A program made the translations under genes and the position numbers. Positions 1 through 64,000 of a DNA stretch of 64,000 nt are shown here, piece by piece. Source of the DNA: an uncultured Gammaproteobacteria bacterium (GTDB lineage Bacteria; Patescibacteriota; Patescibacteriia; Patescibacteriales; UBA12465); contig CAYYDR010000001.1 in assembly GCA_964470695.1 (NCBI GenBank), positions 139,405 to 203,404 of the forward strand, written 5' to 3'. Position 1 is the stretch's first letter. Every line of letters begins with the position of its first letter. Below the pieces are notes generated by a model, which worked only from the letters and a program-made list of their open reading frames with translations, ran no database searches and was not told the DNA's origin.

Positions 1-1602
1 CCTTTGATTAAGGCGGAGGCGCCTATTGTTGGTACTGGCGTTGAAGAGCGGGCCGCTCGTGATAGCGGACATGTGGTTATTGCCGGAGAAGATGGCATTA
101 TTACTAAAGCAGAAGCCGCGACCATTGAGCTCCAAGATAAAAAAGGCAATGTTATTACTTATAATTTAAATAAATTTTTGCGCTCTAATTCCTCTACTTG
201 TATTAACCAGCACCCGGTAGTTGAGGTCGGCCAGAAAGTTAAGAGAGGTGATATTTTATCTGATGGCCCGGCCATTGATAATGGGGAATTGTCTTTAGGA
301 AAAAACGTCTTAGTCGCTTTTATGACTTGGGACGGCTTTAACTATGAAGACGCGGTTATTATTTCTGAGCGCTTGGTCAAAGAAGACGTTTACTCTTCCA
401 TTCACATTGAAAATTATACTATTGATGTTCGTGATACTAAGTTAGGTCCGGAAGTTATTACTAATGACATTCCTAATATCAGTGAAGAAAAATTAAAGAA
501 TTTAGACGAAGATGGTATTATTCGTATCGGCGCGGAAGTTTCTTCAGGCGATATTTTAGTCGGTAAGATTACTCCTAAAGGTGAAACTACTTTGTCGGCG
601 GAAGAAAAATTGTTACGCGCTATTTTCGGCGAGAAAGCTAAAGACGTCCGCGACTCTTCTCTTTATTTAGAGCACGGCGAACATGGTAAAGTAGTTGATA
701 TTAAAATATTTTCTCGTGAAGAGGGTGATAAATTATCAGCCGGCGTTTTGAAATCAATTCAGGTCGCGGTTGCTAACCTACGTAAGATTCAGGTCGGCGA
801 TAAGATGTCCGGCCGCCATGGTAATAAAGGCGTTATTTCTCGCGTGGTTCCGATTGAAGATATGCCGTACATGGCTGATGGCACCCCGATTGATATTATT
901 TTGTCTCCGCTCGGTATTATTTCTCGTATGAACCTCGGCCAGTTACTAGAAACTCATTTAGGTTTCGCCGCTAAGAAATTAGGCTATCGGGTTGTGACTC
1001 CAGCTTTAAATGGTATTACGGAGCAACAGATTATCAGCGAGTTAAAAGCAGCCGGTCTGCCAGAAGATGGTAAAGTTGTCCTTTATGACGGCAAGACTGG
1101 AGATGCTTATGATCATAAGATTACCGTTGGTTATAAATATGTCCTTAAATTGAACCATATGGTGGAAGATAAAATCCACCAGCGCTCTATCGGCCCTTAT
1201 TCCTTGATTACTCAGCAGCCTTTAGGCGGTAAAGCCCAGTTCGGCGGACAGAGATTCGGAGAAATGGAAGTTTGGGCTTTGGAGGGTTATGGTGCTTCGC
1301 ACACTTTACAGGAAATGTTAACTATTAAGTCTGATGATGTTCCTGGTAGAAGTAAGGCCTATGAGTCTATTATTAAGGGCGAAGAGATTGAGAAGTTAAA
1401 TGTCCCGGAATCATTCAATGTTCTTATTAGAGAATTGAAAGGTTTGGGTCTTAATATTGAGTTGTTAAGCGGTAAAGACAGTCAGCCCGCCTCCGAGGTC
1501 ATGACCGAAATTGACGAGGAGATGAAGGTGGACGAAAAATTCGCTTATGATAAGCCGGAGATAATCGCTAGTTTAGATGAGGATAGCGTTAGCGAGAAGT
1601 AA
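1..1602 (+). CDS. rpoB: DNA-directed RNA polymerase subunit beta, C-terminal part (5' end lies upstream of the window)
   Basis: The frame is open to the window edge. Hallmark beta-subunit motifs [17 protein letters not shown] and [18 protein letters not shown] are present. rpoC follows immediately. Confidence 0.97.
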
Positions 1603-1636
1603 GGCTTTATAATTTATCAAATTTAAATCATTACAT

Positions 1637-4600
1637 ATGTTAAATCCGATAAAAACTAGCGATTTTGACGCCATCCGCATCAAGCTGGCCAGTCCAGAAG
1701 AAATATTAAACTGGTCACATGGAGAAGTAACGCGTCCTGAAACCATCAATTATCGCACTCAGAAGCCGGAAAAAGACGGTTTGTTCTGCGAGAAAATTTT
1801 CGGGCCGACTAAGGACTGGGAATGCGCTTGCGGCAAGTATAAGAAAATCCGCTATAAAGGCATTGTCTGCGATAAATGCGGCGTGGAAGTAACGCGCAGT
1901 ATTGTTCGTCGCGAACGCTTAGGCAACATTAGTTTACAAGTGCCAGTTTCCCATATTTGGTTTTTAAGAGGCTTATCTTCTAAAATTGGCTTGTTATTAA
2001 ATTTAGGCATCCAGTCTTTGGAAAAAGTTATTTATTATGCCAGTTTTATTGTTATTGATGTTGATGATAATTTAAAGGAGGCAACTATTGAACAGGTTAA
2101 GGCGGAATACAAGTCTAAGATTAAGAGCATTGAAAATGACTATAACAATCAGGTTAAGAAATTAAAGGAGACGGCTGGTGCGGCTGACGAAAATCACCCA
2201 GAAGTTAAGGAATTAAACAAAGCCAAGGCCGAGCGCTTGGAACGTTTAGAGGAAGATTTTGGAACAGTCCAGAAAGAATTAAAAGAGCTTAAGCCTTTGC
2301 TTATTTTATCCGAACAGCAGTATCAGAATTTAAGCTTGAAGTTTGGTCATATTTTTGAGGCCTCTATCGGGGCGGAAGCGATTCGTAAATTATTAGCCAA
2401 GATTGATTTGGAAGCCAGTATTAAAAATTTAGAAGAAAAGCTGGCGGATGCCATTGACTCTAAAAAGGAGAAATTTGTTAAACGCTTAAAATTACTTAAG
2501 AGTTTCCGCAACAATAATATTCGTCCAGAATGGATGATTATGACCGTTCTGCCTATTGTGCCTCCGGATTTGCGTCCGATGGTTGCTCTTGATGGTGGTC
2601 GTTTTGCCGCCTCTGATTTAAACGATTTATATCGTCGTATTATTAATAGAAATAACCGCTTAAAGCAGCTGGTAGATTTGAATGCCCCGGAAGTTATCTG
2701 CCGTAATGAAAAAAGAATGTTGCAGGAAGCGGTTGATGCTTTAATTGACAATAGCGCCCGTCATACTAAGACTGTTACGGCTTCCACTGGGCAGAAACGT
2801 CAGCTTAAATCTTTAGCCGATACCCTAAAAGGTAAACAGGGTCGTTTCCGCCAAAATTTATTAGGTAAGCGGGTAGATTATTCAGGTCGTAGCGTTATCG
2901 TTGTAAATCCTCGTTTGAATCTTGATCAATGCGGTCTGCCTAAGACCATGGCCTTAGAATTATTTAAGCCATTTATTATTTCCCAATTGATTAAGAGGGA
3001 AATAGTTCATAATGTCCGCAGCGCTTCTCGTTATATTGAAGCCGGCCATGATGAAGTATGGGATATTTTAGAAGAAATTATTAAAGGAGCTTTTGTCTTA
3101 TTAAATCGCGCTCCTACTTTGCATCGTTTAGGCATCCAAGCTTTCCGCCCTATTTTAATTGAAGGTAAGGCTATTCAGATCCATCCTTTAGTTTGTACGG
3201 CTTTTAATGCTGACTTTGACGGTGACCAAATGGCTGTTCATGTCCCGCTTACTAAAGAGGCTAAATGGGAGGCGGAGCATTTAATGCTTTCTTCTCATAA
3301 CTTGCTTAAGCCGGCTACCGGCGATCCGATTGTGGCTCCCGCTCAGGATATCGTTTGGGGTACTTATTACATGACTCTGATTGAAAAAGATTTTAATGAA
3401 AAGAAAAATGAAGAGCTACATTATTTTTATAGCGAAGACGAGGCTTTATTAGCCTATGACATGTCAGGAATTGATTTGCACGAAGCGATTCGTGTCCGTT
3501 ATAATGGCGAATTAATTAAAACTACTGTCGGACGGTTGATTTTTAATTCCTTATTACCGGAGAAGCTCCGCTATTTAAATGAAGTAGTCGGTAAAGGGAA
3601 GCTAAAAGATTTAATTAGAGAGTGCTTGCGCATTTATGGTGAAGAAGAGACTGTTAAATTCATTGATAGCTTAAAGAATCGCAGTTTTGCCTTTATCACT
3701 CGTTCCGGCCTATCTTGGGGATTTGGTGATTTGCCTAGCTTGCCAGAAAAAGATTTATTAATTGAAGCGGCTAATCTTAAAGTAGAAGAAATTAAAGAAC
3801 AATATAATGAAGGTTTATTAACTGAGAGTGAACGCTACGCTAAGGTTATTGAAGAGTGGACTAACACTAAGGATAAAATTGCCGAAATTTGTAAGAAAGG
3901 TTTGGCTAATATTTTACCGGTTTATTCCATGATTGACTCCGGTGCCCGCGGTTCCTGGGCCCAGCCAGTTCAGATTTTAGGCATGAAAGGTTTGGTAACC
4001 TCGCCATCTGGTACTATTTTTGAATTACCAGTTAAAGGTAATTTCAAAGAAGGTTTCGGCGTTTTGGAATATTTTATTTCTACCCACGGCGTGCGCAAAG
4101 GTTTATCCGATACGGCCTTAAGAACAGCCAATGCCGGCTATTTAACCCGTCGTTTAGTAGACGTTTCTCAAGATGTTATTATTTCTGATGATGATTGCGG
4201 CGATACCGTTGGTTTGTCTTTAAATAAGGCGGAGAGCGAAAAGAATGGTGAAGATTTCTTTAAGCGCTTGACTGGCCGTTATCTAGCCAAAGATGTTGAA
4301 GATAAGAAAGGCAAGGCAATCTTATCAGCTGGTGATATTTTGGATGAAGAGCATATTAAACTTTTAAAGACTAAGGAAATTACTGAGGTCTGTGTTAGAT
4401 CAGTTTTGAGTTGTAAGATGCATAAAGGTATTTGTGCTAAGTGTTATGGCTGGGATTTGGCTTATAATAAGGCTGTTAAAATGGGCGCCACAGTTGGTAT
4501 TATTGCCGCTCAATCCATCGGTGAACCTGGCACTCAGTTAACGCTTCGTACCTTCCATGCCGGAGGTGTAGCCGGGCAGGATGATATTACTCAGGGTTTG

Positions 4601-5569
4601 CCGCGCGTTGAAGAAATTTTTGAAGCGCGTAGCCCTAAGAAAAAAGCCTTAATTTCTGATGTATCTGGACAAGTTAAGATTGAGTTTGCTCAGAAAATAA
4701 TCAAGGATAAAGACGGCAAGGAGATTATGGTTAATAACCCTCAGACCAAGATTCTCAGTATTAGATATAAGGGCAAAGATCATGACAAATATTATTTTTC
4801 AGAGAAGATTAATGAAATGAAGCTAGCTGGTGGCTTAACTACTAAGGATACTAAGAAATTGGAGAAGAAAATTTTAGTTAAGGAAGGCGATTTAGTTGAT
4901 AAGAACACTGACTTGTTTAAGATCGGCGCGGAGATTGTTAAGTCTAAATCCGCCGGGTTGGTTAGTGTTAGCGAAAAATATATTTCTGTCGCTAAAGATG
5001 TTGAAAAGGTTAAGGAATTCCCAATTATGAAGGGCACCATGGTTATGGTTAAAGATGGTGAGACCATTGAGCGGGGAACCCAATTAACTGAGGGCAGTCT
5101 TGATTTAAGAGAGCTTTATAAGTTAAAGGGCCGCCTAGAAACTCAGAAATATATTATTCAAGAAATTCAGTACGTTTATTCTTCTCAGGGCCAGCCGCTT
5201 AATGATAAACACGTGGAAATAATTGCTCGCCAAATGTTCTCTCGTTATTTGGTTAAAGAAGCTGGCGATGCTAATTTGCTGCCAGGCGAGACTATTGAAG
5301 AAGAAGTATTTGAGCAGTCTAATAAGGGCTTAAAGAAGCCGGCTAAAGGAGAACGCTTGTTAATGGGTATTACCAAAGCCTCCCTGACTACGGATAGCTT
5401 CTTATCAGCTGCTTCCTTCCAAGAAACTTCACGTGTCTTGATAGATGCGGCGGTTAATGGCAAAATTGATTATCTGGAGGGCCTGAAAGAAAATGTTATT
5501 ATCGGTTGTCTTATTCCGGCCGGAACCGGCTATAAGGGTAAGAAGAAGAGAACAGACTATACCCGTTAA
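1637..5569 (+). CDS. rpoC: DNA-directed RNA polymerase subunit beta'
   Basis: 1310 aa. It has the Zn-finger CxCGKY...CxxCGVEV, the catalytic NADFDGDQMAVHVP motif and the GLPRVEEIFEAR motif. It shows the conserved rpoB-rpoC synteny. Confidence 0.98.
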   Translation: MLNPIKTSDFDAIRIKLASPEEILNWSHGEVTRPETINYRTQKPEKDGLFCEKIFGPTKDWECACGKYKKIRYKGIVCDKCGVEVTRSIVRRERLGNISLQVPVSHIWFLRGLSSKIGLLLNLGIQSLEKVIYYASFIVIDVDDNLKEATIEQVKAEYKSKIKSIENDYNNQVKKLKETAGAADENHPEVKELNKAKAERLERLEEDFGTVQKELKELKPLLILSEQQYQNLSLKFGHIFEASIGAEAIRKLLAKIDLEASIKNLEEKLADAIDSKKEKFVKRLKLLKSFRNNNIRPEWMIMTVLPIVPPDLRPMVALDGGRFAASDLNDLYRRIINRNNRLKQLVDLNAPEVICRNEKRMLQEAVDALIDNSARHTKTVTASTGQKRQLKSLADTLKGKQGRFRQNLLGKRVDYSGRSVIVVNPRLNLDQCGLPKTMALELFKPFIISQLIKREIVHNVRSASRYIEAGHDEVWDILEEIIKGAFVLLNRAPTLHRLGIQAFRPILIEGKAIQIHPLVCTAFNADFDGDQMAVHVPLTKEAKWEAEHLMLSSHNLLKPATGDPIVAPAQDIVWGTYYMTLIEKDFNEKKNEELHYFYSEDEALLAYDMSGIDLHEAIRVRYNGELIKTTVGRLIFNSLLPEKLRYLNEVVGKGKLKDLIRECLRIYGEEETVKFIDSLKNRSFAFITRSGLSWGFGDLPSLPEKDLLIEAANLKVEEIKEQYNEGLLTESERYAKVIEEWTNTKDKIAEICKKGLANILPVYSMIDSGARGSWAQPVQILGMKGLVTSPSGTIFELPVKGNFKEGFGVLEYFISTHGVRKGLSDTALRTANAGYLTRRLVDVSQDVIISDDDCGDTVGLSLNKAESEKNGEDFFKRLTGRYLAKDVEDKKGKAILSAGDILDEEHIKLLKTKEITEVCVRSVLSCKMHKGICAKCYGWDLAYNKAVKMGATVGIIAAQSIGEPGTQLTLRTFHAGGVAGQDDITQGLPRVEEIFEARSPKKKALISDVSGQVKIEFAQKIIKDKDGKEIMVNNPQTKILSIRYKGKDHDKYYFSEKINEMKLAGGLTTKDTKKLEKKILVKEGDLVDKNTDLFKIGAEIVKSKSAGLVSVSEKYISVAKDVEKVKEFPIMKGTMVMVKDGETIERGTQLTEGSLDLRELYKLKGRLETQKYIIQEIQYVYSSQGQPLNDKHVEIIARQMFSRYLVKEAGDANLLPGETIEEEVFEQSNKGLKKPAKGERLLMGITKASLTTDSFLSAASFQETSRVLIDAAVNGKIDYLEGLKENVIIGCLIPAGTGYKGKKKRTDYTR

Positions 5570-5589
5570 AACTACTAGTAAATCATATA

Positions 5590-5629
5590 AAAAAGACCCC
5601 TTTCTATCAGACTGGGGTCTTTTTTTATT
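5590..5629 (+). terminator. Rho-independent terminator after rpoC
   Basis: Stem AGACCCC (5594-5600) pairs with GGGGTCT (5614-5620). A T-run follows (5621-5626) and an A-tract precedes the stem. Confidence 0.75.
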
Positions 5630-5658
5630 GTTAAAAATAGCGTAAAATATAAGCAGAT

Positions 5659-7158
5659 ATGTTTAAACCATTTTTGACAAAATGGCCATTTTTATTTAAA
5701 TTCCGCTTATTTTTAGCTAGTATTTTGCTGATTTTAGTAGGTGTTGTTTTATACTTTAAAATAGTTCCTTTTGGGCATATTTCCTATAGCCATAGCTGGC
5801 CAGCCGGCCTTAGATCCGGCCGAGGTTTTATTTATGATTTTAAACCGGGCGAGAGAATATCTATTGATGATTCTGGCTCTTTGAAAATGTCGGCTGATCC
5901 TATTTATTTTTCCTTGTTTACTCCACGCGCCTTTGACCAAGCTAAAATAACGATTAAATATCGCGATAGGCTTAGCTCAAGCACGCCGATTATAGAAATT
6001 GGAGTCTTGCGTGATAAAACTACAGGGCGTTATGAATTAAAGCCTTTGGATAATAAAATTTTGGATAGTTTATTAAATAATTGGCAAAAGTTAATTAATA
6101 ATGATGGCAGCTTAGTTCTTATGTCTGGCCAGGCTTATTATGATGTCCAAAAGTTTTGGTCTGATTTTTATTCAGGCCGCTTAGTTGGCTGTAATGGGCA
6201 AGTGGCTGATTGTGTGGCTACTTATAATTATAATTTAAATCAATTTTCCGCCACCAATTTAAGCGATTTCAGTGAACCAGTCCAGCCTCTGGTAATTACC
6301 CAGCCCTGGCGCGGTACCCATGACTTTTATGTTTATTTAAAGGGTGGAGCGTGGCGTTTTGATTTTAATTTCGTTGATTTAAACCAGGATAAGAGCGCTG
6401 ACCCCATCACCCTTCGCCTCTATTCAGGTAAAGATATTGTGGCGGAAAAAACTAGCTGGGATGATAACCCTTTTCCTACTAGTGGCCAAACTGAAGAGAA
6501 AGAATTATCTTTGCAAGGAGATTATTTAGACCCCGGCCTATATAAGGTCTCTATTGGCATTAGTGATGACATGGTAATTTCTAAAATAAGCAGCCCCTCT
6601 GATCGCTTGTCGTTCATTAATAAGATTTGGCCAGTTTCTGGGCCAGGCGGCTTATCTTTATTTACTGATATTAAAAATTTACAAGCTAAGACTTTTAATC
6701 CGGCCAGTTTAGGTGAGATAGATTTCGGTGGTCAGAAATTTTTATTGGATCAAGCTTATCAGCCGTTTATTTTTCAGTCGGCTCATGGCCCTAAAAATAT
6801 TAAACTTAAATCAAACGATATTGTCTTAGAGGGGAATGGCGTCTTTGCTTTATCGCGCCAGACTTTAGTAAATCCTAATTTGACTAGACTAGATCAGTAT
6901 TTCAAGCCGTTAGAACCCGTTAAATATATATTAACTAATTATCGGCCACCCCTAGTCGAAGCTGATATTAAGATAGCGGAGGTAGAATTTGAGCTGAAAA
7001 ATTCCCCTCGTTCTGAGGGTCGGTATAGTTTTATCCTGTCCGTGCCTGGCCTGCTTGATAAATCTGTGCCTAGTTCCTATATAGAGATAAAAGAAATTAG
7101 AGTAGAGTTAAATGGCAAGAGCCTTTGGCAAAAAATTAGTGAGGCGATATTAAGATAG
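5659..7158 (+). CDS. Hypothetical membrane-anchored protein (N-terminal TM, large extracytoplasmic domain)
   Basis: 499-aa ORF with a hydrophobic N-terminus (FRLFLASILLILVGVVLYF). I recognise no motif. It lies directly upstream of the GT2/GT-C glycosylation genes. Confidence 0.6.
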   Translation: MFKPFLTKWPFLFKFRLFLASILLILVGVVLYFKIVPFGHISYSHSWPAGLRSGRGFIYDFKPGERISIDDSGSLKMSADPIYFSLFTPRAFDQAKITIKYRDRLSSSTPIIEIGVLRDKTTGRYELKPLDNKILDSLLNNWQKLINNDGSLVLMSGQAYYDVQKFWSDFYSGRLVGCNGQVADCVATYNYNLNQFSATNLSDFSEPVQPLVITQPWRGTHDFYVYLKGGAWRFDFNFVDLNQDKSADPITLRLYSGKDIVAEKTSWDDNPFPTSGQTEEKELSLQGDYLDPGLYKVSIGISDDMVISKISSPSDRLSFINKIWPVSGPGGLSLFTDIKNLQAKTFNPASLGEIDFGGQKFLLDQAYQPFIFQSAHGPKNIKLKSNDIVLEGNGVFALSRQTLVNPNLTRLDQYFKPLEPVKYILTNYRPPLVEADIKIAEVEFELKNSPRSEGRYSFILSVPGLLDKSVPSSYIEIKEIRVELNGKSLWQKISEAILR

Positions 7159-7186
7159 TTAGGTTAGATAATTAAATCAAATAGTT

Positions 7187-7366
7187 ATGGTTAAAGTTAA
7201 GATAATAATTAGAGAATTTTTCTATTTTTTTACAGCCGCTTTTATTGGGGGGCTAGTGTTAGAGATTATTTCTCCTAATATTGTCTTAGCTTATTTTAAT
7301 TTAAATTGGTTTTTACTGTTAATTATAATTTTTGGCGGCTTATCCTTGTTTTATAATCAGGATTAG
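7187..7366 (+). CDS. Possible small (59 aa) two-TM membrane protein
   Basis: ATG at 7187, TAG at 7364-7366. The translation MVKVKIIIREFFYFFTAAFIGGLVLEII...NWFLLLIIIFGGLSLFYNQD has two hydrophobic segments. It fills an otherwise empty 220-bp gap and falls below the ORF-track length cut-off. Confidence 0.35.
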   Translation: MVKVKIIIREFFYFFTAAFIGGLVLEIISPNIVLAYFNLNWFLLLIIIFGGLSLFYNQD

Positions 7367-7380
7367 ACGGGCATAAACTT

Positions 7381-8094
7381 ATGTATAAAGGTAAAAAAAT
7401 TATTACTGTTTTGCCAGCCTATAATGCGGCCCAGACTTTAGAAAAGACGGTGCGAGATTTGCCGGATATTGTTGATGAAATAATATTAGTTGATGATGGC
7501 AGTCATGATGAAACCGTCGCCCTGGCTCGTCAGCTCGGCCTGTTTGTTTTTGCTCATGATAAAAATAGCGGTTATGGCGCTAACCAGAAAACTTGTTACC
7601 GGATTGCGCTTGATCATGGGGCCGATATTATAGCCATGATACACCCTGATTACCAGTATGATCCTAAATTAGTAAAATATTTTGCGGAATTTATTGTTGA
7701 TGATTATTTTGATGTCATGCTTGGAACGCGCATTCGCTCTCGGCGCGAAGCTTTGGCAGGCGGCATGCCAGTTTATAAGTATATTTCTAATCGGTTTTTA
7801 ACTATGTTAGAAAATTTAGTGAGTGGCTATAATCTTTCGGAGTGGCATACTGGTATGCGGGCTTATAAAAGAGAAGTTCTGGAAAAAATAAATTGGCAGG
7901 GCAATTCTGATGATTTTGTTTTTGATAGCCAGGTTCTGTTCCAGATTGTGGCTCATAAATATCGGATTGGGGAAATTCCTGTCCCAGTCCGTTATTTTAA
8001 AGAGGCTTCGTCAATAAATTTTTGGCGGAGCTGCCGTTACGGACTAGCCACCGTCGCTACGGCCGGTAAATATTTTCTGGGGCTTATTAAGTAA
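7381..8094 (+). CDS. Family-2 glycosyltransferase (polyprenol-phosphate sugar synthase / Dpm1-like)
   Basis: The N-terminal pattern ITVLPAYNAAQTLEKTV...VDDGSHDET is typical of GT2 (GT-A fold with DxD-type acidic motifs). The size (237 aa) is typical of Dpm1/GtrB-like enzymes. Confidence 0.8.
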   Translation: MYKGKKIITVLPAYNAAQTLEKTVRDLPDIVDEIILVDDGSHDETVALARQLGLFVFAHDKNSGYGANQKTCYRIALDHGADIIAMIHPDYQYDPKLVKYFAEFIVDDYFDVMLGTRIRSRREALAGGMPVYKYISNRFLTMLENLVSGYNLSEWHTGMRAYKREVLEKINWQGNSDDFVFDSQVLFQIVAHKYRIGEIPVPVRYFKEASSINFWRSCRYGLATVATAGKYFLGLIK

Positions 8095-8095
8095 T

Positions 8096-9673
8096 ATGTT
8101 TAAATTAATAAAAAATAATCAGTTTAGTTTCTTTTCATCCCCCCTTAGGCCTTATTTAATTTTGGTTATTTTAGGCTTGGCTCTTTACGCGAGGACGATA
8201 TTTTTTGATTTTAGTTATTTAGATGATAATGCTTTGATTTTAGAAAATTATCCGATTATTAGTAACATCAGTAATATCGGCCAGATTTTTTCTAGTGATG
8301 TTTTTTTCTCGCCCGATAAGTTCTATTATCGCCCCATGCTGAACATTTCTTTTTTGATAGATGCTGTCCTGGCTGGGCCGCTCCCCGTAATGTTTCATTT
8401 ATCTAATATTTTATTGCACATTTTAGCGTCTATTTTGGTTTTTCAGCTATTTAAAAAATTGGGTCAAAATAAGTATTTGGCCTTTTTATTTTCTTTGTTA
8501 TTTTTAGTCCATCCCGTTTTAACTCAAGCTGTAGCCTGGGTTCCTGGGCGCAATGATTCTTTACTGGCTATTTTTGTGTTGGGGGCTTTTTTATCGTTCC
8601 TGTCTTTTAAAGAAAAACCATTATTGCGTTATTATTTAGCCTATCTGATTTTTTTATTTGCAGCTCTTTTAACTAAAGAGACGGCGGTATTTTTGCCGGC
8701 CCTTCTGATATTCTATTGGTTATTTTTAGAATCTAAAAAAATATCCGTTAGCGATAAGTGGCTGCTTGTAATTGGCTCTGGCGCAATAGGATTTTTTTGG
8801 TTTTTGATGCGGCGTCTAGCTCTAGGCGGAGAATTAACTAATTACGGAAGTGCTCTTTTAGGGGTGGCTGGTAATTCTCCCGCCTTGTTAGTTTATATCG
8901 GAAAAATACTATTTCCTTTTAATTTAAAAACATTTCCTATTTTAGAAGATTCCTCCCTAGTGCCCGGTGTTATAGCAGTTATTATTTTATCGGTTCTTCT
9001 ATTCCTGTCGCGCCAAAAACGCTGGCCATATGTTGTCTTCGGAGCCGCCTGGTTTTTATTATTTCTTTTACCTGCCTTTATTCGTCCTACTGGTTTGCCA
9101 GATTTTTTAGAGCATCGTTTATATCTTTCCTTTATTGGTTTTTTGATTTTAGTGGCGGAAATAGATTGGGTAAAGAATTTAAATTGGCAGTCCAGGCGTA
9201 TTTTAGCGCTGGCGGGGTTATTTTTGATGTTTTTAGCGGCTTTATCTTTTTGGCACAGCGGCGCCTTTGCTAGCCGTTTAAGTTTTTGGCAGTCGGCCGC
9301 AATTGGTTCGCCCCACTCCCCCTTAGCTCAGAAAAATTTAGGCACGATGTATTATTTAGATGGCGCTAATGACAAGGCCGAAGAATATTATCAGCGGGCT
9401 CTATCTTTAAATAGCCGAGAGGCAATGGTTCATAATAATTTAGGGGTAATTTATCTTAATCGGGGGCAGTATGACCAGGCCAGACAGGAATTTGCCCAAG
9501 AGTTGCAGGTAAATCCTAATTACGATAAGGCTTTGTTTAATTTAGGCGACTTAGCTTATCGCGAAAAGAAGTGGTCAGAGGCCTTCAATTATTGGTCATC
9601 AGCTTTACGGGTTAACCCTCGTTACTCCGAAGCTTATGATCATTTGCTTATTCTAGAAAAGAAGCTAAGATAA
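8096..9673 (+). CDS. GT-C type (PMT/TMTC-like) polytopic membrane glycosyltransferase with C-terminal TPR repeats
   Basis: About 10 hydrophobic segments over the first ~400 aa. The C-terminus has clear TPR units (AEEYYQRALSLNSREAMVHNNLGVIYLNRGQYDQARQEFAQELQVNPNYDKALFNLG...). It starts 1 nt after the GT2 gene. Confidence 0.6.
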   Translation: MFKLIKNNQFSFFSSPLRPYLILVILGLALYARTIFFDFSYLDDNALILENYPIISNISNIGQIFSSDVFFSPDKFYYRPMLNISFLIDAVLAGPLPVMFHLSNILLHILASILVFQLFKKLGQNKYLAFLFSLLFLVHPVLTQAVAWVPGRNDSLLAIFVLGAFLSFLSFKEKPLLRYYLAYLIFLFAALLTKETAVFLPALLIFYWLFLESKKISVSDKWLLVIGSGAIGFFWFLMRRLALGGELTNYGSALLGVAGNSPALLVYIGKILFPFNLKTFPILEDSSLVPGVIAVIILSVLLFLSRQKRWPYVVFGAAWFLLFLLPAFIRPTGLPDFLEHRLYLSFIGFLILVAEIDWVKNLNWQSRRILALAGLFLMFLAALSFWHSGAFASRLSFWQSAAIGSPHSPLAQKNLGTMYYLDGANDKAEEYYQRALSLNSREAMVHNNLGVIYLNRGQYDQARQEFAQELQVNPNYDKALFNLGDLAYREKKWSEAFNYWSSALRVNPRYSEAYDHLLILEKKLR

Positions 9674-9705
9674 ATAAGTTAGTTATAGCGCTATAAAGAT
9701 AGTTT

Positions 9706-11382
9706 ATGTTGAAAAATATATTTAAGCGTCAAATAAATAGCATTACTATCGCCGCGGCTTTGGTGGCTTTTTCATCACTGGCTTCGCGCTTTTTAGGCGT
9801 GGTTCGTGATCGTATTTTGGCTGGACAATTTGGCGCTGGGACAACTCTGGATATTTATTATGCTGCTTTCCGTATTCCTGATTTAATTTTTAATATGATA
9901 GTGCTGGGAGCCTTGTCGGCAGGGTTTATCCCGATTTTTACTTCGGTAATTAAGAAGATGGGAGACGGCGATGGAGCTGATGATAAAGCTAGAAATAAAG
10001 TTGATGATAAGGTCGGGGAAACTTCGTCCAATCAGGAGGCCTGGAGTTTAGCTAACAATGTTTTAAATTTTTTGTTATTAGGAGTCGGAACCTTATCTTT
10101 ATTAGGAATTATTTTTGCTCCCGCTCTAACGCGTCTTATTACGCCTGGTTTTAGTCCGGAACAGCAGGCTTTAACCGCGAGTCTAACTAGGATAATGTTT
10201 TTGTCGCCTTTATTTTTAGGCATCTCCGGCATTCTGGGGGGAGTGTTGCAGTCTTTTAAAAGATTTTTAGTTTATTCTTTGGCTCCTATATTTTATAATC
10301 TCGGTATTATTTTTGGAGCGATATTTTTTGTGAGATGGTGGGGGCTGCCAGGCTTAGCCTGGGGAGTAGTTATGGGAGCGGCTCTTCATGCCGCCATTCA
10401 AATTCCTACCGTTTATCAGCTAGGTTGGCGTTTTAAGTTAGGTATAAAATGGCGCGATATAAATACCGGTAAAATAGGCAGAATGATGATACCGCGTACT
10501 TTAGGTCTGGCCATTTCTCAGATTAATTTAGTCGTGGTAACGGCGCTAGCCTCTAATTTAGCTAGCGGCTCGTTAGCGGTTTTTAATTTTGCTAATAATT
10601 TACAATCTTTTCCGATTGGTATTTTTGGCATTTCTTTTGCTATCGCCGCTTTTCCATCTTTAGCCGCCTCCGCTTTTGATAAAGAAAAACTTATCAGTAA
10701 TTTTTCTAATACTTTCCGGCAAATTTTATTTTTTATTATTCCTTCTACAGTTCTGATTATCGCTTTACGAGCGCAAATTATTCGCGTGGTTCTCGGCACG
10801 GGCAATTTTAATTGGCAAGATACTATTTTAACGATGAACACTTTAGGCCTGTTTGCTGTAAGTTTATTTGCCCAAGCGACTATTCCTCTTTTAGTCCGGG
10901 TTTTTTATGCCCGCCATAATTCCACTACGCCGTTTTTAATTGGCATAGTAACGGTCGCTCTTAATACTATTTTAGCCATGTATTTGGCCCCTCGCTTCGG
11001 TATTACCGGCATTGCCCTCGCTTATTCTATTGATAATATTCTTAATTTTATTTTGCTTTGGCTCTGGCTCTATTTTACGGTCGGTCATTTAGATATAGGA
11101 AATATTTCTATTTCCGCCTTGAAATTAACCGTTAGTGCCTTGGCGGCCGGAGGAGCGGCCCAAGTCATGAAAGCGCTTATTTGGCCGTTTATTGATATGA
11201 CTAAATTTAGCGGCGTGTTTATTCAATTGGTAGGAGCTGGTTTAACCGGGCTCGTTGTCTATTTAGGCTTCTGTTATCTTTTGGGCAGCGAAGAGCTAGC
11301 CGGTTTCTGGTCCTCCTGGCGAAATAAGAGAGAGCTAAAGGTTTATAAGGTTGATGATCAAGGTGAAGCGCGCGGAGTCTAG
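9706..11382 (+). CDS. murJ: Lipid II flippase MurJ/MviN
   Basis: The N-terminus LASRFLGVVRDRILAGQFGAGTTLDIYYAAFRIPDLIFN is the classic MurJ signature. It is a polytopic protein of 558 aa. Confidence 0.9.
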   Translation: MLKNIFKRQINSITIAAALVAFSSLASRFLGVVRDRILAGQFGAGTTLDIYYAAFRIPDLIFNMIVLGALSAGFIPIFTSVIKKMGDGDGADDKARNKVDDKVGETSSNQEAWSLANNVLNFLLLGVGTLSLLGIIFAPALTRLITPGFSPEQQALTASLTRIMFLSPLFLGISGILGGVLQSFKRFLVYSLAPIFYNLGIIFGAIFFVRWWGLPGLAWGVVMGAALHAAIQIPTVYQLGWRFKLGIKWRDINTGKIGRMMIPRTLGLAISQINLVVVTALASNLASGSLAVFNFANNLQSFPIGIFGISFAIAAFPSLAASAFDKEKLISNFSNTFRQILFFIIPSTVLIIALRAQIIRVVLGTGNFNWQDTILTMNTLGLFAVSLFAQATIPLLVRVFYARHNSTTPFLIGIVTVALNTILAMYLAPRFGITGIALAYSIDNILNFILLWLWLYFTVGHLDIGNISISALKLTVSALAAGGAAQVMKALIWPFIDMTKFSGVFIQLVGAGLTGLVVYLGFCYLLGSEELAGFWSSWRNKRELKVYKVDDQGEARGV

Positions 11383-11464
11383 GGGTCGTTGACCGGTCAG
11401 CTAAAATCAATTAAGATAAGGTTAACTTAGCCGGTTTTTAATGAATTTTTATTAATTTACAAAC

Positions 11465-13300
11465 ATGTCAGAAATCAGTAAAACTAGAAATTTTTGTATC
11501 ATTGCCCATATTGACCATGGCAAGTCAACTTTAGCTGATCGCATGCTAGAAATTACTGGCACGGTTGAGAAGCGGAAAATGAAAGACCAGATTTTAGATG
11601 GCATGGATATTGAACGAGAAAGAGGAATAACTATTAAGCTGCAGCCCGTGACTATGAATTATAAGGGGTATCAGCTTAATTTAATTGATACTCCGGGTCA
11701 TGTGGATTTTTCTTATGAAGTTTCCCGGTCTTTAGCGGCGGTAGAAACGGCCGTCCTATTAGTTGATTCCACTCAGGGGATTCAAGCTCAAACATTAGCT
11801 AATCTTTATTTAGCCTTAGAACAGAATTTAACTATTATCCCCGTCGTTAATAAGATTGATCTGCCGGCTTCTGATGTTGTTAAAACTAAAAAAGAAATTA
11901 TTGAGCTGCTTGGTTGCCGTGAAGAAGAAATCATCTGCTCTTCTGGTAAAACGGGCGCCGGAGTGGCGGAAATACTTGATGCGGTTATTAATCTTAGCCG
12001 CGAACCGCAGGTCCCGACCATATTAGGGCGAGAGGCTAATGGCCCGGATTATCCGCGCGCTTTAATTTTTGATTCCAAATACGATACTTATCGCGGTGTA
12101 GTCGCCTATGTTAGGGTATTTAATGGGACTTTAAGAAAAGGCGATAAGATAAAATTATTATTTACTCAGATTGAAAGTGAAATATTAGATTGTGGCGTTT
12201 TCAAGCCAGATTATTTTTCTACTGGAGAATTAACGACAGGGGCAATTGGCTATGTTATTACTGGTTTTAAGGCCGTTGCTGATTGCCGCGTCGGAGATAC
12301 ATTAACAGCTAATCAAGGATTATCCGGTTCCGTTCATCTGTCGCCTTTGCCCGGTTACAAGGAAGTTAGACCCATGGTCTTCGCTGGGATTTTTCCGCGG
12401 GAAGGGAATGATTTTAAAGAATTACGTGAAGCCATGGATAAATTAAAGCTTAATGATGCCGCCTTGGCTTACGAACCGGAACGATCCGATGCTCTGGGGT
12501 TTGGTTTCCGCTGTGGTTTTTTGGGCCTGCTGCATTTAGAAGTATTTCAGGAAAGATTACGCCGGGAGTATGATTTAGATTTAATAGTCACAGTGCCTAG
12601 CGTGGCTTATAAGGTTTTAAAATCCAGCGGCGAAGAAATAATTATTAGAACACCGCAGCGTTTGCCAGATCCGACTCAGGTAGATATTATAGAAGAGCCT
12701 TGGGTGAAATTAGACATCATTACGCCTAAGACATATTTGGGTAACGTTATAAAATTGGCTCAGGAAAAACGCGGTATATATAAGAATACGGAGTATATAT
12801 CGGCCGATGGTGATGATAGCCGCGTATTACTGCATTATGAAATTCCTTTGTCAGCGATTTTAACTGATTTTTATGATAAGATAAAAAGCGTCTCAGCTGG
12901 CTATGCTTCTATTAATTATGATTATTTGGATTATCGTCCGGCCGATGTCGTTAAAATGGATATTTTAGTGGCGGAAGATATTATTGAATCGCTGGCGACG
13001 ATAGTTTATCGCGATGATGCTTACCGCCAGGGGCGGGAGGTAGTAGAAATACTCAAGAATAATTTAGCTAAGCAGATGTTTGCAATTAAAATTCAGGCGG
13101 CCATTCACGGTAAAATTATTGCTTCGGAGAAAATTTCGGCGATGCGCAAGGACGTGACTGCTAAATTATACGGGGGTGATGTGACCAGAAAACGTAAGCT
13201 GCTTGAGAAGCAGAAAAAGGGCAAAAAGAAAATGATGGCGGCCGGCAAAGGCAGCGTTGAAATTCCACCCGATACTTTTGTTAAAATTTTAAAGAGATAA
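11465..13300 (+). CDS. lepA: Translation elongation factor 4 (LepA)
   Basis: It has the GTPase G1 motif AHIDHGKSTLADR and the DTPGHVDF motif. The LepA-specific C-terminus is present (KLYGGDVTRKRKLLEKQKKGKKKM). Confidence 0.97.
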   Translation: MSEISKTRNFCIIAHIDHGKSTLADRMLEITGTVEKRKMKDQILDGMDIERERGITIKLQPVTMNYKGYQLNLIDTPGHVDFSYEVSRSLAAVETAVLLVDSTQGIQAQTLANLYLALEQNLTIIPVVNKIDLPASDVVKTKKEIIELLGCREEEIICSSGKTGAGVAEILDAVINLSREPQVPTILGREANGPDYPRALIFDSKYDTYRGVVAYVRVFNGTLRKGDKIKLLFTQIESEILDCGVFKPDYFSTGELTTGAIGYVITGFKAVADCRVGDTLTANQGLSGSVHLSPLPGYKEVRPMVFAGIFPREGNDFKELREAMDKLKLNDAALAYEPERSDALGFGFRCGFLGLLHLEVFQERLRREYDLDLIVTVPSVAYKVLKSSGEEIIIRTPQRLPDPTQVDIIEEPWVKLDIITPKTYLGNVIKLAQEKRGIYKNTEYISADGDDSRVLLHYEIPLSAILTDFYDKIKSVSAGYASINYDYLDYRPADVVKMDILVAEDIIESLATIVYRDDAYRQGREVVEILKNNLAKQMFAIKIQAAIHGKIIASEKISAMRKDVTAKLYGGDVTRKRKLLEKQKKGKKKMMAAGKGSVEIPPDTFVKILKR

Positions 13301-13301
13301 T

Positions 13302-13397
13302 ATGAAAAGAAAAAAAGTGGTTAAGACTCTCTGGATTATTCTTTCTCTGATTGTGGTTTTGTCCATGGTCGCTTTGCCGATTATGATGGGCTTTTAA
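13302..13397 (+). CDS. Possible 31-aa single-TM micro-protein
   Basis: ATG at 13302 lies 1 nt after the lepA stop, with TAA at 13395-13397. The translation is MKRKKVVKTLWIILSLIVVLSMVALPIMMGF: a positively charged head followed by one TM. Confidence 0.3.
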   Translation: MKRKKVVKTLWIILSLIVVLSMVALPIMMGF

Positions 13398-13416
13398 TTT
13401 TTAATTAAATTATTAC

Positions 13417-15240
13417 ATGAAAATTTGGCAAATATTGCCAAAAATTGATGACCAGGCTACTAAAGCTAACCCGGATGTTAATCTGGTCCTTTTGCAGTTG
13501 TTATATAATCGCGGCTTAAAAGACCCCGCCTCTATTAAAGTATTTTTGGCCGGTGATTTAGGGCCAGAACAAACCTTACAGCTTGGCCCAGAAGCTAGTC
13601 GTTTTTATGACCCGTTTTTGTTTAAGAATATGGCTGCGGCGGTTGACTTGATTATTAAGCATATTAAAGCTGGCAATAAAATAGTGGTTTATGGCGATTA
13701 TGACGCTGATGGTGTGACTTCATCGGTTATACTCTTAGAGACGTTAAGGATATTACACGCTGTGGTTGAGGTGTATTTGCCAGATCGTGTTTCCGAGGGG
13801 TATGGTTTGAATAAAGCCGCTCTTAATCAGATCGCTGCCCAGGGAGTTAAACTAATTATTACGGTTGATAATGGGATTAGAAATAAAGCGGAGGCGGCTA
13901 TTGCCAAAAAATTAGGCTTAGATATTATTATCACCGACCATCACATCTTGCCGGAAGAGATTAAGGACTTGCCGGAGTGTTTATATATTAATCCTTCCGA
14001 TCAGAATGATAATTATCCTTGGAAATATTTAGCCGGCGTAGGCGTTTCTTTTAAATTAATCACAGCTCTTTTGGCCAAGTCTAATTTATCTGATAATCAG
14101 AAACAATTAATTAGTGAGCGCTGTTTAGATTTAGTCGCTATTGGGACGGTGGCTGATATGGTTAGTCTTTTGGGTGAAAATCGTCAGTTAGTAAAGAAGG
14201 GTCTGGAAATATTAAATCAAAATCGCCGCTTGGGACTAAATGAGTTAATTAAAGTCGCTAAGATTAATGGCGGCCGGAGATTAGAGGCCTGGAATATTGG
14301 TTGGCAAATCGGTCCTCGCTTAAACGCCGCTAGCCGTCTGGCTCACGCTAATAGCGCCTTTGCTCTTTTAACGACTACCGATGAGAATGAGGCTAAAGAA
14401 TTAGCCAGTGAGCTTAACGCGCGCAATATCAGCCGCCAGCAGATTACTGAAGAAATTAGTTCACAAGTTGAAGCCCAAATAGATCCTAATAATTTACCAT
14501 TAGTCATAGTCGGGCTCGCCGGCAGCGACCAAATTTGGAATGAGGGCGTTATCGGTTTAGTGGCGGGCCGGATTGCTGAAAAGTACTATCGTCCGACTTT
14601 AATTATTACCCGTCTTATTGAAGAGGCCGAATTTGATGTTGAGGCTAAAAAATTAGTGCCTAAGAAGGTGTCATTTAAGGGCTCCGGGCGCTCTGTAGAA
14701 GAATTTAATTTGATTGCCGCGATTGAGTCATGCGCTGATTTATTAGATAAATACGGCGGGCACCCAATGGCTTGCGGGTTCTCGGTCAAGGAAGAGGGAA
14801 AACTACAAGAATTCCGTGACCGCTTATCGGAGTTGGCCGCTAAAGAATTAGATCCGGCTCTTTTGGTTCCTAAATTAAAAATAGAAGCAGAATTAGGGCT
14901 GGATGTTATAAATTTAGAGTTAGCCGACCAAGTTAATCAGCTCGCTCCCTATGGCCAAAACAATCCTCAGCCTCGTTTCGTCAGCTACGGTTTGCGCCTG
15001 GATGACATAGTGACCATGGGTTTTGATAACCAACATATTAAACTGCGTTTATCATCTCCCGCCGGAGAAGAGGGGCGAGCCAAATCGGTTTGGGCCTTAG
15101 CTTTTGGCGCGGCTCAAGAATATCAAAATTTTAAAGTTGGCGACGTCATTGATCTAGTTTATTATTTAGAGGTAAATGAATTTAACGGACGCCGCGAGCC
15201 GCAGTTAAAAATCGTGGATATTAGATTGGCAAAAATATAA
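13417..15240 (+). CDS. recJ: Single-stranded-DNA-specific exonuclease RecJ
   Basis: DHH-family motifs are present: VVYGDYDADGVTS, ITVDNG, ITDHHI and GGHPMACG (DHHA1). Confidence 0.93.
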   Translation: MKIWQILPKIDDQATKANPDVNLVLLQLLYNRGLKDPASIKVFLAGDLGPEQTLQLGPEASRFYDPFLFKNMAAAVDLIIKHIKAGNKIVVYGDYDADGVTSSVILLETLRILHAVVEVYLPDRVSEGYGLNKAALNQIAAQGVKLIITVDNGIRNKAEAAIAKKLGLDIIITDHHILPEEIKDLPECLYINPSDQNDNYPWKYLAGVGVSFKLITALLAKSNLSDNQKQLISERCLDLVAIGTVADMVSLLGENRQLVKKGLEILNQNRRLGLNELIKVAKINGGRRLEAWNIGWQIGPRLNAASRLAHANSAFALLTTTDENEAKELASELNARNISRQQITEEISSQVEAQIDPNNLPLVIVGLAGSDQIWNEGVIGLVAGRIAEKYYRPTLIITRLIEEAEFDVEAKKLVPKKVSFKGSGRSVEEFNLIAAIESCADLLDKYGGHPMACGFSVKEEGKLQEFRDRLSELAAKELDPALLVPKLKIEAELGLDVINLELADQVNQLAPYGQNNPQPRFVSYGLRLDDIVTMGFDNQHIKLRLSSPAGEEGRAKSVWALAFGAAQEYQNFKVGDVIDLVYYLEVNEFNGRREPQLKIVDIRLAKI

Positions 15241-15250
15241 ATAAAATAGT

Positions 15251-15655
15251 ATGAGCAAATTAATTATTTATACCGATGGCGGCGCGCGCGGTAACCCTGG
15301 TCCAGCTGGCATTGGCGCGGCTATTTATGACGATAAACATCAGCCAGTTGCCGAAGTTTCTCAGTATTTAGGAGTAGCCACTAATAATCAGGCGGAGTAT
15401 AAGGCTTTAATAGCCGCTTTAGGCAAAGCGCAGGAGCTAGGCGCGACTGAGCTGGAATGTTATCTAGATAGTGAGTTGGTTGTTAAACAATTAAACCGTG
15501 AATATAAAGTAAAAAACAAGGACTTAGCGCCCCTGTTTTTAATGATTCATAATTTATCTCTGAGTTTTAAGAAAATCAGTTATCGGCACATACCGCGAGA
15601 GAGGAATAAGGAAGCGGATCGGCTAGCTAATGAAGCGATGGATAGGGGGCGTTAA
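15251..15655 (+). CDS. rnhA: Ribonuclease HI
   Basis: IYTDGGARGNPGPAGIG, NNQAEYKALI and NKEADRLAN supply the DEDD catalytic residues in type-1 RNase H spacing. Confidence 0.9.
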   Translation: MSKLIIYTDGGARGNPGPAGIGAAIYDDKHQPVAEVSQYLGVATNNQAEYKALIAALGKAQELGATELECYLDSELVVKQLNREYKVKNKDLAPLFLMIHNLSLSFKKISYRHIPRERNKEADRLANEAMDRGR

Positions 15656-15673
15656 TTACACGCCCCTTTTTTT
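15646..15673 (+). terminator. Putative rho-independent terminator for rnhA, embedded in the 3' end of the convergent gene
   Basis: Stem GGGGCGT (15646-15652) pairs with ACGCCCC (15660-15666), followed by a T-run (15667-15673). The hairpin overlaps both stop codons. Confidence 0.5.
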
Positions 15674-16818
15674 AATATTCCCGCGCCAGTATTAGCGTTA
15701 GCGTCTTTTATTGAGTTTCCGCTCCAAATATCAATTCTTCTGCCCTTGATTCCACCCCCAGTGTCTTTAATAGTATAAGTTTTCCCTTTAAAGCAGACCT
15801 TGGTTCCGGGCGGAAGATTGGTCTGGCAGTTGCTAGGGCCAGCAATATCACCGATTTGCGGCTCGCCGCCACTGGACATGGCATTACAATAAGGGACGTT
15901 AGAAGCGAAATATTTACAAGGCTTATAACCAGGGTAAGTTTTTCCGTATAAGAAATCACAATTTTTAGTGGTATCTCGGTCGTCGCCGTTAGGGCAGGAA
16001 CACTGCATTCCGATATCGCAAAAGAATTTTTCGGTATTTTCCCAAGCTGGTTTATAGTATCCAGTGGCATAAAACTCTATACCGTTAGTTAGTTCTTGAT
16101 CGGTAGCGCAAGTCGCATTTTTATAAGTCTCGGCCTTAGAACCGTGTCTAGCTACCGCCAGCGTATTAGCAAGTTCGGCCATTTCAATGTTTCCAATGCT
16201 AATCGGGTTAAGCTGTATTAAGTTAGGGTTAATTTGGACTAGGATGATATAAGAGGAGCTAAGAATAATTAGTCCAGTAATGCTGCCAAGGATGAGTTCT
16301 TTGGCTTGGGTAATCTTAGAAGCGTCGCCGCTAGATACGAGCCATAAGACGCCGCCCGCCATTAGAACTATGGCCGCTAAAATACCGGCGACACTTAATC
16401 CATAATTAAAAATAGCTAAGATATATTCTGATAACCAAGGAAATTGGTAGAAACGGCTTCCGTCTGAATTCTCGCTGTATTTAATGGAAGAGGTTGGCGT
16501 TAATGTTAAGCCGGGAATAGAAATTTGTAATTCGGGCATGATGAATTTCGGCGGAGTTGGCGCTTTTGGTTCAACATAAACACTCCCAGGACAACAACAA
16601 GACATTGGAGTCTGGAAGCCGCCTAGTGGGACTGGCGGTAAGGCCGGGCATTTAGTTGTAGAGTCGCTATGTTCGTTGTCTTGGCATGATATTTTTCCGG
16701 CTGGGACAGAATAAATTACTCGCCAAACACAATTAGTATCAGTGGTCTGAGCTATAGCCATGTGCACAGGAAGAAAATAAATTGATAGGAAAAAGATGAT
16801 AACGATTATTTTTTTCAT
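15652..16818 (-). CDS. Secreted Cys-rich protein with a VirB2/TrbC-like TM hairpin core and a C-terminal 3D (MltA/RlpA-like lytic) domain
   Basis: It has a signal peptide (IYFLPVHMAIAQ) and a CCC motif. The two-helix core is YGLSVAGILAAIVLMAGGVLWLVSSGDASKITQAKELILGSITGLIILSS. The C-terminus YATGYY...TIKDTGGGIKGRRIDIWSG matches the 3D-domain pattern. Confidence 0.55.
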   Translation of the reverse strand: MKKIIVIIFFLSIYFLPVHMAIAQTTDTNCVWRVIYSVPAGKISCQDNEHSDSTTKCPALPPVPLGGFQTPMSCCCPGSVYVEPKAPTPPKFIMPELQISIPGLTLTPTSSIKYSENSDGSRFYQFPWLSEYILAIFNYGLSVAGILAAIVLMAGGVLWLVSSGDASKITQAKELILGSITGLIILSSSYIILVQINPNLIQLNPISIGNIEMAELANTLAVARHGSKAETYKNATCATDQELTNGIEFYATGYYKPAWENTEKFFCDIGMQCSCPNGDDRDTTKNCDFLYGKTYPGYKPCKYFASNVPYCNAMSSGGEPQIGDIAGPSNCQTNLPPGTKVCFKGKTYTIKDTGGGIKGRRIDIWSGNSIKDANANTGAGILKKGACN

Positions 16819-17690
16819 ATTTTATATCTTTTGATATTATTTTCTACTGATTTTTGAATGAGTTCTACATCGGCTGGTTTAAGATGTTTAAAGCGCCCCT
16901 GTTTTTTTAAATATTCTTCCACCGGTTTGGGGGTAAAATTAGCGCTGATGCTGGAGGCGCTTAATCGCCCATTAGTATATTCTAACAGCGGGTATAATCC
17001 GGTTTGAGCGGCCAGCTTGCCCATCATTACTCCTTCATCATTGCCGATTTTCCAGCCGGGCATACAAGGAGATAATATCTGGATATAGCTTGGGCCATCA
17101 GTCGCCAGAGCTTTTTTTATTTTATTAGTTATATCATCGGGAAATCCGGCTGTAGATTGGGCAACGTATTTTAGTCCGTGTGCTAAAGCAATGGCTAGCA
17201 TATCTTTTTTTACTTGGGTAGAACCGATTGCCTCTGAGCCTTGAGGAGAGGTAGTAGTATTAGCGCCGTAAGGTGTCGCGCCCGAGGCCTGGATGCCGGT
17301 GTTAGAATAGGCCTCCGTGTCATAACAGATATATAAAATATTTTCGCCTCTTTCCCACATGCCGCTGATAAGCCCGATGCCGATGTCGTAGGTGCCGCCG
17401 TCGCCACCTTGTATCACTACTTTGGTATTCTGATCATTTTTTTGTTTGAGGGCGGCCTTAATGCCGGAGCCGACTGAAGAGGCATTCTCAAATAACGAGT
17501 GTATCCAGGGGAGTCCCCAGGCACTTTGTGGATAGGCCGTGGTAGTTACTTCTAAACAACCAGTCGCGTTGGCAATAATGACATTTTTATTTAGACCACG
17601 CATCACCGCCTGAGCCGCCACTAGTTGGCCGCAACCAGCGCAAGCATTGTGCCCGGGAGCCAGAAATTTTATAGGTTTTTTATCACTCAT
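16815..17690 (-). CDS. porB: Pyruvate/2-oxoacid:ferredoxin oxidoreductase, beta (TPP-binding) subunit
   Basis: PGHNACAGCGQ and the TPP motif GGDGGTYDIGIG are present. At 291 aa it is typical of PorB. Confidence 0.9.
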   Translation of the reverse strand: MSDKKPIKFLAPGHNACAGCGQLVAAQAVMRGLNKNVIIANATGCLEVTTTAYPQSAWGLPWIHSLFENASSVGSGIKAALKQKNDQNTKVVIQGGDGGTYDIGIGLISGMWERGENILYICYDTEAYSNTGIQASGATPYGANTTTSPQGSEAIGSTQVKKDMLAIALAHGLKYVAQSTAGFPDDITNKIKKALATDGPSYIQILSPCMPGWKIGNDEGVMMGKLAAQTGLYPLLEYTNGRLSASSISANFTPKPVEEYLKKQGRFKHLKPADVELIQKSVENNIKRYKI

Positions 17691-17702
17691 AATCTTTATT
17701 TA

Positions 17703-18959
17703 TTAGTAGCAGCAATATAGCCCGGTTCCACAATCTCGCCCGCCAGTATCAGGCGTTTTATTATTATCACAAGTTACATTATCGGAGAATACTGCATTTA
17801 TAATGAGACTTGGTATGAGAACCGGATTAGGGACGGATGAGGTTGTTTTGAGATGGGCTTCTGTAGTACACTCCCCGCCGTTAGTTCCACACGGCTCGCC
17901 TTCCTTGCCATCATTTTCATAACATTTTCCATTATAGCAATAGTAATTATCATTCATATTATAGCAGGTATCGCCGTCTTTAACTGAAGTGCAATCAGCC
18001 GTAACATTGAAGCAGTCCGCTACTCCAGCGCAACGCTGGTTTTCTAAGAAATCTCTGATACCAGTTACGCCGGTCTGAGTAAACGGACAATTTGGTTTAA
18101 TGGTATCAACGCAGCTAGTGTATTTATCACTAGGGTTGTGATGGCTAGCAGTTGTGTAAGCGCAACACCCTTCAATTTCACATTTTGTGCCGTCAGAATT
18201 TTTTCGGGCATTAGTTATAAATGTGTCCGGCGTTTTACATTCATTCTCACTAGTCATTTTTGCGCTGCCAGACGATTGGCAGCAGCCGAAAATTAAAACA
18301 TCAACATACTTTGTCCTGATTGATTTCATGGCTAATAGGTCGGGGTTAATAGTATTAAGGAGCATCCAGGAGCCAAATAGAATAACCATGCCGGCCAAGC
18401 TGCCAATAATCAGTTCTTTAGCTTGGGTAATTTTAGAATCATTGCCGTTTGAAACTAGCCACAAAAGTCCGCCGCCCATTAAAACAATAGCCGCCAGAAT
18501 TCCTACCACGGCCATGCCGTAATCATAGAAAGCTTTTACATATCTGGCTAAAAGATCACTAGTCATTACTCCCCCCTGGAAGCTGCCGACCGCCGTTGAA
18601 CTACCCTGTTCGTATTTAATGCCGGGCATTGGTATCTGCGGCGTAAAGTTTAGAGGGGTATAATCGCTATTTATGGAAGTATTTTTTTGGGTAGTATTGG
18701 TTTTTTGGTAAGTGGTGGCCATAGCCGCGCAGCAGCAGATGCCAGGGCCGGTTTTGTTGCATTTATTAGGAGTAGTGTTATCTTGTTTTTCTGAGCTTGA
18801 ACAGGCCGTAGTTGTATTTAGTCCGCCTACCCAGCGGCATTCAGGATGCTGGTTATAGGTTGTTACCATCTGAAGGTTTGTTTGAGCGAGCGTTAAACCG
18901 GGCAGTAGTAAACAAATAACTGAAAATAAGGCCAACGTTGTTATTTTTTTCGTGGTCAT
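17703..18959 (-). CDS. Secreted, extremely Cys-rich protein with a VirB2/TrbC-like TM hairpin core (paralog of 15652-16818)
   Basis: It has a signal peptide (LLLPGLTLAQ) and a CCC motif. Its core YGMAVVGILAAIVLMGGGLLWLVSNGNDSKITQAKELIIGSLAGMVILFGS is near-identical to that of the paralog. The C-terminal ~200 aa are packed with Cys and match no domain I recognise. Confidence 0.5.
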   Translation of the reverse strand: MTTKKITTLALFSVICLLLPGLTLAQTNLQMVTTYNQHPECRWVGGLNTTTACSSSEKQDNTTPNKCNKTGPGICCCAAMATTYQKTNTTQKNTSINSDYTPLNFTPQIPMPGIKYEQGSSTAVGSFQGGVMTSDLLARYVKAFYDYGMAVVGILAAIVLMGGGLLWLVSNGNDSKITQAKELIIGSLAGMVILFGSWMLLNTINPDLLAMKSIRTKYVDVLIFGCCQSSGSAKMTSENECKTPDTFITNARKNSDGTKCEIEGCCAYTTASHHNPSDKYTSCVDTIKPNCPFTQTGVTGIRDFLENQRCAGVADCFNVTADCTSVKDGDTCYNMNDNYYCYNGKCYENDGKEGEPCGTNGGECTTEAHLKTTSSVPNPVLIPSLIINAVFSDNVTCDNNKTPDTGGRDCGTGLYCCY

Positions 18960-20155
18960 ATTTTTCCGATAAATTTTAAATAATTATTATTTTTCGCTGC
19001 ATCCTTAATAATAGCTATAATCATTTTTTCGGTTACATCTCGGCCCCCTAGCCCGACTATGTAGTTTTTGAGTTTGGGATTATTTTTTAGTTTTAAAGCC
19101 GCGATGTCGGAATATAATGGGCCACAGTGGCCGAGACTAATGGCTTTTTCAATTACGGCAATATTTTTAGTCTTACTTAAAATTTTTGTTATTTCTTCGC
19201 GGGGGAAGGGGCGGTAGACTTTTATCTTTAGCAGGCCAACTTTTTTTGAACCTTTTATTGTTTCAATAATTGTGCCCGCGATTGATCCCAGGGAGACAAT
19301 AATGATTTCTGGATTATTTGGTCCGTAATATTCAATTAGGCCATTATCAATTCGGCCACCAGCTTGTTTTTTTATAGCTAAAGTTTTATTTAACAACTGG
19401 TATTCTTTTTTTATTAAATTTAGGCTGCTTAATAAATCATCGTGCAAGTCAGATCGCGTTTCCATATAATGGGCGGGAGTAAAAAAGGCGCCCATGGTAA
19501 CTGGTTCCTCGGGATTCAGATAAGTGCCGGACTCCGGTTTATAATCAGGTAAATATTTTTTGATTAATTTAGAATCAGGAATAATGACAGGCGCGTAAGA
19601 GTGGGTCAAAATAAATCCGTCTACGTTTACCATGACCGGCAATTTTAACTGCTCGGCGATTTTATAGGCTAAAATATGTTGGTTAACGGCTTCTTGGTGG
19701 TCAGCCGCAAATAATTGTATCCAGCCGGCGTCGCGTATGCTCATCACGTCGCTATGGTCGTTCCAAATATTAATTGGCGCGGAAATAGCGCGATTAGCGC
19801 AGGTCATTACTATTGGCAGGCGCATCCCAGCGATATTAAAAATAACTTCGGCCATGAGTAGAAGTCCCTGGGAGCTAGTGGCGCTGTAAGTTCTGACTCC
19901 TGTGGCGCTGGCGCCTAGAACGATAGAAGCGGCGGCAAATTCGCTTTCCGCTCTTACATATTCATAATCCGCCTGGCCGTTCGCTTTAAATTCCGCCAAA
20001 TCTTCAACGATGTGGGTTTGCGGGGTTATAGGATAAGCGGAAACAACCGCGGGAAAAATATTTTTAATAGTTAAAGCAATCGCCCGCGAGCCTTCTAGAA
20101 TTTGTTTGTTTTCTTTGTTCATAATATCAAAAGACTTTTCTCTAATAATCTTCAA
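18956..20155 (-). CDS. porA: Pyruvate/2-oxoacid:ferredoxin oxidoreductase, alpha subunit
   Basis: LEGSRAIALTIKNIFPAVVSAYPITPQTHIVE is the typical PorA N-terminus. An alternative ATG at 20122 (MNKENKQ) would remove the 14-nt overlap with porD. Confidence 0.9.
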   Translation of the reverse strand: MKIIREKSFDIMNKENKQILEGSRAIALTIKNIFPAVVSAYPITPQTHIVEDLAEFKANGQADYEYVRAESEFAAASIVLGASATGVRTYSATSSQGLLLMAEVIFNIAGMRLPIVMTCANRAISAPINIWNDHSDVMSIRDAGWIQLFAADHQEAVNQHILAYKIAEQLKLPVMVNVDGFILTHSYAPVIIPDSKLIKKYLPDYKPESGTYLNPEEPVTMGAFFTPAHYMETRSDLHDDLLSSLNLIKKEYQLLNKTLAIKKQAGGRIDNGLIEYYGPNNPEIIIVSLGSIAGTIIETIKGSKKVGLLKIKVYRPFPREEITKILSKTKNIAVIEKAISLGHCGPLYSDIAALKLKNNPKLKNYIVGLGGRDVTEKMIIAIIKDAAKNNNYLKFIGKI

Positions 20156-20453
20156 CCATTTTTATGGCTTTAACTGGGCACTCATGGACGCATAAGGCAC
20201 AGCCCTTGCAATAGTCGTAGTCAGTTAGTGGTTTTAATTTTCCATTTAATTCCGCTCTCGCTTCCATTTCAATGCAGTTCTCTGGACAAATTTTCGCGCA
20301 GAGAGAGCAGCCTATGCATACGTCGTAATCAGTAATGGGTTTTTGGGTACGCCAAGGACCCGTCTTGTTGGCTAAGGTGCTATTTGGTTTGGCGGTCAAA
20401 TTAATTTTGGGCTTTTTCATAATCTTTAGTGACAGCTTGGATATTTTTATCAA
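20142..20453 (-). CDS. porD: Pyruvate/2-oxoacid:ferredoxin oxidoreductase, delta subunit (2x[4Fe-4S] ferredoxin)
   Basis: It has two CxxCxxCxxxCP clusters (CIGCSLCAKICP and CKGCALCVHECP). The start is uncertain; an alternative ATG at 20420 gives MKKPKINL. Confidence 0.88.
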   Translation of the reverse strand: MIKISKLSLKIMKKPKINLTAKPNSTLANKTGPWRTQKPITDYDVCIGCSLCAKICPENCIEMEARAELNGKLKPLTDYDYCKGCALCVHECPVKAIKMVEDY

Positions 20454-20949
20454 TTATAGTTTGGCCTTTATCATGAAATTTTTCGGCAATGGCTTTTTTA
20501 AGTGACTCTAGACTAATTAAGCCGCTATGCTTAGCAAAGGCGCCTAAAATAACAGTATTAACAATGTTTTTACCGAATATTTCTAAGGCAATTTCAGTGG
20601 CCGGCGTGAAATATAAATGTTTAAATCTTTTTTTTAGTTCTGGCCATTTATTAGAGGCGGCGTTAATTATAACTAGAGTATTTTTATCACTGCCATAGAA
20701 AACATCTACTGTGTCTAGTAGGCTAGAATCTTGAATAATTAAGGCGGTCGGTTTATAAATTTGTTCCCGGGTAATTATTGGTTTGTTATCTAAGCGGGCA
20801 AAAGCCTGGATGGGCGCGCCTGTTCTTTCCACGCCAAAATTAGGGAAGGCCTGGGCCTCTCGGCCATCATAGAAAGCGGCTATAGCAATTAATTCAGCAG
20901 CGGTCACGACTCCTTGCCCGCCGCGCCCATGGATACGAATCTGTTCCAT
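20401..20949 (-). CDS. porG: Pyruvate/2-oxoacid:ferredoxin oxidoreductase, gamma subunit
   Basis: IRIHGRGGQGVVTAAELIAIAAFYDGREAQAFPNFGVERTGAP is the canonical gamma-subunit N-terminus. Confidence 0.9.
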   Translation of the reverse strand: MEQIRIHGRGGQGVVTAAELIAIAAFYDGREAQAFPNFGVERTGAPIQAFARLDNKPIITREQIYKPTALIIQDSSLLDTVDVFYGSDKNTLVIINAASNKWPELKKRFKHLYFTPATEIALEIFGKNIVNTVILGAFAKHSGLISLESLKKAIAEKFHDKGQTIIDKNIQAVTKDYEKAQN

Positions 20950-20950
20950 A

Positions 20951-21697
20951 TTATTTTATAATCCCTGTTACTAATTCTCTAAATTTTTGTTCTGATACGG
21001 CGCCGGCAAATTGGTAATTATTGACAAACCAGGTCGGCGTGCCGACGATTTGCATTTTATTGCCATCTTCGTAATCCTGTTTGATTTGGTTGAGATATTT
21101 TTTATTAGTTAGACAGTCGGTGAATTGTTTGCTGCTGAGGCCGAGTGATTCGGCTAACGCTATTAATTTACCAGGTCTATCAGCATCAGCAGTGGTTAAA
21201 GCATCTTGATTTTGGAAAAGTAAATCATGCATTTCCCAAAATTTTCCCTGTTCTCCGGCGCAGCGAGCAGACATGGCTAAGTCTATTGAGTCATTATTGC
21301 GCAGATAATCGCGCCAAACTATTTTTATTTTATCTTTATACTCATTAGCTATTTTAGCTATTACCGGCGAGGACTCTTTGCAAAATGGACAGGCAAAATC
21401 CGCGAATTCTACAATTGTAATTTGCGGGTTAGCCGATCCGCGATAATAATTAGTGCCATCGCCATTGATAGTTCTAAGATATTCTTGGCGCGTTTGTTCG
21501 GTTGTAGAATCGGTCTGCCCGGCTAAAATTTGTTTAACCCGATTAACTACGTATAGGCTGGATATGGTCAAAATAATGAAAATTATAATTAAGGAGACTA
21601 TGATTAATATGCCCCACCATTTTTTATACCAGGGAGCGAGCATATTTTTATGTCTGGCCTTCATGGCCGCATATTTTAGTCTTTCATCTAGGCTCAT
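20951..21697 (-). CDS. Membrane-anchored DsbA/BdbD-family thiol:disulfide oxidoreductase
   Basis: It has an N-terminal TM (WWGILIIVSLIIIFIILTISSLYVV), a thioredoxin-fold CPFC active site and the GTPTWFVN cis-Pro-loop region. Confidence 0.85.
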   Translation of the reverse strand: MSLDERLKYAAMKARHKNMLAPWYKKWWGILIIVSLIIIFIILTISSLYVVNRVKQILAGQTDSTTEQTRQEYLRTINGDGTNYYRGSANPQITIVEFADFACPFCKESSPVIAKIANEYKDKIKIVWRDYLRNNDSIDLAMSARCAGEQGKFWEMHDLLFQNQDALTTADADRPGKLIALAESLGLSSKQFTDCLTNKKYLNQIKQDYEDGNKMQIVGTPTWFVNNYQFAGAVSEQKFRELVTGIIK

Positions 21698-21701
21698 AAA
21701 A

Positions 21702-21730
21702 TTGAAAAATAGATTAAAAACAAGTATACT
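21702..21730 (+). promoter_or_regulatory. Sigma-70-type promoter for xth (TTGAAA-17-TATACT)
   Basis: TTGAAA at 21702-21707 and TATACT at 21725-21730 are separated by a 17-nt spacer. The start codon is at 21752. Confidence 0.4.
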
Positions 21731-21736
21731 TTATAT

Positions 21737-21745
21737 ATTATAACA
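21737..21745 (-). promoter_or_regulatory. Extended -10 element (TGtTATAAT) for the DsbA-POR operon
   Basis: The reverse complement of 21737-21745 reads TGTTATAAT. It lies ~40 nt upstream of the DsbA start. No good -35 is present. Confidence 0.4.
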
Positions 21746-21751
21746 CAAAAT

Positions 21752-22516
21752 ATGAAAATAATCTCTTGGAATATAAACGGAATTAGAGCGGTAGTTAAAA
21801 AGGGTTTTAAAGGCTTTTTAGAGTCAGAGTATCCCGATATTTTGTGTTTGCAAGAAGTAAAAATATCGGATGCGGTTAAAAATACCACGGAGTTTGATTT
21901 TGCTGGCTATAAGGAATATTGGAATTGCGCCAAGCGGCCGGGGTATAGCGGTACAGCCGTGTTAGTTAGGGAAGGCTTTAAAGATGTAATAGAGGTAAAA
22001 AATGGTTTTGGTTTAGATAAATTTGATGATGAGGGGAGGGTACAAACTTTAGAGCTAAAGGATTTTTATCTTTTAAATATCTATTTTCCTAATGCTAATC
22101 CCGAATTGAGCCGTCTGGATTATAAATTAGAATTCAACCGGTCTTTACTAAATTATTTAAAAAAATTAGAACGGAAAAAACCAGTTATAGTAACCGGAGA
22201 TTTAAATGTCGCCCATCAAGAAATAGATTTAGCTCGCCCTAAGGAGAATGTTGGCAGTCCAGGCTTCACTCCCGAGGAAAGAGCTTGGATGGATGAGTTT
22301 TTACAATCAGGATTTATTGATACTTATCGCGAATTAAACGGCGATAAAGCTCAGTATTCTTGGTGGAGTTTTCGTGCGGCGGCCCGGGAGCGTAATGTGG
22401 GCTGGCGGATTGACTATTTCTGCGTGTCCGCTAAACTTAAAAGACGCTTAAAAAAGGCTTATATTTTGGATAAAGTACGAGGCTCCGACCATGCGCCAGT
22501 GGGGCTGGAATTATAG
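21752..22516 (+). CDS. xth: Exodeoxyribonuclease III (AP endonuclease)
   Basis: MKIISWNINGIRA, LCLQEVK, GDLNVAH and SDHAP are the canonical EEP/ExoIII motifs. Confidence 0.93.
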   Translation: MKIISWNINGIRAVVKKGFKGFLESEYPDILCLQEVKISDAVKNTTEFDFAGYKEYWNCAKRPGYSGTAVLVREGFKDVIEVKNGFGLDKFDDEGRVQTLELKDFYLLNIYFPNANPELSRLDYKLEFNRSLLNYLKKLERKKPVIVTGDLNVAHQEIDLARPKENVGSPGFTPEERAWMDEFLQSGFIDTYRELNGDKAQYSWWSFRAAARERNVGWRIDYFCVSAKLKRRLKKAYILDKVRGSDHAPVGLEL

Positions 22517-22578
22517 AATTCGGTCGAGGATTATGAAGCCGAGTAGAATGGAAATTATAAAATAGTATTGCAACAAAT

Positions 22579-25011
22579 ATGTACGATCATCAAGCGATAG
22601 AAAAAAAATGGCAGACAAAATGGCGCGCTAGCCATCTCTACCAAACTAGAGAGGATAAAGGGAAGCCAAAATATTATATTTTAGATATGTTTCCTTATCC
22701 CTCGGGCGCCGGTCTCCACGTCGGACATCCTAAGGGCTATATTGCGACTGATATTTTTGCCCGCTTGCGTCTGATGCAGGGTTATAATGTTCTCCATCCC
22801 ATGGGCTGGGACGCCTTTGGTTTGCCGGCAGAAAATTATGCTATCAAAAATAAAGTTCATCCTAAGATAGCGACTGATGCTAATATCGCTACTTTTAAAA
22901 GACAGCTGGATCTTTTAGGCTTATCTTATGACTGGGAAAGAGAAATAAATACTACCGACCCCGCTTATTATAAATGGACGCAGTGGATATTTTTGCAAAT
23001 GTGGAAGAAGGGTTTGGCTTATGAGTCTCATGAACCTATTAATTGGTGTCCGTCTTGCAAAACTGGTTTGGCTAATGAGGATTTGGAAAATGGTTTATGT
23101 GAACGCTGCGGAAGTGTTGTGGAGCAAAAGCCGATGCGCCAATGGGTTTTACGAATTACTGACTATGCGGAGCGTTTGCTTAATGATTTAGATAAATTGC
23201 CTGGCTGGGAGGAGTCAATTAAGGAAATGCAGCGCAACTGGATAGGTCGGAGCGAGGGGGCGGAAATTAATTTTTTAATTAAGAATACCGATAAACTGAT
23301 TAAAGTTTTTACCACCAGAGTTGATACTATTTTCGGCTGCACTTATGTTGTTTTGGCGCCGGAAAATAAATTAGTATTAGAGCTGAAAGATAAAATTAGT
23401 AATTGGCCGGCCGTTGAAAAGTATTTAGATGAAGTAAAAAATAAAACAGATTTACAACGGACGGAATTGAATAAAGTTAAAACTGGCGTGGCGCTAGAAG
23501 GCGTTTTAGCCATTAATCCTTTCAATAATGAAAAGGTTAAGGTCTTTATCGCTGATTATGTTTTAAATTCTTATGGTACGGGAGCGGTGATGGCCGTACC
23601 GGCCCATGATGAAAGAGATTTTGAGTTTGCGGAAAAATATAATTTAGATATTCGCCCGGTTATTAGTCCGCTAGTTCCCGAACAATTTATTGCCGGCAAA
23701 GCCTTTGTAGCAGACGGAACCCTGCAGTCCTCGGGCGATTTTACTAGCTTAAATTCCCAAACAGCCAGAAACAAAATGATCAGTTGGTTAGAAAAAAATG
23801 GGCAAGGGACTAGAAAAATAAATTATAAAATTAAAGATTGGGTTTACTCCCGCCAGCGTTATTGGGGCGAGCCTATCCCTTTAATCCATTGCGATAAATG
23901 CGGCGTGGTTTCAGTTCCTGAATCAGATTTGCCTTTAGTTTTGCCGGAAGTAGAGAGTTATGAACCGACCGGCACCGGAGAATCGCCTCTAGCCGCGATT
24001 AGTGATTGGGTTAATGTTAAATGTCCGAAGTGTGGCGGAGCGGCTCAGCGAGAAACCAATACCATGCCGCAATGGGGCGGGTCATGTTGGTATTATCTTA
24101 GATATATTGACCCTCAAAATACCCAGACTCTAGTAGATAAGAAAAAAGAAAAATATTGGTCGCCGGTAGATTTTTATGTCGGCGGAGCCGAACATGCTAC
24201 TCGCCATCTTATCTATGCCCGTTTTTGGCATAAATTTTTATACGATATTGGCGTTGTTGCCTATGAAGAGCCGTTTACCAAATTAAAACATGTCGGTTTA
24301 ATTATGGGTGAAGACGGTCGGAAAATGAGTAAGCGCTGGGGTAATGTAATTAATCCGGATGATATGGCCCAAAAATTTGGTGCGGATGCTTTACGAGTTT
24401 ACGAAATGTTTATGGGGCCTTTTGATCAAGCGGCTAGCTGGAATACGAGCGGCCTGATCGGAACGCGTAAGTTTTTGGAAAAAATAGAGCAGTTAGTGGG
24501 CGGAGAAAAATTACCAGTTAAAGAAGATAAAAAATTATTATCGTTACTTCATAAAACGATTAAAAAAGTCGGCGAAGATATTGAAAATTTTCATTTTAAT
24601 ACCGCCGTTTCCGCTTTAATGATTCTAACTAATGAGCTAACGGATTATAAAGTTAAAAATTCCGCTTGGCCCTTTAACGAAGATAATTTAGCTCGCCTCT
24701 TGCAGATTTTGGCGCCATTCGCTCCTCATTTAGCTGATGAATTGTGGGAAAAATTAGGTCGGGCGGACAGCATCTTTACTTCTTTCTGGCCGGAATATGA
24801 TCATAAGCTCATCAAAGACGATTTGGTTAATTTAGTGGTGCAAATTAATGGGAAATTAAGAGCTACTTTAATGGTCGCAGCTGGCATTAGTCAGGAAGAG
24901 GCTATGGCCACAGCTCAACAGAATGAAATTATTAAAAAATGGCTTGACGGGAAAGAAATCGTTAAGATTATTTTTGTGGCCGGGAGATTATTAAATATCG
25001 TCGTCAAATAA
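22579..25011 (+). CDS. leuS: Leucine--tRNA ligase
   Basis: It has the HIGH-type motif (HVGHPKGY), KMSKS (KMSKRWGN), a CP1 editing region and a Zn-binding CPxC...CxxC element. Confidence 0.97.
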   Translation: MYDHQAIEKKWQTKWRASHLYQTREDKGKPKYYILDMFPYPSGAGLHVGHPKGYIATDIFARLRLMQGYNVLHPMGWDAFGLPAENYAIKNKVHPKIATDANIATFKRQLDLLGLSYDWEREINTTDPAYYKWTQWIFLQMWKKGLAYESHEPINWCPSCKTGLANEDLENGLCERCGSVVEQKPMRQWVLRITDYAERLLNDLDKLPGWEESIKEMQRNWIGRSEGAEINFLIKNTDKLIKVFTTRVDTIFGCTYVVLAPENKLVLELKDKISNWPAVEKYLDEVKNKTDLQRTELNKVKTGVALEGVLAINPFNNEKVKVFIADYVLNSYGTGAVMAVPAHDERDFEFAEKYNLDIRPVISPLVPEQFIAGKAFVADGTLQSSGDFTSLNSQTARNKMISWLEKNGQGTRKINYKIKDWVYSRQRYWGEPIPLIHCDKCGVVSVPESDLPLVLPEVESYEPTGTGESPLAAISDWVNVKCPKCGGAAQRETNTMPQWGGSCWYYLRYIDPQNTQTLVDKKKEKYWSPVDFYVGGAEHATRHLIYARFWHKFLYDIGVVAYEEPFTKLKHVGLIMGEDGRKMSKRWGNVINPDDMAQKFGADALRVYEMFMGPFDQAASWNTSGLIGTRKFLEKIEQLVGGEKLPVKEDKKLLSLLHKTIKKVGEDIENFHFNTAVSALMILTNELTDYKVKNSAWPFNEDNLARLLQILAPFAPHLADELWEKLGRADSIFTSFWPEYDHKLIKDDLVNLVVQINGKLRATLMVAAGISQEEAMATAQQNEIIKKWLDGKEIVKIIFVAGRLLNIVVK

Positions 25012-25023
25012 AAATTAAAGATT

Positions 25024-25869
25024 ATGTCGGAATTATTGTCTAAAGCTAGAGAAATATGCCGTTTATTTGAAATTAAGCCAGCGCGTTCTAAGGGACAGAA
25101 TTTTTTAATTAATGAACGAATTTATGATGATATTGTAATAGCGGCTGATTTGAACTCTGATGATTTAGTTTTGGAAGTCGGTCCCGGTTTAGGTTTTTTA
25201 ACAACCAAGTTGGCTAAGAAGGTAAAAAAGGTGATTGCTGTTGAACTTGATGACCGGTTGGCTAATTATTTGCAGATGGGGATTGATTCACAGGACATTA
25301 GTAATATCCAAATTATTAATGAGGATATTCTCCGCTTTAATTTAGATGCCTACATTCCGGCGAAGCATGAATATAAAGTCGTGGCTAACTTGCCTTATAA
25401 TATTACCTCTGTTTTTTTGCGCCAGTTTTTATCAATGCGCCATAAGCCGACTAGTTTAGTTTTAATGCTCCAGAAAGAAGTGGCGGAAAGAATTGTCGCT
25501 AATCCGCCTGATATGAGTCTGCTAGCGGTTTCGGTTCAATATTATGCTGACCCGGTAATTATTAGGCCGGTTAAAGCTGGAAATTTTTGGCCGGAACCAG
25601 AAGTGGATAGCGCTGTTATCAAATTTAACCTTAAAGGAGAAGAGACTTCTTTAAATGATGATAAGATTTTCTTTCAAATTGTTAAAATTGCCTTCAGCGC
25701 TAAACGTAAAATGTTAAAGAATAATTTGGCCGCCGGGCTAAAAATAGAAGCTAAAAATGTTGAAAATATTCTTATAAAGCAGAACTTTGACCCGAGAGTT
25801 AGGGCTGAGGAATTATCGGTCAATGATTGGCTAAAATTAGTTGCAGCTTTAAGACCGTTTGTGGTATAA
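25024..25869 (+). CDS. rsmA: 16S rRNA (adenine1518/1519-N6)-dimethyltransferase
   Basis: KGQNFL, the SAM-binding VLEVGPGLGFLT and NLPYNITS are the RsmA/KsgA motifs. Confidence 0.93.
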   Translation: MSELLSKAREICRLFEIKPARSKGQNFLINERIYDDIVIAADLNSDDLVLEVGPGLGFLTTKLAKKVKKVIAVELDDRLANYLQMGIDSQDISNIQIINEDILRFNLDAYIPAKHEYKVVANLPYNITSVFLRQFLSMRHKPTSLVLMLQKEVAERIVANPPDMSLLAVSVQYYADPVIIRPVKAGNFWPEPEVDSAVIKFNLKGEETSLNDDKIFFQIVKIAFSAKRKMLKNNLAAGLKIEAKNVENILIKQNFDPRVRAEELSVNDWLKLVAALRPFVV

Positions 25870-25870
25870 T
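25841..25870 (+). promoter_or_regulatory. Putative promoter TTGCAG-18-TGgTATAAT inside the 3' end of rsmA
   Basis: TTGCAG lies at 25841-25846 and the extended -10 TGGTATAAT at 25862-25870, ~43 nt upstream of the ATG at 25913. Confidence 0.45.
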
Positions 25871-25912
25871 AAAATTGATAAAAAAGCAAATATCTACCAG
25901 CCAAGATTTATT

Positions 25913-26596
25913 ATGCCCGTCAAAAAATTTCCAGAGAATAATGACTCTGGTTCAGTTATAAATGGCTTACCAAGACCGCAAAAGACAGCTGTTATCGTTT
26001 TAGCTGCGCTAGCGGTTTTAATTGTAGTTTTTTGGGTCTGGCAGATGAAGTCTAATATAAATCGCCCCTTTGCTTCTAGTGATAAGAATACTAAGTTTAG
26101 CGCGACCTCTACTGATATTAATTACATTTTGAATAATCAAGATACCGATAATGACGGTTTGTCTGATTATGATGAAATTTATACTTATAAAACCTCTCCT
26201 TATTTAGAGGATTCTGATAGTGATGGAATTTTTGATAAGAAAGAGGTTGATCAAAATACTGATCCTAATTGTCCGCAAGGCCAGAATTGCAACGCTGCTA
26301 CTGAGCCAGTAAATTCTAGTAGCCAAACCGGCGACTTAAACCAGAATCCAGAAACTAATTTGCCAAGTGCTACCGGCTTAAACGCGGTTACCACTGACCA
26401 GACTATTTTACAGAATGCTATGAGCGGTCAAATAGATGTGGCAACTTTGCGCCAGCTTCTTTTAAGCAGCGGCGCCAGCAAAGCTGATTTAGATAAAATC
26501 AGTGACGAGGATTTAATGAAGAGTTATCAAGAAACTCTTAATAAGCAGGGGCAGAACGGAACATCAACAAAAACTTCAACTTCAAATAATCAATAA
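25913..26596 (+). CDS. Membrane-anchored protein with thrombospondin type-3-like Ca-binding repeats
   Basis: It has a TM (TAVIVLAALAVLIVVFWVW) followed by DTDNDGLSDYDE / DSDSDGIFDKKE / DQNTDPN repeats. I chose the ATG at 25913 rather than the track start at 25859, which overlaps rsmA and the -10 box. Confidence 0.65.
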   Translation: MPVKKFPENNDSGSVINGLPRPQKTAVIVLAALAVLIVVFWVWQMKSNINRPFASSDKNTKFSATSTDINYILNNQDTDNDGLSDYDEIYTYKTSPYLEDSDSDGIFDKKEVDQNTDPNCPQGQNCNAATEPVNSSSQTGDLNQNPETNLPSATGLNAVTTDQTILQNAMSGQIDVATLRQLLLSSGASKADLDKISDEDLMKSYQETLNKQGQNGTSTKTSTSNNQ

Positions 26597-26597
26597 A

Positions 26598-29500
26598 ATG
26601 TCTTATTTTTTATTTTCCAAAAAAGGCGGACAGCCAAAAACTCCTAGTCGATTAGGAGGGCTGTTATTGACCTTGTGTTTTGTAATTGTTCTACTAGCTC
26701 CTTTTAGGCCAGCTCAAGCGCAGCTCGGCGGAGTAGTGACTGATATTGGTAATACGATTGTTAATACCGCTAGTTATATTTGGGACAAAGCTTCTGATGT
26801 AGCCTCTTATCTCTGGCAGAAGGGAGGCTCAATCGCTTTTCAGCGCACCTTAGCTTCCGCCTTGAATAAAATAGCTTATGATGCCGCTAATTATATCGGT
26901 TCAGGCGGCAAGGGTCAGAATCCGCTTTTTGTCACGCAAAATTTAGGTGATTATTTGGCTCAGATAGGCGATGAAGCGGCCGGTCAATATATTGAAACTT
27001 TTGTTAATAATTTAAATACGGATACTAATGAAGGCTGTTCGGCTAGATTGCAGAGTTGCCGCGAAGATTGTTTAAAGACTCAGAGCGGCGGCGTAGAAGA
27101 CGATGCCACTAGGCTTACTCTTTGTAATACTGACTGCGATAAAGGGGCCACTGCTTGTGTCGCTCAAAATCCTGGCAATGGCGCCGTTACCCCGTCTTTT
27201 AATGTTTGCAGTCCTTCTTCTTTAGAGGCTAAGGTAAAAATTGGTTTGGGATTAGTTGATCAGAATAGGCCGCAAGCCCCTAATTGTACGGCTTCTAAAA
27301 TGATTAAAGATTGGGGCGATGATATTCAGAAAAAAATAGATAGTTTTAAAGACCCGGAGTATTTAACTACTTTCGCGAATATTTTTGATCCACGCTCTAA
27401 TGATTTGGGCATATATTTCATGGCTCAGTCCGATATGTCTAGCCAGGCTAATATTAAGAAGGAGATAACTGGCAGTGATTTTGTTAGAACTGGCGGCTGG
27501 CTTGATGTTAGAAATATCGCTGGCGAATTAGAAGGAGTCCCAGGCGAAGCTCAGCGAGCGGCTAATACCGCTAGTCAGGCTAGACAAGAAGCCTTGGGTA
27601 AGACTACGGGCGATATTTTAGTTGATGCGGCCAATGTTTTTCTTAATCAGTTATATATTTCCGCTTTTGATAATCTTTTACGCAGTTTAGCCAAGAAGAG
27701 CGGCGGTGCTAATAATAGTAGTAATTCCGCGGCTGGTAATCGCGAGGGCGATCCTAAGGTTCTCTACGGTGAATCAGCTTTAAGAGAAGTTACGAATGCT
27801 TTACTGCAACCAAAATTTGCCGTTAGAGCCGATTATGATATTTTGTCGGAATTATCCATGTGCCAGAATCCTAAGAGCCCTGGTCCTAATGACTGTGTGA
27901 TTGATGATAAATTTAGGCAGGCAATTTCCGAAAAGAAAACTGTAGCGGAAGCTATAAAAGATGGTTATCTGCATGGTGATTGGCAGTTGACTACTGATAA
28001 TAACCAAAGTAATTATTCTTTACGCAATATTTCCGTTTTACGCAAATATCGTATTTTACCGGTCGGCTGGGAACAAGCGGTTAGTAAATCTCAAGCCCAG
28101 GGGCGCCGAGTTACTTTAAAAGATTTGGTGTCTTGTTTTGATTATAATGATGACTATTCGGATTTCAGCTCCGGGTTTGATCAAACCGATCAGGGCTGGT
28201 GCCAGGGCTTAGTTGATCCTAACTGGGTTTTGAAGGCGCCTTTGAATTATTGTAAAAAAGAGGGAATAAGTTCCCAGATTATTAGCAGTAATATTATCCC
28301 TGGCATTAAGGGGCAGAATGGAGTAGCTGATGTTTTAAGTTCCCTTAATGTTATTAGAGCTGAGAATTACTGCGCTGATAATCAGACCTGTATTAAAGAG
28401 AAGGATGATGGCAGCTGTGAAGCCTATGGCTACTGTAACGAAGAAAAAAGGACTTGGGATTTTGGCAGCGATTCTTGTGCGCCTATAAATAATACCTGTC
28501 AGTCATTTACTAGTTCTACTGGCCAGTCTGTTTCCTATCTGGAAAATACTTTAGACTACGCGCAGTGTAATGCTGATAACTCCGGCTGCCGCCGTTATTC
28601 TTTGTCAGGCGCTTATGCTACTTCAACCGGCGTTACTACTTGGGATGGCGTTAGGAGTCTTTATTTAAATAAAAATTTAAGCGATTGCGATAATAAAGAA
28701 GAAGGCTGCACTGGTTTATTAAGAGTTAAGCCAGCCTGGGGCGCTAATTTAATAATGAACGCTAATTTTAACAATGATTTAGTGGGCGATGTAAATCAAG
28801 GGAATACTCTTAATGACTGGCCGCTGGTTAATAGCCAAGCCTCTATAGTAGACGGCCAGGATCCTATTGTTAGAATGGATAAGGCCATGAAGTTAGTATT
28901 TTCTAACGGCGGTGGTCTATATTCTTCAAATACCCAATCTCTTTTGCCGGCTAATTTCCAGGTTATTACGGGCCAAGCCTATACTTTAAGCGCTGATGTA
29001 TATTTGGTAGCTGGCGATAGCGTGACTATCGCGATGGGCCCAGAAGCGGATGGCTTTAAAAAGGTGATGACGGATAAAAATGGTTGGCAGACCCTATCCG
29101 TTACTAGACAGGCTTCTAGCTCCTATAATGAACCGCGGTTCAGTATCATAGGTTCTATTGCGAGCGGAACAGGTACATTTTATGTTAAAAATATTAAATT
29201 TGAAATGGGTGATTGGGGTACCGGCTATACTCCGTATGGTTCGTTTAGATTTTATGAAAAATTATTGCCCTCTTATTTAGAAAAAACTTGTTATGTAGAC
29301 TCTAGTAGCGCCAGTAAAAATTATTCTTTGAAGGCGGATGCTCCGGCCGTCTGTTCTAACTATGCTAGACGCTGCAATAAAGACGAAGTTGATTGTGAAT
29401 CATATCAATCCACTAAAGATAATTTTGTCGTACCAGCCAAAGTCATCAGCAGTGATTATTGCCCAGGCGAATGCTTAGGTTATGATGTCTATATTTCTAA

Positions 29501-32500
29501 AGCTAACCATTTTAATTCCGCGGCGGCCGAGAATATTATCCCTAGCAAAGCTACGGTCTGCAGCGCGGTTGCCGCTGGCTGTAATGAATTTACTAATTTA
29601 GATTCTTTAGCTGCTGGAGGAGAGAGAAAAGAATACTATACCAGCCTTAAACATTGTATTAAGCCCGATGCTGCCAGCTGCGCTAGTTTTTATGCCTGGG
29701 AGGGGACTGCTAATGGCTATCAACTTAAATCTTATAACTTGAAAAAAGCGAGTGATGGAACGCCGGAAGTTACTTCAAACGACAGTCTTTTATGTAATGC
29801 CGCCATTTATAATCTTCCCCTTAGCGACCCGGCCTATAATGCTGATTGCCGGGAATTTTATAATGCCGCTGGTAAAGTTTCTTACCACTTGGCGGCCCGA
29901 ACCATAACCTGCTCTGATAATTGCCATGCTTATAGAATGACGGAAAAAAATATTGATAAGAGCTTGAGCCAGATTCAATGTCTCGGATCGGACAAGTACT
30001 GGGATATTAGCAGCAACTCTTGCAATGTTTGTTTGAATGGCGGGGTCTGGGATGGTGTCCATAAGGCCTGCGTTTATCAGGCTATCCCCGGAGAAGGACA
30101 GACCTGCCAGGCGAGCGCTAACGGTTGTCGGGAGTATAACGGTAATAGTGGCAGCAATGTTAGATTAGTTTCTTCTTATGACTTTGAGAGTGGTTTAGGC
30201 AATTGGTATTCTAATTGTCAGGGGGCGATTGTTCCTAGCTCAGTCGCTAATAGTAATAATGGCCATTCTTTACAATATAAAAATAATATCAGCTGTTCTA
30301 ATCCAATTGGTTTTAAGGCGAACGCGGCGGTTACTCGCCGTCCCTTGATTGAACGGGTATTAGCTGGTGACCAGACCGCTGCCCAATTAGACGCTACTAG
30401 ATTAGTGCGTCAAGGATCCGCCTACAGTTTAAAATTCTTAGCACGTTCCGAGAGCAATGTTGATTTAAATATCTATTTTATTAATGACGGAACCACGAAA
30501 GAAAAGGCCCAGTTTAGCGCGGTTACTATTAAGGGGGGTAATGATTGGAATTTATATCAGGCTAATTTAGATAATCTAGATCATTCCATCGGTCAGCTAG
30601 AGACTTTGGCTATTAGTGGTAACGGCGACTTCTTCTTAGATGATATCGTTATATCGGAAATTACTGATCGTTACTATTTAATTAAGGGATCAAGTCTTAT
30701 TCCCGATGTTTGTTATTATGATACTTTTGATAGGTATCAGGGAGCAGATTATAATTTAGGTTGCTCGCAATATTCGGACAGAAGTGGTAATAAGCATAAT
30801 TTGCATAAATTTACTAAGCTTTGTTCTGAATCGGCTGTCGGCTGCGAGCAGATGATAGATACTAAGAACTTTGGCCCCTACGGCCCAGGTTTCTGGGAAA
30901 ATGGCATCGCTACCAGTACTTGTAATATTAATGACGCTAATTGTACCTCGGTCGCTGGTGATAGCGCTATTTATGCGGTTTATGATCAGGGTAAGCAGTG
31001 CACGGTTTCTAGCCAGGGCTGCAGCCGTTTAGGGCAAGGGCAGGGCGGCGCTAATTTAACTGGTTGGTCCGATGTCTTTAAGAATAATAATCCTGATCAG
31101 TATGATAATATCCTTTGCTCCAAAGATAATATTGGCTGTGAAGAATGGAAAAATAATGACGACGGAAGCTTAAACTATTTCAAGAATCCCGGTATCGCCG
31201 TTTGCTCTTATCGGGCCGGCCGAGATGCCGGATCATCAGGAAAATCCTGGTATCGCGCTCCGGTTAAGCGTTGCGATTTGAATGGCGATGGCGATATTAA
31301 AAATAAGGATATTTATATTGAACAGACCGGGCCAGTTTGTCTAAATGATAAAGATTGCGGAACTGGCAAAAAATGTTTAGTAGATAATAATGACTATCCT
31401 TGCTCCTTCTCTTATTATAAAACCATTGGTTTAGGCGGAGCGGGGAATCAGGTTCAGACTCCTGACAAAGAAGTCGGCTTGTGCGAAGCTAGTGCTTCCG
31501 GATGCACAGAATATATTGACCCAGTCAGCCGGTTCGCTTCTAATTTAGTCAGCAACCCTGATTTTAGGGTAATAAATAATAAGGTTGAAAGCTGGAGTGG
31601 TTCATCAACCGATTGGGGGGTCCTATCGCCTACCCAGCAAGTTATTAATATTAAGCCTAATAAGCTTTATAGCTTAATGACTAAGAAGAGTACTAAAACG
31701 CCAGTTTCCTTAGGCGGAGTGGTTTTAGATTTTAAGAATTTTGTTAAACCGCTTTTATCAGATAATACTTTAGCTACTTCAACCAGACGACTTAATTTAG
31801 TGGCCTCTACTACGCCTGATCAACCGGTTATCTTTAATTCTTTGCATAATGATACAATCCTCTTAACCGGTGGCAGCGATCTCAAGACAATTGAGATAAA
31901 AGAATTAGTTATTGGTTATAAGTTGCAGCCTAATATTGATAAGAAGAGCTGTAACGGCGTAACAAAATTTGATAATGGCTGTATCTTATTTAATGAACGT
32001 AGCGTAAGCGGCGCCTCTGGCCTAGCTAGTTTAAAGAAGGGCGGCTATGATGCTTTTGCTAGTGTAGATGGCAATTCGCCTACGCCTTGTAGTCCAGATG
32101 TAAATGGATCATGTACGGCTAATGCTTTAATTAAAGTACGTCCGGACCGTATTTGTTCTCAGTGGCTTGATTGTGTTACTTATACCCAAGATAAAGATAC
32201 TAAGCAAAGAATTTGCTATGCCTTAGGCCAGTGCGATCGCCTAGATGACGCTGGCGACTGCGCTAATTTTGTCGGCCGTAGCGCTACCAGCACTACTCAG
32301 TTCAGCCTAGAATCTAATAAAAATTCTAGCGGCTACTCTTTGCTCAATAAATATGACTTAAGTCAGATGAAAGAAGTTGGCCTTAATTCGGAAGCTCATT
32401 TTGACTTTGAAGATAGCGTCCCGGCGCTAAGCTGTGAAAGAAGCATAGATTATACTAACCCCGCTTCGCTGGAATGTACTTTTGATAAGGATATTACTAA

Positions 32501-35063
32501 AGATAGCTTAGTGCGCGGCCCGGAAAAAGCCCCGACCGATTATCCTGCTCATGGCCGCACCTATTTGAAAGTGCCGGCTACCTATCAGATGTCTCCGCAA
32601 GGCAAGGGTAATTATATTACTTTAGAATTGCCTAGGACCGGAGCAACCACTGCCGCTTATTATATTAATTATTTGATCAATACCAGAACTTCAGGTCTTC
32701 AGTCTAAGGTGGTTATTTGGGATGTTAACGGTAATAGGGTTTTGAATTCCTTCCTTCATACTGGTAATAATGGCTGGACTAGAGTCGTTGATAAATTTTA
32801 TATAAATTCTAATAATAATAGAATTAAGATTTATCTGACTTCCGACGCTTCAGCCGCTAATCCTAAGGAAGCTGGTTTTGTTTATTTTGACGATATAAAT
32901 ATTGAGCCGGTTTTAGAGACCGGGCCAATGCAGTATTCGGCTCGTGAATGTCGCCTTTATCCGACAACAGACGCTCTAACCTGCTTAAATAATAGCAGTA
33001 ATACTATTACCGATGGTTTAGAAGGTTATTGCTTGGAGCACGATCCATTCAATGCTAACATCTGTCAGCTTTGGTATCCAGTTGATAAAATTTCATCGTC
33101 CAAAGGATTTGACACAGCTTTAGGCTATAAGAGTAAATTTCCTTTGAACTATTGTACAGAAGCGAGTGGAAATTTTGATTTTGTGGAGAAGAGGATGGCC
33201 TTTAAGTGGGCGGATAATAAGTCCGAACCACTGTCTTTGTCTGGCGGCATTCAGGTTGATAAATTACCTATTAAAACTTGGACTGAAGACGTCGCTTCCA
33301 GTACTTCCCAGAATCAGCCGACTAGGTATGAATTGGTTGATTATCAATGGGTAGCCTGTAACGCGACCACCCCTGCCTATGCCGTTCCTCATCCAGGCGG
33401 ACATACCACTGAAGTTGCTTCCAGTACTCATTTGACGGTACCGATTGGCACTGATGAGTGGAGCTATACCGCGACATCCGATACTCACTGCTGGGTGTCA
33501 GGATATCGTCAGCAAGTTATCTTAGGCGTAACTCATTACTATCAAGATTGGACCTGTGAGACTAGAGAATATAAGCAGGATTGGGCCTGTGTTGCCAATA
33601 CCCACCAGGGCTGCTTTAAATATGTTAATAGTAGTATCTGCGAGAATAGTGCTAATAATGCGTCTTTAGGCGGCGTAATGGTCGGGGGCAATAATAATGG
33701 TAATTATGATTTATATGTTAGTCATAAGCATGGTGACGGGCCGGTATATACTAAATACATGTGCGTCCCTAACGCTGACAAATTAACGGTTATCACTGCT
33801 ACCAAGATTATGGATGCTGAAGAAATGGAAAGGTGTGACAGCCAGTCATATTCGGAGGGCTGGGGCAGATATGATGCTTTTTTGAGAAGGGATCATGCTA
33901 ATTGTGATCACCCAGGGTGCATTAACTATGATGAAAAAGATAATGTGCAGTTCGGTTCCGCTATTAGAGTCCAGGACTATAATGAGCTGGCGACCAGCGA
34001 AGATAATTTGAAGCTCGTGTCAGACAGAATGTCTGATGACGTCTTCCGCTTAACCTGTAATAAATTTGTAGAGACGGTAGAAGCTAGTGGTGAAAATAAA
34101 GCTTGGGCCTGGCGCACCGGGAAGAGTGCTAGCTCCACTTTAGAGACGCCAGTCTTCTTCCAGTATAATCCGCCCGCGCCTCTTTCTAATCCTTTCCTTC
34201 AGAAATATGGCCGTAATCGCGATGCCGCCCCCTTTGGCGCCGCTACTTGGTCTGAGGACTATGATTTGTTGAGCAGCAATCGTATTAATTTCCGCGACCG
34301 ATATTCTAAGGCGGAAAGACAGGAAGTTTTTGCAGGCAGGCCATATGGCTGCGCTGGTGGAGTTGATGATAATGGCAATCCTGTTAACAGCTGCTCCTCT
34401 TTAGGCTATTGCAGCAATGATCCTAATATCTATTGTCTCTATAGTCCTATTCAAGAGGCGCAATTAGCCGTTAATAATACTCGTGATACAAATGTGCTAG
34501 ATATTTCTAGAAGTACCTGCGAAGGTTTAAATAGTAAGTGTATGCCTCTTTGGACTACACCGCCAGACTATAAGAATATCTTGAAAAATGTTTTCTTAAA
34601 GTCATATAACGCTTATTCATTCGGCGGCACTGGACAGGGCTATTTACCAATTAATGATTCTCTTAATTCCTCCGGTATCAATGCGATTGGCAGTTGTGGC
34701 GGTAGTCGCCCCAATGATTCTACCAGTGCTTCTTTCTGTGCGGTTTTCCCAACCGTCAGCAACCCTAAGTTATGCCGAGGAGAATCAACTAAACCAGAAG
34801 ATTGCCCAGCTGATTTCCGCTATAAGAAAGGAATATATAGATTACAGTTTAATAGCTCGGTTGATCCAGAACAGCAGCCGCTTCGCCGTATTTATATTGA
34901 CTGGGGCGACGGGACTAATCAGGTTGTGACTGATCAGGACCAGCATCCTAGTACTAGTAACCCTCATGTTTTCTATCATTACTATAATCAGGATAGTACT
35001 ACTCAAAAACCATCAATTAGAATTTTTGATAATTGGGAGAGATATGGAACCTGGGAGCCCTAA
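26598..35063 (+). CDS. Giant (2821 aa) secreted/surface Cys-rich protein with repeated beta-sandwich-like modules and a PKD-like C-terminus
   Basis: An uninterrupted 8.4-kb ORF. It has a signal/anchor (LGGLLLTLCFVIVLLAPFRPAQAQ), dozens of Cys and a recurring C-x5-GC-x2-aromatic motif. Its C-terminal YIDWGDGT...HVFYHYY resembles a PKD domain. It starts 1 nt after the upstream gene. Confidence 0.85.
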   Translation: MSYFLFSKKGGQPKTPSRLGGLLLTLCFVIVLLAPFRPAQAQLGGVVTDIGNTIVNTASYIWDKASDVASYLWQKGGSIAFQRTLASALNKIAYDAANYIGSGGKGQNPLFVTQNLGDYLAQIGDEAAGQYIETFVNNLNTDTNEGCSARLQSCREDCLKTQSGGVEDDATRLTLCNTDCDKGATACVAQNPGNGAVTPSFNVCSPSSLEAKVKIGLGLVDQNRPQAPNCTASKMIKDWGDDIQKKIDSFKDPEYLTTFANIFDPRSNDLGIYFMAQSDMSSQANIKKEITGSDFVRTGGWLDVRNIAGELEGVPGEAQRAANTASQARQEALGKTTGDILVDAANVFLNQLYISAFDNLLRSLAKKSGGANNSSNSAAGNREGDPKVLYGESALREVTNALLQPKFAVRADYDILSELSMCQNPKSPGPNDCVIDDKFRQAISEKKTVAEAIKDGYLHGDWQLTTDNNQSNYSLRNISVLRKYRILPVGWEQAVSKSQAQGRRVTLKDLVSCFDYNDDYSDFSSGFDQTDQGWCQGLVDPNWVLKAPLNYCKKEGISSQIISSNIIPGIKGQNGVADVLSSLNVIRAENYCADNQTCIKEKDDGSCEAYGYCNEEKRTWDFGSDSCAPINNTCQSFTSSTGQSVSYLENTLDYAQCNADNSGCRRYSLSGAYATSTGVTTWDGVRSLYLNKNLSDCDNKEEGCTGLLRVKPAWGANLIMNANFNNDLVGDVNQGNTLNDWPLVNSQASIVDGQDPIVRMDKAMKLVFSNGGGLYSSNTQSLLPANFQVITGQAYTLSADVYLVAGDSVTIAMGPEADGFKKVMTDKNGWQTLSVTRQASSSYNEPRFSIIGSIASGTGTFYVKNIKFEMGDWGTGYTPYGSFRFYEKLLPSYLEKTCYVDSSSASKNYSLKADAPAVCSNYARRCNKDEVDCESYQSTKDNFVVPAKVISSDYCPGECLGYDVYISKANHFNSAAAENIIPSKATVCSAVAAGCNEFTNLDSLAAGGERKEYYTSLKHCIKPDAASCASFYAWEGTANGYQLKSYNLKKASDGTPEVTSNDSLLCNAAIYNLPLSDPAYNADCREFYNAAGKVSYHLAARTITCSDNCHAYRMTEKNIDKSLSQIQCLGSDKYWDISSNSCNVCLNGGVWDGVHKACVYQAIPGEGQTCQASANGCREYNGNSGSNVRLVSSYDFESGLGNWYSNCQGAIVPSSVANSNNGHSLQYKNNISCSNPIGFKANAAVTRRPLIERVLAGDQTAAQLDATRLVRQGSAYSLKFLARSESNVDLNIYFINDGTTKEKAQFSAVTIKGGNDWNLYQANLDNLDHSIGQLETLAISGNGDFFLDDIVISEITDRYYLIKGSSLIPDVCYYDTFDRYQGADYNLGCSQYSDRSGNKHNLHKFTKLCSESAVGCEQMIDTKNFGPYGPGFWENGIATSTCNINDANCTSVAGDSAIYAVYDQGKQCTVSSQGCSRLGQGQGGANLTGWSDVFKNNNPDQYDNILCSKDNIGCEEWKNNDDGSLNYFKNPGIAVCSYRAGRDAGSSGKSWYRAPVKRCDLNGDGDIKNKDIYIEQTGPVCLNDKDCGTGKKCLVDNNDYPCSFSYYKTIGLGGAGNQVQTPDKEVGLCEASASGCTEYIDPVSRFASNLVSNPDFRVINNKVESWSGSSTDWGVLSPTQQVINIKPNKLYSLMTKKSTKTPVSLGGVVLDFKNFVKPLLSDNTLATSTRRLNLVASTTPDQPVIFNSLHNDTILLTGGSDLKTIEIKELVIGYKLQPNIDKKSCNGVTKFDNGCILFNERSVSGASGLASLKKGGYDAFASVDGNSPTPCSPDVNGSCTANALIKVRPDRICSQWLDCVTYTQDKDTKQRICYALGQCDRLDDAGDCANFVGRSATSTTQFSLESNKNSSGYSLLNKYDLSQMKEVGLNSEAHFDFEDSVPALSCERSIDYTNPASLECTFDKDITKDSLVRGPEKAPTDYPAHGRTYLKVPATYQMSPQGKGNYITLELPRTGATTAAYYINYLINTRTSGLQSKVVIWDVNGNRVLNSFLHTGNNGWTRVVDKFYINSNNNRIKIYLTSDASAANPKEAGFVYFDDINIEPVLETGPMQYSARECRLYPTTDALTCLNNSSNTITDGLEGYCLEHDPFNANICQLWYPVDKISSSKGFDTALGYKSKFPLNYCTEASGNFDFVEKRMAFKWADNKSEPLSLSGGIQVDKLPIKTWTEDVASSTSQNQPTRYELVDYQWVACNATTPAYAVPHPGGHTTEVASSTHLTVPIGTDEWSYTATSDTHCWVSGYRQQVILGVTHYYQDWTCETREYKQDWACVANTHQGCFKYVNSSICENSANNASLGGVMVGGNNNGNYDLYVSHKHGDGPVYTKYMCVPNADKLTVITATKIMDAEEMERCDSQSYSEGWGRYDAFLRRDHANCDHPGCINYDEKDNVQFGSAIRVQDYNELATSEDNLKLVSDRMSDDVFRLTCNKFVETVEASGENKAWAWRTGKSASSTLETPVFFQYNPPAPLSNPFLQKYGRNRDAAPFGAATWSEDYDLLSSNRINFRDRYSKAERQEVFAGRPYGCAGGVDDNGNPVNSCSSLGYCSNDPNIYCLYSPIQEAQLAVNNTRDTNVLDISRSTCEGLNSKCMPLWTTPPDYKNILKNVFLKSYNAYSFGGTGQGYLPINDSLNSSGINAIGSCGGSRPNDSTSASFCAVFPTVSNPKLCRGESTKPEDCPADFRYKKGIYRLQFNSSVDPEQQPLRRIYIDWGDGTNQVVTDQDQHPSTSNPHVFYHYYNQDSTTQKPSIRIFDNWERYGTWEP

Positions 35064-35100
35064 TAGACCTTTGTCCTAGTTCTGTTGTATAATTTAAGAT

Positions 35101-35727
35101 ATGAATCTTGACGAACAGTTATTAAAAGAACAATCAGCTGAGCGATCAGGAAGTTTACGTGAGGAACAGCGGAGTTCTAAAGGTGAAGCCGTTAATAATG
35201 AAATATATAATGAGGAGGCGCCCAGTTTGAGGCAAATAGTCCAAGCGGTTAAGAGAGAAAGAGCGGCCCAAGAGGAAAAGGAGGGTAGCGCTAGCAATAA
35301 AGCGGCCACCGCCGTTACCGCTCCGATTAAGCAGAGTACTTCTAAATTATTGCAGCAGGCCTGGTTGAATTTAATAGATAGTTTTGGTCTGACCTTAATT
35401 TGGATAAATTTACATGTTTTTTTGAAACAAATATTTGGGGAAAAGTTTTTTTGCAAGTTAGGCGAAGAGTGGTTTCCTAATACCCCAGCGATTTCCCCTG
35501 GTTCGGGCGGAGCATCTGAAATTGCTAATTCTGAAGTTGGTAAAAAAGCTACCAAATCAGTAGGAACGGTTGAGGTAATGGGGTTAGTCGTCTTAGATTT
35601 AGGCTGTTTGCTTATAATAATAGCGATATTTGTAATTGTTGGCATGATTCTTAAAGTGGTTAATAATCCCCTTGAGACCATTGCGGCTTTACTAGGAGAA
35701 CTTTGGGGAGCGTTGTGGGGAAAATAA
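35101..35727 (+). CDS. Hypothetical membrane protein (charged N-terminus, two C-terminal TM segments)
   Basis: 208 aa. The TM segments are GLTLIWINLHVFL and VMGLVVLDLGCLLIIIAIFVIVGMIL. It is co-directional and tightly spaced with its neighbours, so I prefer it to the mirror ORF on the minus strand. Confidence 0.55.
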   Translation: MNLDEQLLKEQSAERSGSLREEQRSSKGEAVNNEIYNEEAPSLRQIVQAVKRERAAQEEKEGSASNKAATAVTAPIKQSTSKLLQQAWLNLIDSFGLTLIWINLHVFLKQIFGEKFFCKLGEEWFPNTPAISPGSGGASEIANSEVGKKATKSVGTVEVMGLVVLDLGCLLIIIAIFVIVGMILKVVNNPLETIAALLGELWGALWGK

Positions 35728-35747
35728 GACATTGAATATAAAATAAG

Positions 35748-38387
35748 ATGTCCAAGTTAAATTCCAAAAAATTATTATCTCTGTCCCTATCAATAATTTT
35801 GATAGCTGGATTCTTTTTTGTCGCTCCCGCCGCCCGGGCTAGTTTCAGTACTTGGGCAGGGGAATTAGTAGGGGGCATCATCGGAATTCTTATTAGCGCC
35901 TTAGGCTTAATACTAGTTTTAGTTATTCAAGGCTTAGTGCTAGTCGCTTCTTACCAGAATTTTATCGGCTCCCAGGCCGTTGTTTTAGGCTGGGTTATTG
36001 TCCGTGATATCTGTAATATGTTTTTTGTGGTGGTTTTGATGATTATTGCTTTCGGGACTATTTTGCATTTAGAAAATTATAGTTATAAAAAATGGCTGCC
36101 TAAGCTTGTTTTGATGGCCATTTTAATTAATTTTTCTAAGACTATTTGCGGATTGATGATTGATGTGGCTCAGGTCGCCATGTTAACCTTTGTTAATTCC
36201 TTTAAAGATATTGCGGGCGGTAATTTTACGGAAGTATTGGGCATCAGCGCTATTGTGACCATGGCCAAAAATAGTACTGACGCCGGATTTTGGACTATCG
36301 TCGGCGCTTATGTGCTCGGGCTTATCTATTTGATTGTAGCGATTGTAGTCATAGCGACGATGCTGATGATGCTAGTGATGCGACTGGTTATGATTTGGAT
36401 TTATGTTGTTTTGTCTCCGGCCGCTTATCTTTTAGCCGCTTTTCCGGGCGGGCAGAAATATTCTTCTCAATGGTGGGATGAATTTATTAAGAATTTAATT
36501 GTTGGTCCGGTTTTAGCGTTTTTCATTTGGCTGTCTCTAGCCTCTCTACAGGCCGATAACATTATTGCTGATGAGAGGGCTTTAGCTGCCGCTAAGAAAA
36601 AATCAGATGCCGAGAGTGGAAATATTGCCGGAAGTTCAGCGGGCGGAGCTGGTGATCAGACGGAAGGAGTAGCCTTAACCGGCACTGAGGCCTCTACGCC
36701 AGAAGCTTTAATTAAATTCGTTGTTGCTATTGGAATGCTCGTGGGCGGTTTAATGATTTCCCAGCAGATTGGCGGCGCGGCCGGCAAGATAGCGGGCAGC
36801 GGCATGTCAGCTCTTCAAAAGGGTAAGAGTTTGGCTAAGGACGGCATTAAAGGCCTTGGTAAGTTTGCTGGCCGGAGACTGGGCGATGTTAGGGATGTTG
36901 TTAGTGAACATACGGGTGTTGATTTAAATTTGAAAGAGGTTTGGAAACGAAGAAATGAACAATCTGAGGCTAATCGGCAATTGCGTTTAGCCAGAATTAG
37001 AAAGAATACATTGAAGACAGCAGAAGAAGGAAAAACTTGGGTTGGGCGAAAAATGGCTCTAGCTAGTACTGGCGATGTTGCTTGGCAAAATTTGGTTGAT
37101 AAAAAATTTAATATTTTAAAGGCAGGGTCACCAAAGAAGGAAACCGATACTTTAGATAATATTAAAGCAGTTAACGCAAATAAAGAGACTGTCCAGCAAG
37201 ACATAGAAAATCTTAAAGATGAGTCAAGTCGGGTAGTTACAGCCCAGGAAGATGCTCAGAATCAAGCCCTTATTGCTAACCTGCAAACAGCCAACGCTGA
37301 TCTCAGTAGTAAGAAAAATAATATCATTAATAGTCAGGCTTATAGGGATTTAGAAAGAAAGGAAAAAGATTTTACAATTACTGAGAGCGAAGAAAAAGAG
37401 TTGGAAAATAAAAGAAAGCAGGTTGGTAAAATTGACACAAATATCAAAAAGAATAATGAGAGCATGTCGGACTTAGCCAGAAAAGATATTATTAGGCCCG
37501 ATGATACTGCTAAGGCGGCCTTTAAAGCTCAGAAAGATGCTGATATAGCTATAAAAGAAGGGGAAATGAAAAAATTGGATGACGAAATATCAAAATTAAC
37601 AGAGGCCCTGTCAAAAAATAAATTGTCCGAAATACAAACGGCTCGTGCTTCAATTAACGCTAAGTTAGAGGGAGAGGCAAATAAAAAAATTGCTAATATT
37701 AATAGTTCTGATCAATTAGTTAGTATATTTAAAGAGGCAATTGAATCTAAAGATGAGGGTCTTATAGCTGCCTCCTATAAGCGTTTAGCTAAGCAGGGTA
37801 ATTATAACGATATTCATAGAGAATTAGGATTTGGGACCGGCTACGAGGGGATGTTAAAAATGTCAGAGCACCTGCAAAAAGAGGGGGGAATGACTGAACA
37901 AGATTCACGCGCTCTTATATCTGATATTGGAGAGCTGTGTAAATCGGTTAAGCACTATGAGGCTTTTGGTGTCATGTCTATGAATAAAGCCGGTAAATGG
38001 GAGGTTAATAAACCAGAGGAGCAAGAAGCAGCTATTTTTTCTGAGAAGGCAAAAATTCAAGTTCAGCAATATGTTAGAGACGGTAATCGCTTAGCTAATG
38101 GTTCATATTCTAGCGGCAAGCCACATACGGGAGCTAATTGGAATATTAGTCGCTCTTCAATCGCTTTGTTTGCCTCTAAAGACAAGCAATATGCTGAAGA
38201 ATTAATGAAGACCGGTAATGTTAACAGTATCATGTTTATGGCTGAGAATCCGGAAAATCTTAGAAAATTAGAGGCTAATGGCGCTAAAGAGGTGGCGAAA
38301 GTTATTAGAGATATTGCCGATAAAGCTAAATCAAAAGGAGCTAATGTTGCTAATCCTAAAGCTACAATTATGAATGTTATTACATAA
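35748..38387 (+). CDS. VirB6/TrbL-like polytopic membrane protein with a long charged coiled-coil C-terminal tail
   Basis: It has a signal peptide (FFVAPAARASF) and then ~6-7 TM segments over ~270 aa. The remaining ~580 aa form a K/E/Q-rich tail with a heptad-like character. The assignment is by architecture only. Confidence 0.45.
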   Translation: MSKLNSKKLLSLSLSIILIAGFFFVAPAARASFSTWAGELVGGIIGILISALGLILVLVIQGLVLVASYQNFIGSQAVVLGWVIVRDICNMFFVVVLMIIAFGTILHLENYSYKKWLPKLVLMAILINFSKTICGLMIDVAQVAMLTFVNSFKDIAGGNFTEVLGISAIVTMAKNSTDAGFWTIVGAYVLGLIYLIVAIVVIATMLMMLVMRLVMIWIYVVLSPAAYLLAAFPGGQKYSSQWWDEFIKNLIVGPVLAFFIWLSLASLQADNIIADERALAAAKKKSDAESGNIAGSSAGGAGDQTEGVALTGTEASTPEALIKFVVAIGMLVGGLMISQQIGGAAGKIAGSGMSALQKGKSLAKDGIKGLGKFAGRRLGDVRDVVSEHTGVDLNLKEVWKRRNEQSEANRQLRLARIRKNTLKTAEEGKTWVGRKMALASTGDVAWQNLVDKKFNILKAGSPKKETDTLDNIKAVNANKETVQQDIENLKDESSRVVTAQEDAQNQALIANLQTANADLSSKKNNIINSQAYRDLERKEKDFTITESEEKELENKRKQVGKIDTNIKKNNESMSDLARKDIIRPDDTAKAAFKAQKDADIAIKEGEMKKLDDEISKLTEALSKNKLSEIQTARASINAKLEGEANKKIANINSSDQLVSIFKEAIESKDEGLIAASYKRLAKQGNYNDIHRELGFGTGYEGMLKMSEHLQKEGGMTEQDSRALISDIGELCKSVKHYEAFGVMSMNKAGKWEVNKPEEQEAAIFSEKAKIQVQQYVRDGNRLANGSYSSGKPHTGANWNISRSSIALFASKDKQYAEELMKTGNVNSIMFMAENPENLRKLEANGAKEVAKVIRDIADKAKSKGANVANPKATIMNVIT

Positions 38388-38390
38388 AAT

Positions 38391-39317
38391 TTGGTTTATT
38401 ATAGATTTATGCCAGAGTTGACATTTGATTTATTACAACAAGAAGTAGAATATGTGAGGCTGAATAACGAATTTCAGGATGCTTTTGATTGTTATAATAT
38501 GGTTAAATCTTGGTTAGAAACCAAATCAGGTATAGCTAAAAATACACCAAAATATAATGAATATTATAGATATTTAGTGAAGTTTAAATTTTTGAGTTTA
38601 AATTACTTTGATGATGTAAACGACTATGTTGATTTGTTGAAAAATTATTTTAACCTTACTTTTGACATTCCTTATTTTAATGTCTGGGATAAAATAGAAA
38701 TAAAGTTAGTGTCCATAAGCGATTTAGACGAACGCGATGAGTTTAAATCTAAATTAAAATCAGCTTTGGAAAAATCAGATAATATCCTTCTTGATTCTAA
38801 AAAATATAATCAGACTAATTTACCAGTTAAAGTGAGTGATTGGATTAAGGATTTTATCGTAAGTTTGGGATTAGACGAATTTGATAAGGTTAAAAAGGCA
38901 GAATATATATCAAATGGACGATTCATTAAAATGTTAAATCAGGAGGATAGGGAGAAAGTTAAACTGCTTCTAGACTTATATGAAAAATTGAAGACTTCCT
39001 CTAGACAGAAAAATGGTTATGAGAATTCGGTTGTAATGAATTTAGATGGTAAGTTGATAATATTTAACCGCGGCGATGTTGATGAAGTGAAGTCATTGCC
39101 AAAATTAAATGATGAAATTGTTGTGGGTTCCATTAATAGCTCAGTGGTTTTTACCTCAGTATCTAATGATGCCAATTCAGAATTGGGAGAATTGGAGAAT
39201 ATGCTCCGAAATTACCCCGCCGGCACGCTGGAACATAAAGCTATTAGTCAGGAGATCAGTCGTTTAAAAGTTTTAGAGCTTAAGGCTGCTCAGCAGAAAT
39301 CAAATGTTAAAAGATAA
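38391..39317 (+). CDS. Hypothetical soluble acidic protein
   Basis: 308-aa ORF (the track uses TTG at 38391; the first ATG is at 38409). I recognise no motif. The local DNA is visibly more AT-rich than its surroundings. Confidence 0.5.
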   Translation: MVYYRFMPELTFDLLQQEVEYVRLNNEFQDAFDCYNMVKSWLETKSGIAKNTPKYNEYYRYLVKFKFLSLNYFDDVNDYVDLLKNYFNLTFDIPYFNVWDKIEIKLVSISDLDERDEFKSKLKSALEKSDNILLDSKKYNQTNLPVKVSDWIKDFIVSLGLDEFDKVKKAEYISNGRFIKMLNQEDREKVKLLLDLYEKLKTSSRQKNGYENSVVMNLDGKLIIFNRGDVDEVKSLPKLNDEIVVGSINSSVVFTSVSNDANSELGELENMLRNYPAGTLEHKAISQEISRLKVLELKAAQQKSNVKR

Positions 39318-40260
39318 CCCCTTGGTTGTTGTTTCCGGCTCCCTCGCTTATGACCAGATCATGGATTTTCCCGGTTCATTTGCGGATCATATATTGCCGA
39401 ATCAGATTCATAATTTGAATATCAGTTTTTTCCTTTCTGGCTGGAAACAGAGCTTCGGTGGCACGGCCGGAAACATCGCCTATAATTTATCATTGTTAAA
39501 AGAGAAGCCGGTTATCCTAGGGGTAGTCGGTTTTGATTTTTTATCTTATCGCGCCTGGCTAAAGAAATGTAATATTGATATTAGCCGCGTTAAAGCTGTA
39601 GCGAGCGATAAGACGGCCAATGCCTACATAATTACTGATCAGAAGGATAATCAGATTGCCGCTTTTTATCCCGGCCCCCGGCCTAAAAATTACGCTAGAG
39701 AATCCGCCCAGAAATTAAAAAAAATTAATTTAGCCATTATTGCGCCGGACGATAAAGCGCGCATGATGGATTATGTAGCGGTCTATAAAAAAAATCATGT
39801 CCCCTATATTTTTGACCCCGGCCAAGCCTTAATTGCCTTTTCAGCTCCAGAATTAAAAAAGGCTGTCAGCGGTGCCAAGGTCTTGATCGGCAATGACTAC
39901 GAAATTAAGTTAATGTCTGATAAGTTGAAAGTTAGTTTAGACAAGTTGGTTAGCTTAGTTGATATTTTGATAATTACTAAGGGCGGAGATGGCTCGGAAA
40001 TTTATCAGGGGCCGGAAAAAATCGTCATTAAACCGGCTAAAGCTAAAAATACCAGTGATCCGACTGGTGCAGGGGATGCCTATAGAGCTGGCTTGATTAA
40101 GGGCCTGATAAACGGGTATAATTTAAAGACTTGCGGCCAATTGGCGGCTTTAACGGCCGTTTATACGGTGGAAAAATTTGGTACTCAAACTCACAAATTT
40201 TCTTTAGCTGAATTTAAAAAACGCTATCAAGATAATTTTGGCGAAAGATTGGTTTTGTAA
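39304..40260 (+). CDS. PfkB-family carbohydrate/nucleoside kinase (adenosine-kinase-like)
   Basis: It has the PfkB signature DPTGAGDAYRAGLIKG near the C-terminus and GGTAGNIA near the N-terminus. It lies next to ahcY. Confidence 0.8.
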   Translation: MLKDNPLVVVSGSLAYDQIMDFPGSFADHILPNQIHNLNISFFLSGWKQSFGGTAGNIAYNLSLLKEKPVILGVVGFDFLSYRAWLKKCNIDISRVKAVASDKTANAYIITDQKDNQIAAFYPGPRPKNYARESAQKLKKINLAIIAPDDKARMMDYVAVYKKNHVPYIFDPGQALIAFSAPELKKAVSGAKVLIGNDYEIKLMSDKLKVSLDKLVSLVDILIITKGGDGSEIYQGPEKIVIKPAKAKNTSDPTGAGDAYRAGLIKGLINGYNLKTCGQLAALTAVYTVEKFGTQTHKFSLAEFKKRYQDNFGERLVL

Positions 40261-40336
40261 ATTTTTATAAATCAAGGCCATTATTTCTATATATTAAGCT
40301 AATATTAAATAAAATAATTATTAAGTTTTTATACCT

Positions 40337-41590
40337 ATGACTTATCATGTTAAAGATTTGAAGTTAGCCTCTAGTGGAGAAAAACGCTTGGAATGGGCGG
40401 GGCGCGATATGCCGGTTTTAAATATTATTAAAGCCAGATTTAATAAGACTAAGCCGTTTAAAGGAAAAAGAATTTCGGCTTGCATGCATGTAACCGCGGA
40501 AACCGCCAATTTAATGTTGGCTCTTAAAGCGGGCGGAGCAGATATTACCTTAGTCGCTTCTAACCCTTTATCAACCCAGGATGATATCGCGGCGGCTTTA
40601 GTTAAAAATCACGGCTTGAAAGTCATGGCTATTCGGGGCGAGGATAATAAAACTTATTATACCCATCTCAATCAGGCCTTAAAAAATAAACCGCAGATTA
40701 CTATGGATGATGGGGCGGATTTAATTTCTCTCTTGCATAATAAATATAAGAATCAGGCTAAGGATATTTTAGGTAGTATGGAAGAAACGACTACCGGCGT
40801 TATTCGTCTCCGTTCTTTAGCGGCCGCCGGAAAATTATTATTACCAGTTATTGCGGTTAATGATGCTAAAACTAAAAATTTATTTGATAACCGTTATGGC
40901 ACTGGTCAATCAACTCTAGACGGGATTATTAGAGCGACGGGTATTTTAGTGGCCGGAAAAAATATTGTCGTGGCTGGTTATGGCTGGTGCGGCCGGGGAT
41001 TTGCCATGCGCGCTCGCGGCATGGGCGCCAAAGTTATTGTTACCGAAGTTGACCCAATTAAATCTCTAGAAGCGGCCATGGACGGATTCTCGGTCATGCC
41101 TATGAAAGAGGCGGCTCGTATCGGTGATGTTTTCTGCACTATTACCGGCGATATTAAAGTTATTGATAAATATCATTTTCCTTTAATGAAAGACGGGGCG
41201 ATGGTTTGTAATTCTGGGCATTTTGACGTAGAAATAAATATTCCCGCCTTAAAGAAAATGGCTAAAAAAGTTACCAGAGTAAGCGCTCAGGTTGATGAAT
41301 ATTTAGTCGGGAAGAAAAGAATTTACATTTTAGGCGAAGGTCGCTTAATTAATTTGGCCGCTGCCGAAGGGCATCCGTCCAGCGTAATGGATATGAGCTT
41401 TGCGACGCAGGCCTTAGCGGCCGAACATGTTGTTAGTAGCGCTAAAAGGCTAGCGATTAAAGTTCATAATGTTTCGGAGGAGATTGAAAATAAGGTCGCT
41501 ATTTTAAAATTAGAATCCCTAGGCTTAAAAATAGATAAATTAACTAAAGAGCAGTCCGAATATTTATCTTCCTGGGAACTAGGCACTTAA
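40337..41590 (+). CDS. ahcY: Adenosylhomocysteinase
   Basis: MPVL, TAETANL, DDGAD and the NAD-binding [10 protein letters not shown] are present, and the 417-aa length fits. Confidence 0.95.
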
Positions 41591-41648
41591 TTATATAAAT
41601 AAAATAGCAATAATTTAATTTCCGCGACCACAGCGGACCAATAATAAT

Positions 41649-42800
41649 ATGGATATCAAATTAATTACCTCCGAATCGGTCACCGAAGGGCATCCGGATA
41701 AAGTTTGTGATCAGATTAGTGACGGCATCTTAGATGAGATGCTAAAAAAAGATCCTCATAGTCATGCGGCCGTAGAATGCTTCGTGACTAATGGTTTAGT
41801 CGTGGTGGGTGGAGAAGTGCGGACTAATTGTTATGTTCAGGTTGATGATTTGGTCCGTCGTATTCTTAAAAATATTGGTTATGACGGCGCTGAATCGGGT
41901 TTTGATTGCGACAGCGTCGGGATTGTTTCTGCCCTGCATGCCCAGAGTACTGAGATTGCTCAGGGGGTTGATGAAGGCAAGGGGGAGCAGAAAGAACAGG
42001 GAGCAGGCGATCAGGGTTTAATGTATGGCTATGCGACTGACGAAACTAAAGAGTTAATGCCATTACCCATTGTCTTGGCTCATAAGTTAACTGCTCGCTT
42101 GGCTCAGGTAAGAAAGAAAAAGATTCTGCCTTATTTAAAACCAGATGGCAAGAGCCAAGTGACCGTAGAATATCATGATGGTGTCGCTAAGAGAGTGGAG
42201 ACCGTTGTTATCGCGGCCTGTCATAGTGATAAAGTTAGTCTTACCAAGGTGCGCCGAGATATAACCGCTCAGGTTCTTAAACCGATTTTAGGAAAATTTT
42301 TAGATAAAAAGACTAAAATATTTATTAATTCCACCGGCGCCTTTACCTATGGCGGACCAGCCGCTGATACCGGCTTAACCGGCCGCAAAATAATTGTTGA
42401 TACCTATGGTGGAGTAGCGCGACATGGCGGCGGCTGTTTTTCCGGCAAAGATGCCTCTAAAGTTGATCGCAGCGGCGCTTATATGGCTCGCTATGTAGCT
42501 AAAAATGTCGTCGCAGCAGGATTAGCAGAAAGATGTGAATTACAAGTGGCCTATGCGATTGGCGTGGCTAAACCAGTCGGCATTTATATTAATACCTATG
42601 GCACTAATAAATATAGTGAAATGAATATTTTAAAGGCCATTGAAAAAACTTTTGACTTCCGTCCGAAAGCGATAATTGATCAGTTGAATCTTAAAAAACC
42701 AATATTTTCTAAGACGGCCGCCTATGGTCATTTCGGCCGGCCGGAATTTTCCTGGGAAAAAACAGATAAAGTCGCGGCCTTGAAAAAAGCCATAAAATAG
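41649..42800 (+). CDS. metK: S-adenosylmethionine synthase
   Basis: SESVTEGHPDKVCDQISD, GAGDQGLMYGYA, GGPAADTGLTGRKIIVDTYGG and GGGCFSGKD are the canonical MetK motifs. Confidence 0.97.
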   Translation: MDIKLITSESVTEGHPDKVCDQISDGILDEMLKKDPHSHAAVECFVTNGLVVVGGEVRTNCYVQVDDLVRRILKNIGYDGAESGFDCDSVGIVSALHAQSTEIAQGVDEGKGEQKEQGAGDQGLMYGYATDETKELMPLPIVLAHKLTARLAQVRKKKILPYLKPDGKSQVTVEYHDGVAKRVETVVIAACHSDKVSLTKVRRDITAQVLKPILGKFLDKKTKIFINSTGAFTYGGPAADTGLTGRKIIVDTYGGVARHGGGCFSGKDASKVDRSGAYMARYVAKNVVAAGLAERCELQVAYAIGVAKPVGIYINTYGTNKYSEMNILKAIEKTFDFRPKAIIDQLNLKKPIFSKTAAYGHFGRPEFSWEKTDKVAALKKAIK

Positions 42801-42843
42801 ATTAGAATAACTGGTTACTGATATACCAATTTATTTACCCCTT

Positions 42844-43254
42844 ATGCGCGTGATGGTGTTCGGCACATTTGATAACTTTCATCCGGGCCACCAGTCATAC
42901 TTGTCTCAGGCTCGGATTTTTGGCGACGAAATTACGGCCGTAGTAGCTAGAGACAGAAATGTTTTAGCAATCAAGGGGAGGGGGCCGCAGGAAAATGAAA
43001 AAATTCGGGTTAGAAAAGTTCGGGCTGCTTTGCGCACAATAGACGGAAAGAATAGGGCGGTTTTGGGAAATTTAAAAAATCGCTGGTTAGTTTTAAAAAA
43101 ATATCAGCCGGAAGTCATTTGCCTCGGGTATGATCAAAAAATAGATTTACCGCAATTAAAGCGCGAAATTATTAAATTTCGCCTTTTTTGTAAAATAAAG
43201 AGACTAAAACCTTATTACCCCGAGAAATATAAGTCTAGTCATTGCCGTAAGTAA
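42844..43254 (+). CDS. Small cytidylyl/adenylyl-transferase-fold protein (TagD/RibL-like)
   Basis: The N-terminal VFGTFDNFHPGHQSYL is the (H/T)xGH nucleotidyltransferase motif. It is 136 aa and lies 28 nt upstream of the first swivel-domain paralog. Confidence 0.6.
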   Translation: MRVMVFGTFDNFHPGHQSYLSQARIFGDEITAVVARDRNVLAIKGRGPQENEKIRVRKVRAALRTIDGKNRAVLGNLKNRWLVLKKYQPEVICLGYDQKIDLPQLKREIIKFRLFCKIKRLKPYYPEKYKSSHCRK

Positions 43255-43282
43255 TAATTTTACAGTTATAAATTAAACCAAT

Positions 43283-44767
43283 ATGATCTTAGATTATCGC
43301 CATCATAAAATGGTTAAAATGGGACACTGGTCTCTGCGGTGTTTAGATAGTGAAAATTGGCACGCCGAAGTAACTAGCGCTAATTTTTATAAGATATTTG
43401 GTTTTTATAAAGGGACAACGGCTTTACACGAAATTAGCAAGGGTTTACAGCATTGTTATTTTCCGCAGTATTTTTTTGATAAGATTTACGCCTATATCAC
43501 TAAGGTCAATAAAAAAGATTATCGCTCCTTGGCTAAAATTTTACTTAAATTTTATGATTTGAAAAAGATCGCCAAGCGAGAAATTCCTAAAATTAGAGTG
43601 TCAGACTATCGTCAGCTCAGTAATCGGGAATTAGTAAAATTATATAAGAAAAATAGAGACTGGGCCCATCGCGTTACGGTCTATGACCAGTTCGGCTGGA
43701 TAGCGGAAGAGTATTGGGAACCGTATATGTCTCAAGTTTTATCCAAGCTAGGGGTCGCTAGGGGATCTAGTGAATATAATAGAATTCTTTTTATACTGAC
43801 TAAGGCTCAGGAAATATCTACTACTCTTGAGGAAAAAAGAGATACTATTTTGGCGGCTTATAAAATAAAAATTAAACAGCAGACCATAAAACAGGCTAGT
43901 AAGTTATTGGTTAAAAAATACGCCTGGATGCCGGTTTTCACTTTCGGCGTGCCTTGGGATGAAAAATATTATGAACAGCAATTAGCCGCTTTAATCAAAA
44001 AGAAGGCTAAAGATTTGTGGGCTGAATATCAGGTCTTGGTGGACTATAAAAAAATCCAGCAGCAAGATATTAAAGATGTTTTGCGAGAATATAAAATTAA
44101 ACCTCGCGATTTGCAGTTATTTTTTGACTTTGGCCTAGCGCTTGACGCGCGCAATGAAGCGGAGTATTTGGTTAGTTTAGCTGGTTTTTATTTATTGCCG
44201 ATTTATAAGGAAATAGCTCGTCGTCTTTATATTTCCGTTACTCAATTGCGCAATCTTTTTGAAAAAGAAGTGGAAGCGGCACTACTTAGCAAATTAGACG
44301 TTCAAGATTGCCTTAATAAAAAAGGGGAAATTGTCGGCTGGGGCTTTAATTATAAAATGGATAAACGCTTTAATTTATCGCCGGCTGAGGCCGCTAAATT
44401 ATTTAAACATTTAGAAAAGCATTCGCTTAATTTACAGGGCCACGATGAGGAAAGGGGCAAGTGCGCCAGCCCTGGTAAAGTCACGGGCCGAGTAAAAATT
44501 ATTGATTCACCGGCTGAAAATAGCAAGGTTAAGGACGGCGACATCTTAGTCTGCCACGCTACTACGGTTGATTATTTGCCGGCCATGAAGAGGGCGGTTG
44601 CTTTTGTGACTGAAGTCGGTGGCTTAACTTGTCATGCGGCGGTAGTAGCCCGGGAATTTGGCGTTCCTTGCATCGTTTCCCTTAAAAATGCTACTAAGAA
44701 TTTAAAAAATAATAGTTTGGTAGAGTTAAACGCTGACGATGGAACTATCAGGGTGATTAAAAAATAA
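43283..44767 (+). CDS. Swivel-His paralog 1: unknown ~390-aa N-domain plus C-terminal PEP-utilizer phosphohistidine mobile domain
   Basis: The C-terminus GDILVCHATTVDYLPAMKRAVAFVTEVGGLTCHAAVVAREFGVPCIV matches the PEP-utilizer phosphorylation-site pattern G-G-x-T-x-H-A-A-[IV]-x-A-R. It has no ATP-grasp and no PEP-binding barrel. Confidence 0.8.
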   Translation: MILDYRHHKMVKMGHWSLRCLDSENWHAEVTSANFYKIFGFYKGTTALHEISKGLQHCYFPQYFFDKIYAYITKVNKKDYRSLAKILLKFYDLKKIAKREIPKIRVSDYRQLSNRELVKLYKKNRDWAHRVTVYDQFGWIAEEYWEPYMSQVLSKLGVARGSSEYNRILFILTKAQEISTTLEEKRDTILAAYKIKIKQQTIKQASKLLVKKYAWMPVFTFGVPWDEKYYEQQLAALIKKKAKDLWAEYQVLVDYKKIQQQDIKDVLREYKIKPRDLQLFFDFGLALDARNEAEYLVSLAGFYLLPIYKEIARRLYISVTQLRNLFEKEVEAALLSKLDVQDCLNKKGEIVGWGFNYKMDKRFNLSPAEAAKLFKHLEKHSLNLQGHDEERGKCASPGKVTGRVKIIDSPAENSKVKDGDILVCHATTVDYLPAMKRAVAFVTEVGGLTCHAAVVAREFGVPCIVSLKNATKNLKNNSLVELNADDGTIRVIKK

Positions 44768-44768
44768 T

Positions 44769-46199
44769 ATGGCCTGGCTTTTTTATAAACGAGGTACAAT
44801 TTTGCCCTATTTGGCCGATGTACCACTGATGGGCATTAATAAATATCATTCTCATCCCCTGGGGATTAAACATCCTCGAACTTTTTATATTAATGAAGGC
44901 GAAAAATTATATTGGGCCTGGGAAGAAAATGATTTAAAAAAAATGTGGAAGCGATTACTAACATTATTAGAATCGCCCCGAATGACTAAGACTTATTTTC
45001 GTAAGTTAGATAAAAATATTTCTCTCGCCTTGCGCGCTTCCGCCCAGGTTAAGCGTCTTAATTTACGGAAGTTAAGTAATAAGGATTTATTGGCGGTATT
45101 TGAAGATTTAGAGAAGAAAATAACCCCGGCTCATTTTACCATGAACAGCGAGGTGGATATTATTGATCTTTATTTTGAAAAATATCTTCGCGCTAAAATA
45201 GGCGCCGCCTTAAATAATTTATCCTCGGAGGAAATTGATGAAGTTTATTCCGTTGTGACAAAGCCGGTTTGCCGTACCTATGTTAATAAGCAGGAATTAG
45301 CTGTATTGCGAGCGGCCAGGCAGGGTGATATTTCTGAGCCAACTATTCAAAAGATATATACTAATTTTTGGTGGACTAACCTGGGCTGGGAAAATATTTT
45401 ACCCCATTCTTTATCGTATTTTCGTAATTTAGTGAAGCGGCAGGTTGGGAAGAAAAATATTGGTCAGTCCTTGCTTCAGGCGAGGAATTTTGTATCTATC
45501 AATCGCCAGCTTCGCCAGCGTTATTTGCGCCAATATGGCCTAGGGCCCGATATTAAATATTGGCTTTGGATATGCGATAAATATATTTTTTATCATGATA
45601 GGCGCAAGGAAGTCCAAGTTAAAACTACCTATTCTTTTTATTTATTGTTGCTAGAAGTAGCGCGCCGCTTTAATTTATCGGTGGATGATTTGGTTTGGTT
45701 ATGGCATAAGGAGGTTAAGGATATTTTGCGCGGCCAGGCAGCAGACAGGCAAGAAATTGCTAAACGTAAAAAGGGGATTGCGGCTTTGGTATATTTTAAT
45801 AAATTTGCAGTCTGGAGCGGGCAGGCGGCTATTAATTTGCGCCATCAGCATGTTAAAGAAGAGAAGGGTCGCCCCGCCGAGATTAAGGGGGTTGGAGTAA
45901 TTAATAAAATAGTCAGTGGCCGCGTTAAGATTTGCGCTGGTTTTAAAGAAGCGGCGGTTAAAATAAAGACTGGCGATATTCTGGTCTGCCCTATGACTAC
46001 TCCCGATTATGTTCCGTCCATGAAAAGAGCTAAAGCGATTATAACTGATGAAGGAGGCATTACCTGCCACGCCGCGATTATTGCCCGGGAATTGAAAATT
46101 CCTTGTGTGGTCGGCACCAAGATTGCTACTCAGGTTTTGTTTGATGGTGATTTAGTAAGGATTGATGCCGGCCGGGGAATAATAAAAATAATTAAATAA
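44769..46199 (+). CDS. Swivel-His paralog 2
   Basis: The C-terminus is GDILVCPMTTPDYVPSMKRAKAIITDEGGITCHAAIIARELKIPCVVGTKIAT. It starts 1 nt after paralog 1. Confidence 0.8.
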   Translation: MAWLFYKRGTILPYLADVPLMGINKYHSHPLGIKHPRTFYINEGEKLYWAWEENDLKKMWKRLLTLLESPRMTKTYFRKLDKNISLALRASAQVKRLNLRKLSNKDLLAVFEDLEKKITPAHFTMNSEVDIIDLYFEKYLRAKIGAALNNLSSEEIDEVYSVVTKPVCRTYVNKQELAVLRAARQGDISEPTIQKIYTNFWWTNLGWENILPHSLSYFRNLVKRQVGKKNIGQSLLQARNFVSINRQLRQRYLRQYGLGPDIKYWLWICDKYIFYHDRRKEVQVKTTYSFYLLLLEVARRFNLSVDDLVWLWHKEVKDILRGQAADRQEIAKRKKGIAALVYFNKFAVWSGQAAINLRHQHVKEEKGRPAEIKGVGVINKIVSGRVKICAGFKEAAVKIKTGDILVCPMTTPDYVPSMKRAKAIITDEGGITCHAAIIARELKIPCVVGTKIATQVLFDGDLVRIDAGRGIIKIIK

Positions 46200-46203
46200 A
46201 TAT

Positions 46204-47751
46204 ATGGCCTTAGAATTAGCCTTTAATCGCAAGGGCATCCCAATTTATCCTTGGTATATATCAGACATGGTCGCTACAAAAAATTTTGCTAAAGTCAGTG
46301 GCGGGCTGGCTATTAGTAAAGTTTTTTTCTTTCAGGAAAAAGGGATGTCTTATATTTATTATGATCGGGGTTCAACTGAGGCAATCGGTCAGCGATTACT
46401 AGAAAAAATTAATCAAGATAGAAATTTTTATCAGGCCGTGGCTAATAAAATATATAATCATAGCACTCAGTTATTAGATTTTTGTGAGACGCTTAAAAAA
46501 ATTAATCCGGCTCGCTTATCTCACCGTCAGCTTTTAAATTTATATGTTGCCTATGAGAAAAAGCTGGGTGATTTACGAACTTGGGGATGGGTTCCGCCGG
46601 TTTTAGATGGGATTTTCCAGCCATTTTTATCCGATCTTATCATGTCGGACTTAAAAAAATTTTTAATCCAAAAAAATCAAGTTGATCAGGTAGCTAATTT
46701 CTATAGTTTGTTAAGTAGTAGCGAGAAGAAGAGTGAAGTGCAAACTGAGACTCTAGCCCGTCTGAAATTGATTATTAAAATCAAAGCGAGTCGAAACGGG
46801 GAGGCCGCTATAAAAAATATACAGCGTAAAATGGTAGTTAATTTTTCCATTAAGTTTCCGGAAGCTTATAAATTGATTAATAACCATATTAAGCATTTTG
46901 GCTGGCTGACTTACGCTTACGCTGGTCCGGCTATGGATTTCAATTATTTAATAGATATGCTGGCCTCTGATTTGCGCACAGGAGATATTAAGGCTCAGAT
47001 TGAGGATATTAATAATCATTTTCGTACTGTTAAGAAAGAGAAAGCTGCCTTATCTTCTAAGTTGGGCCTGTTAGCCAAATTATCTTATCTCTTTAAAGTA
47101 TCATCGGAATTGATGTTTATTAAAGACTATCGTAAAGGAGTGTATCAAAAATCGTATCTTGCCATGGACAAGATAATGACCGAAGCCGCTAATCGCCTGG
47201 GTTTAAACTTATCGGAAATAAAATTTTTGATTTTACCGGAGATTCGGGACGCTTTGTTAAATAATAAAATTAATAAATATAGGGCCATAGCTAAACAGCG
47301 AGTTAATAAATGTGGCTACGTTATAGCTAAAGGGAAGATTAGATTATTTGAGGGGCGGGAGGCTGATAAATTAATTACTAAAGTTAAACAGCAGTTAAAA
47401 CCAAAAGATCAAATAACCGTTAGGAGTAAAGAATTAAAGGGGTCCATCGCTTACGCTGGTTTAGTGCGCGGGATAGTTAAAATTGTTTTGACTAAGGAGG
47501 ATATTCCAAAATTTAAAGCTGGTAATATTTTAGTCTCCTCGGCCACTAATCCTGATTTGATTTCCGCCATGAAAAAAGCGGCTGCTTTCGTTACTGATAC
47601 GGGGGGGATAATCTGCCATGCCGCGATTGTCGCCCGTGAACTCAAAAAACCCTGTGTGATTGGGACTAAGATAGCGACTTCGGTATTGAAAGACGGTGAT
47701 TTTGTTGAAGTAGACGCTAATCATGGTTTAGTCAGAATATTAAAAAAATAA
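46204..47751 (+). CDS. Swivel-His paralog 3
   Basis: The C-terminus is GNILVSSATNPDLISAMKKAAAFVTDTGGIICHAAIVARELKKPCVIGTKIAT. Confidence 0.8.
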   Translation: MALELAFNRKGIPIYPWYISDMVATKNFAKVSGGLAISKVFFFQEKGMSYIYYDRGSTEAIGQRLLEKINQDRNFYQAVANKIYNHSTQLLDFCETLKKINPARLSHRQLLNLYVAYEKKLGDLRTWGWVPPVLDGIFQPFLSDLIMSDLKKFLIQKNQVDQVANFYSLLSSSEKKSEVQTETLARLKLIIKIKASRNGEAAIKNIQRKMVVNFSIKFPEAYKLINNHIKHFGWLTYAYAGPAMDFNYLIDMLASDLRTGDIKAQIEDINNHFRTVKKEKAALSSKLGLLAKLSYLFKVSSELMFIKDYRKGVYQKSYLAMDKIMTEAANRLGLNLSEIKFLILPEIRDALLNNKINKYRAIAKQRVNKCGYVIAKGKIRLFEGREADKLITKVKQQLKPKDQITVRSKELKGSIAYAGLVRGIVKIVLTKEDIPKFKAGNILVSSATNPDLISAMKKAAAFVTDTGGIICHAAIVARELKKPCVIGTKIATSVLKDGDFVEVDANHGLVRILKK

Positions 47752-47757
47752 AATTAT

Positions 47758-48363
47758 ATGCCGTTTAGAAATAACAAAAATTTTCCGGCCCCGTATCAAA
47801 GAATTTGGCAACTCTGCCAGCCTTTGTTAAAGGCTGGCCGTCCGGGCGATAGTCAACATGCCTGGGAAACCGCCCACTTTATTTTAAATTATAGCGGTTC
47901 TTTGAAATTGGATTATAGTATTTTGGTTCCGGTCGCTATGATGCATGATATCGGACATGTGGCGATTTTGCCGGAACATTTTAAGTTTGTGACTGGTCCG
48001 CAGAAGATAAGTAACGCTAAATTAGTCCATATGCTAGCGGGCGCTAAGATCGCCAAAGATATTTTAGAAAAAGTTAGTTATAATCGGTCAAAAATTAAAG
48101 AGGTAGTAGATATTATTAGTATGCACGATGCTGATCAGCTCAGAGACATTAATGTTAAAGCAGTTTATAATACCAAAAATAAAAAGATTTTTCATGATAT
48201 AGATTCCTTAGATCGTTATTCTGAAGATCGTATTAAGTCTTTTGCTGGGCTATATCCCAGAGAAGACTTTTTGCGTATTTTGTCGGAATTTTCTGATAAC
48301 TTTTTCTTCGCTGAGTTCAAAAAATTAGCCGCTAAGAGATTGAAGAAATTAACGATGATATGA
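47758..48363 (+). CDS. HD-domain metal-dependent phosphohydrolase
   Basis: H...HD...H...D pattern: QHAWETAH, MMHDIGHV and ISMHDAD. Its stop overlaps the paralog-4 start (ATGA at 48360-48363). Confidence 0.7.
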   Translation: MPFRNNKNFPAPYQRIWQLCQPLLKAGRPGDSQHAWETAHFILNYSGSLKLDYSILVPVAMMHDIGHVAILPEHFKFVTGPQKISNAKLVHMLAGAKIAKDILEKVSYNRSKIKEVVDIISMHDADQLRDINVKAVYNTKNKKIFHDIDSLDRYSEDRIKSFAGLYPREDFLRILSEFSDNFFFAEFKKLAAKRLKKLTMI

Positions 48364-49820
48364 AAAAAAAGAGGCCGACATATAAATTATTAGTTAATCC
48401 AAATCAGGATTTATTTCGCTGGAAAGTTGACGCATATCCGTCTTTAATCTATGCCGTCTGTTGCGATATGACCAAATCGCCTTACGGTTGGCCTAAATCG
48501 GAAGGATTTTTTATCGGGCATGATTTTTATTGGTATAACAATTGGTCGGACATTTGGAGCCATGGCGATAAATATATTGATAAATATTTAAAAAAATCTC
48601 GGGGGGCCTTACCACCCAAGTGCCAGCGAAAATATGAGTTAGCTTTTCGGGACTTGCGTCAGAAGGTGGCTGAGATTTCTAAAATAGACTTCACTACTTT
48701 AAATATCGCTGACTTGCGCCGTGTTTGGTTTGGATTTTTTAAAGTTTATTCTCACTTTTGGTATATTGTCACTGATATTGAGGTTTTGAGTTATGCTACT
48801 AGCCATCGCTTGGAAAAATTAATTACTAAAAAGAATATAAATATAAGCCCCGAGGAAATTTCTCAGCTTAGCGCTTTTCCGCAGCGATCTTATATTTTAG
48901 AGGAGGAGTATGAGCTAATAAAAATCGCTATTTCTCAAAATAAAATTAGCCAGGCAGAACTATTGCGTCGCCATGCTAGTCGGTTTTCCTGGATTTTAAA
49001 CGGCTATCACGGCACTCGTCCCGCTACTATTAAATTTTTTAGTAATCGGCTACAAAAATTTGTTAAGGATAAGGAAATATTAAAACATTATCATCACTTA
49101 CAAAATTATTTTCGCGTCACTAATCGCCGGTTTGCTGCAATAGTTAAAAAATATAACTTAGACCAAGAGATAGTGAAATATGCCAGATTAGCTCAGCAGG
49201 CATCTTTTATCCAGGACAGGCGAAAAGCCTTATCATGGCAGGCGACTGATTATATAGTAGAAATGTACAAGAATTTAGCAAAATTATTGGATTTTAGCTT
49301 AGAACAATCCTTATATATTTTATGGGATGAGTTTGATATAGCCATTAGAAACAGAAAAAACATGCTAAAGGAAATTGTTGAGCGGCAAAAGGCTTGCCGT
49401 TTGCAGATTTGGTCTGATCGGACGACTATCTTAACCAAAAATACTAACAAAATATTTTCTCTTTTTGAAAAAGAATATGCCAAACCGTCAGGGCATTCTA
49501 TAAGAGGCACGGTTGCTTATCCGGGCAAAGTGACTGGCGAAATTCAGGCAGTCTTAAGCGGCCGAGAGATTAATAATTTTAAGTCTGGACGCATTTTAGT
49601 TTCTCTAATGACTTCTCCTGACTATATTTCCGCCATGAAGAAGGCTAAAGCGATTATAACTGATGACGGCGGGCTAACTTGCCACGCCGCGATTGTCGCC
49701 CGTGAACTAAAAAAGCCTTGTATTGTCGGAACGCGTAACGCGACACGCTTGCTTAGGAGCGGCGATCTGGTAGAAGTAGATGCTAATCAGGGAACAGTGA
49801 AAATAATAAAAAAGAAATAG
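48360..49820 (+). CDS. Swivel-His paralog 4
   Basis: The C-terminus is GRILVSLMTSPDYISAMKKAKAIITDDGGLTCHAAIVARELKKPCIVGTRNAT. Confidence 0.8.
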   Translation: MKKKRPTYKLLVNPNQDLFRWKVDAYPSLIYAVCCDMTKSPYGWPKSEGFFIGHDFYWYNNWSDIWSHGDKYIDKYLKKSRGALPPKCQRKYELAFRDLRQKVAEISKIDFTTLNIADLRRVWFGFFKVYSHFWYIVTDIEVLSYATSHRLEKLITKKNINISPEEISQLSAFPQRSYILEEEYELIKIAISQNKISQAELLRRHASRFSWILNGYHGTRPATIKFFSNRLQKFVKDKEILKHYHHLQNYFRVTNRRFAAIVKKYNLDQEIVKYARLAQQASFIQDRRKALSWQATDYIVEMYKNLAKLLDFSLEQSLYILWDEFDIAIRNRKNMLKEIVERQKACRLQIWSDRTTILTKNTNKIFSLFEKEYAKPSGHSIRGTVAYPGKVTGEIQAVLSGREINNFKSGRILVSLMTSPDYISAMKKAKAIITDDGGLTCHAAIVARELKKPCIVGTRNATRLLRSGDLVEVDANQGTVKIIKKK

Positions 49821-49821
49821 T

Positions 49822-51354
49822 ATGTCTTATAAAAAATACAATTGGGAAGTGGCGGCTCATGATTATAATTCCCCTTATCTGCGCAATCATCTTTGGACTA
49901 ATAGCATTTTAAAATATCCGAAGCTATTAGACGTCTCCAATCCGATTTTAGGGATAGCTTCTTATAATAATCAGATTCAGTATATTGGGGATATGGCCTC
50001 CTGGGCTAGAACGCATGAAGAATTGAAAGCTAAAATTTCTCAAGACTATAATTTATTAGATGATTTAATTAATAAAACATTAGCCTGGGGAGAATCTTTT
50101 AACCGTTGGACGGAAAAAAATATTTTTGATATTGATTTGTCCTTGTTATCAAATAAAAAATTGCTAGCTTTATTAAAAGAATTTATCTCTGGTCAAGAAG
50201 ATGGTTATACTTATGGTACGGCTTTACCGACTTTAGATTTTTTGGATTTTTCTTTTGTAGAAGGGAACCTCAACCGGTTTTTAAAAGCCAAATTACCAGA
50301 GAGTAAATTGGCTGGTTGTTATGCCGTTTTTACCGCCCCGATCCATAATTCTTTCGCTCAAGATCAAGAAGAAGGTTTGTTGAATTTAATGGTCAGCTAT
50401 TATTCCGATAAACAGTGGCGGCGTGATGTTTTGAATAAGGATCTAGTGGCATTAAAGAATAAATATCCTAAATTTTTTAAACAATTATTGAAGCATACAG
50501 AAAAATACGCTTGGGTTTATTATGTATATATGGGACCAGCTTTTAGTATTGAGGATTTTTATGGATTTGTGAAAGACTATTTGAGGAAGAGAATTAATCC
50601 GGCTAGTAAGTTATTAGAATTGAAGAAAAATAAAAAGATTTTAGAAGTAGCTAAGAGTAAATATTTAAAGGAATTAAAGCCCAGTGGCTTAGACGCTTTT
50701 ATTTTGCGTATTGCTGGTAAGGTGGTTTGGGCTAAGCCGCGCCGCAAGGATTATCAGAGTAAATCATACTATCATTTAGAAAAGCTTTTAAAAGAGATTG
50801 CTAATCGTTTGTTTATTTCTCTGGATCAAGTTAGGTCATTGCCGACCGAAACTATTGCTAAAGCCCTGGCCGGAAAAAAAGTTGATTTAGCTGTGGCCAA
50901 TGAAATCAAAAAAATACATGTCTGTCTGCCAGCCGGAAAAAAGGTAGTTGATTTATTTGGTAAAGAGGCTAAATACTTTTGTAATAGTGTTTTAAAAAAG
51001 TCAAAACAAGTAATAAAAAATAAGCCAAGCGAACTGCGCGGTGCTAGTGCTTGCCCTGGACATGCAATAGGCCTGGCTAAGATAATTAATGTTCCATCGG
51101 AGATGGGTAAAATGGAGTATGGCGATATTTTAGTTTCATCGGGCACGACTCCTAGCATAGTGCCGGCCATGAAGAAGGCGGCCGCAATTATAACGGACGA
51201 AGGGGGACTAACTTGCCACGCTTCAATCGTCTCCCGAGAATTAAATATACCATGCGTAGTCGCCCTTAAAATAATAACTCAGATTGTCCAAGACGGTGAT
51301 CAGTTAGAGGTGGACGCTACGAAGGGAATAGTGAAAATTATAAAACGAGCTTAG
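49822..51354 (+). CDS. Swivel-His paralog 5
   Basis: The C-terminus is GDILVSSGTTPSIVPAMKKAAAIITDEGGLTCHASIVSRELNIPCVV. Confidence 0.8.
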   Translation: MSYKKYNWEVAAHDYNSPYLRNHLWTNSILKYPKLLDVSNPILGIASYNNQIQYIGDMASWARTHEELKAKISQDYNLLDDLINKTLAWGESFNRWTEKNIFDIDLSLLSNKKLLALLKEFISGQEDGYTYGTALPTLDFLDFSFVEGNLNRFLKAKLPESKLAGCYAVFTAPIHNSFAQDQEEGLLNLMVSYYSDKQWRRDVLNKDLVALKNKYPKFFKQLLKHTEKYAWVYYVYMGPAFSIEDFYGFVKDYLRKRINPASKLLELKKNKKILEVAKSKYLKELKPSGLDAFILRIAGKVVWAKPRRKDYQSKSYYHLEKLLKEIANRLFISLDQVRSLPTETIAKALAGKKVDLAVANEIKKIHVCLPAGKKVVDLFGKEAKYFCNSVLKKSKQVIKNKPSELRGASACPGHAIGLAKIINVPSEMGKMEYGDILVSSGTTPSIVPAMKKAAAIITDEGGLTCHASIVSRELNIPCVVALKIITQIVQDGDQLEVDATKGIVKIIKRA

Positions 51355-51388
51355 AGTAGCAAAAATATTTTATTAATTTATTAATAAT

Positions 51389-52972
51389 ATGTTGAAAAAT
51401 TCAACTAATTTAAAAAGATCTAGAAAGTTTCCTGAATTAGTTTGCGTTGAGGAAATGTTAAATTATTTTCCCGCCATGGTTACTCTGGCCTGGAATACTT
51501 ATTTAGCTAACCAATTTTTTGCTAAGCTGGGAGTGCGCAAAAATTTTTCTTGTCTAATGTCTACTTATAAAGATGGTTTGTGCCAATTAATTGTTCCCAA
51601 ACAGGAATTTTATGAAATAGGTGTCAATATATTGGATAAAGTTAAGGAAAATCCCGTCTGGGGCCAGCAATATATTAATGGACTTAAACAACAAGAAGAA
51701 AGACTTTATCGGGCTTCTTATGATTTAAGTAAATTAAATTTAAAACAATTTACCGATAAAGAACTTTTTCGTATTTATAACGATTATTATAAAATTTATG
51801 GTGAACTACATATCTATCATTGGGTGCAAACGGCTTTAGATTTTGACGAAAATATTTTTTCTAAGTACTTAATGAATTATTTAAAAAGTAAAATTAAGCT
51901 AACGGCCTATTCTCTGGGTGATGTTTTTTCGGTTTTAACCACGCCGACTAAAGAGGCCAAGCCGACCGAGGAGTATCGTGATCTGCTAGTAATTCTTAAA
52001 AATATTTTAACTAACCGCAAATTAAAACAATATTTTATTTCTACCGAAACTAGGTTGATTGTTCAAAATTTAGCCAAAATAGATAGCAAAGTTGCTAGGC
52101 AGATAACTAAGCATGCTAAAGAATTTGGTTTCTTGGGTTATGGTACGGCGGGACCATCCTGGGATGAGGCTTATTTCATTGATCTTTTAAGCAGTCTAGC
52201 GAGGCAGCAATCAGACCCCGATAAATTATTGGCTGATATGGCTGATAACCGTCGTCAGACTGAAGCTAGACAGAAGAGTTTAGTTAAAGAGCTGGCAATA
52301 GACTCTAAACATATCCATATTTTTGAATTCGCCAGAGATTTAGTTTTTTCTAAAGGAACCAGAAAAGATTCTATGTTCCATAGCTATTCCATAATTGAGA
52401 ATCTTTATAAAGAAATAGGCCGGCGCCATTATTTATCATTAAGGCAGGTTCGTTATTTACATCCCCATGAAATAAAAAAAATATTAGTTGATAATAAATT
52501 TTCAACTGCCGTACTTAGCGAACGTTATAAATTTAGCGTAAATTTTTCTACTGGCAAATTTGAAGATGACCTTAATTTAGTTGGAGATAAGGCCAGGGAT
52601 TTTATTTCTTCGTTAAATATAATCCAAGAAGATATTGATAATGTAAAGATTTTGTATGGCGACTGTGCTTCACCGGGCCGAGTGAGGGGGGAAGTTAAGA
52701 TTATTAATGTTCCTAAGGATATGGTCAAAATGAATAAGGGCGATATTCTAGTTTCTTTTGCTACTACTCCCGACTTGGTGCCAGCTATTAAAAAAGCGGC
52801 GGCTATTATTACCGACGCCGGAGGTATTACCTGCCATGCCGCTATTATTTCTCGTGAGCTAGGAGTGCCCTGTGTGGTCGGCACAAAAATTGCCACCAAG
52901 GTTCTTCATGACCATGACATAGTTGACGTTAACGCCGCTCACGGCAAGGTTGATATTATTAAAAAAGTTTAA
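51389..52972 (+). CDS. Swivel-His paralog 6
   Basis: The C-terminus is GDILVSFATTPDLVPAIKKAAAIITDAGGITCHAAIISRELGVPCVVGTKIAT. Confidence 0.8.
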   Translation: MLKNSTNLKRSRKFPELVCVEEMLNYFPAMVTLAWNTYLANQFFAKLGVRKNFSCLMSTYKDGLCQLIVPKQEFYEIGVNILDKVKENPVWGQQYINGLKQQEERLYRASYDLSKLNLKQFTDKELFRIYNDYYKIYGELHIYHWVQTALDFDENIFSKYLMNYLKSKIKLTAYSLGDVFSVLTTPTKEAKPTEEYRDLLVILKNILTNRKLKQYFISTETRLIVQNLAKIDSKVARQITKHAKEFGFLGYGTAGPSWDEAYFIDLLSSLARQQSDPDKLLADMADNRRQTEARQKSLVKELAIDSKHIHIFEFARDLVFSKGTRKDSMFHSYSIIENLYKEIGRRHYLSLRQVRYLHPHEIKKILVDNKFSTAVLSERYKFSVNFSTGKFEDDLNLVGDKARDFISSLNIIQEDIDNVKILYGDCASPGRVRGEVKIINVPKDMVKMNKGDILVSFATTPDLVPAIKKAAAIITDAGGITCHAAIISRELGVPCVVGTKIATKVLHDHDIVDVNAAHGKVDIIKKV

Positions 52973-52975
52973 AGT

Positions 52976-53587
52976 ATGGAAAAAAGCAGAAAAATAAAAT
53001 TAATTATAATTGATTTGTACGGCATCATGACTTTTGGTAGCTATAAAGATACTTGCCAGTGGCTATGTCAGAAGTATGGGTTTAGTTATGAAAAATGTTA
53101 CAAAATAGTTTATCATAAGTATTTTTGCCAGGCAGCCGCCCGCTTGATATCTGAGAGGCAATCTTTTTCACTAACCGCTAAGGAGTTAGGCATCAAAGAA
53201 ACTGGCAAAAACCTGCGCGCTAAACACCTATCTTATCATATTTTGAACCGCCCGATGTTTAAGTGGGCCTTAGATAGAAAAAAGGAGGGCTATAAAATAT
53301 TATTATTATCAAAAAACACTCCAGGACAGTTTAGCCATTTTATAAATAAGTATAAGTTAAGAAAATATTTTACTGTTATTAATACTTATTATCTAAATAT
53401 TGATAAAAGATCTCCGAGAATGGCTAGGTATGTTTTGAAAAAATATAAATTAAAGCCGGCCGAGGTTTTAATGGCCGATGATCAAGACTTTAATCTTAGC
53501 TATCCCGCCAAGATTGGCATGTCTACTATTTTATATAAAGATTTTTTAAGCTTTAAGAGAAGGGCTAAATTAATACTTGCTAATTAA
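52976..53587 (+). CDS. HAD-superfamily hydrolase-like protein (DxYG variant of motif I)
   Basis: Motif I reads LIIIDLYGIMT (nucleophile Asp present, Asp+2 replaced by Tyr). LLLSKNTP is a candidate motif II, and the C-terminal VLMADDQDFNL is a candidate motif IV. Confidence 0.5.
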   Translation: MEKSRKIKLIIIDLYGIMTFGSYKDTCQWLCQKYGFSYEKCYKIVYHKYFCQAAARLISERQSFSLTAKELGIKETGKNLRAKHLSYHILNRPMFKWALDRKKEGYKILLLSKNTPGQFSHFINKYKLRKYFTVINTYYLNIDKRSPRMARYVLKKYKLKPAEVLMADDQDFNLSYPAKIGMSTILYKDFLSFKRRAKLILAN

Positions 53588-53626
53588 TAATTAAAGCCCC
53601 TGTTTAAATTTGGGGCTAATAAATTT

Positions 53627-54493
53627 ATGGGTTTATTTAATTTCAACAAATTAGAGAGACCGGCGGAAAAAGAAGATTTTGGCTCTAGTATTAAAGCCGT
53701 TTTAGAATTTAAAAGACATCAGGACCCGGGTAAGACTCCTGAGGGCATGAGTGCTGATTTTTTAACTGAAAAAGGACGAAATGCCTCTGTCAGCGACGGC
53801 CAGAAAGTAGAAGAAAAAACAGCAAAAGGCTATGCTTCGCCTAAGTTAAGGGCGCAAGAGACTGTTGATTTAATGCTACAGAATGTTGATGATGATGTCA
53901 GAGTAATCAATAAAACCTTGGAATCTTTAAAAGGGGCTAGGGCAGAGAAATTGGTTAATAACCAGAGAGAGGGCAATGAGTTTAATATCAGAACCAGAAA
54001 AGAATTAGACGCCACTGCTAATTTTGCCAAGATTATGCCTTTGGCTAGCGCTTGGGCCGATGAGCAAATTAAAACAGGCGCTAAATTGGATAAGTATTCC
54101 TTAATAGTCCAGTGGTATTTAGATAATCCAGAAATATGTAAGGAAAACGGAGTCTTGGGAGGGCATGAGACAGCCACAGAAATTTCCGAAAGAGTTGCTG
54201 TTGAATTAAAAATGACCGAAAGATTTTATAATGGCAGCGAGGTGCGTCTAGTAAATGTGACTCATGGTCCGAAGATCGAGCCTTTCTTACAGGAGATTGT
54301 TGGGTTCAAAAATTTAGAAGAAATTGGAGGAGCTTTACAACCGGGGGAAAGTATCAGTTTCGCGGTTAGCATTGATGAAAAAAAGAAAAAATCAGTTATG
54401 TTATTATTTAGGGGTAAAGAATATTTGGTTGACGAATCAAAAATTAGAGATTTAGCCCAGGAGTATAGAGATAGAATAGAAGGGAGGAAATAA
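53627..54493 (+). CDS. Divergent histidine-phosphatase-superfamily-like protein
   Basis: FKRHQD (RHG-like), YASPKLRAQETVDLM (SPxxRAxxT-like) and VTHGPKIEPFL (second His) occur in the expected order. The similarity is weak and judged by eye. Confidence 0.4.
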   Translation: MGLFNFNKLERPAEKEDFGSSIKAVLEFKRHQDPGKTPEGMSADFLTEKGRNASVSDGQKVEEKTAKGYASPKLRAQETVDLMLQNVDDDVRVINKTLESLKGARAEKLVNNQREGNEFNIRTRKELDATANFAKIMPLASAWADEQIKTGAKLDKYSLIVQWYLDNPEICKENGVLGGHETATEISERVAVELKMTERFYNGSEVRLVNVTHGPKIEPFLQEIVGFKNLEEIGGALQPGESISFAVSIDEKKKKSVMLLFRGKEYLVDESKIRDLAQEYRDRIEGRK

Positions 54494-54514
54494 AAACTTG
54501 ATTTCAGGAATTAT

Positions 54515-54545
54515 AAAAGGGATACTGAATTGTATCCCCTTTTTG
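54515..54545. terminator. Bidirectional rho-independent terminator between convergent genes
   Basis: Stem GGGATAC (54519-54525) pairs with GTATCCC (54532-54538). It is flanked by AAAA upstream and a T-run (54540-54544) downstream. Confidence 0.7.
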
Positions 54546-54578
54546 TTATCTTTCAATAACTTTTTACTAGTTGAACAT

Positions 54579-55184
54579 TTAACCTAGCAGACCGGTTACG
54601 TGAATTATGTCATCATTATCCTGTGAAAATTCAACGCCCTGTAGTTCTTTCAGGGAAAGGCTTTCTGGTATGCCAAATGATTTATTGCGGAAGAAGCTAT
54701 CCTTAGCATCAACGTAGATCGCTAAGAGTTCTATCATCGGCGTGTGGCCGATAGTAATATCAACATCGTTATCTTTTATTACTTCAAATATTGCTTGCAG
54801 GGCACTGAATTGGTCTTCCTGGATGCTTTCTAATAACTTTGGTTCTAGCGAACATAGAGCTGAATACCAGCCGGATATTTTTACTTCCGCCATTAAAGCT
54901 TCGTTGCTTACCATTTTATTAAATAGTTCAGCATTACCAAATCTTTTTTCTGGCGCTAATATCTGAGCCGGGATGAAGCCGTTTTTTTCCATATAGGCCT
55001 GGAAGGCTTCAATTGTTTGTTGGGTTCTTACTAGTTCGCTGCCTAAGCCGATAACGATTTCTTGACCAGGCTGCAAAAATCCGTTGAGACCATTTATGCC
55101 ATTATTTTGGATTTCAGTTAATTGATCAGCGGCGATTAGTTCGCCATCTTTTCTTCCGTGACGGATAAATGTTACTTTTTTCAT
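54579..55184 (-). CDS. Histidine phosphatase (phosphoglycerate-mutase-like) family protein
   Basis: VTFIRHGRKDG (RHG motif), LVRTQQTIEAF and TIGHTPMIELL are present. A GGGAG Shine-Dalgarno lies upstream on the minus strand. Confidence 0.6.
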   Translation of the reverse strand: MKKVTFIRHGRKDGELIAADQLTEIQNNGINGLNGFLQPGQEIVIGLGSELVRTQQTIEAFQAYMEKNGFIPAQILAPEKRFGNAELFNKMVSNEALMAEVKISGWYSALCSLEPKLLESIQEDQFSALQAIFEVIKDNDVDITIGHTPMIELLAIYVDAKDSFFRNKSFGIPESLSLKELQGVEFSQDNDDIIHVTGLLG

Positions 55185-55253
55185 TACCTACTCCCATCTG
55201 TTTGGTGATTGATTTGTTTAGGTACTACTAGCTACTAAGTTAATTGTACCCAT

Positions 55254-55282
55254 ATAATAGCATACTATAATATATTTGTCAA
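55254..55282 (-). promoter_or_regulatory. Near-consensus promoter (TTGACA-17-TGcTATTAT) for the minus-strand histidine phosphatase gene
   Basis: On the minus strand, TTGACA lies at 55282-55277, followed by a 17-nt spacer and TATTAT at 55259-55254 preceded by TGc. Confidence 0.6.
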
Positions 55283-55336
55283 GTATTTGTTAAAAAATCG
55301 TAAAAAGACCTTTATAATTAACAATTATCTGACATA

Positions 55337-55364
55337 TTGACAAAAAATGAGTATATGGTATTAT
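55337..55364 (+). promoter_or_regulatory. Near-consensus promoter (TTGACA-16-TGgTATTAT) for wHTH-swivel paralog 7 and the ATP-grasp gene
   Basis: TTGACA lies at 55337-55342, followed by a 16-nt spacer, TGg at 55356-55358 and TATTAT at 55359-55364. The ATG is at 55404. Confidence 0.6.
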
Positions 55365-55374
55365 TGTTTTATAA

Positions 55375-55388
55375 ACAATTAATATTGT
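55375..55388. promoter_or_regulatory. Inverted repeat ACAAT-N4-ATTGT between the promoter and the paralog-7 start (candidate operator)
   Basis: ACAAT at 55375-55379 and ATTGT at 55384-55388. A related AACAATTA word also occurs at ~55320. The AT-rich context makes a chance occurrence plausible. Confidence 0.25.
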
Positions 55389-55403
55389 CTAATAAACAAA
55401 TTT

Positions 55404-57284
55404 ATGAAAGAGCTTTTTAAGTCTAAAACCTCCTTTGAAATCCTATCTATCTTAGGAGCTAGACCATCAGACGGCCTATCATTACAAGAAATTAAGTCCC
55501 AAATAAAGAAAGACGCCGGTAATATTCTAAGGGAACTAAATAAGCTTATTAAACAGGGCCTCGTTATTTCTACTACTAAAAATCGTAAAAAGATTTACGG
55601 ATTTAATAACAATTATGAGGCAGCCTCGGAGCTTATAAAATTACTCCAGAAAAGCAATAACTCAGAGATCGCAAATAGATTTGATAGAGAATGGCTATTA
55701 GCCGAAGAAATCATTAATGCCAATCCCTGGTTCATGGCTATTCCGTTTTATTGTTTTACGAATCAATTCGCTTCGCCCGGCGGCCGAGCTTATAAACATC
55801 AAGCTTGTATTTACCAAGATTACCATCTCTGGTTTTATTTTGATAAGCAGGACGCCTATGAAGTTGGCGAGCATTTAGTTGATAAGTTTGAGTCCGATAT
55901 TGATTTTATGGAAGAAGTAAATTCAAAAATTAGATTTTTTGCCGATAAATTAGTAGAAACGGTTGAGCAAATTCCCGAGACAGGTTTAGATAAACTAAGC
56001 GCTGAAAATATCTGGGCCTATTATCAGGCTCATGAGAATATCCATCAGGAATATTACCAATGGGGTTGGATCCCAGTTGCCGCTGATATGTTTGGCGATA
56101 ATTTAACTAATAGAGGTAAGAAAATTATTAAAAATCTTGGTGTTGCTAGTGATAAGATTGAGGAATATTTAGCCTTACTAACCCAGCCGGAGAAAGACTC
56201 TATGCTAAAAGAAGAGGCGGATAGTCTTTTGCGGATCGGCCTAAAAGTACAGGCTGATTCTAGCCAATTCGCTATTTTAAAAGAGTTGTTCCGGAAATTT
56301 AAAGAAGAAGATGTTAAATTTTTTGGCCTTTATACTCATAGCGAAGAATATGAAACTAAGTTTGCTGAAACCGTTAAATCTTTAACCAAGAAAATTCGTC
56401 CTGATATTCTTAACGATTTGCAGGCTCATTATGCTAAATATTTTTATACAAAATTTATTTATACCGAAGAGCAGGGGGTCTATAGTTTTGAGCATTATTT
56501 AAAGGAGCTCGTTAGGTTAGTTAATAGTGATCATGATTTGTCCGCTACCTATAATAATCAAGAAAAGGGAGCGTCAGCTATTATGGCTAAACGGCAAGAA
56601 TTAATAAAAAATTTATCTTTATCGCCGAAATTAATTCGTTTTTTTAGTGCTTGGGGTGATTTTATGGTCACTAAGATTTATCGCCGTTATGCTCAGTTAT
56701 TTGCTCTGTATAAAACTACTTATATTTTAGAGGAAATAGCGGCTAGAATTGGATTAACCATTAAAGAGGTGCGATTTATGACTTCCCTGGAGATTAAACG
56801 GGCTTTATTAGAAAATAAAGTAGACCGGGAAGAAATAAAAGCTAGAGTAAAATATAGTTTATACTATACGGCCAAAGATACGGAAGTGTATTATAGCGGT
56901 TCAAAAGCTAAAGCAATTGTTGATCATTATATTCAAAAAGAAGAACTAGCAGAAGTTAAAGAATTAAAAGGCCAATGCGGTTGCCGCGGCCATGCCCAGG
57001 GCCCAGTTAAAATAATTAATGTTGTTAAGGACATGGCTAAGATGGAACAGGGCGATATTTTAGTTTCTATTTCCACTCAGCCCGACTTGTTGCCGGCCAT
57101 GAAAAAAGCAGCCGCCTTCGTGACTGATCAGGGCGGGGTTACTTCTCATGCCGCTATTGTCGCCAGAGAAATGAACATGCCCTGCGTTATTGCTACTAAG
57201 ACGGCTACTAAGGTTCTTAGGGATGGCGATTTAGTGGAAGTTGACGCAGATAAAGGGATTGTAAAAATACTAAAAAAGGCCTAA
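55404..57284 (+). CDS. Swivel-His paralog 7 with an extra N-terminal winged-helix-turn-helix domain
   Basis: The N-terminus FEILSILGARPSDGLSLQEIKSQIKKDAGNILRELNKLIKQGLVISTTKNRKKIYGF has the ArsR/MarR-like wHTH pattern. The C-terminus is GDILVSISTQPDLLPAMKKAAAFVTDQGGVTSHAAIVAREMNMPCVIATKTAT. Confidence 0.75.
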   Translation: MKELFKSKTSFEILSILGARPSDGLSLQEIKSQIKKDAGNILRELNKLIKQGLVISTTKNRKKIYGFNNNYEAASELIKLLQKSNNSEIANRFDREWLLAEEIINANPWFMAIPFYCFTNQFASPGGRAYKHQACIYQDYHLWFYFDKQDAYEVGEHLVDKFESDIDFMEEVNSKIRFFADKLVETVEQIPETGLDKLSAENIWAYYQAHENIHQEYYQWGWIPVAADMFGDNLTNRGKKIIKNLGVASDKIEEYLALLTQPEKDSMLKEEADSLLRIGLKVQADSSQFAILKELFRKFKEEDVKFFGLYTHSEEYETKFAETVKSLTKKIRPDILNDLQAHYAKYFYTKFIYTEEQGVYSFEHYLKELVRLVNSDHDLSATYNNQEKGASAIMAKRQELIKNLSLSPKLIRFFSAWGDFMVTKIYRRYAQLFALYKTTYILEEIAARIGLTIKEVRFMTSLEIKRALLENKVDREEIKARVKYSLYYTAKDTEVYYSGSKAKAIVDHYIQKEELAEVKELKGQCGCRGHAQGPVKIINVVKDMAKMEQGDILVSISTQPDLLPAMKKAAAFVTDQGGVTSHAAIVAREMNMPCVIATKTATKVLRDGDLVEVDADKGIVKILKKA

Positions 57285-57307
57285 AATTAAGATATAATTA
57301 CAATTTT

Positions 57308-58246
57308 ATGCACATCAAATTTTTCTCTCAGATTACTAAAAAAAGCGTTAGTGAGGCAGGCGGGAAGGGAGCGTCCCTGGGTGAAATGACTAAAGCGGGG
57401 ATTCCCGTGCCGCCAGGCTTTGTTATTTTAGCCTCGGCCTTTAATCGTTTTTTAGAAGAAACTGACTTAACTCAAGAAGTGCAGGCTGAACTTGATAAAG
57501 TTAATTATAAGGATATTAATTCGGTTGACGGTGCTTCTGCGAAGATTAGGGCCTTTATTTTAAAGGCTAAAATGCCTAAAGATCTAGAAAAGGATATTAT
57601 TGCTGATTTTAAAAAATTAAAGACTAAGTTCGTGGCCGTCCGATCTAGCGCGACGGCTGAAGACTCTTCGTCGGCTTCTTGGGCTGGCGAACTGGAAACA
57701 TATTTGAATACGACTGATAAGACTTTACTCTTGAATGTTAAAAAATGCTGGTCCTCTTTATTTACGCCGCGGGCCATTTTTTATCGTCATGAAAAGAAAT
57801 TATTAAATACTCATGTCAGTGTAGCTGTAGTCGTCCAGCAAATGGTGGACTCAGAAATATCGGGTATTGCTTTTACGGTTCATCCCGTTACCCAAGATAA
57901 AAATCAGATAATAATTGAAGCCGGTTATGGTTTAGGGGAGGCGATCGTCTCCGGGTCTATTACCCCGGATTCTTATGTGCTTGATAAGCGTGATTATTCA
58001 ATGTTAGATATTAATATTGCCGATCAGACTAAACAAATAGTTAAGGGTTCCGGCGGCGGGACAAAATGGGTTGCTGTACCGAAGAAGCAGGGATCAGCTC
58101 AAAAATTAAATGGCCGCCAGATAGTAGAACTAGCTAAGGTTTGCCATGGTATAGAGAAGCATTATAAGTTTCCCTGTGATATAGAATGGGCTTTAAATAA
58201 GGGGAAATTTTATATAACGCAAAGCCGGCCGATTACGACTCTTTAG
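57308..58246 (+). CDS. Stand-alone PpsA/PPDK-type ATP-grasp nucleotide-binding domain protein
   Basis: GGKGASLGEMTKAGIPVPPGFVI, VAVRSSATAEDSSSASWAGELETYLN, VAVVVQQMVDSEISGIAFTVHP and GYGLGEAIVSGSITPD are present. The protein ends at FYITQSRPITTL, the usual domain boundary. Confidence 0.85.
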   Translation: MHIKFFSQITKKSVSEAGGKGASLGEMTKAGIPVPPGFVILASAFNRFLEETDLTQEVQAELDKVNYKDINSVDGASAKIRAFILKAKMPKDLEKDIIADFKKLKTKFVAVRSSATAEDSSSASWAGELETYLNTTDKTLLLNVKKCWSSLFTPRAIFYRHEKKLLNTHVSVAVVVQQMVDSEISGIAFTVHPVTQDKNQIIIEAGYGLGEAIVSGSITPDSYVLDKRDYSMLDINIADQTKQIVKGSGGGTKWVAVPKKQGSAQKLNGRQIVELAKVCHGIEKHYKFPCDIEWALNKGKFYITQSRPITTL

Positions 58247-58289
58247 GCCAATTTATCTCTTTCCTCTTTTAAGTAAAATATGCTAAAAT

Positions 58290-58326
58290 AGAAACAGGAT
58301 AATCATCCCTGTTTCTCTTTTATTTT
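58290..58326 (+). terminator. Rho-independent terminator closing the swivel-domain/ATP-grasp operon
   Basis: AGAAACAGGAT (58290-58300) pairs with ATCCCTGTTTCT (58305-58316) with one bulge. A T-rich tract CTTTTATTTT follows. Confidence 0.65.
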
Positions 58327-58342
58327 GAGGTTTTTTCTCTTA

Positions 58343-60043
58343 ATGTTTGACTATCTACAACAATTTAATAATCTTGCTAAAGACCTGCGTGATCGGGTTT
58401 CTTCGCCGTCGGTGATGGCCATAATTGCGGATTTAGAAAGTAAATATCGGGTTGATTTGGCCATGACGGTCATGAAGGTGATGATTAAAAGTTTATCGGC
58501 TAAAAATTTGCCGGCTTATTTTATTAGTGAGTTAGGATTACCGTTAGATTCGGCCGAAGCCTTAGCTCAGGAAATGAAAGAAAAAATTTTTGTTTCCGTG
58601 GCTGATTATTTAGGACTCAGTTCGGAAATGCGCGCCCTAGATTTAGATAAAGATATTAATATTTTAATTAAAGAATCAGGATTAGTTCTGCCTAGTGCCG
58701 TTCTTATCGGCCGTTTCAAAAATATTGTTTCTACTTATCTGCGCGGCGTGCGCAATAAGATTGATACCAAGAATAGTTTATCTAAGGATGTTAAAATAGG
58801 CGGTTTAAGTTTAAGTTCAGCAGAAGTAGACAGGGTATTGAAAGTTTGTGATACTCAAAAATTTGCTAGTTTAAAAATTTCTCCTGATGCCGCGCCTCAG
58901 CCGACGGTCGCGCCCGGCAGTCGTTTAGATAAAATTATTGCTAGCTCTGATAATATTATTGTTAATAAGGACGGTAAGGCGGAAGAATATAGCTTGAAAA
59001 ATGCTTTAGCAACCGGCCAGATTAAAATCCCGGCCTCTATTTCAACTTCAACCCCAACCTTAGCTCCAACTCCAACTCCAACTTCAACTCCAACTTCAGC
59101 GCCAGCTTCAATTTCGCCCAGAATCCCCGTGTCTGCGCCTATTAGGCCAAAGACTATTTTAGATACTAAGCATGAAATATCGGCTCCTCGCCCCCAATTA
59201 GACCTTCCAGTCGGCCATATGCCCGTTCCTACGCCACCGACTCCTCCTGCCGCGCCAATTTCAAAACCAGCTCCAGTTAATCAAGTCAGCCAGGTGAACC
59301 AAGTTAATAAGTCGGTTGTTTCACCGTCTCCGGCGGTTAATAAGATCGCGCCCGCCTCTCAATCTATTTCTAAACCCAGCAGTCTATTCAGTCGGTTTAC
59401 TTCTAAATTGTCGCCTTTAAGAGGCGCTGCTTCTCAGCCTATAGTTAAAAATAAAGTACCAAATATTAGTCAGCCTATATCTAACTCGTCCTTATCTATT
59501 AAGCCTGCGATGGCTCAGTCTGCGGCTAATGCTAATCTATTAGCTAACTCAGGACTAGCTAAGTCTGCTAATTCCTCCATATTGTCCCCGGCCTCTCCGG
59601 CACCTGCCGCGTCGGCTTCGGTCCAGGCTCCTAAAGCCGCGGCCCCTTCATTAACGAACAGACCAGCCCCAGCTTCTCCTGCCCGCCCGCAGATGCATGA
59701 CATTAAACCAGTGCCTAAAGTCATGGGCCCGATTGAAGAATTGCAGTTTTTAGATGTTGTTAATTTCCGCCGTTTAGGCAAAACACCAGGAGAATCAATC
59801 ACGAAAGTTTTCATGAAAATAAAATTGTTGGAAAAAGATGGCTATGATAAAATGATTGCAGGCATTCAGGCTTGGCGGCAAAGTCCGGTTAATCGTCTTT
59901 ATTTGCGCCTAGGCCAGGAAGCTGTAGCGCGAGGAGTTCCTTTTAAAGAATCAGTCGCCCTGCGCCAGAAAAATAATCAGGAATATCTCAGCATGGAAGA
60001 AATAGAAGCGATTGTCTCCCTTAATAGCCGCTTGGTATTTTAA
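58343..60043 (+). CDS. Hypothetical protein with a central Pro/Ser/Thr/Ala-rich low-complexity region
   Basis: I chose the ATG at 58343; the track uses TTG at 58325, which lies inside the terminator tail. A structured N-terminal ~200 aa is followed by a ~270-aa P/S/T/A-rich linker and a conserved-looking C-terminal ~110 aa. Confidence 0.55.
   Translation: MFDYLQQFNNLAKDLRDRVSSPSVMAIIADLESKYRVDLAMTVMKVMIKSLSAKNLPAYFISELGLPLDSAEALAQEMKEKIFVSVADYLGLSSEMRALDLDKDINILIKESGLVLPSAVLIGRFKNIVSTYLRGVRNKIDTKNSLSKDVKIGGLSLSSAEVDRVLKVCDTQKFASLKISPDAAPQPTVAPGSRLDKIIASSDNIIVNKDGKAEEYSLKNALATGQIKIPASISTSTPTLAPTPTPTSTPTSAPASISPRIPVSAPIRPKTILDTKHEISAPRPQLDLPVGHMPVPTPPTPPAAPISKPAPVNQVSQVNQVNKSVVSPSPAVNKIAPASQSISKPSSLFSRFTSKLSPLRGAASQPIVKNKVPNISQPISNSSLSIKPAMAQSAANANLLANSGLAKSANSSILSPASPAPAASASVQAPKAAAPSLTNRPAPASPARPQMHDIKPVPKVMGPIEELQFLDVVNFRRLGKTPGESITKVFMKIKLLEKDGYDKMIAGIQAWRQSPVNRLYLRLGQEAVARGVPFKESVALRQKNNQEYLSMEEIEAIVSLNSRLVF
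59041..59110 (+). repeat. Imperfect hexanucleotide tandem repeat (ACTCCA/ACTTCA/GCTCCA) encoding (T/S/A)P repeats
   Basis: The DNA reads ...gctccaactccaactccaacttcaactccaacttcagcgccagcttca... and encodes TPTLAPTPTPTSTPTSAPAS. Confidence 0.7.
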
Positions 60044-60049
60044 TCTCAT

Positions 60050-60469
60050 ATGCAGCAATTTACCGTACCGCAATTTATTGATGTAGAGAATAAGATTATC
60101 GGTCCGATTACTGTCCGACAGTTTATTATTTTCTTGGCGGCGGCCATAATTCTCGGTATTAGTTATCGGTTATTTGATTTTTCTTTATTTACTACTATCG
60201 CAATTGTTGTCCTGGTTTTAGCGGCTCTATTTGCCTTTGTTAAGATTAATGGCCAGCCTTTCCACCTTTTTGTTTTAAGCGCTGTTCAGACTTTGCGCCG
60301 TCCGCGCGTTAGAATTTGGAATAATCGTTTAATGGCGGCCGGCAAAGATGAGGATTTGGTAGCTGTAAAGCCGCAGCGAGCCATGGTTGCGCCTAAAGTT
60401 TTTAAAACTTCGCGTTTAGCGGAATTGTCCCTAGTAGTTGATACTAAGGGAAGATATCGCGGTGAATAA
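60050..60469 (+). CDS. PrgI/VirB3-like small T4SS membrane protein
   Basis: MQQFTVPQFIDVENKIIGPITVRQFIIFLAAAIILG followed by a second TM is the pattern of Gram-positive T4SS PrgI-type proteins. It sits upstream of VirB4. Confidence 0.55.
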   Translation: MQQFTVPQFIDVENKIIGPITVRQFIIFLAAAIILGISYRLFDFSLFTTIAIVVLVLAALFAFVKINGQPFHLFVLSAVQTLRRPRVRIWNNRLMAAGKDEDLVAVKPQRAMVAPKVFKTSRLAELSLVVDTKGRYRGE

Positions 60470-60494
60470 TATTTAGCCAGAGAATAAATATATT

Positions 60495-61175
60495 ATGTCG
60501 GAAAAGAATTTGGCGAAAAATAAAATAGGCGTTTCTACTCAGCAGTATTTAAATATCGCTGAGGTTAAAGATAATACTATTGTCATGAAAGACGGCACGT
60601 TGCGGGCCGTTTTACTCGTATCTAGCATTAACTTCGCCTTAAAGAGCGAAGACGAACAGAACGCGGTTATTAATTCTTATGCCAGCTTTTTAAATAATAT
60701 TAGTTTTACCTTGCAGATTGTTATCCAGTCGCGGGAATTAGATATTGATAATTATTTAACTTACTTGAAAGACAAGGAAAAAGAGCAGACCAATAAATTA
60801 TTAAAGGTCCAGACGGCTGATTATATTGAATATATCAAAGAATTGATTTCTTTGGGCAAGATAATGAATAAGCGTTTTTACGTCGTGGTGCCTTATGACC
60901 CCATGACAGATAAGCATAAGGGATTTTTAAGTTTAGTCGGCGAAGCCTTAAAGCCGGCGACGATTATTAAATTAAAAGAGAAGACTTTCCGCAGCTATCA
61001 GGAAATGCTTGATAGGCGAGTTGATAGCGTGGTGGGCGGGCTGGAATCTATGGGCGTGGCCGTGGCTCGCTTAGATACGCAAAGTTTAATTGAGCTTTAT
61101 TATAAGACCTATAACCCCGAAACCGCTAAGAATCAGGAACTGGTTGATTTGGATAAAATTAGAGTAGACAGATAA
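60495..61175 (+). CDS. VirB4/ConE-type ATPase, N-terminal domain encoded as a separate ORF
   Basis: LNIAEVKDNTIVMKDGTLRAVLLVSSINFALKSEDEQNAVINSYASFLNNISFTLQIVIQSR matches the N-terminal pattern of Gram-positive VirB4 homologs. It ends 4 nt before the ATPase ORF. Confidence 0.5.
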   Translation: MSEKNLAKNKIGVSTQQYLNIAEVKDNTIVMKDGTLRAVLLVSSINFALKSEDEQNAVINSYASFLNNISFTLQIVIQSRELDIDNYLTYLKDKEKEQTNKLLKVQTADYIEYIKELISLGKIMNKRFYVVVPYDPMTDKHKGFLSLVGEALKPATIIKLKEKTFRSYQEMLDRRVDSVVGGLESMGVAVARLDTQSLIELYYKTYNPETAKNQELVDLDKIRVDR

Positions 61176-61179
61176 AACT

Positions 61180-63075
61180 ATGATTGATTTTAATAAAGAT
61201 GATAAAACTAATAAGCTAACTTTAAATACCCCGATTACTTTGGGTCCTAAGTCGGCTATGCCGGCGATTGAGTCTGATCCTCAGTTGACCAGGGAAGTAA
61301 TTGAAGAAGAGAAGGCTTTTAGGCGCGGCGTTTTATCGGTCCGCGATATTATTGCTCCGGCCAGCCTTAAGGTTGAGGCTAATTATTTATTGCTGGGCGA
61401 TAAGTTTTTAAGAACCATTTTTGTTATCAGCTATCCCCGCTATATTTCCGTTGGCTGGTTTGCGCCTATCATTAATCTTAACTTTACCTTTGACGTCTCC
61501 ATGTTCTTTTATCCGGTTAAGAGCGCTATTATTTTAAAACAATTAAAAAATAAAGTTGGTGCTTTAGAGGCTCAGATTATTTCCGATGCGGAAAAGGGAG
61601 CAGCTCGTGATCCGCTTAGAGAAACCGCTCTGCGTGATATTGAATATTTGCGCGACGCGCTTACTCAGGGGACAGAGAAATTTTTTCAATTCGCTCTTTA
61701 TGTTACTTTGTACGAAAAAGATCTAGAAAGCCTAGATCGTTTGTCGGATCAGGTTGAAGATGTCTTTGGTTCACGCCTAGTTTATTCCCGCCGAGTTTAT
61801 TATCAGTCTGAGCAGGGCTTTAATTCTACTTTACCGCTGGGCGACGATGAATTATATATTACTTTTAACATGAATTCGTCGCCGATCGCTTCGTCTTTCC
61901 CGTTTATTTCTAGCGAACTGACGAGCGATAAGGGTATTTTGTATGGTATTAACCGCCATAATAACAGTTTAATTTTATTTGATAGATTTTCTTTGCAAAA
62001 CGCTAATTCAGTCGTCTTCGCGACTTCTGGCGCTGGTAAAAGTTATGCTATTAAGCTGGAAATATTGCGCTCATTAATGCTTGGTTCAGATGTTATTGTT
62101 ATTGATCCGGAATATGAATATAAGCATTTAGCTGAAGCAGTCGGCGGCACTTATATTAATATTTCTTTAGCTTCGGAGAATAAAATTAATCCTTTTGATC
62201 TGCCGCGCTCTATAGGCGGGGAAGCGAAGCCTAAGGATATTATCCGCAGCGCGGTCATTACTCTTAAAGGCTTGGTCCGTTTAATGCTTGGTAATCTGAC
62301 TTATGATGAGGATTCTATTGTTGATCGCGCCCTATTGGAGACTTACGCGAAAAAAGATATTACCCCTGATTCGGATTTATCAAAAATAGAAGCGCCGGTT
62401 ATGTCTGACTTTGAGCAGATCTTAGATGGCATGGAGGGCGGTGCCAATTTATCGTTGCGTTTAAGAAAATATACGGAGGGAACCTTTGCTGGGTTGCTCA
62501 ATAGTCCGACTAACGTGGAAATGAATAATCAGCTGGTTTGTTTCTCGGTCCGCGATTTAGAAGATGAATTGCGCCCTATCGCCATTTACACCATTATTAA
62601 CTATATTTGGAACGTGGTGCGGAGCGAAATGAAAAAGCGCATCCTGGTTATTGATGAGGCCTGGTGGATGATGCAGCACGAAGACAGCGCCAAGTTTATT
62701 TTTGCCCTAGTTAAGCGCTGCCGCAAATATTATTTAGGGGTCACGACTATTACGCAGGATGTAAACGACTTTTTAACTTCGCCTTACGGCCAGGCTATTG
62801 TTAATAATTCTTCTTTGCAGATATTACTCAAGCAGTCTCCAGCCGCGATTGATTTGATCCAGAAAACTTTCATGTTAACGGAAGGAGAAAAATATTTATT
62901 GCTAGAATGCGGTTTAGGGGAGGGAATATTTTTTGCCGGCAACAAGCACGTAGCTATGAAAGTGGTCGCCTCCTATACTGAGGACCAATTAATTACTTCC
63001 GACCCGCGCCAGTTACTAGAGATAGAGGAAGCCAAGAAAGAATTTGAAGAAAGCCAGCAGCAAGAAACTAGTTAA
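61180..63075 (+). CDS. virB4: VirB4-family T4SS ATPase (middle and ATPase domains)
   Basis: FLRTIFVISYPRYISVGWF (middle domain), Walker A ATSGAGKS and Walker B RILVIDEAWWMM are present, with TTITQDVNDF downstream. Confidence 0.8.
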   Translation: MIDFNKDDKTNKLTLNTPITLGPKSAMPAIESDPQLTREVIEEEKAFRRGVLSVRDIIAPASLKVEANYLLLGDKFLRTIFVISYPRYISVGWFAPIINLNFTFDVSMFFYPVKSAIILKQLKNKVGALEAQIISDAEKGAARDPLRETALRDIEYLRDALTQGTEKFFQFALYVTLYEKDLESLDRLSDQVEDVFGSRLVYSRRVYYQSEQGFNSTLPLGDDELYITFNMNSSPIASSFPFISSELTSDKGILYGINRHNNSLILFDRFSLQNANSVVFATSGAGKSYAIKLEILRSLMLGSDVIVIDPEYEYKHLAEAVGGTYINISLASENKINPFDLPRSIGGEAKPKDIIRSAVITLKGLVRLMLGNLTYDEDSIVDRALLETYAKKDITPDSDLSKIEAPVMSDFEQILDGMEGGANLSLRLRKYTEGTFAGLLNSPTNVEMNNQLVCFSVRDLEDELRPIAIYTIINYIWNVVRSEMKKRILVIDEAWWMMQHEDSAKFIFALVKRCRKYYLGVTTITQDVNDFLTSPYGQAIVNNSSLQILLKQSPAAIDLIQKTFMLTEGEKYLLLECGLGEGIFFAGNKHVAMKVVASYTEDQLITSDPRQLLEIEEAKKEFEESQQQETS

Positions 63076-63092
63076 AAGATAATATAAAATAT

Positions 63093-63725
63093 ATGCAAAA
63101 TAATCGCCGCAATATCGGCATCTTAATCATTATTATCGGCCTTATTCTGATTGCTCTGATAATTTATTTCGGCTTCTTGAAAAAGGCGCCATCCGCTGGG
63201 CCAGTTGAGGTCGCCACTACTACTCCAGTAGTTACGCCGCAATTGCCGTCTGGGCCGGAAACCAGTACTACGACGCCTAGCGATAAGCCGCGCGACTATC
63301 AGAAATATGATATTTCTAAAGAAGCGCCGCGATCAATTGGAGCGTCTGATTTAGCTAAGCGGGCCATGCTTTATTGCGAACGCCTCGGTTCTTATTCCAG
63401 CCAATCTGACTACAGTAATTTTACTGATCTAAAAATTTATATGACCGATAGCCTGCGTTCCTGGTCCGATAAATATGTTGCTGAACTGAAGAGCAAGATT
63501 AAGAGCAATACTTATTACGGTATTGAAACTAAGGCTTTGACAACTGAAGTTAACAGCTTTGATGATAAGGCGGGGACAGCGGAAATTACAGTTACTACTG
63601 AGCGCCGGGAAAGTACGGAAAAAATTGGCGGCGGCGAGCCGTTTATCCAGAAAATTAATCTTAGTTTTGTAAAAACGGCTAGTGGAGACTGGCTAATGGA
63701 TAAAGCTTACTGGGAAAATAAATAG
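63093..63725 (+). CDS. Hypothetical membrane-anchored protein with a Thr/Pro-rich stalk
   Basis: It has an N-terminal TM (IGILIIIIGLILIALIIYFGF) and a T/P-rich linker, followed by a ~140-aa globular region. It follows VirB4. Confidence 0.5.
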   Translation: MQNNRRNIGILIIIIGLILIALIIYFGFLKKAPSAGPVEVATTTPVVTPQLPSGPETSTTTPSDKPRDYQKYDISKEAPRSIGASDLAKRAMLYCERLGSYSSQSDYSNFTDLKIYMTDSLRSWSDKYVAELKSKIKSNTYYGIETKALTTEVNSFDDKAGTAEITVTTERRESTEKIGGGEPFIQKINLSFVKTASGDWLMDKAYWENK

Positions 63726-63767
63726 TTTTTCGTTTTTAAATAACAGTATTTAGGTTGACCTTATAAT

Positions 63768-64000
63768 ATGCCGGCTAACATCAAAACAATTTTCGTTTGC
63801 AGCAATTGCGACGCCCAATATCCGAAATGGAGTGGGCGTTGTTTAGAGTGCGGTTCCTGGGGTACTTTATCAGAACAGGTAACTGATTCTAAGGAAGAAA
63901 AAAAGGAACTGGCTAAAAAGTTAGGTGGAGCGGAAATAATTGATTTAAGTAAAATCCAGGCCAAGTCTTTGGACCGCCTTAAGACTAATATCGGCGAGAT
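63768..64000 (+). CDS. radA: DNA repair protein RadA/Sms, N-terminal part (continues beyond the window)
   Basis: The ATG at 63768 gives MPANIKTIFVCSNCDAQYPKWSGRCLECGSWGTL, the RadA zinc ribbon. The frame is open to the window end. It is absent from the ORF track, which lists a spurious antisense ORF here instead. Confidence 0.85.
   Translation, partial: MPANIKTIFVCSNCDAQYPKWSGRCLECGSWGTLSEQVTDSKEEKKELAKKLGGAEIIDLSKIQAKSLDRLKTNIGE

Follow-up and report, generated by a model that had tools for sequence, protein, structure and literature searches.

Two paralogous proteins of a Patescibacterium, A and B, share a Cys-rich head and a two-helix membrane hairpin and end in unrelated Cys-rich tails. 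The evidence favours, with some reserve, a peptidoglycan cutter that is anchored by the hairpin, stabilised by disulfides and fitted with an exchangeable catalytic cassette; it may serve type IV secretion (T4SS). The window, the whole stretch of DNA analysed, comprises 64,000 nucleotides.

The locus and its neighbours

The genes of A and B are interleaved with the operon of the four-subunit pyruvate:ferredoxin oxidoreductase (PFOR), in the order porG-D-A, B, porB, A, with a DsbA gene upstream:

15644-15668, no strand: GC-rich hairpin with T-runs, where the convergent genes of A and RNase H meet
15652-16818, minus strand: protein A, 388 aa; signal peptide, Cys-rich head, PF18895 hairpin and predicted 3D/MltA-type lytic transglycosylase tail
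16815-17690, minus strand: porB, TPP-binding beta subunit of PFOR, between B and A
17703-18959, minus strand: protein B, 418 aa; signal peptide, Cys-rich head, PF18895 hairpin and orphan Cys-rich tail
18956-20155, minus strand: porA, directly upstream of B
20142-20453, minus strand: porD, por operon
20401-20949, minus strand: porG, por operon
20951-21697, minus strand: DsbA-like thiol oxidoreductase, membrane-anchored, with a CPFC motif; first gene of the operon

The porG-porD-porA block spans 18956-20949; the porA stop codon overlaps the start of B, and that of porB the start of A (AAAATATGA). Downstream of A lies the convergent RNase H gene, and the GC-rich hairpin between them looks like a bidirectional terminator marking the operon end. 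The order DsbA-porG-D-A-B-porB-A is common to about 25 related genomes. Both open reading frames had been delimited correctly in an earlier, sequence-only reading, whose interval 15652-18959 also takes in porB; that reading overlooked porB, the DsbA partner and the tail exchange described below.

Such a setting is one argument for a housekeeping autolysin, in which the hairpin would be a mere anchor, A a membrane-tethered 'space-maker' cutting the cell's own wall in growth or division and B an accessory or regulatory protein, with no tie to T4SS. The core-genome neighbours of the locus (MurJ, LepA, RecJ, RNase H, LeuRS) are kept in about 25 genomes, constitutive co-expression with por is implied by the stop/start overlaps, there is no immunity gene at the locus, and no matches were found in phages or plasmids. 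We nevertheless regard this alternative as unlikely, on the evidence of the tails and of distant relatives presented below.

Cysteine accounts for 4.1% of the residues of A and 6.5% of those of B, versus 1.2% in the other open reading frames of the window. DsbA adjoins the hairpin genes in all close loci, as well as in the distant loci L033, L096 and L100, and is a conserved partner of these genes. Disulfide formation in A and B would be carried out by this DsbA.

Shared architecture of A and B

A and B are paralogs over their first 220 residues or so, with a similarity far beyond chance and unrelated tails: BLASTP aligns residues 2-213 of A with 4-221 of B (34% identity, E 4e-29) and finds no similarity afterwards. 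The paralogy with differing ends proposed from the sequence is therefore upheld, and the signal peptide, CCC triplet, hairpin core, INPxL and tail motifs then quoted are all present. The shared motif given as IP(M)PG exists too, in the looser form I-x-(I/M)-P-G ('QISIPGL' in A, 'QIPMPGI' in B). The parts of the two proteins are as follows:

16750-16818, minus strand: A residues 1-23, Sec signal peptide within hydrophobic segment 1-25, read directly from the sequence; predicted cleavage between AIA and QTT
16441-16749, minus strand: A residues 24-126, extracytoplasmic head; 6 Cys including CCC 74-76, motif PKFxMPxLQIxIPG
16216-16440, minus strand: A residues 127-201, two-helix membrane hairpin matching PF18895; helices 127-161 and 166-196, loop SGDASK, ending in INPNL; recombination junction
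15655-16203, minus strand: A residues 206-388, double-psi beta-barrel (DPBB) of the MltA/3D kind by AF2, Foldseek and Pfam 3D; 10 Cys
15730-15765, minus strand: codons for D352...D363 (DTGGGIKGRRID), from alignment of the motif to YuiC
18333-18554, minus strand: B residues 136-209, two-helix hairpin; helices 136-169 and 174-204, ending in INPDL
17706-18317, minus strand: B residues 215-418, beta-rich tail; 20 Cys

The signal peptidase site predicted in B lies between TLA and Q, and its CCC triplet occupies residues 75-77. In the AF2 model the beta strands in the head of A have a pLDDT of about 80-89. The signal peptide and the two hydrophobic helices place head and tail outside the membrane, in agreement with the surface exposure assumed earlier. 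After Sec export and signal-peptide cleavage, both helices would remain embedded in the membrane, the short basic loop would lie inside, and the Cys-rich head and C-terminal tail of each protein would face outside.

The hairpin core

The cores of A and B are 51% identical over 86 residues, and much more so in helix 1 and the loop. The Pfam scores for PF18895, 25.3 bits in A and 23.9 in B, fall just below the cutoff of 26.6; at E<=0.01 the family matches 57 of the 59 orthologs of A and all 59 of B. By these profile matches the hairpin belongs, at family level, to PF18895, the "T4SS pilin" family of Patescibacteria. No homology between the core and true VirB2/TrbC proteins could be detected (hhalign probability 2.2%), and the core matched neither Pfam TrbC nor, in structure or sequence, any solved pilin. 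Hence, of the earlier VirB2/TrbC-type reading, the assignment to a pilin-named family stands and the homology to VirB2/TrbC does not; its absence also suits the autolysin.

The closest relatives are the VirB2-like pilins of Patescibacteria (PF18895, T4SS_pilin), such as the pilin arrays of Southlakia epibionticum and others (PMC12102498, PMC10633639). A and B resemble them in Pfam family, at family level, in the signal peptide, in the two-helix hairpin with its short basic loop, in the several divergent paralogs per genome, often arrayed, and in their restriction to Patescibacteria. They differ in being 3-4 times larger, in carrying a Cys-rich head and a C-terminal domain of 180-200 aa, and in being encoded away from virB4, inside the por operon. 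Polymerising pilins do not typically carry large domains on either side of the hairpin. In the literature searched, no paper on hydrolase-tailed PF18895 members was found.

If the hairpin were nonetheless a pilin extracted by the VirB4 machinery and polymerised or placed at a tip, the hydrolase A and a variable, adhesin-like B would be displayed beyond the cell's own wall, there to bind and breach that of a host bacterium. Hairpins of A and B are 56% identical within one genome versus 46% between genomes, which fits co-assembly or gene conversion, and Patescibacteria do possess essential VirB2-like pilin arrays. Against such a decorated pilus, domains of about 100 and 180 aa on the ends of each subunit would be hard to accommodate in a VirB2-type helical filament; the lack of any match to solved pilins, the missing immunity gene and the position of A and B outside the T4SS cluster in this lineage add to making it improbable.

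The tail of A

The AF2 model of tail A has a pLDDT of 90-98, and five disulfides are predicted in the tail. Its best Foldseek matches are the E. coli MltA structures 2gae, 2ae0 and 2pi8 (E 1.7e-4, probability 1.0); further members of the MltA family, YuiC and expansins come next. Sequence similarity to MltA/3D proteins is marginal (PDB profile search, E 0.33); Pfam 3D gives 20.3 bits on A, below its cutoff of 23.8, and matches 29 of 59 orthologs. A carries FYATGYYKP and DTGGGIKGRRIDIWSG, and none of D352, D363 and T252 varies among the 59 sequences. With the residue roles described for the MltA/YuiC catalytic site (PMC4499186), D363 is the equivalent of the catalytic Asp (MltA D308, YuiC D162) and D352 that of MltA D297 and YuiC D151; T252 corresponds to YuiC T91 by motif position. 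In A, Gly-Pro stands where 3D domains have the first of their three aspartates. As modelled, then, tail A has the fold of MltA/YuiC-type 3D lytic transglycosylases, with the catalytic Asp kept, and the 3D domain read from the sequence has gained structural backing. It would cut the glycan strands of peptidoglycan via Asp363.

With MltA (E. coli, GH102) and the Firmicutes Sps/3D proteins YuiC and YabE, tail A shares the double-psi beta-barrel, the DTGxxIKGxRID motif with catalytic and sugar-binding Asp, and the conserved Thr of the (Y)ATGY motif. It differs from them in the Gly-Pro and the predicted disulfides, and from MltA in lacking the insert domain. Its anchor is an N-terminal pilin-like hairpin, whereas MltA has a lipid anchor and YuiC a plain signal peptide.

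Exchange of the catalytic tail

In other genomes, the gene in the A slot joins the same hairpin to a VanY (locus L073), NlpC/P60 (L004), amidase (Amidase_2, L074) or lysozyme-like (L081) domain. Wall-enzyme domains on the hairpin carrier score 35.5 bits for VanY, 53.8 for Peptidase_M15_4, 53.9 for Amidase_2 and 25.2 and 29.6 for NlpC/P60; SLT_3 is a weaker match (19.4 bits), and for Peptidase_C39_2 (52.8 bits) wall activity is only assumed. The chemistries alternating in the slot are glycosidase, amidase, endopeptidase and carboxypeptidase. Over 11.5 kb the DNA of L004 and L074 is 98.4% identical save for the tail of about 540 bp; between L081 and L082 the flanks are 84-91% identical, head and hairpin 83%, and the tails unrelated. 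Among 96 pairs whose cores are at least 80% identical, the tails are unrelated in roughly 35-40. A conserved carrier, the hairpin, bears the catalytic tail as an exchangeable cassette with its breakpoint at INPxL, where recombination would take place. Housekeeping autolysins rarely change bond specificity among close strains, yet the A slot does so.

This architecture, in which a fixed N-terminal carrier gives way sharply, at a conserved motif, to a C-terminal enzyme that varies, resembles that of polymorphic toxins (CdiA-CT, Rhs, LXG, T6SS Tae/Tge effectors), where cassettes are likewise swapped between close strains and may degrade peptidoglycan, and to that extent it favours the decorated pilus. 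In A the cassette is followed by the convergent RNase H and not by a cognate immunity gene, and the carrier is a membrane hairpin at a fixed core-genome position. Interchange of 3D-type and lysozyme-like catalytic domains on a conserved scaffold, as between L082 and L081, also recalls the non-orthologous domain displacement of Rpf/Sps proteins (Ravagnani et al. 2005, PMC1084345); there it occurs between phyla, here at one locus between genomes with 84-91% identical flanks, on a pilin-like hairpin.

Tail B, which carries CYNMNDNYYCYNGKCYENDGKEGEPCG, could not be assigned to a known fold or family, just as no domain had been recognised in it before. It evolves fast, 207 of 276 pairs being unrecognisable as related, while its Cys scaffold is retained. 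Such divergence speaks against the autolysin, and hypervariability on a kept scaffold would suit an adhesin-like role on a pilus. We infer that tail B is a disulfide-knotted domain that diverges rapidly, with binding or recognition as its most plausible role.

Relation to type IV secretion

The T4SS-like genes of the window lie at its far end, followed by radA beyond it:

58325-63725, plus strand: T4SS-like genes (572-aa ORF, PrgI/VirB3-like, split VirB4, 210-aa membrane protein)
60050-60469, plus strand: PrgI/VirB3-like gene
60495-61175 and 61180-63075, plus strand: VirB4, split into two ORFs

Neither a pilin nor a hydrolase is found among them, and the missing hydrolase had been correctly pointed out. 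A and B lie 42 kb from virB4, a distance that agrees with the autolysin, and in about 25 relatives they are likewise away from T4SS genes, inside the por operon among housekeeping genes. Conversely, 3D-tailed relatives stand 2-7 kb from virB4 in L031 and L033, two distant genomes, which argues against the autolysin. PF18895/VirB2-like genes are near virB4 in 1135 of 1948 assemblies, and most such genomes are without VirB1 (PMC12102498). The proposal that A supplies the missing VirB1 function gains from the adjacency in L031 and L033 and loses from its rarity, virB4 being within 10 kb at only 2 of about 10 distant loci. Dependence of A and B on T4SS is accordingly a tentative suggestion, with chances slightly short of even.

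The VirB1-like hydrolases of monoderms (TraG of pIP501, PrgK of pCF10, CwlT of ICEBs1) are similarly membrane-tethered, extracytoplasmic, modular wall hydrolases of varied chemistry (glycosidase, peptidase), proposed to open the wall for T4SS. They have lysozyme-like SLT and CHAP/NlpC domains, a single N-terminal helix anchor and a place inside the T4SS operon, whereas A folds as 3D/DPBB, is anchored by a pilin-like hairpin and is encoded at a non-T4SS locus.

In the model that we favour, of a hairpin-anchored cutter, DsbA, B and A would form a conserved three-part envelope module. The oxidoreductase encoded at the head of the operon would make the many disulfides of A and B, and the module would most likely make local openings in the peptidoglycan of the cell surface to serve the Patescibacterial T4SS/pilin apparatus, as a VirB1-like activity fused to a VirB2-like carrier. 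The wall cut would be the cell's own or that of a host. A and B thus suggest how ultrasmall Patescibacteria may open their own or a host's cell wall.

Two predicted exported proteins with a common hairpin and unrelated tails

The two genes that the sequence-only reading had placed in this region, here called A and B, were recovered as open reading frames with the same ends. They belong to an operon headed by a DsbA-like gene, whose elements are:

20951-21697 (-), DsbA-like gene, first in the operon DsbA-like, porG, porD, porA, B, porB, A
17703-18959 (-), B, 418 aa
16815-17690 (-), porB, between B and A, unmentioned in the sequence-only reading
15652-16818 (-), A, 388 aa
15644-15668, terminator-like hairpin before the convergent RNase H gene

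The proposed paralogy followed by divergence was borne out by BLASTP, the first ~220 residues being 34% identical (E 4e-29) with nothing in common afterwards, and all the motifs quoted in that reading were found in A and B. From the N-terminus the two proteins are composed of:

Signal peptide, Sec type, predicted cleavage between AIA and Q in A and between TLA and Q in B (hydropathy and AF2 layout)
Head, ~100 residues, containing beta strands and 6-7 Cys, in both proteins (AF2)
Conserved motif Q-I-x-(I/M)-P-G before the hairpin, in both proteins
Hairpin helices, 127-161 and 166-196 in A, 136-169 and 174-204 in B (AF2 and hydropathy)
Inter-helix loop, short and Lys-containing, SGDASKITQAK in A and NGNDSKITQAK in B
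INPxL junction between hairpin and tail, in both proteins

Hydropathy and the AF2 models give the VirB2/TrbC-type topology that had been suggested for them, with a signal peptide, two hydrophobic helices, a short basic loop and both termini outside; with the signal peptide cleaved, head and tail are predicted to be extracytoplasmic and the loop to face inwards. Cysteine accounts for 4.1% of A and 6.5% of B, versus 1.2% in the other ORFs of the window. With high confidence A and B are predicted to be exported, hairpin-anchored proteins whose head and tail, both rich in disulfides, are outside the membrane. The DsbA of the same operon is a plausible oxidant of those disulfides. All the analyses are based on sequence and predicted structure, and the genomes compared are mostly metagenome-assembled.

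A search with a subfamily hairpin HMM found no further paralogs in the window. Among 23 related loci, with pairs treated as independent, the hairpins of A and B (16216-16440 and 18333-18554 in the window) had a median identity of 56% within a genome and 46% across genomes, the within-genome A and B hairpins being as similar as orthologous hairpins are to each other. This greater likeness within genomes would fit concerted evolution or co-adaptation; in this genome the two genes have no long DNA tract in common, and a recent gene conversion between them was ruled out. Taken with the hypervariable tail of B, the likeness of the hairpins is compatible with co-assembly of the two proteins, of which it is no proof. 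The B of the window has an A-like head, and most orthologs in the B slot are devoid of it.

Organization of the locus

The four-subunit pyruvate:ferredoxin oxidoreductase operon (porG-D-A-B, 16815-20949 (-)) is split by B and followed by A, with the same AAAATATGA stop/start overlap at both por/hairpin junctions. The convergent RNase H gene ends in overlap with the stop codon of A, no ORF lying between the two, and core genes flank the locus (rpoB/C, MurJ, LepA, RecJ, exonuclease III, LeuRS, KsgA). About 22 species-level genomes, and additional contigs from metagenomes, have the order DsbA, porGDA, hairpin gene, porB, hairpin-3D gene, convergent RNase H, RecJ, LepA, MurJ, and the por-embedded position was found in about 25 genomes; the por-less relatives (loci L004, L012, L074, L081 and L082) keep the order DsbA, B-like, A-like. 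The coupling of a cytoplasmic redox enzyme to exported, putative wall-active proteins is an unexplained curiosity of genome organisation. In some close relatives (L002/L025, L008, L012, L017, L084, L087) a third hairpin gene follows the A-type gene or separates it from porB, so that the hairpin-gene copy number at the locus varies. An origin from a mobile element was ruled out by the lack of tblastn matches in phage and plasmid collections and by the conserved core-genome synteny. Rfam and tRNA scans of the window were empty. The source is a Falkowbacteria/ABY1-type Patescibacterium.

The tail of A resembles MltA

The tail of A had been read as a 3D domain. Its own score for Pfam 3D (PF06725) is 20.3 bits (E 6.6e-4, residues 336-374) and does not reach the gathering threshold of 23.8, while 29 of 59 orthologs match at E<=0.01, the best with E 2.2e-6. 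The AF2 model of the tail has a pLDDT of 90-98, and its best Foldseek matches in the PDB are the E. coli MltA structures 2gae, 2ae0 and 2pi8 (E 1.7e-4 to 5e-4, probability 1.0); other MltA-family transglycosylases, YuiC and expansins also matched, the further entries including 3czb, LtgG 6qk4, 7esj and YuiC 4wjt (probability 0.99, TM 0.44 on target), and the double-psi beta-barrel of the model superposes on MltA/YuiC. Sequence profiles of full-length A, tail and core gave nothing significant against the PDB, MltA being identified by fold comparison only; YuiC was a non-significant profile match of A (E 0.33) that spanned just the DTGxxIKGxRxD motif.

The catalytic carboxylate is D162 in YuiC and D308 in MltA, the residue binding the -2 sugar is D151/D297, the third Asp is D129/D261, and the catalytic Asp is oriented by T91 in YuiC and T99 in MltA (PMC4499186). 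Residues D352 and D363 of A, located in DTGGGIKGRRID, which aligns with ADTGSAIKGNRLD of YuiC, have the same 11-residue spacing as the MltA/YuiC pair and are invariant in 59 of 59 family members. Equally invariant (59/59) is T252 in FYATGYY, which is matched to MltA T99/YuiC T91 by motif position only. At the position of MltA D261/YuiC D129, A has IAGPS, versus AVD in canonical members; the Gly-Pro is common to A and most close orthologs, and some orthologs and distant relatives retain IAAD or VAVD. The 3D reading is upheld by the fold and by D363/D352, but not by the Pfam score of A itself nor by its first Asp, which is replaced.

From the Foldseek match to MltA and the conserved D363 and D352 we conclude that the tail of A is a putative 3D/MltA-type lytic transglycosylase domain with the predicted catalytic residue intact. 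The muralytic activity of the MltA-family (GH102) lytic transglycosylases yields 1,6-anhydro-muropeptides. Judging from fold and residue conservation, the tail would very probably cut peptidoglycan in the manner of MltA through D363.

The hairpin belongs to a pilin-like family

Both proteins fall slightly below the 26.6-bit gathering threshold of the T4SS_pilin family PF18895, A with 25.3 bits (E 1.6e-5) and B with 23.9 bits (E 4.4e-5). At E<=0.01 the family was matched by 57 of the 59 orthologs of A (best E 1.9e-8) and by all 59 orthologs of B (best E 4.2e-10), and several homologous proteins exceed the threshold (P0117, 29.9 bits; P0118, 29.5; P0160, 30.2; P0103, 28.3; P0191, 32.8); some relatives carry the label 'pilin' at NCBI. 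The proposed membership in a pilin family consequently holds for PF18895 at the level of the orthologs, but the scores of A and B themselves stay 1-3 bits under the threshold and TrbC gave no support.

Homology of the core to VirB2/TrbC, whose topology the sequence-only reading had seen in it, was not borne out. No match to PF04956 (TrbC/VirB2) was detected in A or B at E<=1 in the Pfam search, no solved pilin appeared in the PDB profile search with the core or among the Foldseek matches of A or B, and hhalign of the core profile against six annotated plasmid VirB2/TrbC proteins gave a probability of 2.2%, both alignments being shallow. With this value against Agrobacterium-type VirB2/TrbC, homology to real VirB2 is not claimed. 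VirB2/TrbC pilins are small, about 70-120 aa when mature, have no extra globular domains and are encoded next to virB3/virB4. In contrast, A (388 aa) and B (418 aa) are larger, each having a ~100-aa folded head and a 180-200-aa tail, and their genes lie away from virB3/virB4, the PrgI-like and VirB4 genes being 42 kb off at 60050-63075; the VirB2-type adjacency to virB4 was found only in the distant relatives L031 and L033. Because the orthologs match PF18895 and nothing relates the core to true VirB2/TrbC, A and B are best placed, by sequence, in a Patescibacterial 'pilin-like' family that has the VirB2 topology, homology to VirB2 being unsupported.

The tail of B is an orphan Cys-rich domain

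As the sequence-only reading had noted, no recognisable domain is present in the tail of B, which matches no Pfam or NCBIfam family. Its AF2 model is beta-rich and mostly confident (pLDDT 80-93), and Foldseek with B found nothing below E 0.1 in the PDB or in the viral library BFVD. Exhaustive phmmer against 1.84 billion representative proteins gave only 19 matches to the tail, nearly all of them likewise behind a hairpin. A word-indexed protein search with the 204-aa tail returned 0 matches and missed the parent protein too, probably a filter or index artefact of the Cys-rich query. Among 24 syntenic loci the hairpins are about 55% identical and the A tails 45% identical with all pairs significant, whereas 207 of 276 pairs of B-slot tails have no significant similarity, most of these tails retaining 18-20 Cys. 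The few phmmer matches and the divergence of the B-slot tails with retention of their cysteines indicate a probably lineage-restricted, fast-evolving, disulfide-scaffolded domain, and from the pattern of divergence we would guess at a role in binding or recognition.

The window also encodes a secreted giant protein of 2821 aa (26598-35063 (+)) with 101 Cys (3.6%) and a single CBM_4_9 match. No kinship was found between it and the cysteine-rich regions of A and B. Considered with DsbA, this protein suggests a heavy use of extracellular disulfides.

Tails are exchanged on a conserved carrier

The tails of 231 homologs were classified, and in every case the tail is C-terminal to the hairpin.

Tail types among 231 homologs
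3D-type, 113
B-type, 90
NlpC/P60, 7
VanY/M15, 5
Weakly SLT_3-like lysozyme, 4
Peptidase_C39_2, 3
Peptidase_M15_4, 1
Amidase_2, 1
Smaller unclassified groups, the rest

That the tail acts as a cassette, exchanged on a carrier that is itself conserved, is directly seen. The last slot before RNase H is occupied by a 3D tail in the window, by VanY in L073, NlpC/P60 in L004, Amidase_2 in L074 and a lysozyme-like tail in L081. Over 7.4 + 4.1 kb the DNA of L004 and of L074 is 98.4% identical, with nothing in common in the ~540 bp coding for the tail, the proteins being 98% identical up to residue 161 and unrelated beyond. L081 and L082, with flanks 84-91% identical and head and hairpin 83% identical, have lysozyme-like and 3D tails, respectively. 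Across the family, 96 pairs have cores that are at least 80% identical, and in roughly 35-40 of them the tails are unrelated. The replaced segment begins just past INPxL and ends at the stop codon.

Polymorphic toxin/effector systems combine a conserved N-terminal carrier, swapping of the C-terminal cassette and a cognate immunity gene immediately downstream. Replacement of the cassette between close strains (L004/L074, L081/L082) behind a conserved N-terminal carrier is common to them and to the family described here; unlike them, A has no cognate immunity gene downstream, the convergent RNase H being there instead, and no immunity-like ORF accompanies the cassette downstream in the window or in L004, L073, L074 and L081. 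That A and B would form an enzyme-decorated pilus or a host-directed polymorphic effector appears improbable.

Tandem arrays of 4-5 hairpin genes are present in distant, Parcubacteria-type genomes (L034, JAPLYG010000012.1; L099; L101). One or two members have 3D tails retaining all three aspartates, and in one member, of 552 aa, hairpin and 3D domain are separated by an additional Cys-rich insert.

Relation to the type IV secretion genes

The T4SS genes of the window are located far from A and B:

58325-63725 (+), T4SS-like locus: 572-aa ORF, PrgI/VirB3-like gene, split VirB4, 210-aa membrane protein

The 572-aa ORF is rich in Pro, Ser and Ala and has no Pfam match, VirB4 is divided into ORFs of 226 and 631 aa, and radA follows just past the window end. 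The locus is, as had been stated, without a hydrolase, and it is without a pilin too. This minimal locus, in the window and in L005, agrees with the pattern of the ABY1 class (PMC12102498). Of 1948 assemblies, 1135 have VirB2-like genes close to virB4, and most genomes with VirB2-like pilins are without a VirB1 wall hydrolase (PMC12102498). Only one Patescibacterium is genetically tractable, and in it the T4SS and the arrays of VirB2-like pilins are essential; essentiality of the pilin array is described for S. epibionticum. Upstream of the T4SS-like locus, seven paralogs of 476-626 aa are encoded in an array (43283-58246 (+)). Their sole Pfam match is a C-terminal PEP-utilising 'mobile' domain (PF00391), HD and HAD hydrolase genes are scattered among them, and a stand-alone PPDK_N ATP-grasp gene (57308-58246) follows; by its domain matches the array is a putative split and expanded PEP-synthase/PPDK-like system of an unusual kind.

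Hydrolases of the VirB1/CwlT/PrgK type have a lysozyme-like SLT and/or a CHAP/NlpC domain and are encoded inside the T4SS operon. The tail of A differs from them in its DPBB fold, which is not lysozyme-like, and in the position of its gene outside the T4SS locus, whereas the NlpC/P60 tails, and weakly the SLT_3-like ones, of relatives of A resemble their domains. In two distant genomes, L031 and L033, 3D-tailed hairpin genes are beside T4SS genes: L031 has a three-gene hairpin array ~5 kb from PrgI-like and VirB4 genes, and in L033 the order is VirB4, homolog of the 210-aa ORF, hairpin gene with a Cys-rich tail, one gene, DsbA and hairpin-3D gene. No virB4 was found within 10 kb of the hairpin arrays in about eight other distant loci, some of them with DsbA. 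An A that is purely a housekeeping autolysin, tethered to the membrane, is unlikely, if less so than the pilus and effector readings. We propose, as a tentative possibility with a little less than an even chance, that the module serves the T4SS/pilin apparatus, a VirB1-like activity being fused to a VirB2-like carrier.

A more far-reaching and quite doubtful reading is that of an 'armed pilus', in which the PF18895 hairpin would be a genuine polymerising or tip subunit of the T4SS pilus of Patescibacteria, and the A-type cassette and the B-type recognition domain would together perforate the host wall. One subunit would show an exchangeable peptidoglycan-degrading cassette, a lytic transglycosylase here and an amidase, endopeptidase or carboxypeptidase in sister strains, and the other a hypervariable, disulfide-knotted host-recognition domain. 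If this were true, the epibiont could attach to the bacterium that is its host and pierce its wall, and cassette turnover would track host wall chemistry.

Implications

The building blocks, PF18895 and 3D, are known families. A literature search of incomplete coverage found no papers describing PF18895 members with hydrolase tails, and there appears to be no earlier description of the fused architecture, of its association with DsbA and with a hypervariable paralog, of the exchange of cassettes between strains or of the por-interleaved locus. A pilin-like hairpin is joined covalently to at least four or five classes of putative peptidoglycan-active enzyme, a new example of cassette-type diversification beyond the classical toxin systems. 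The hairpin-hydrolase fusion is a specific candidate for the wall-opening activity that is missing, and offers a testable route to how ultrasmall epibionts may breach the wall of their host or their own.
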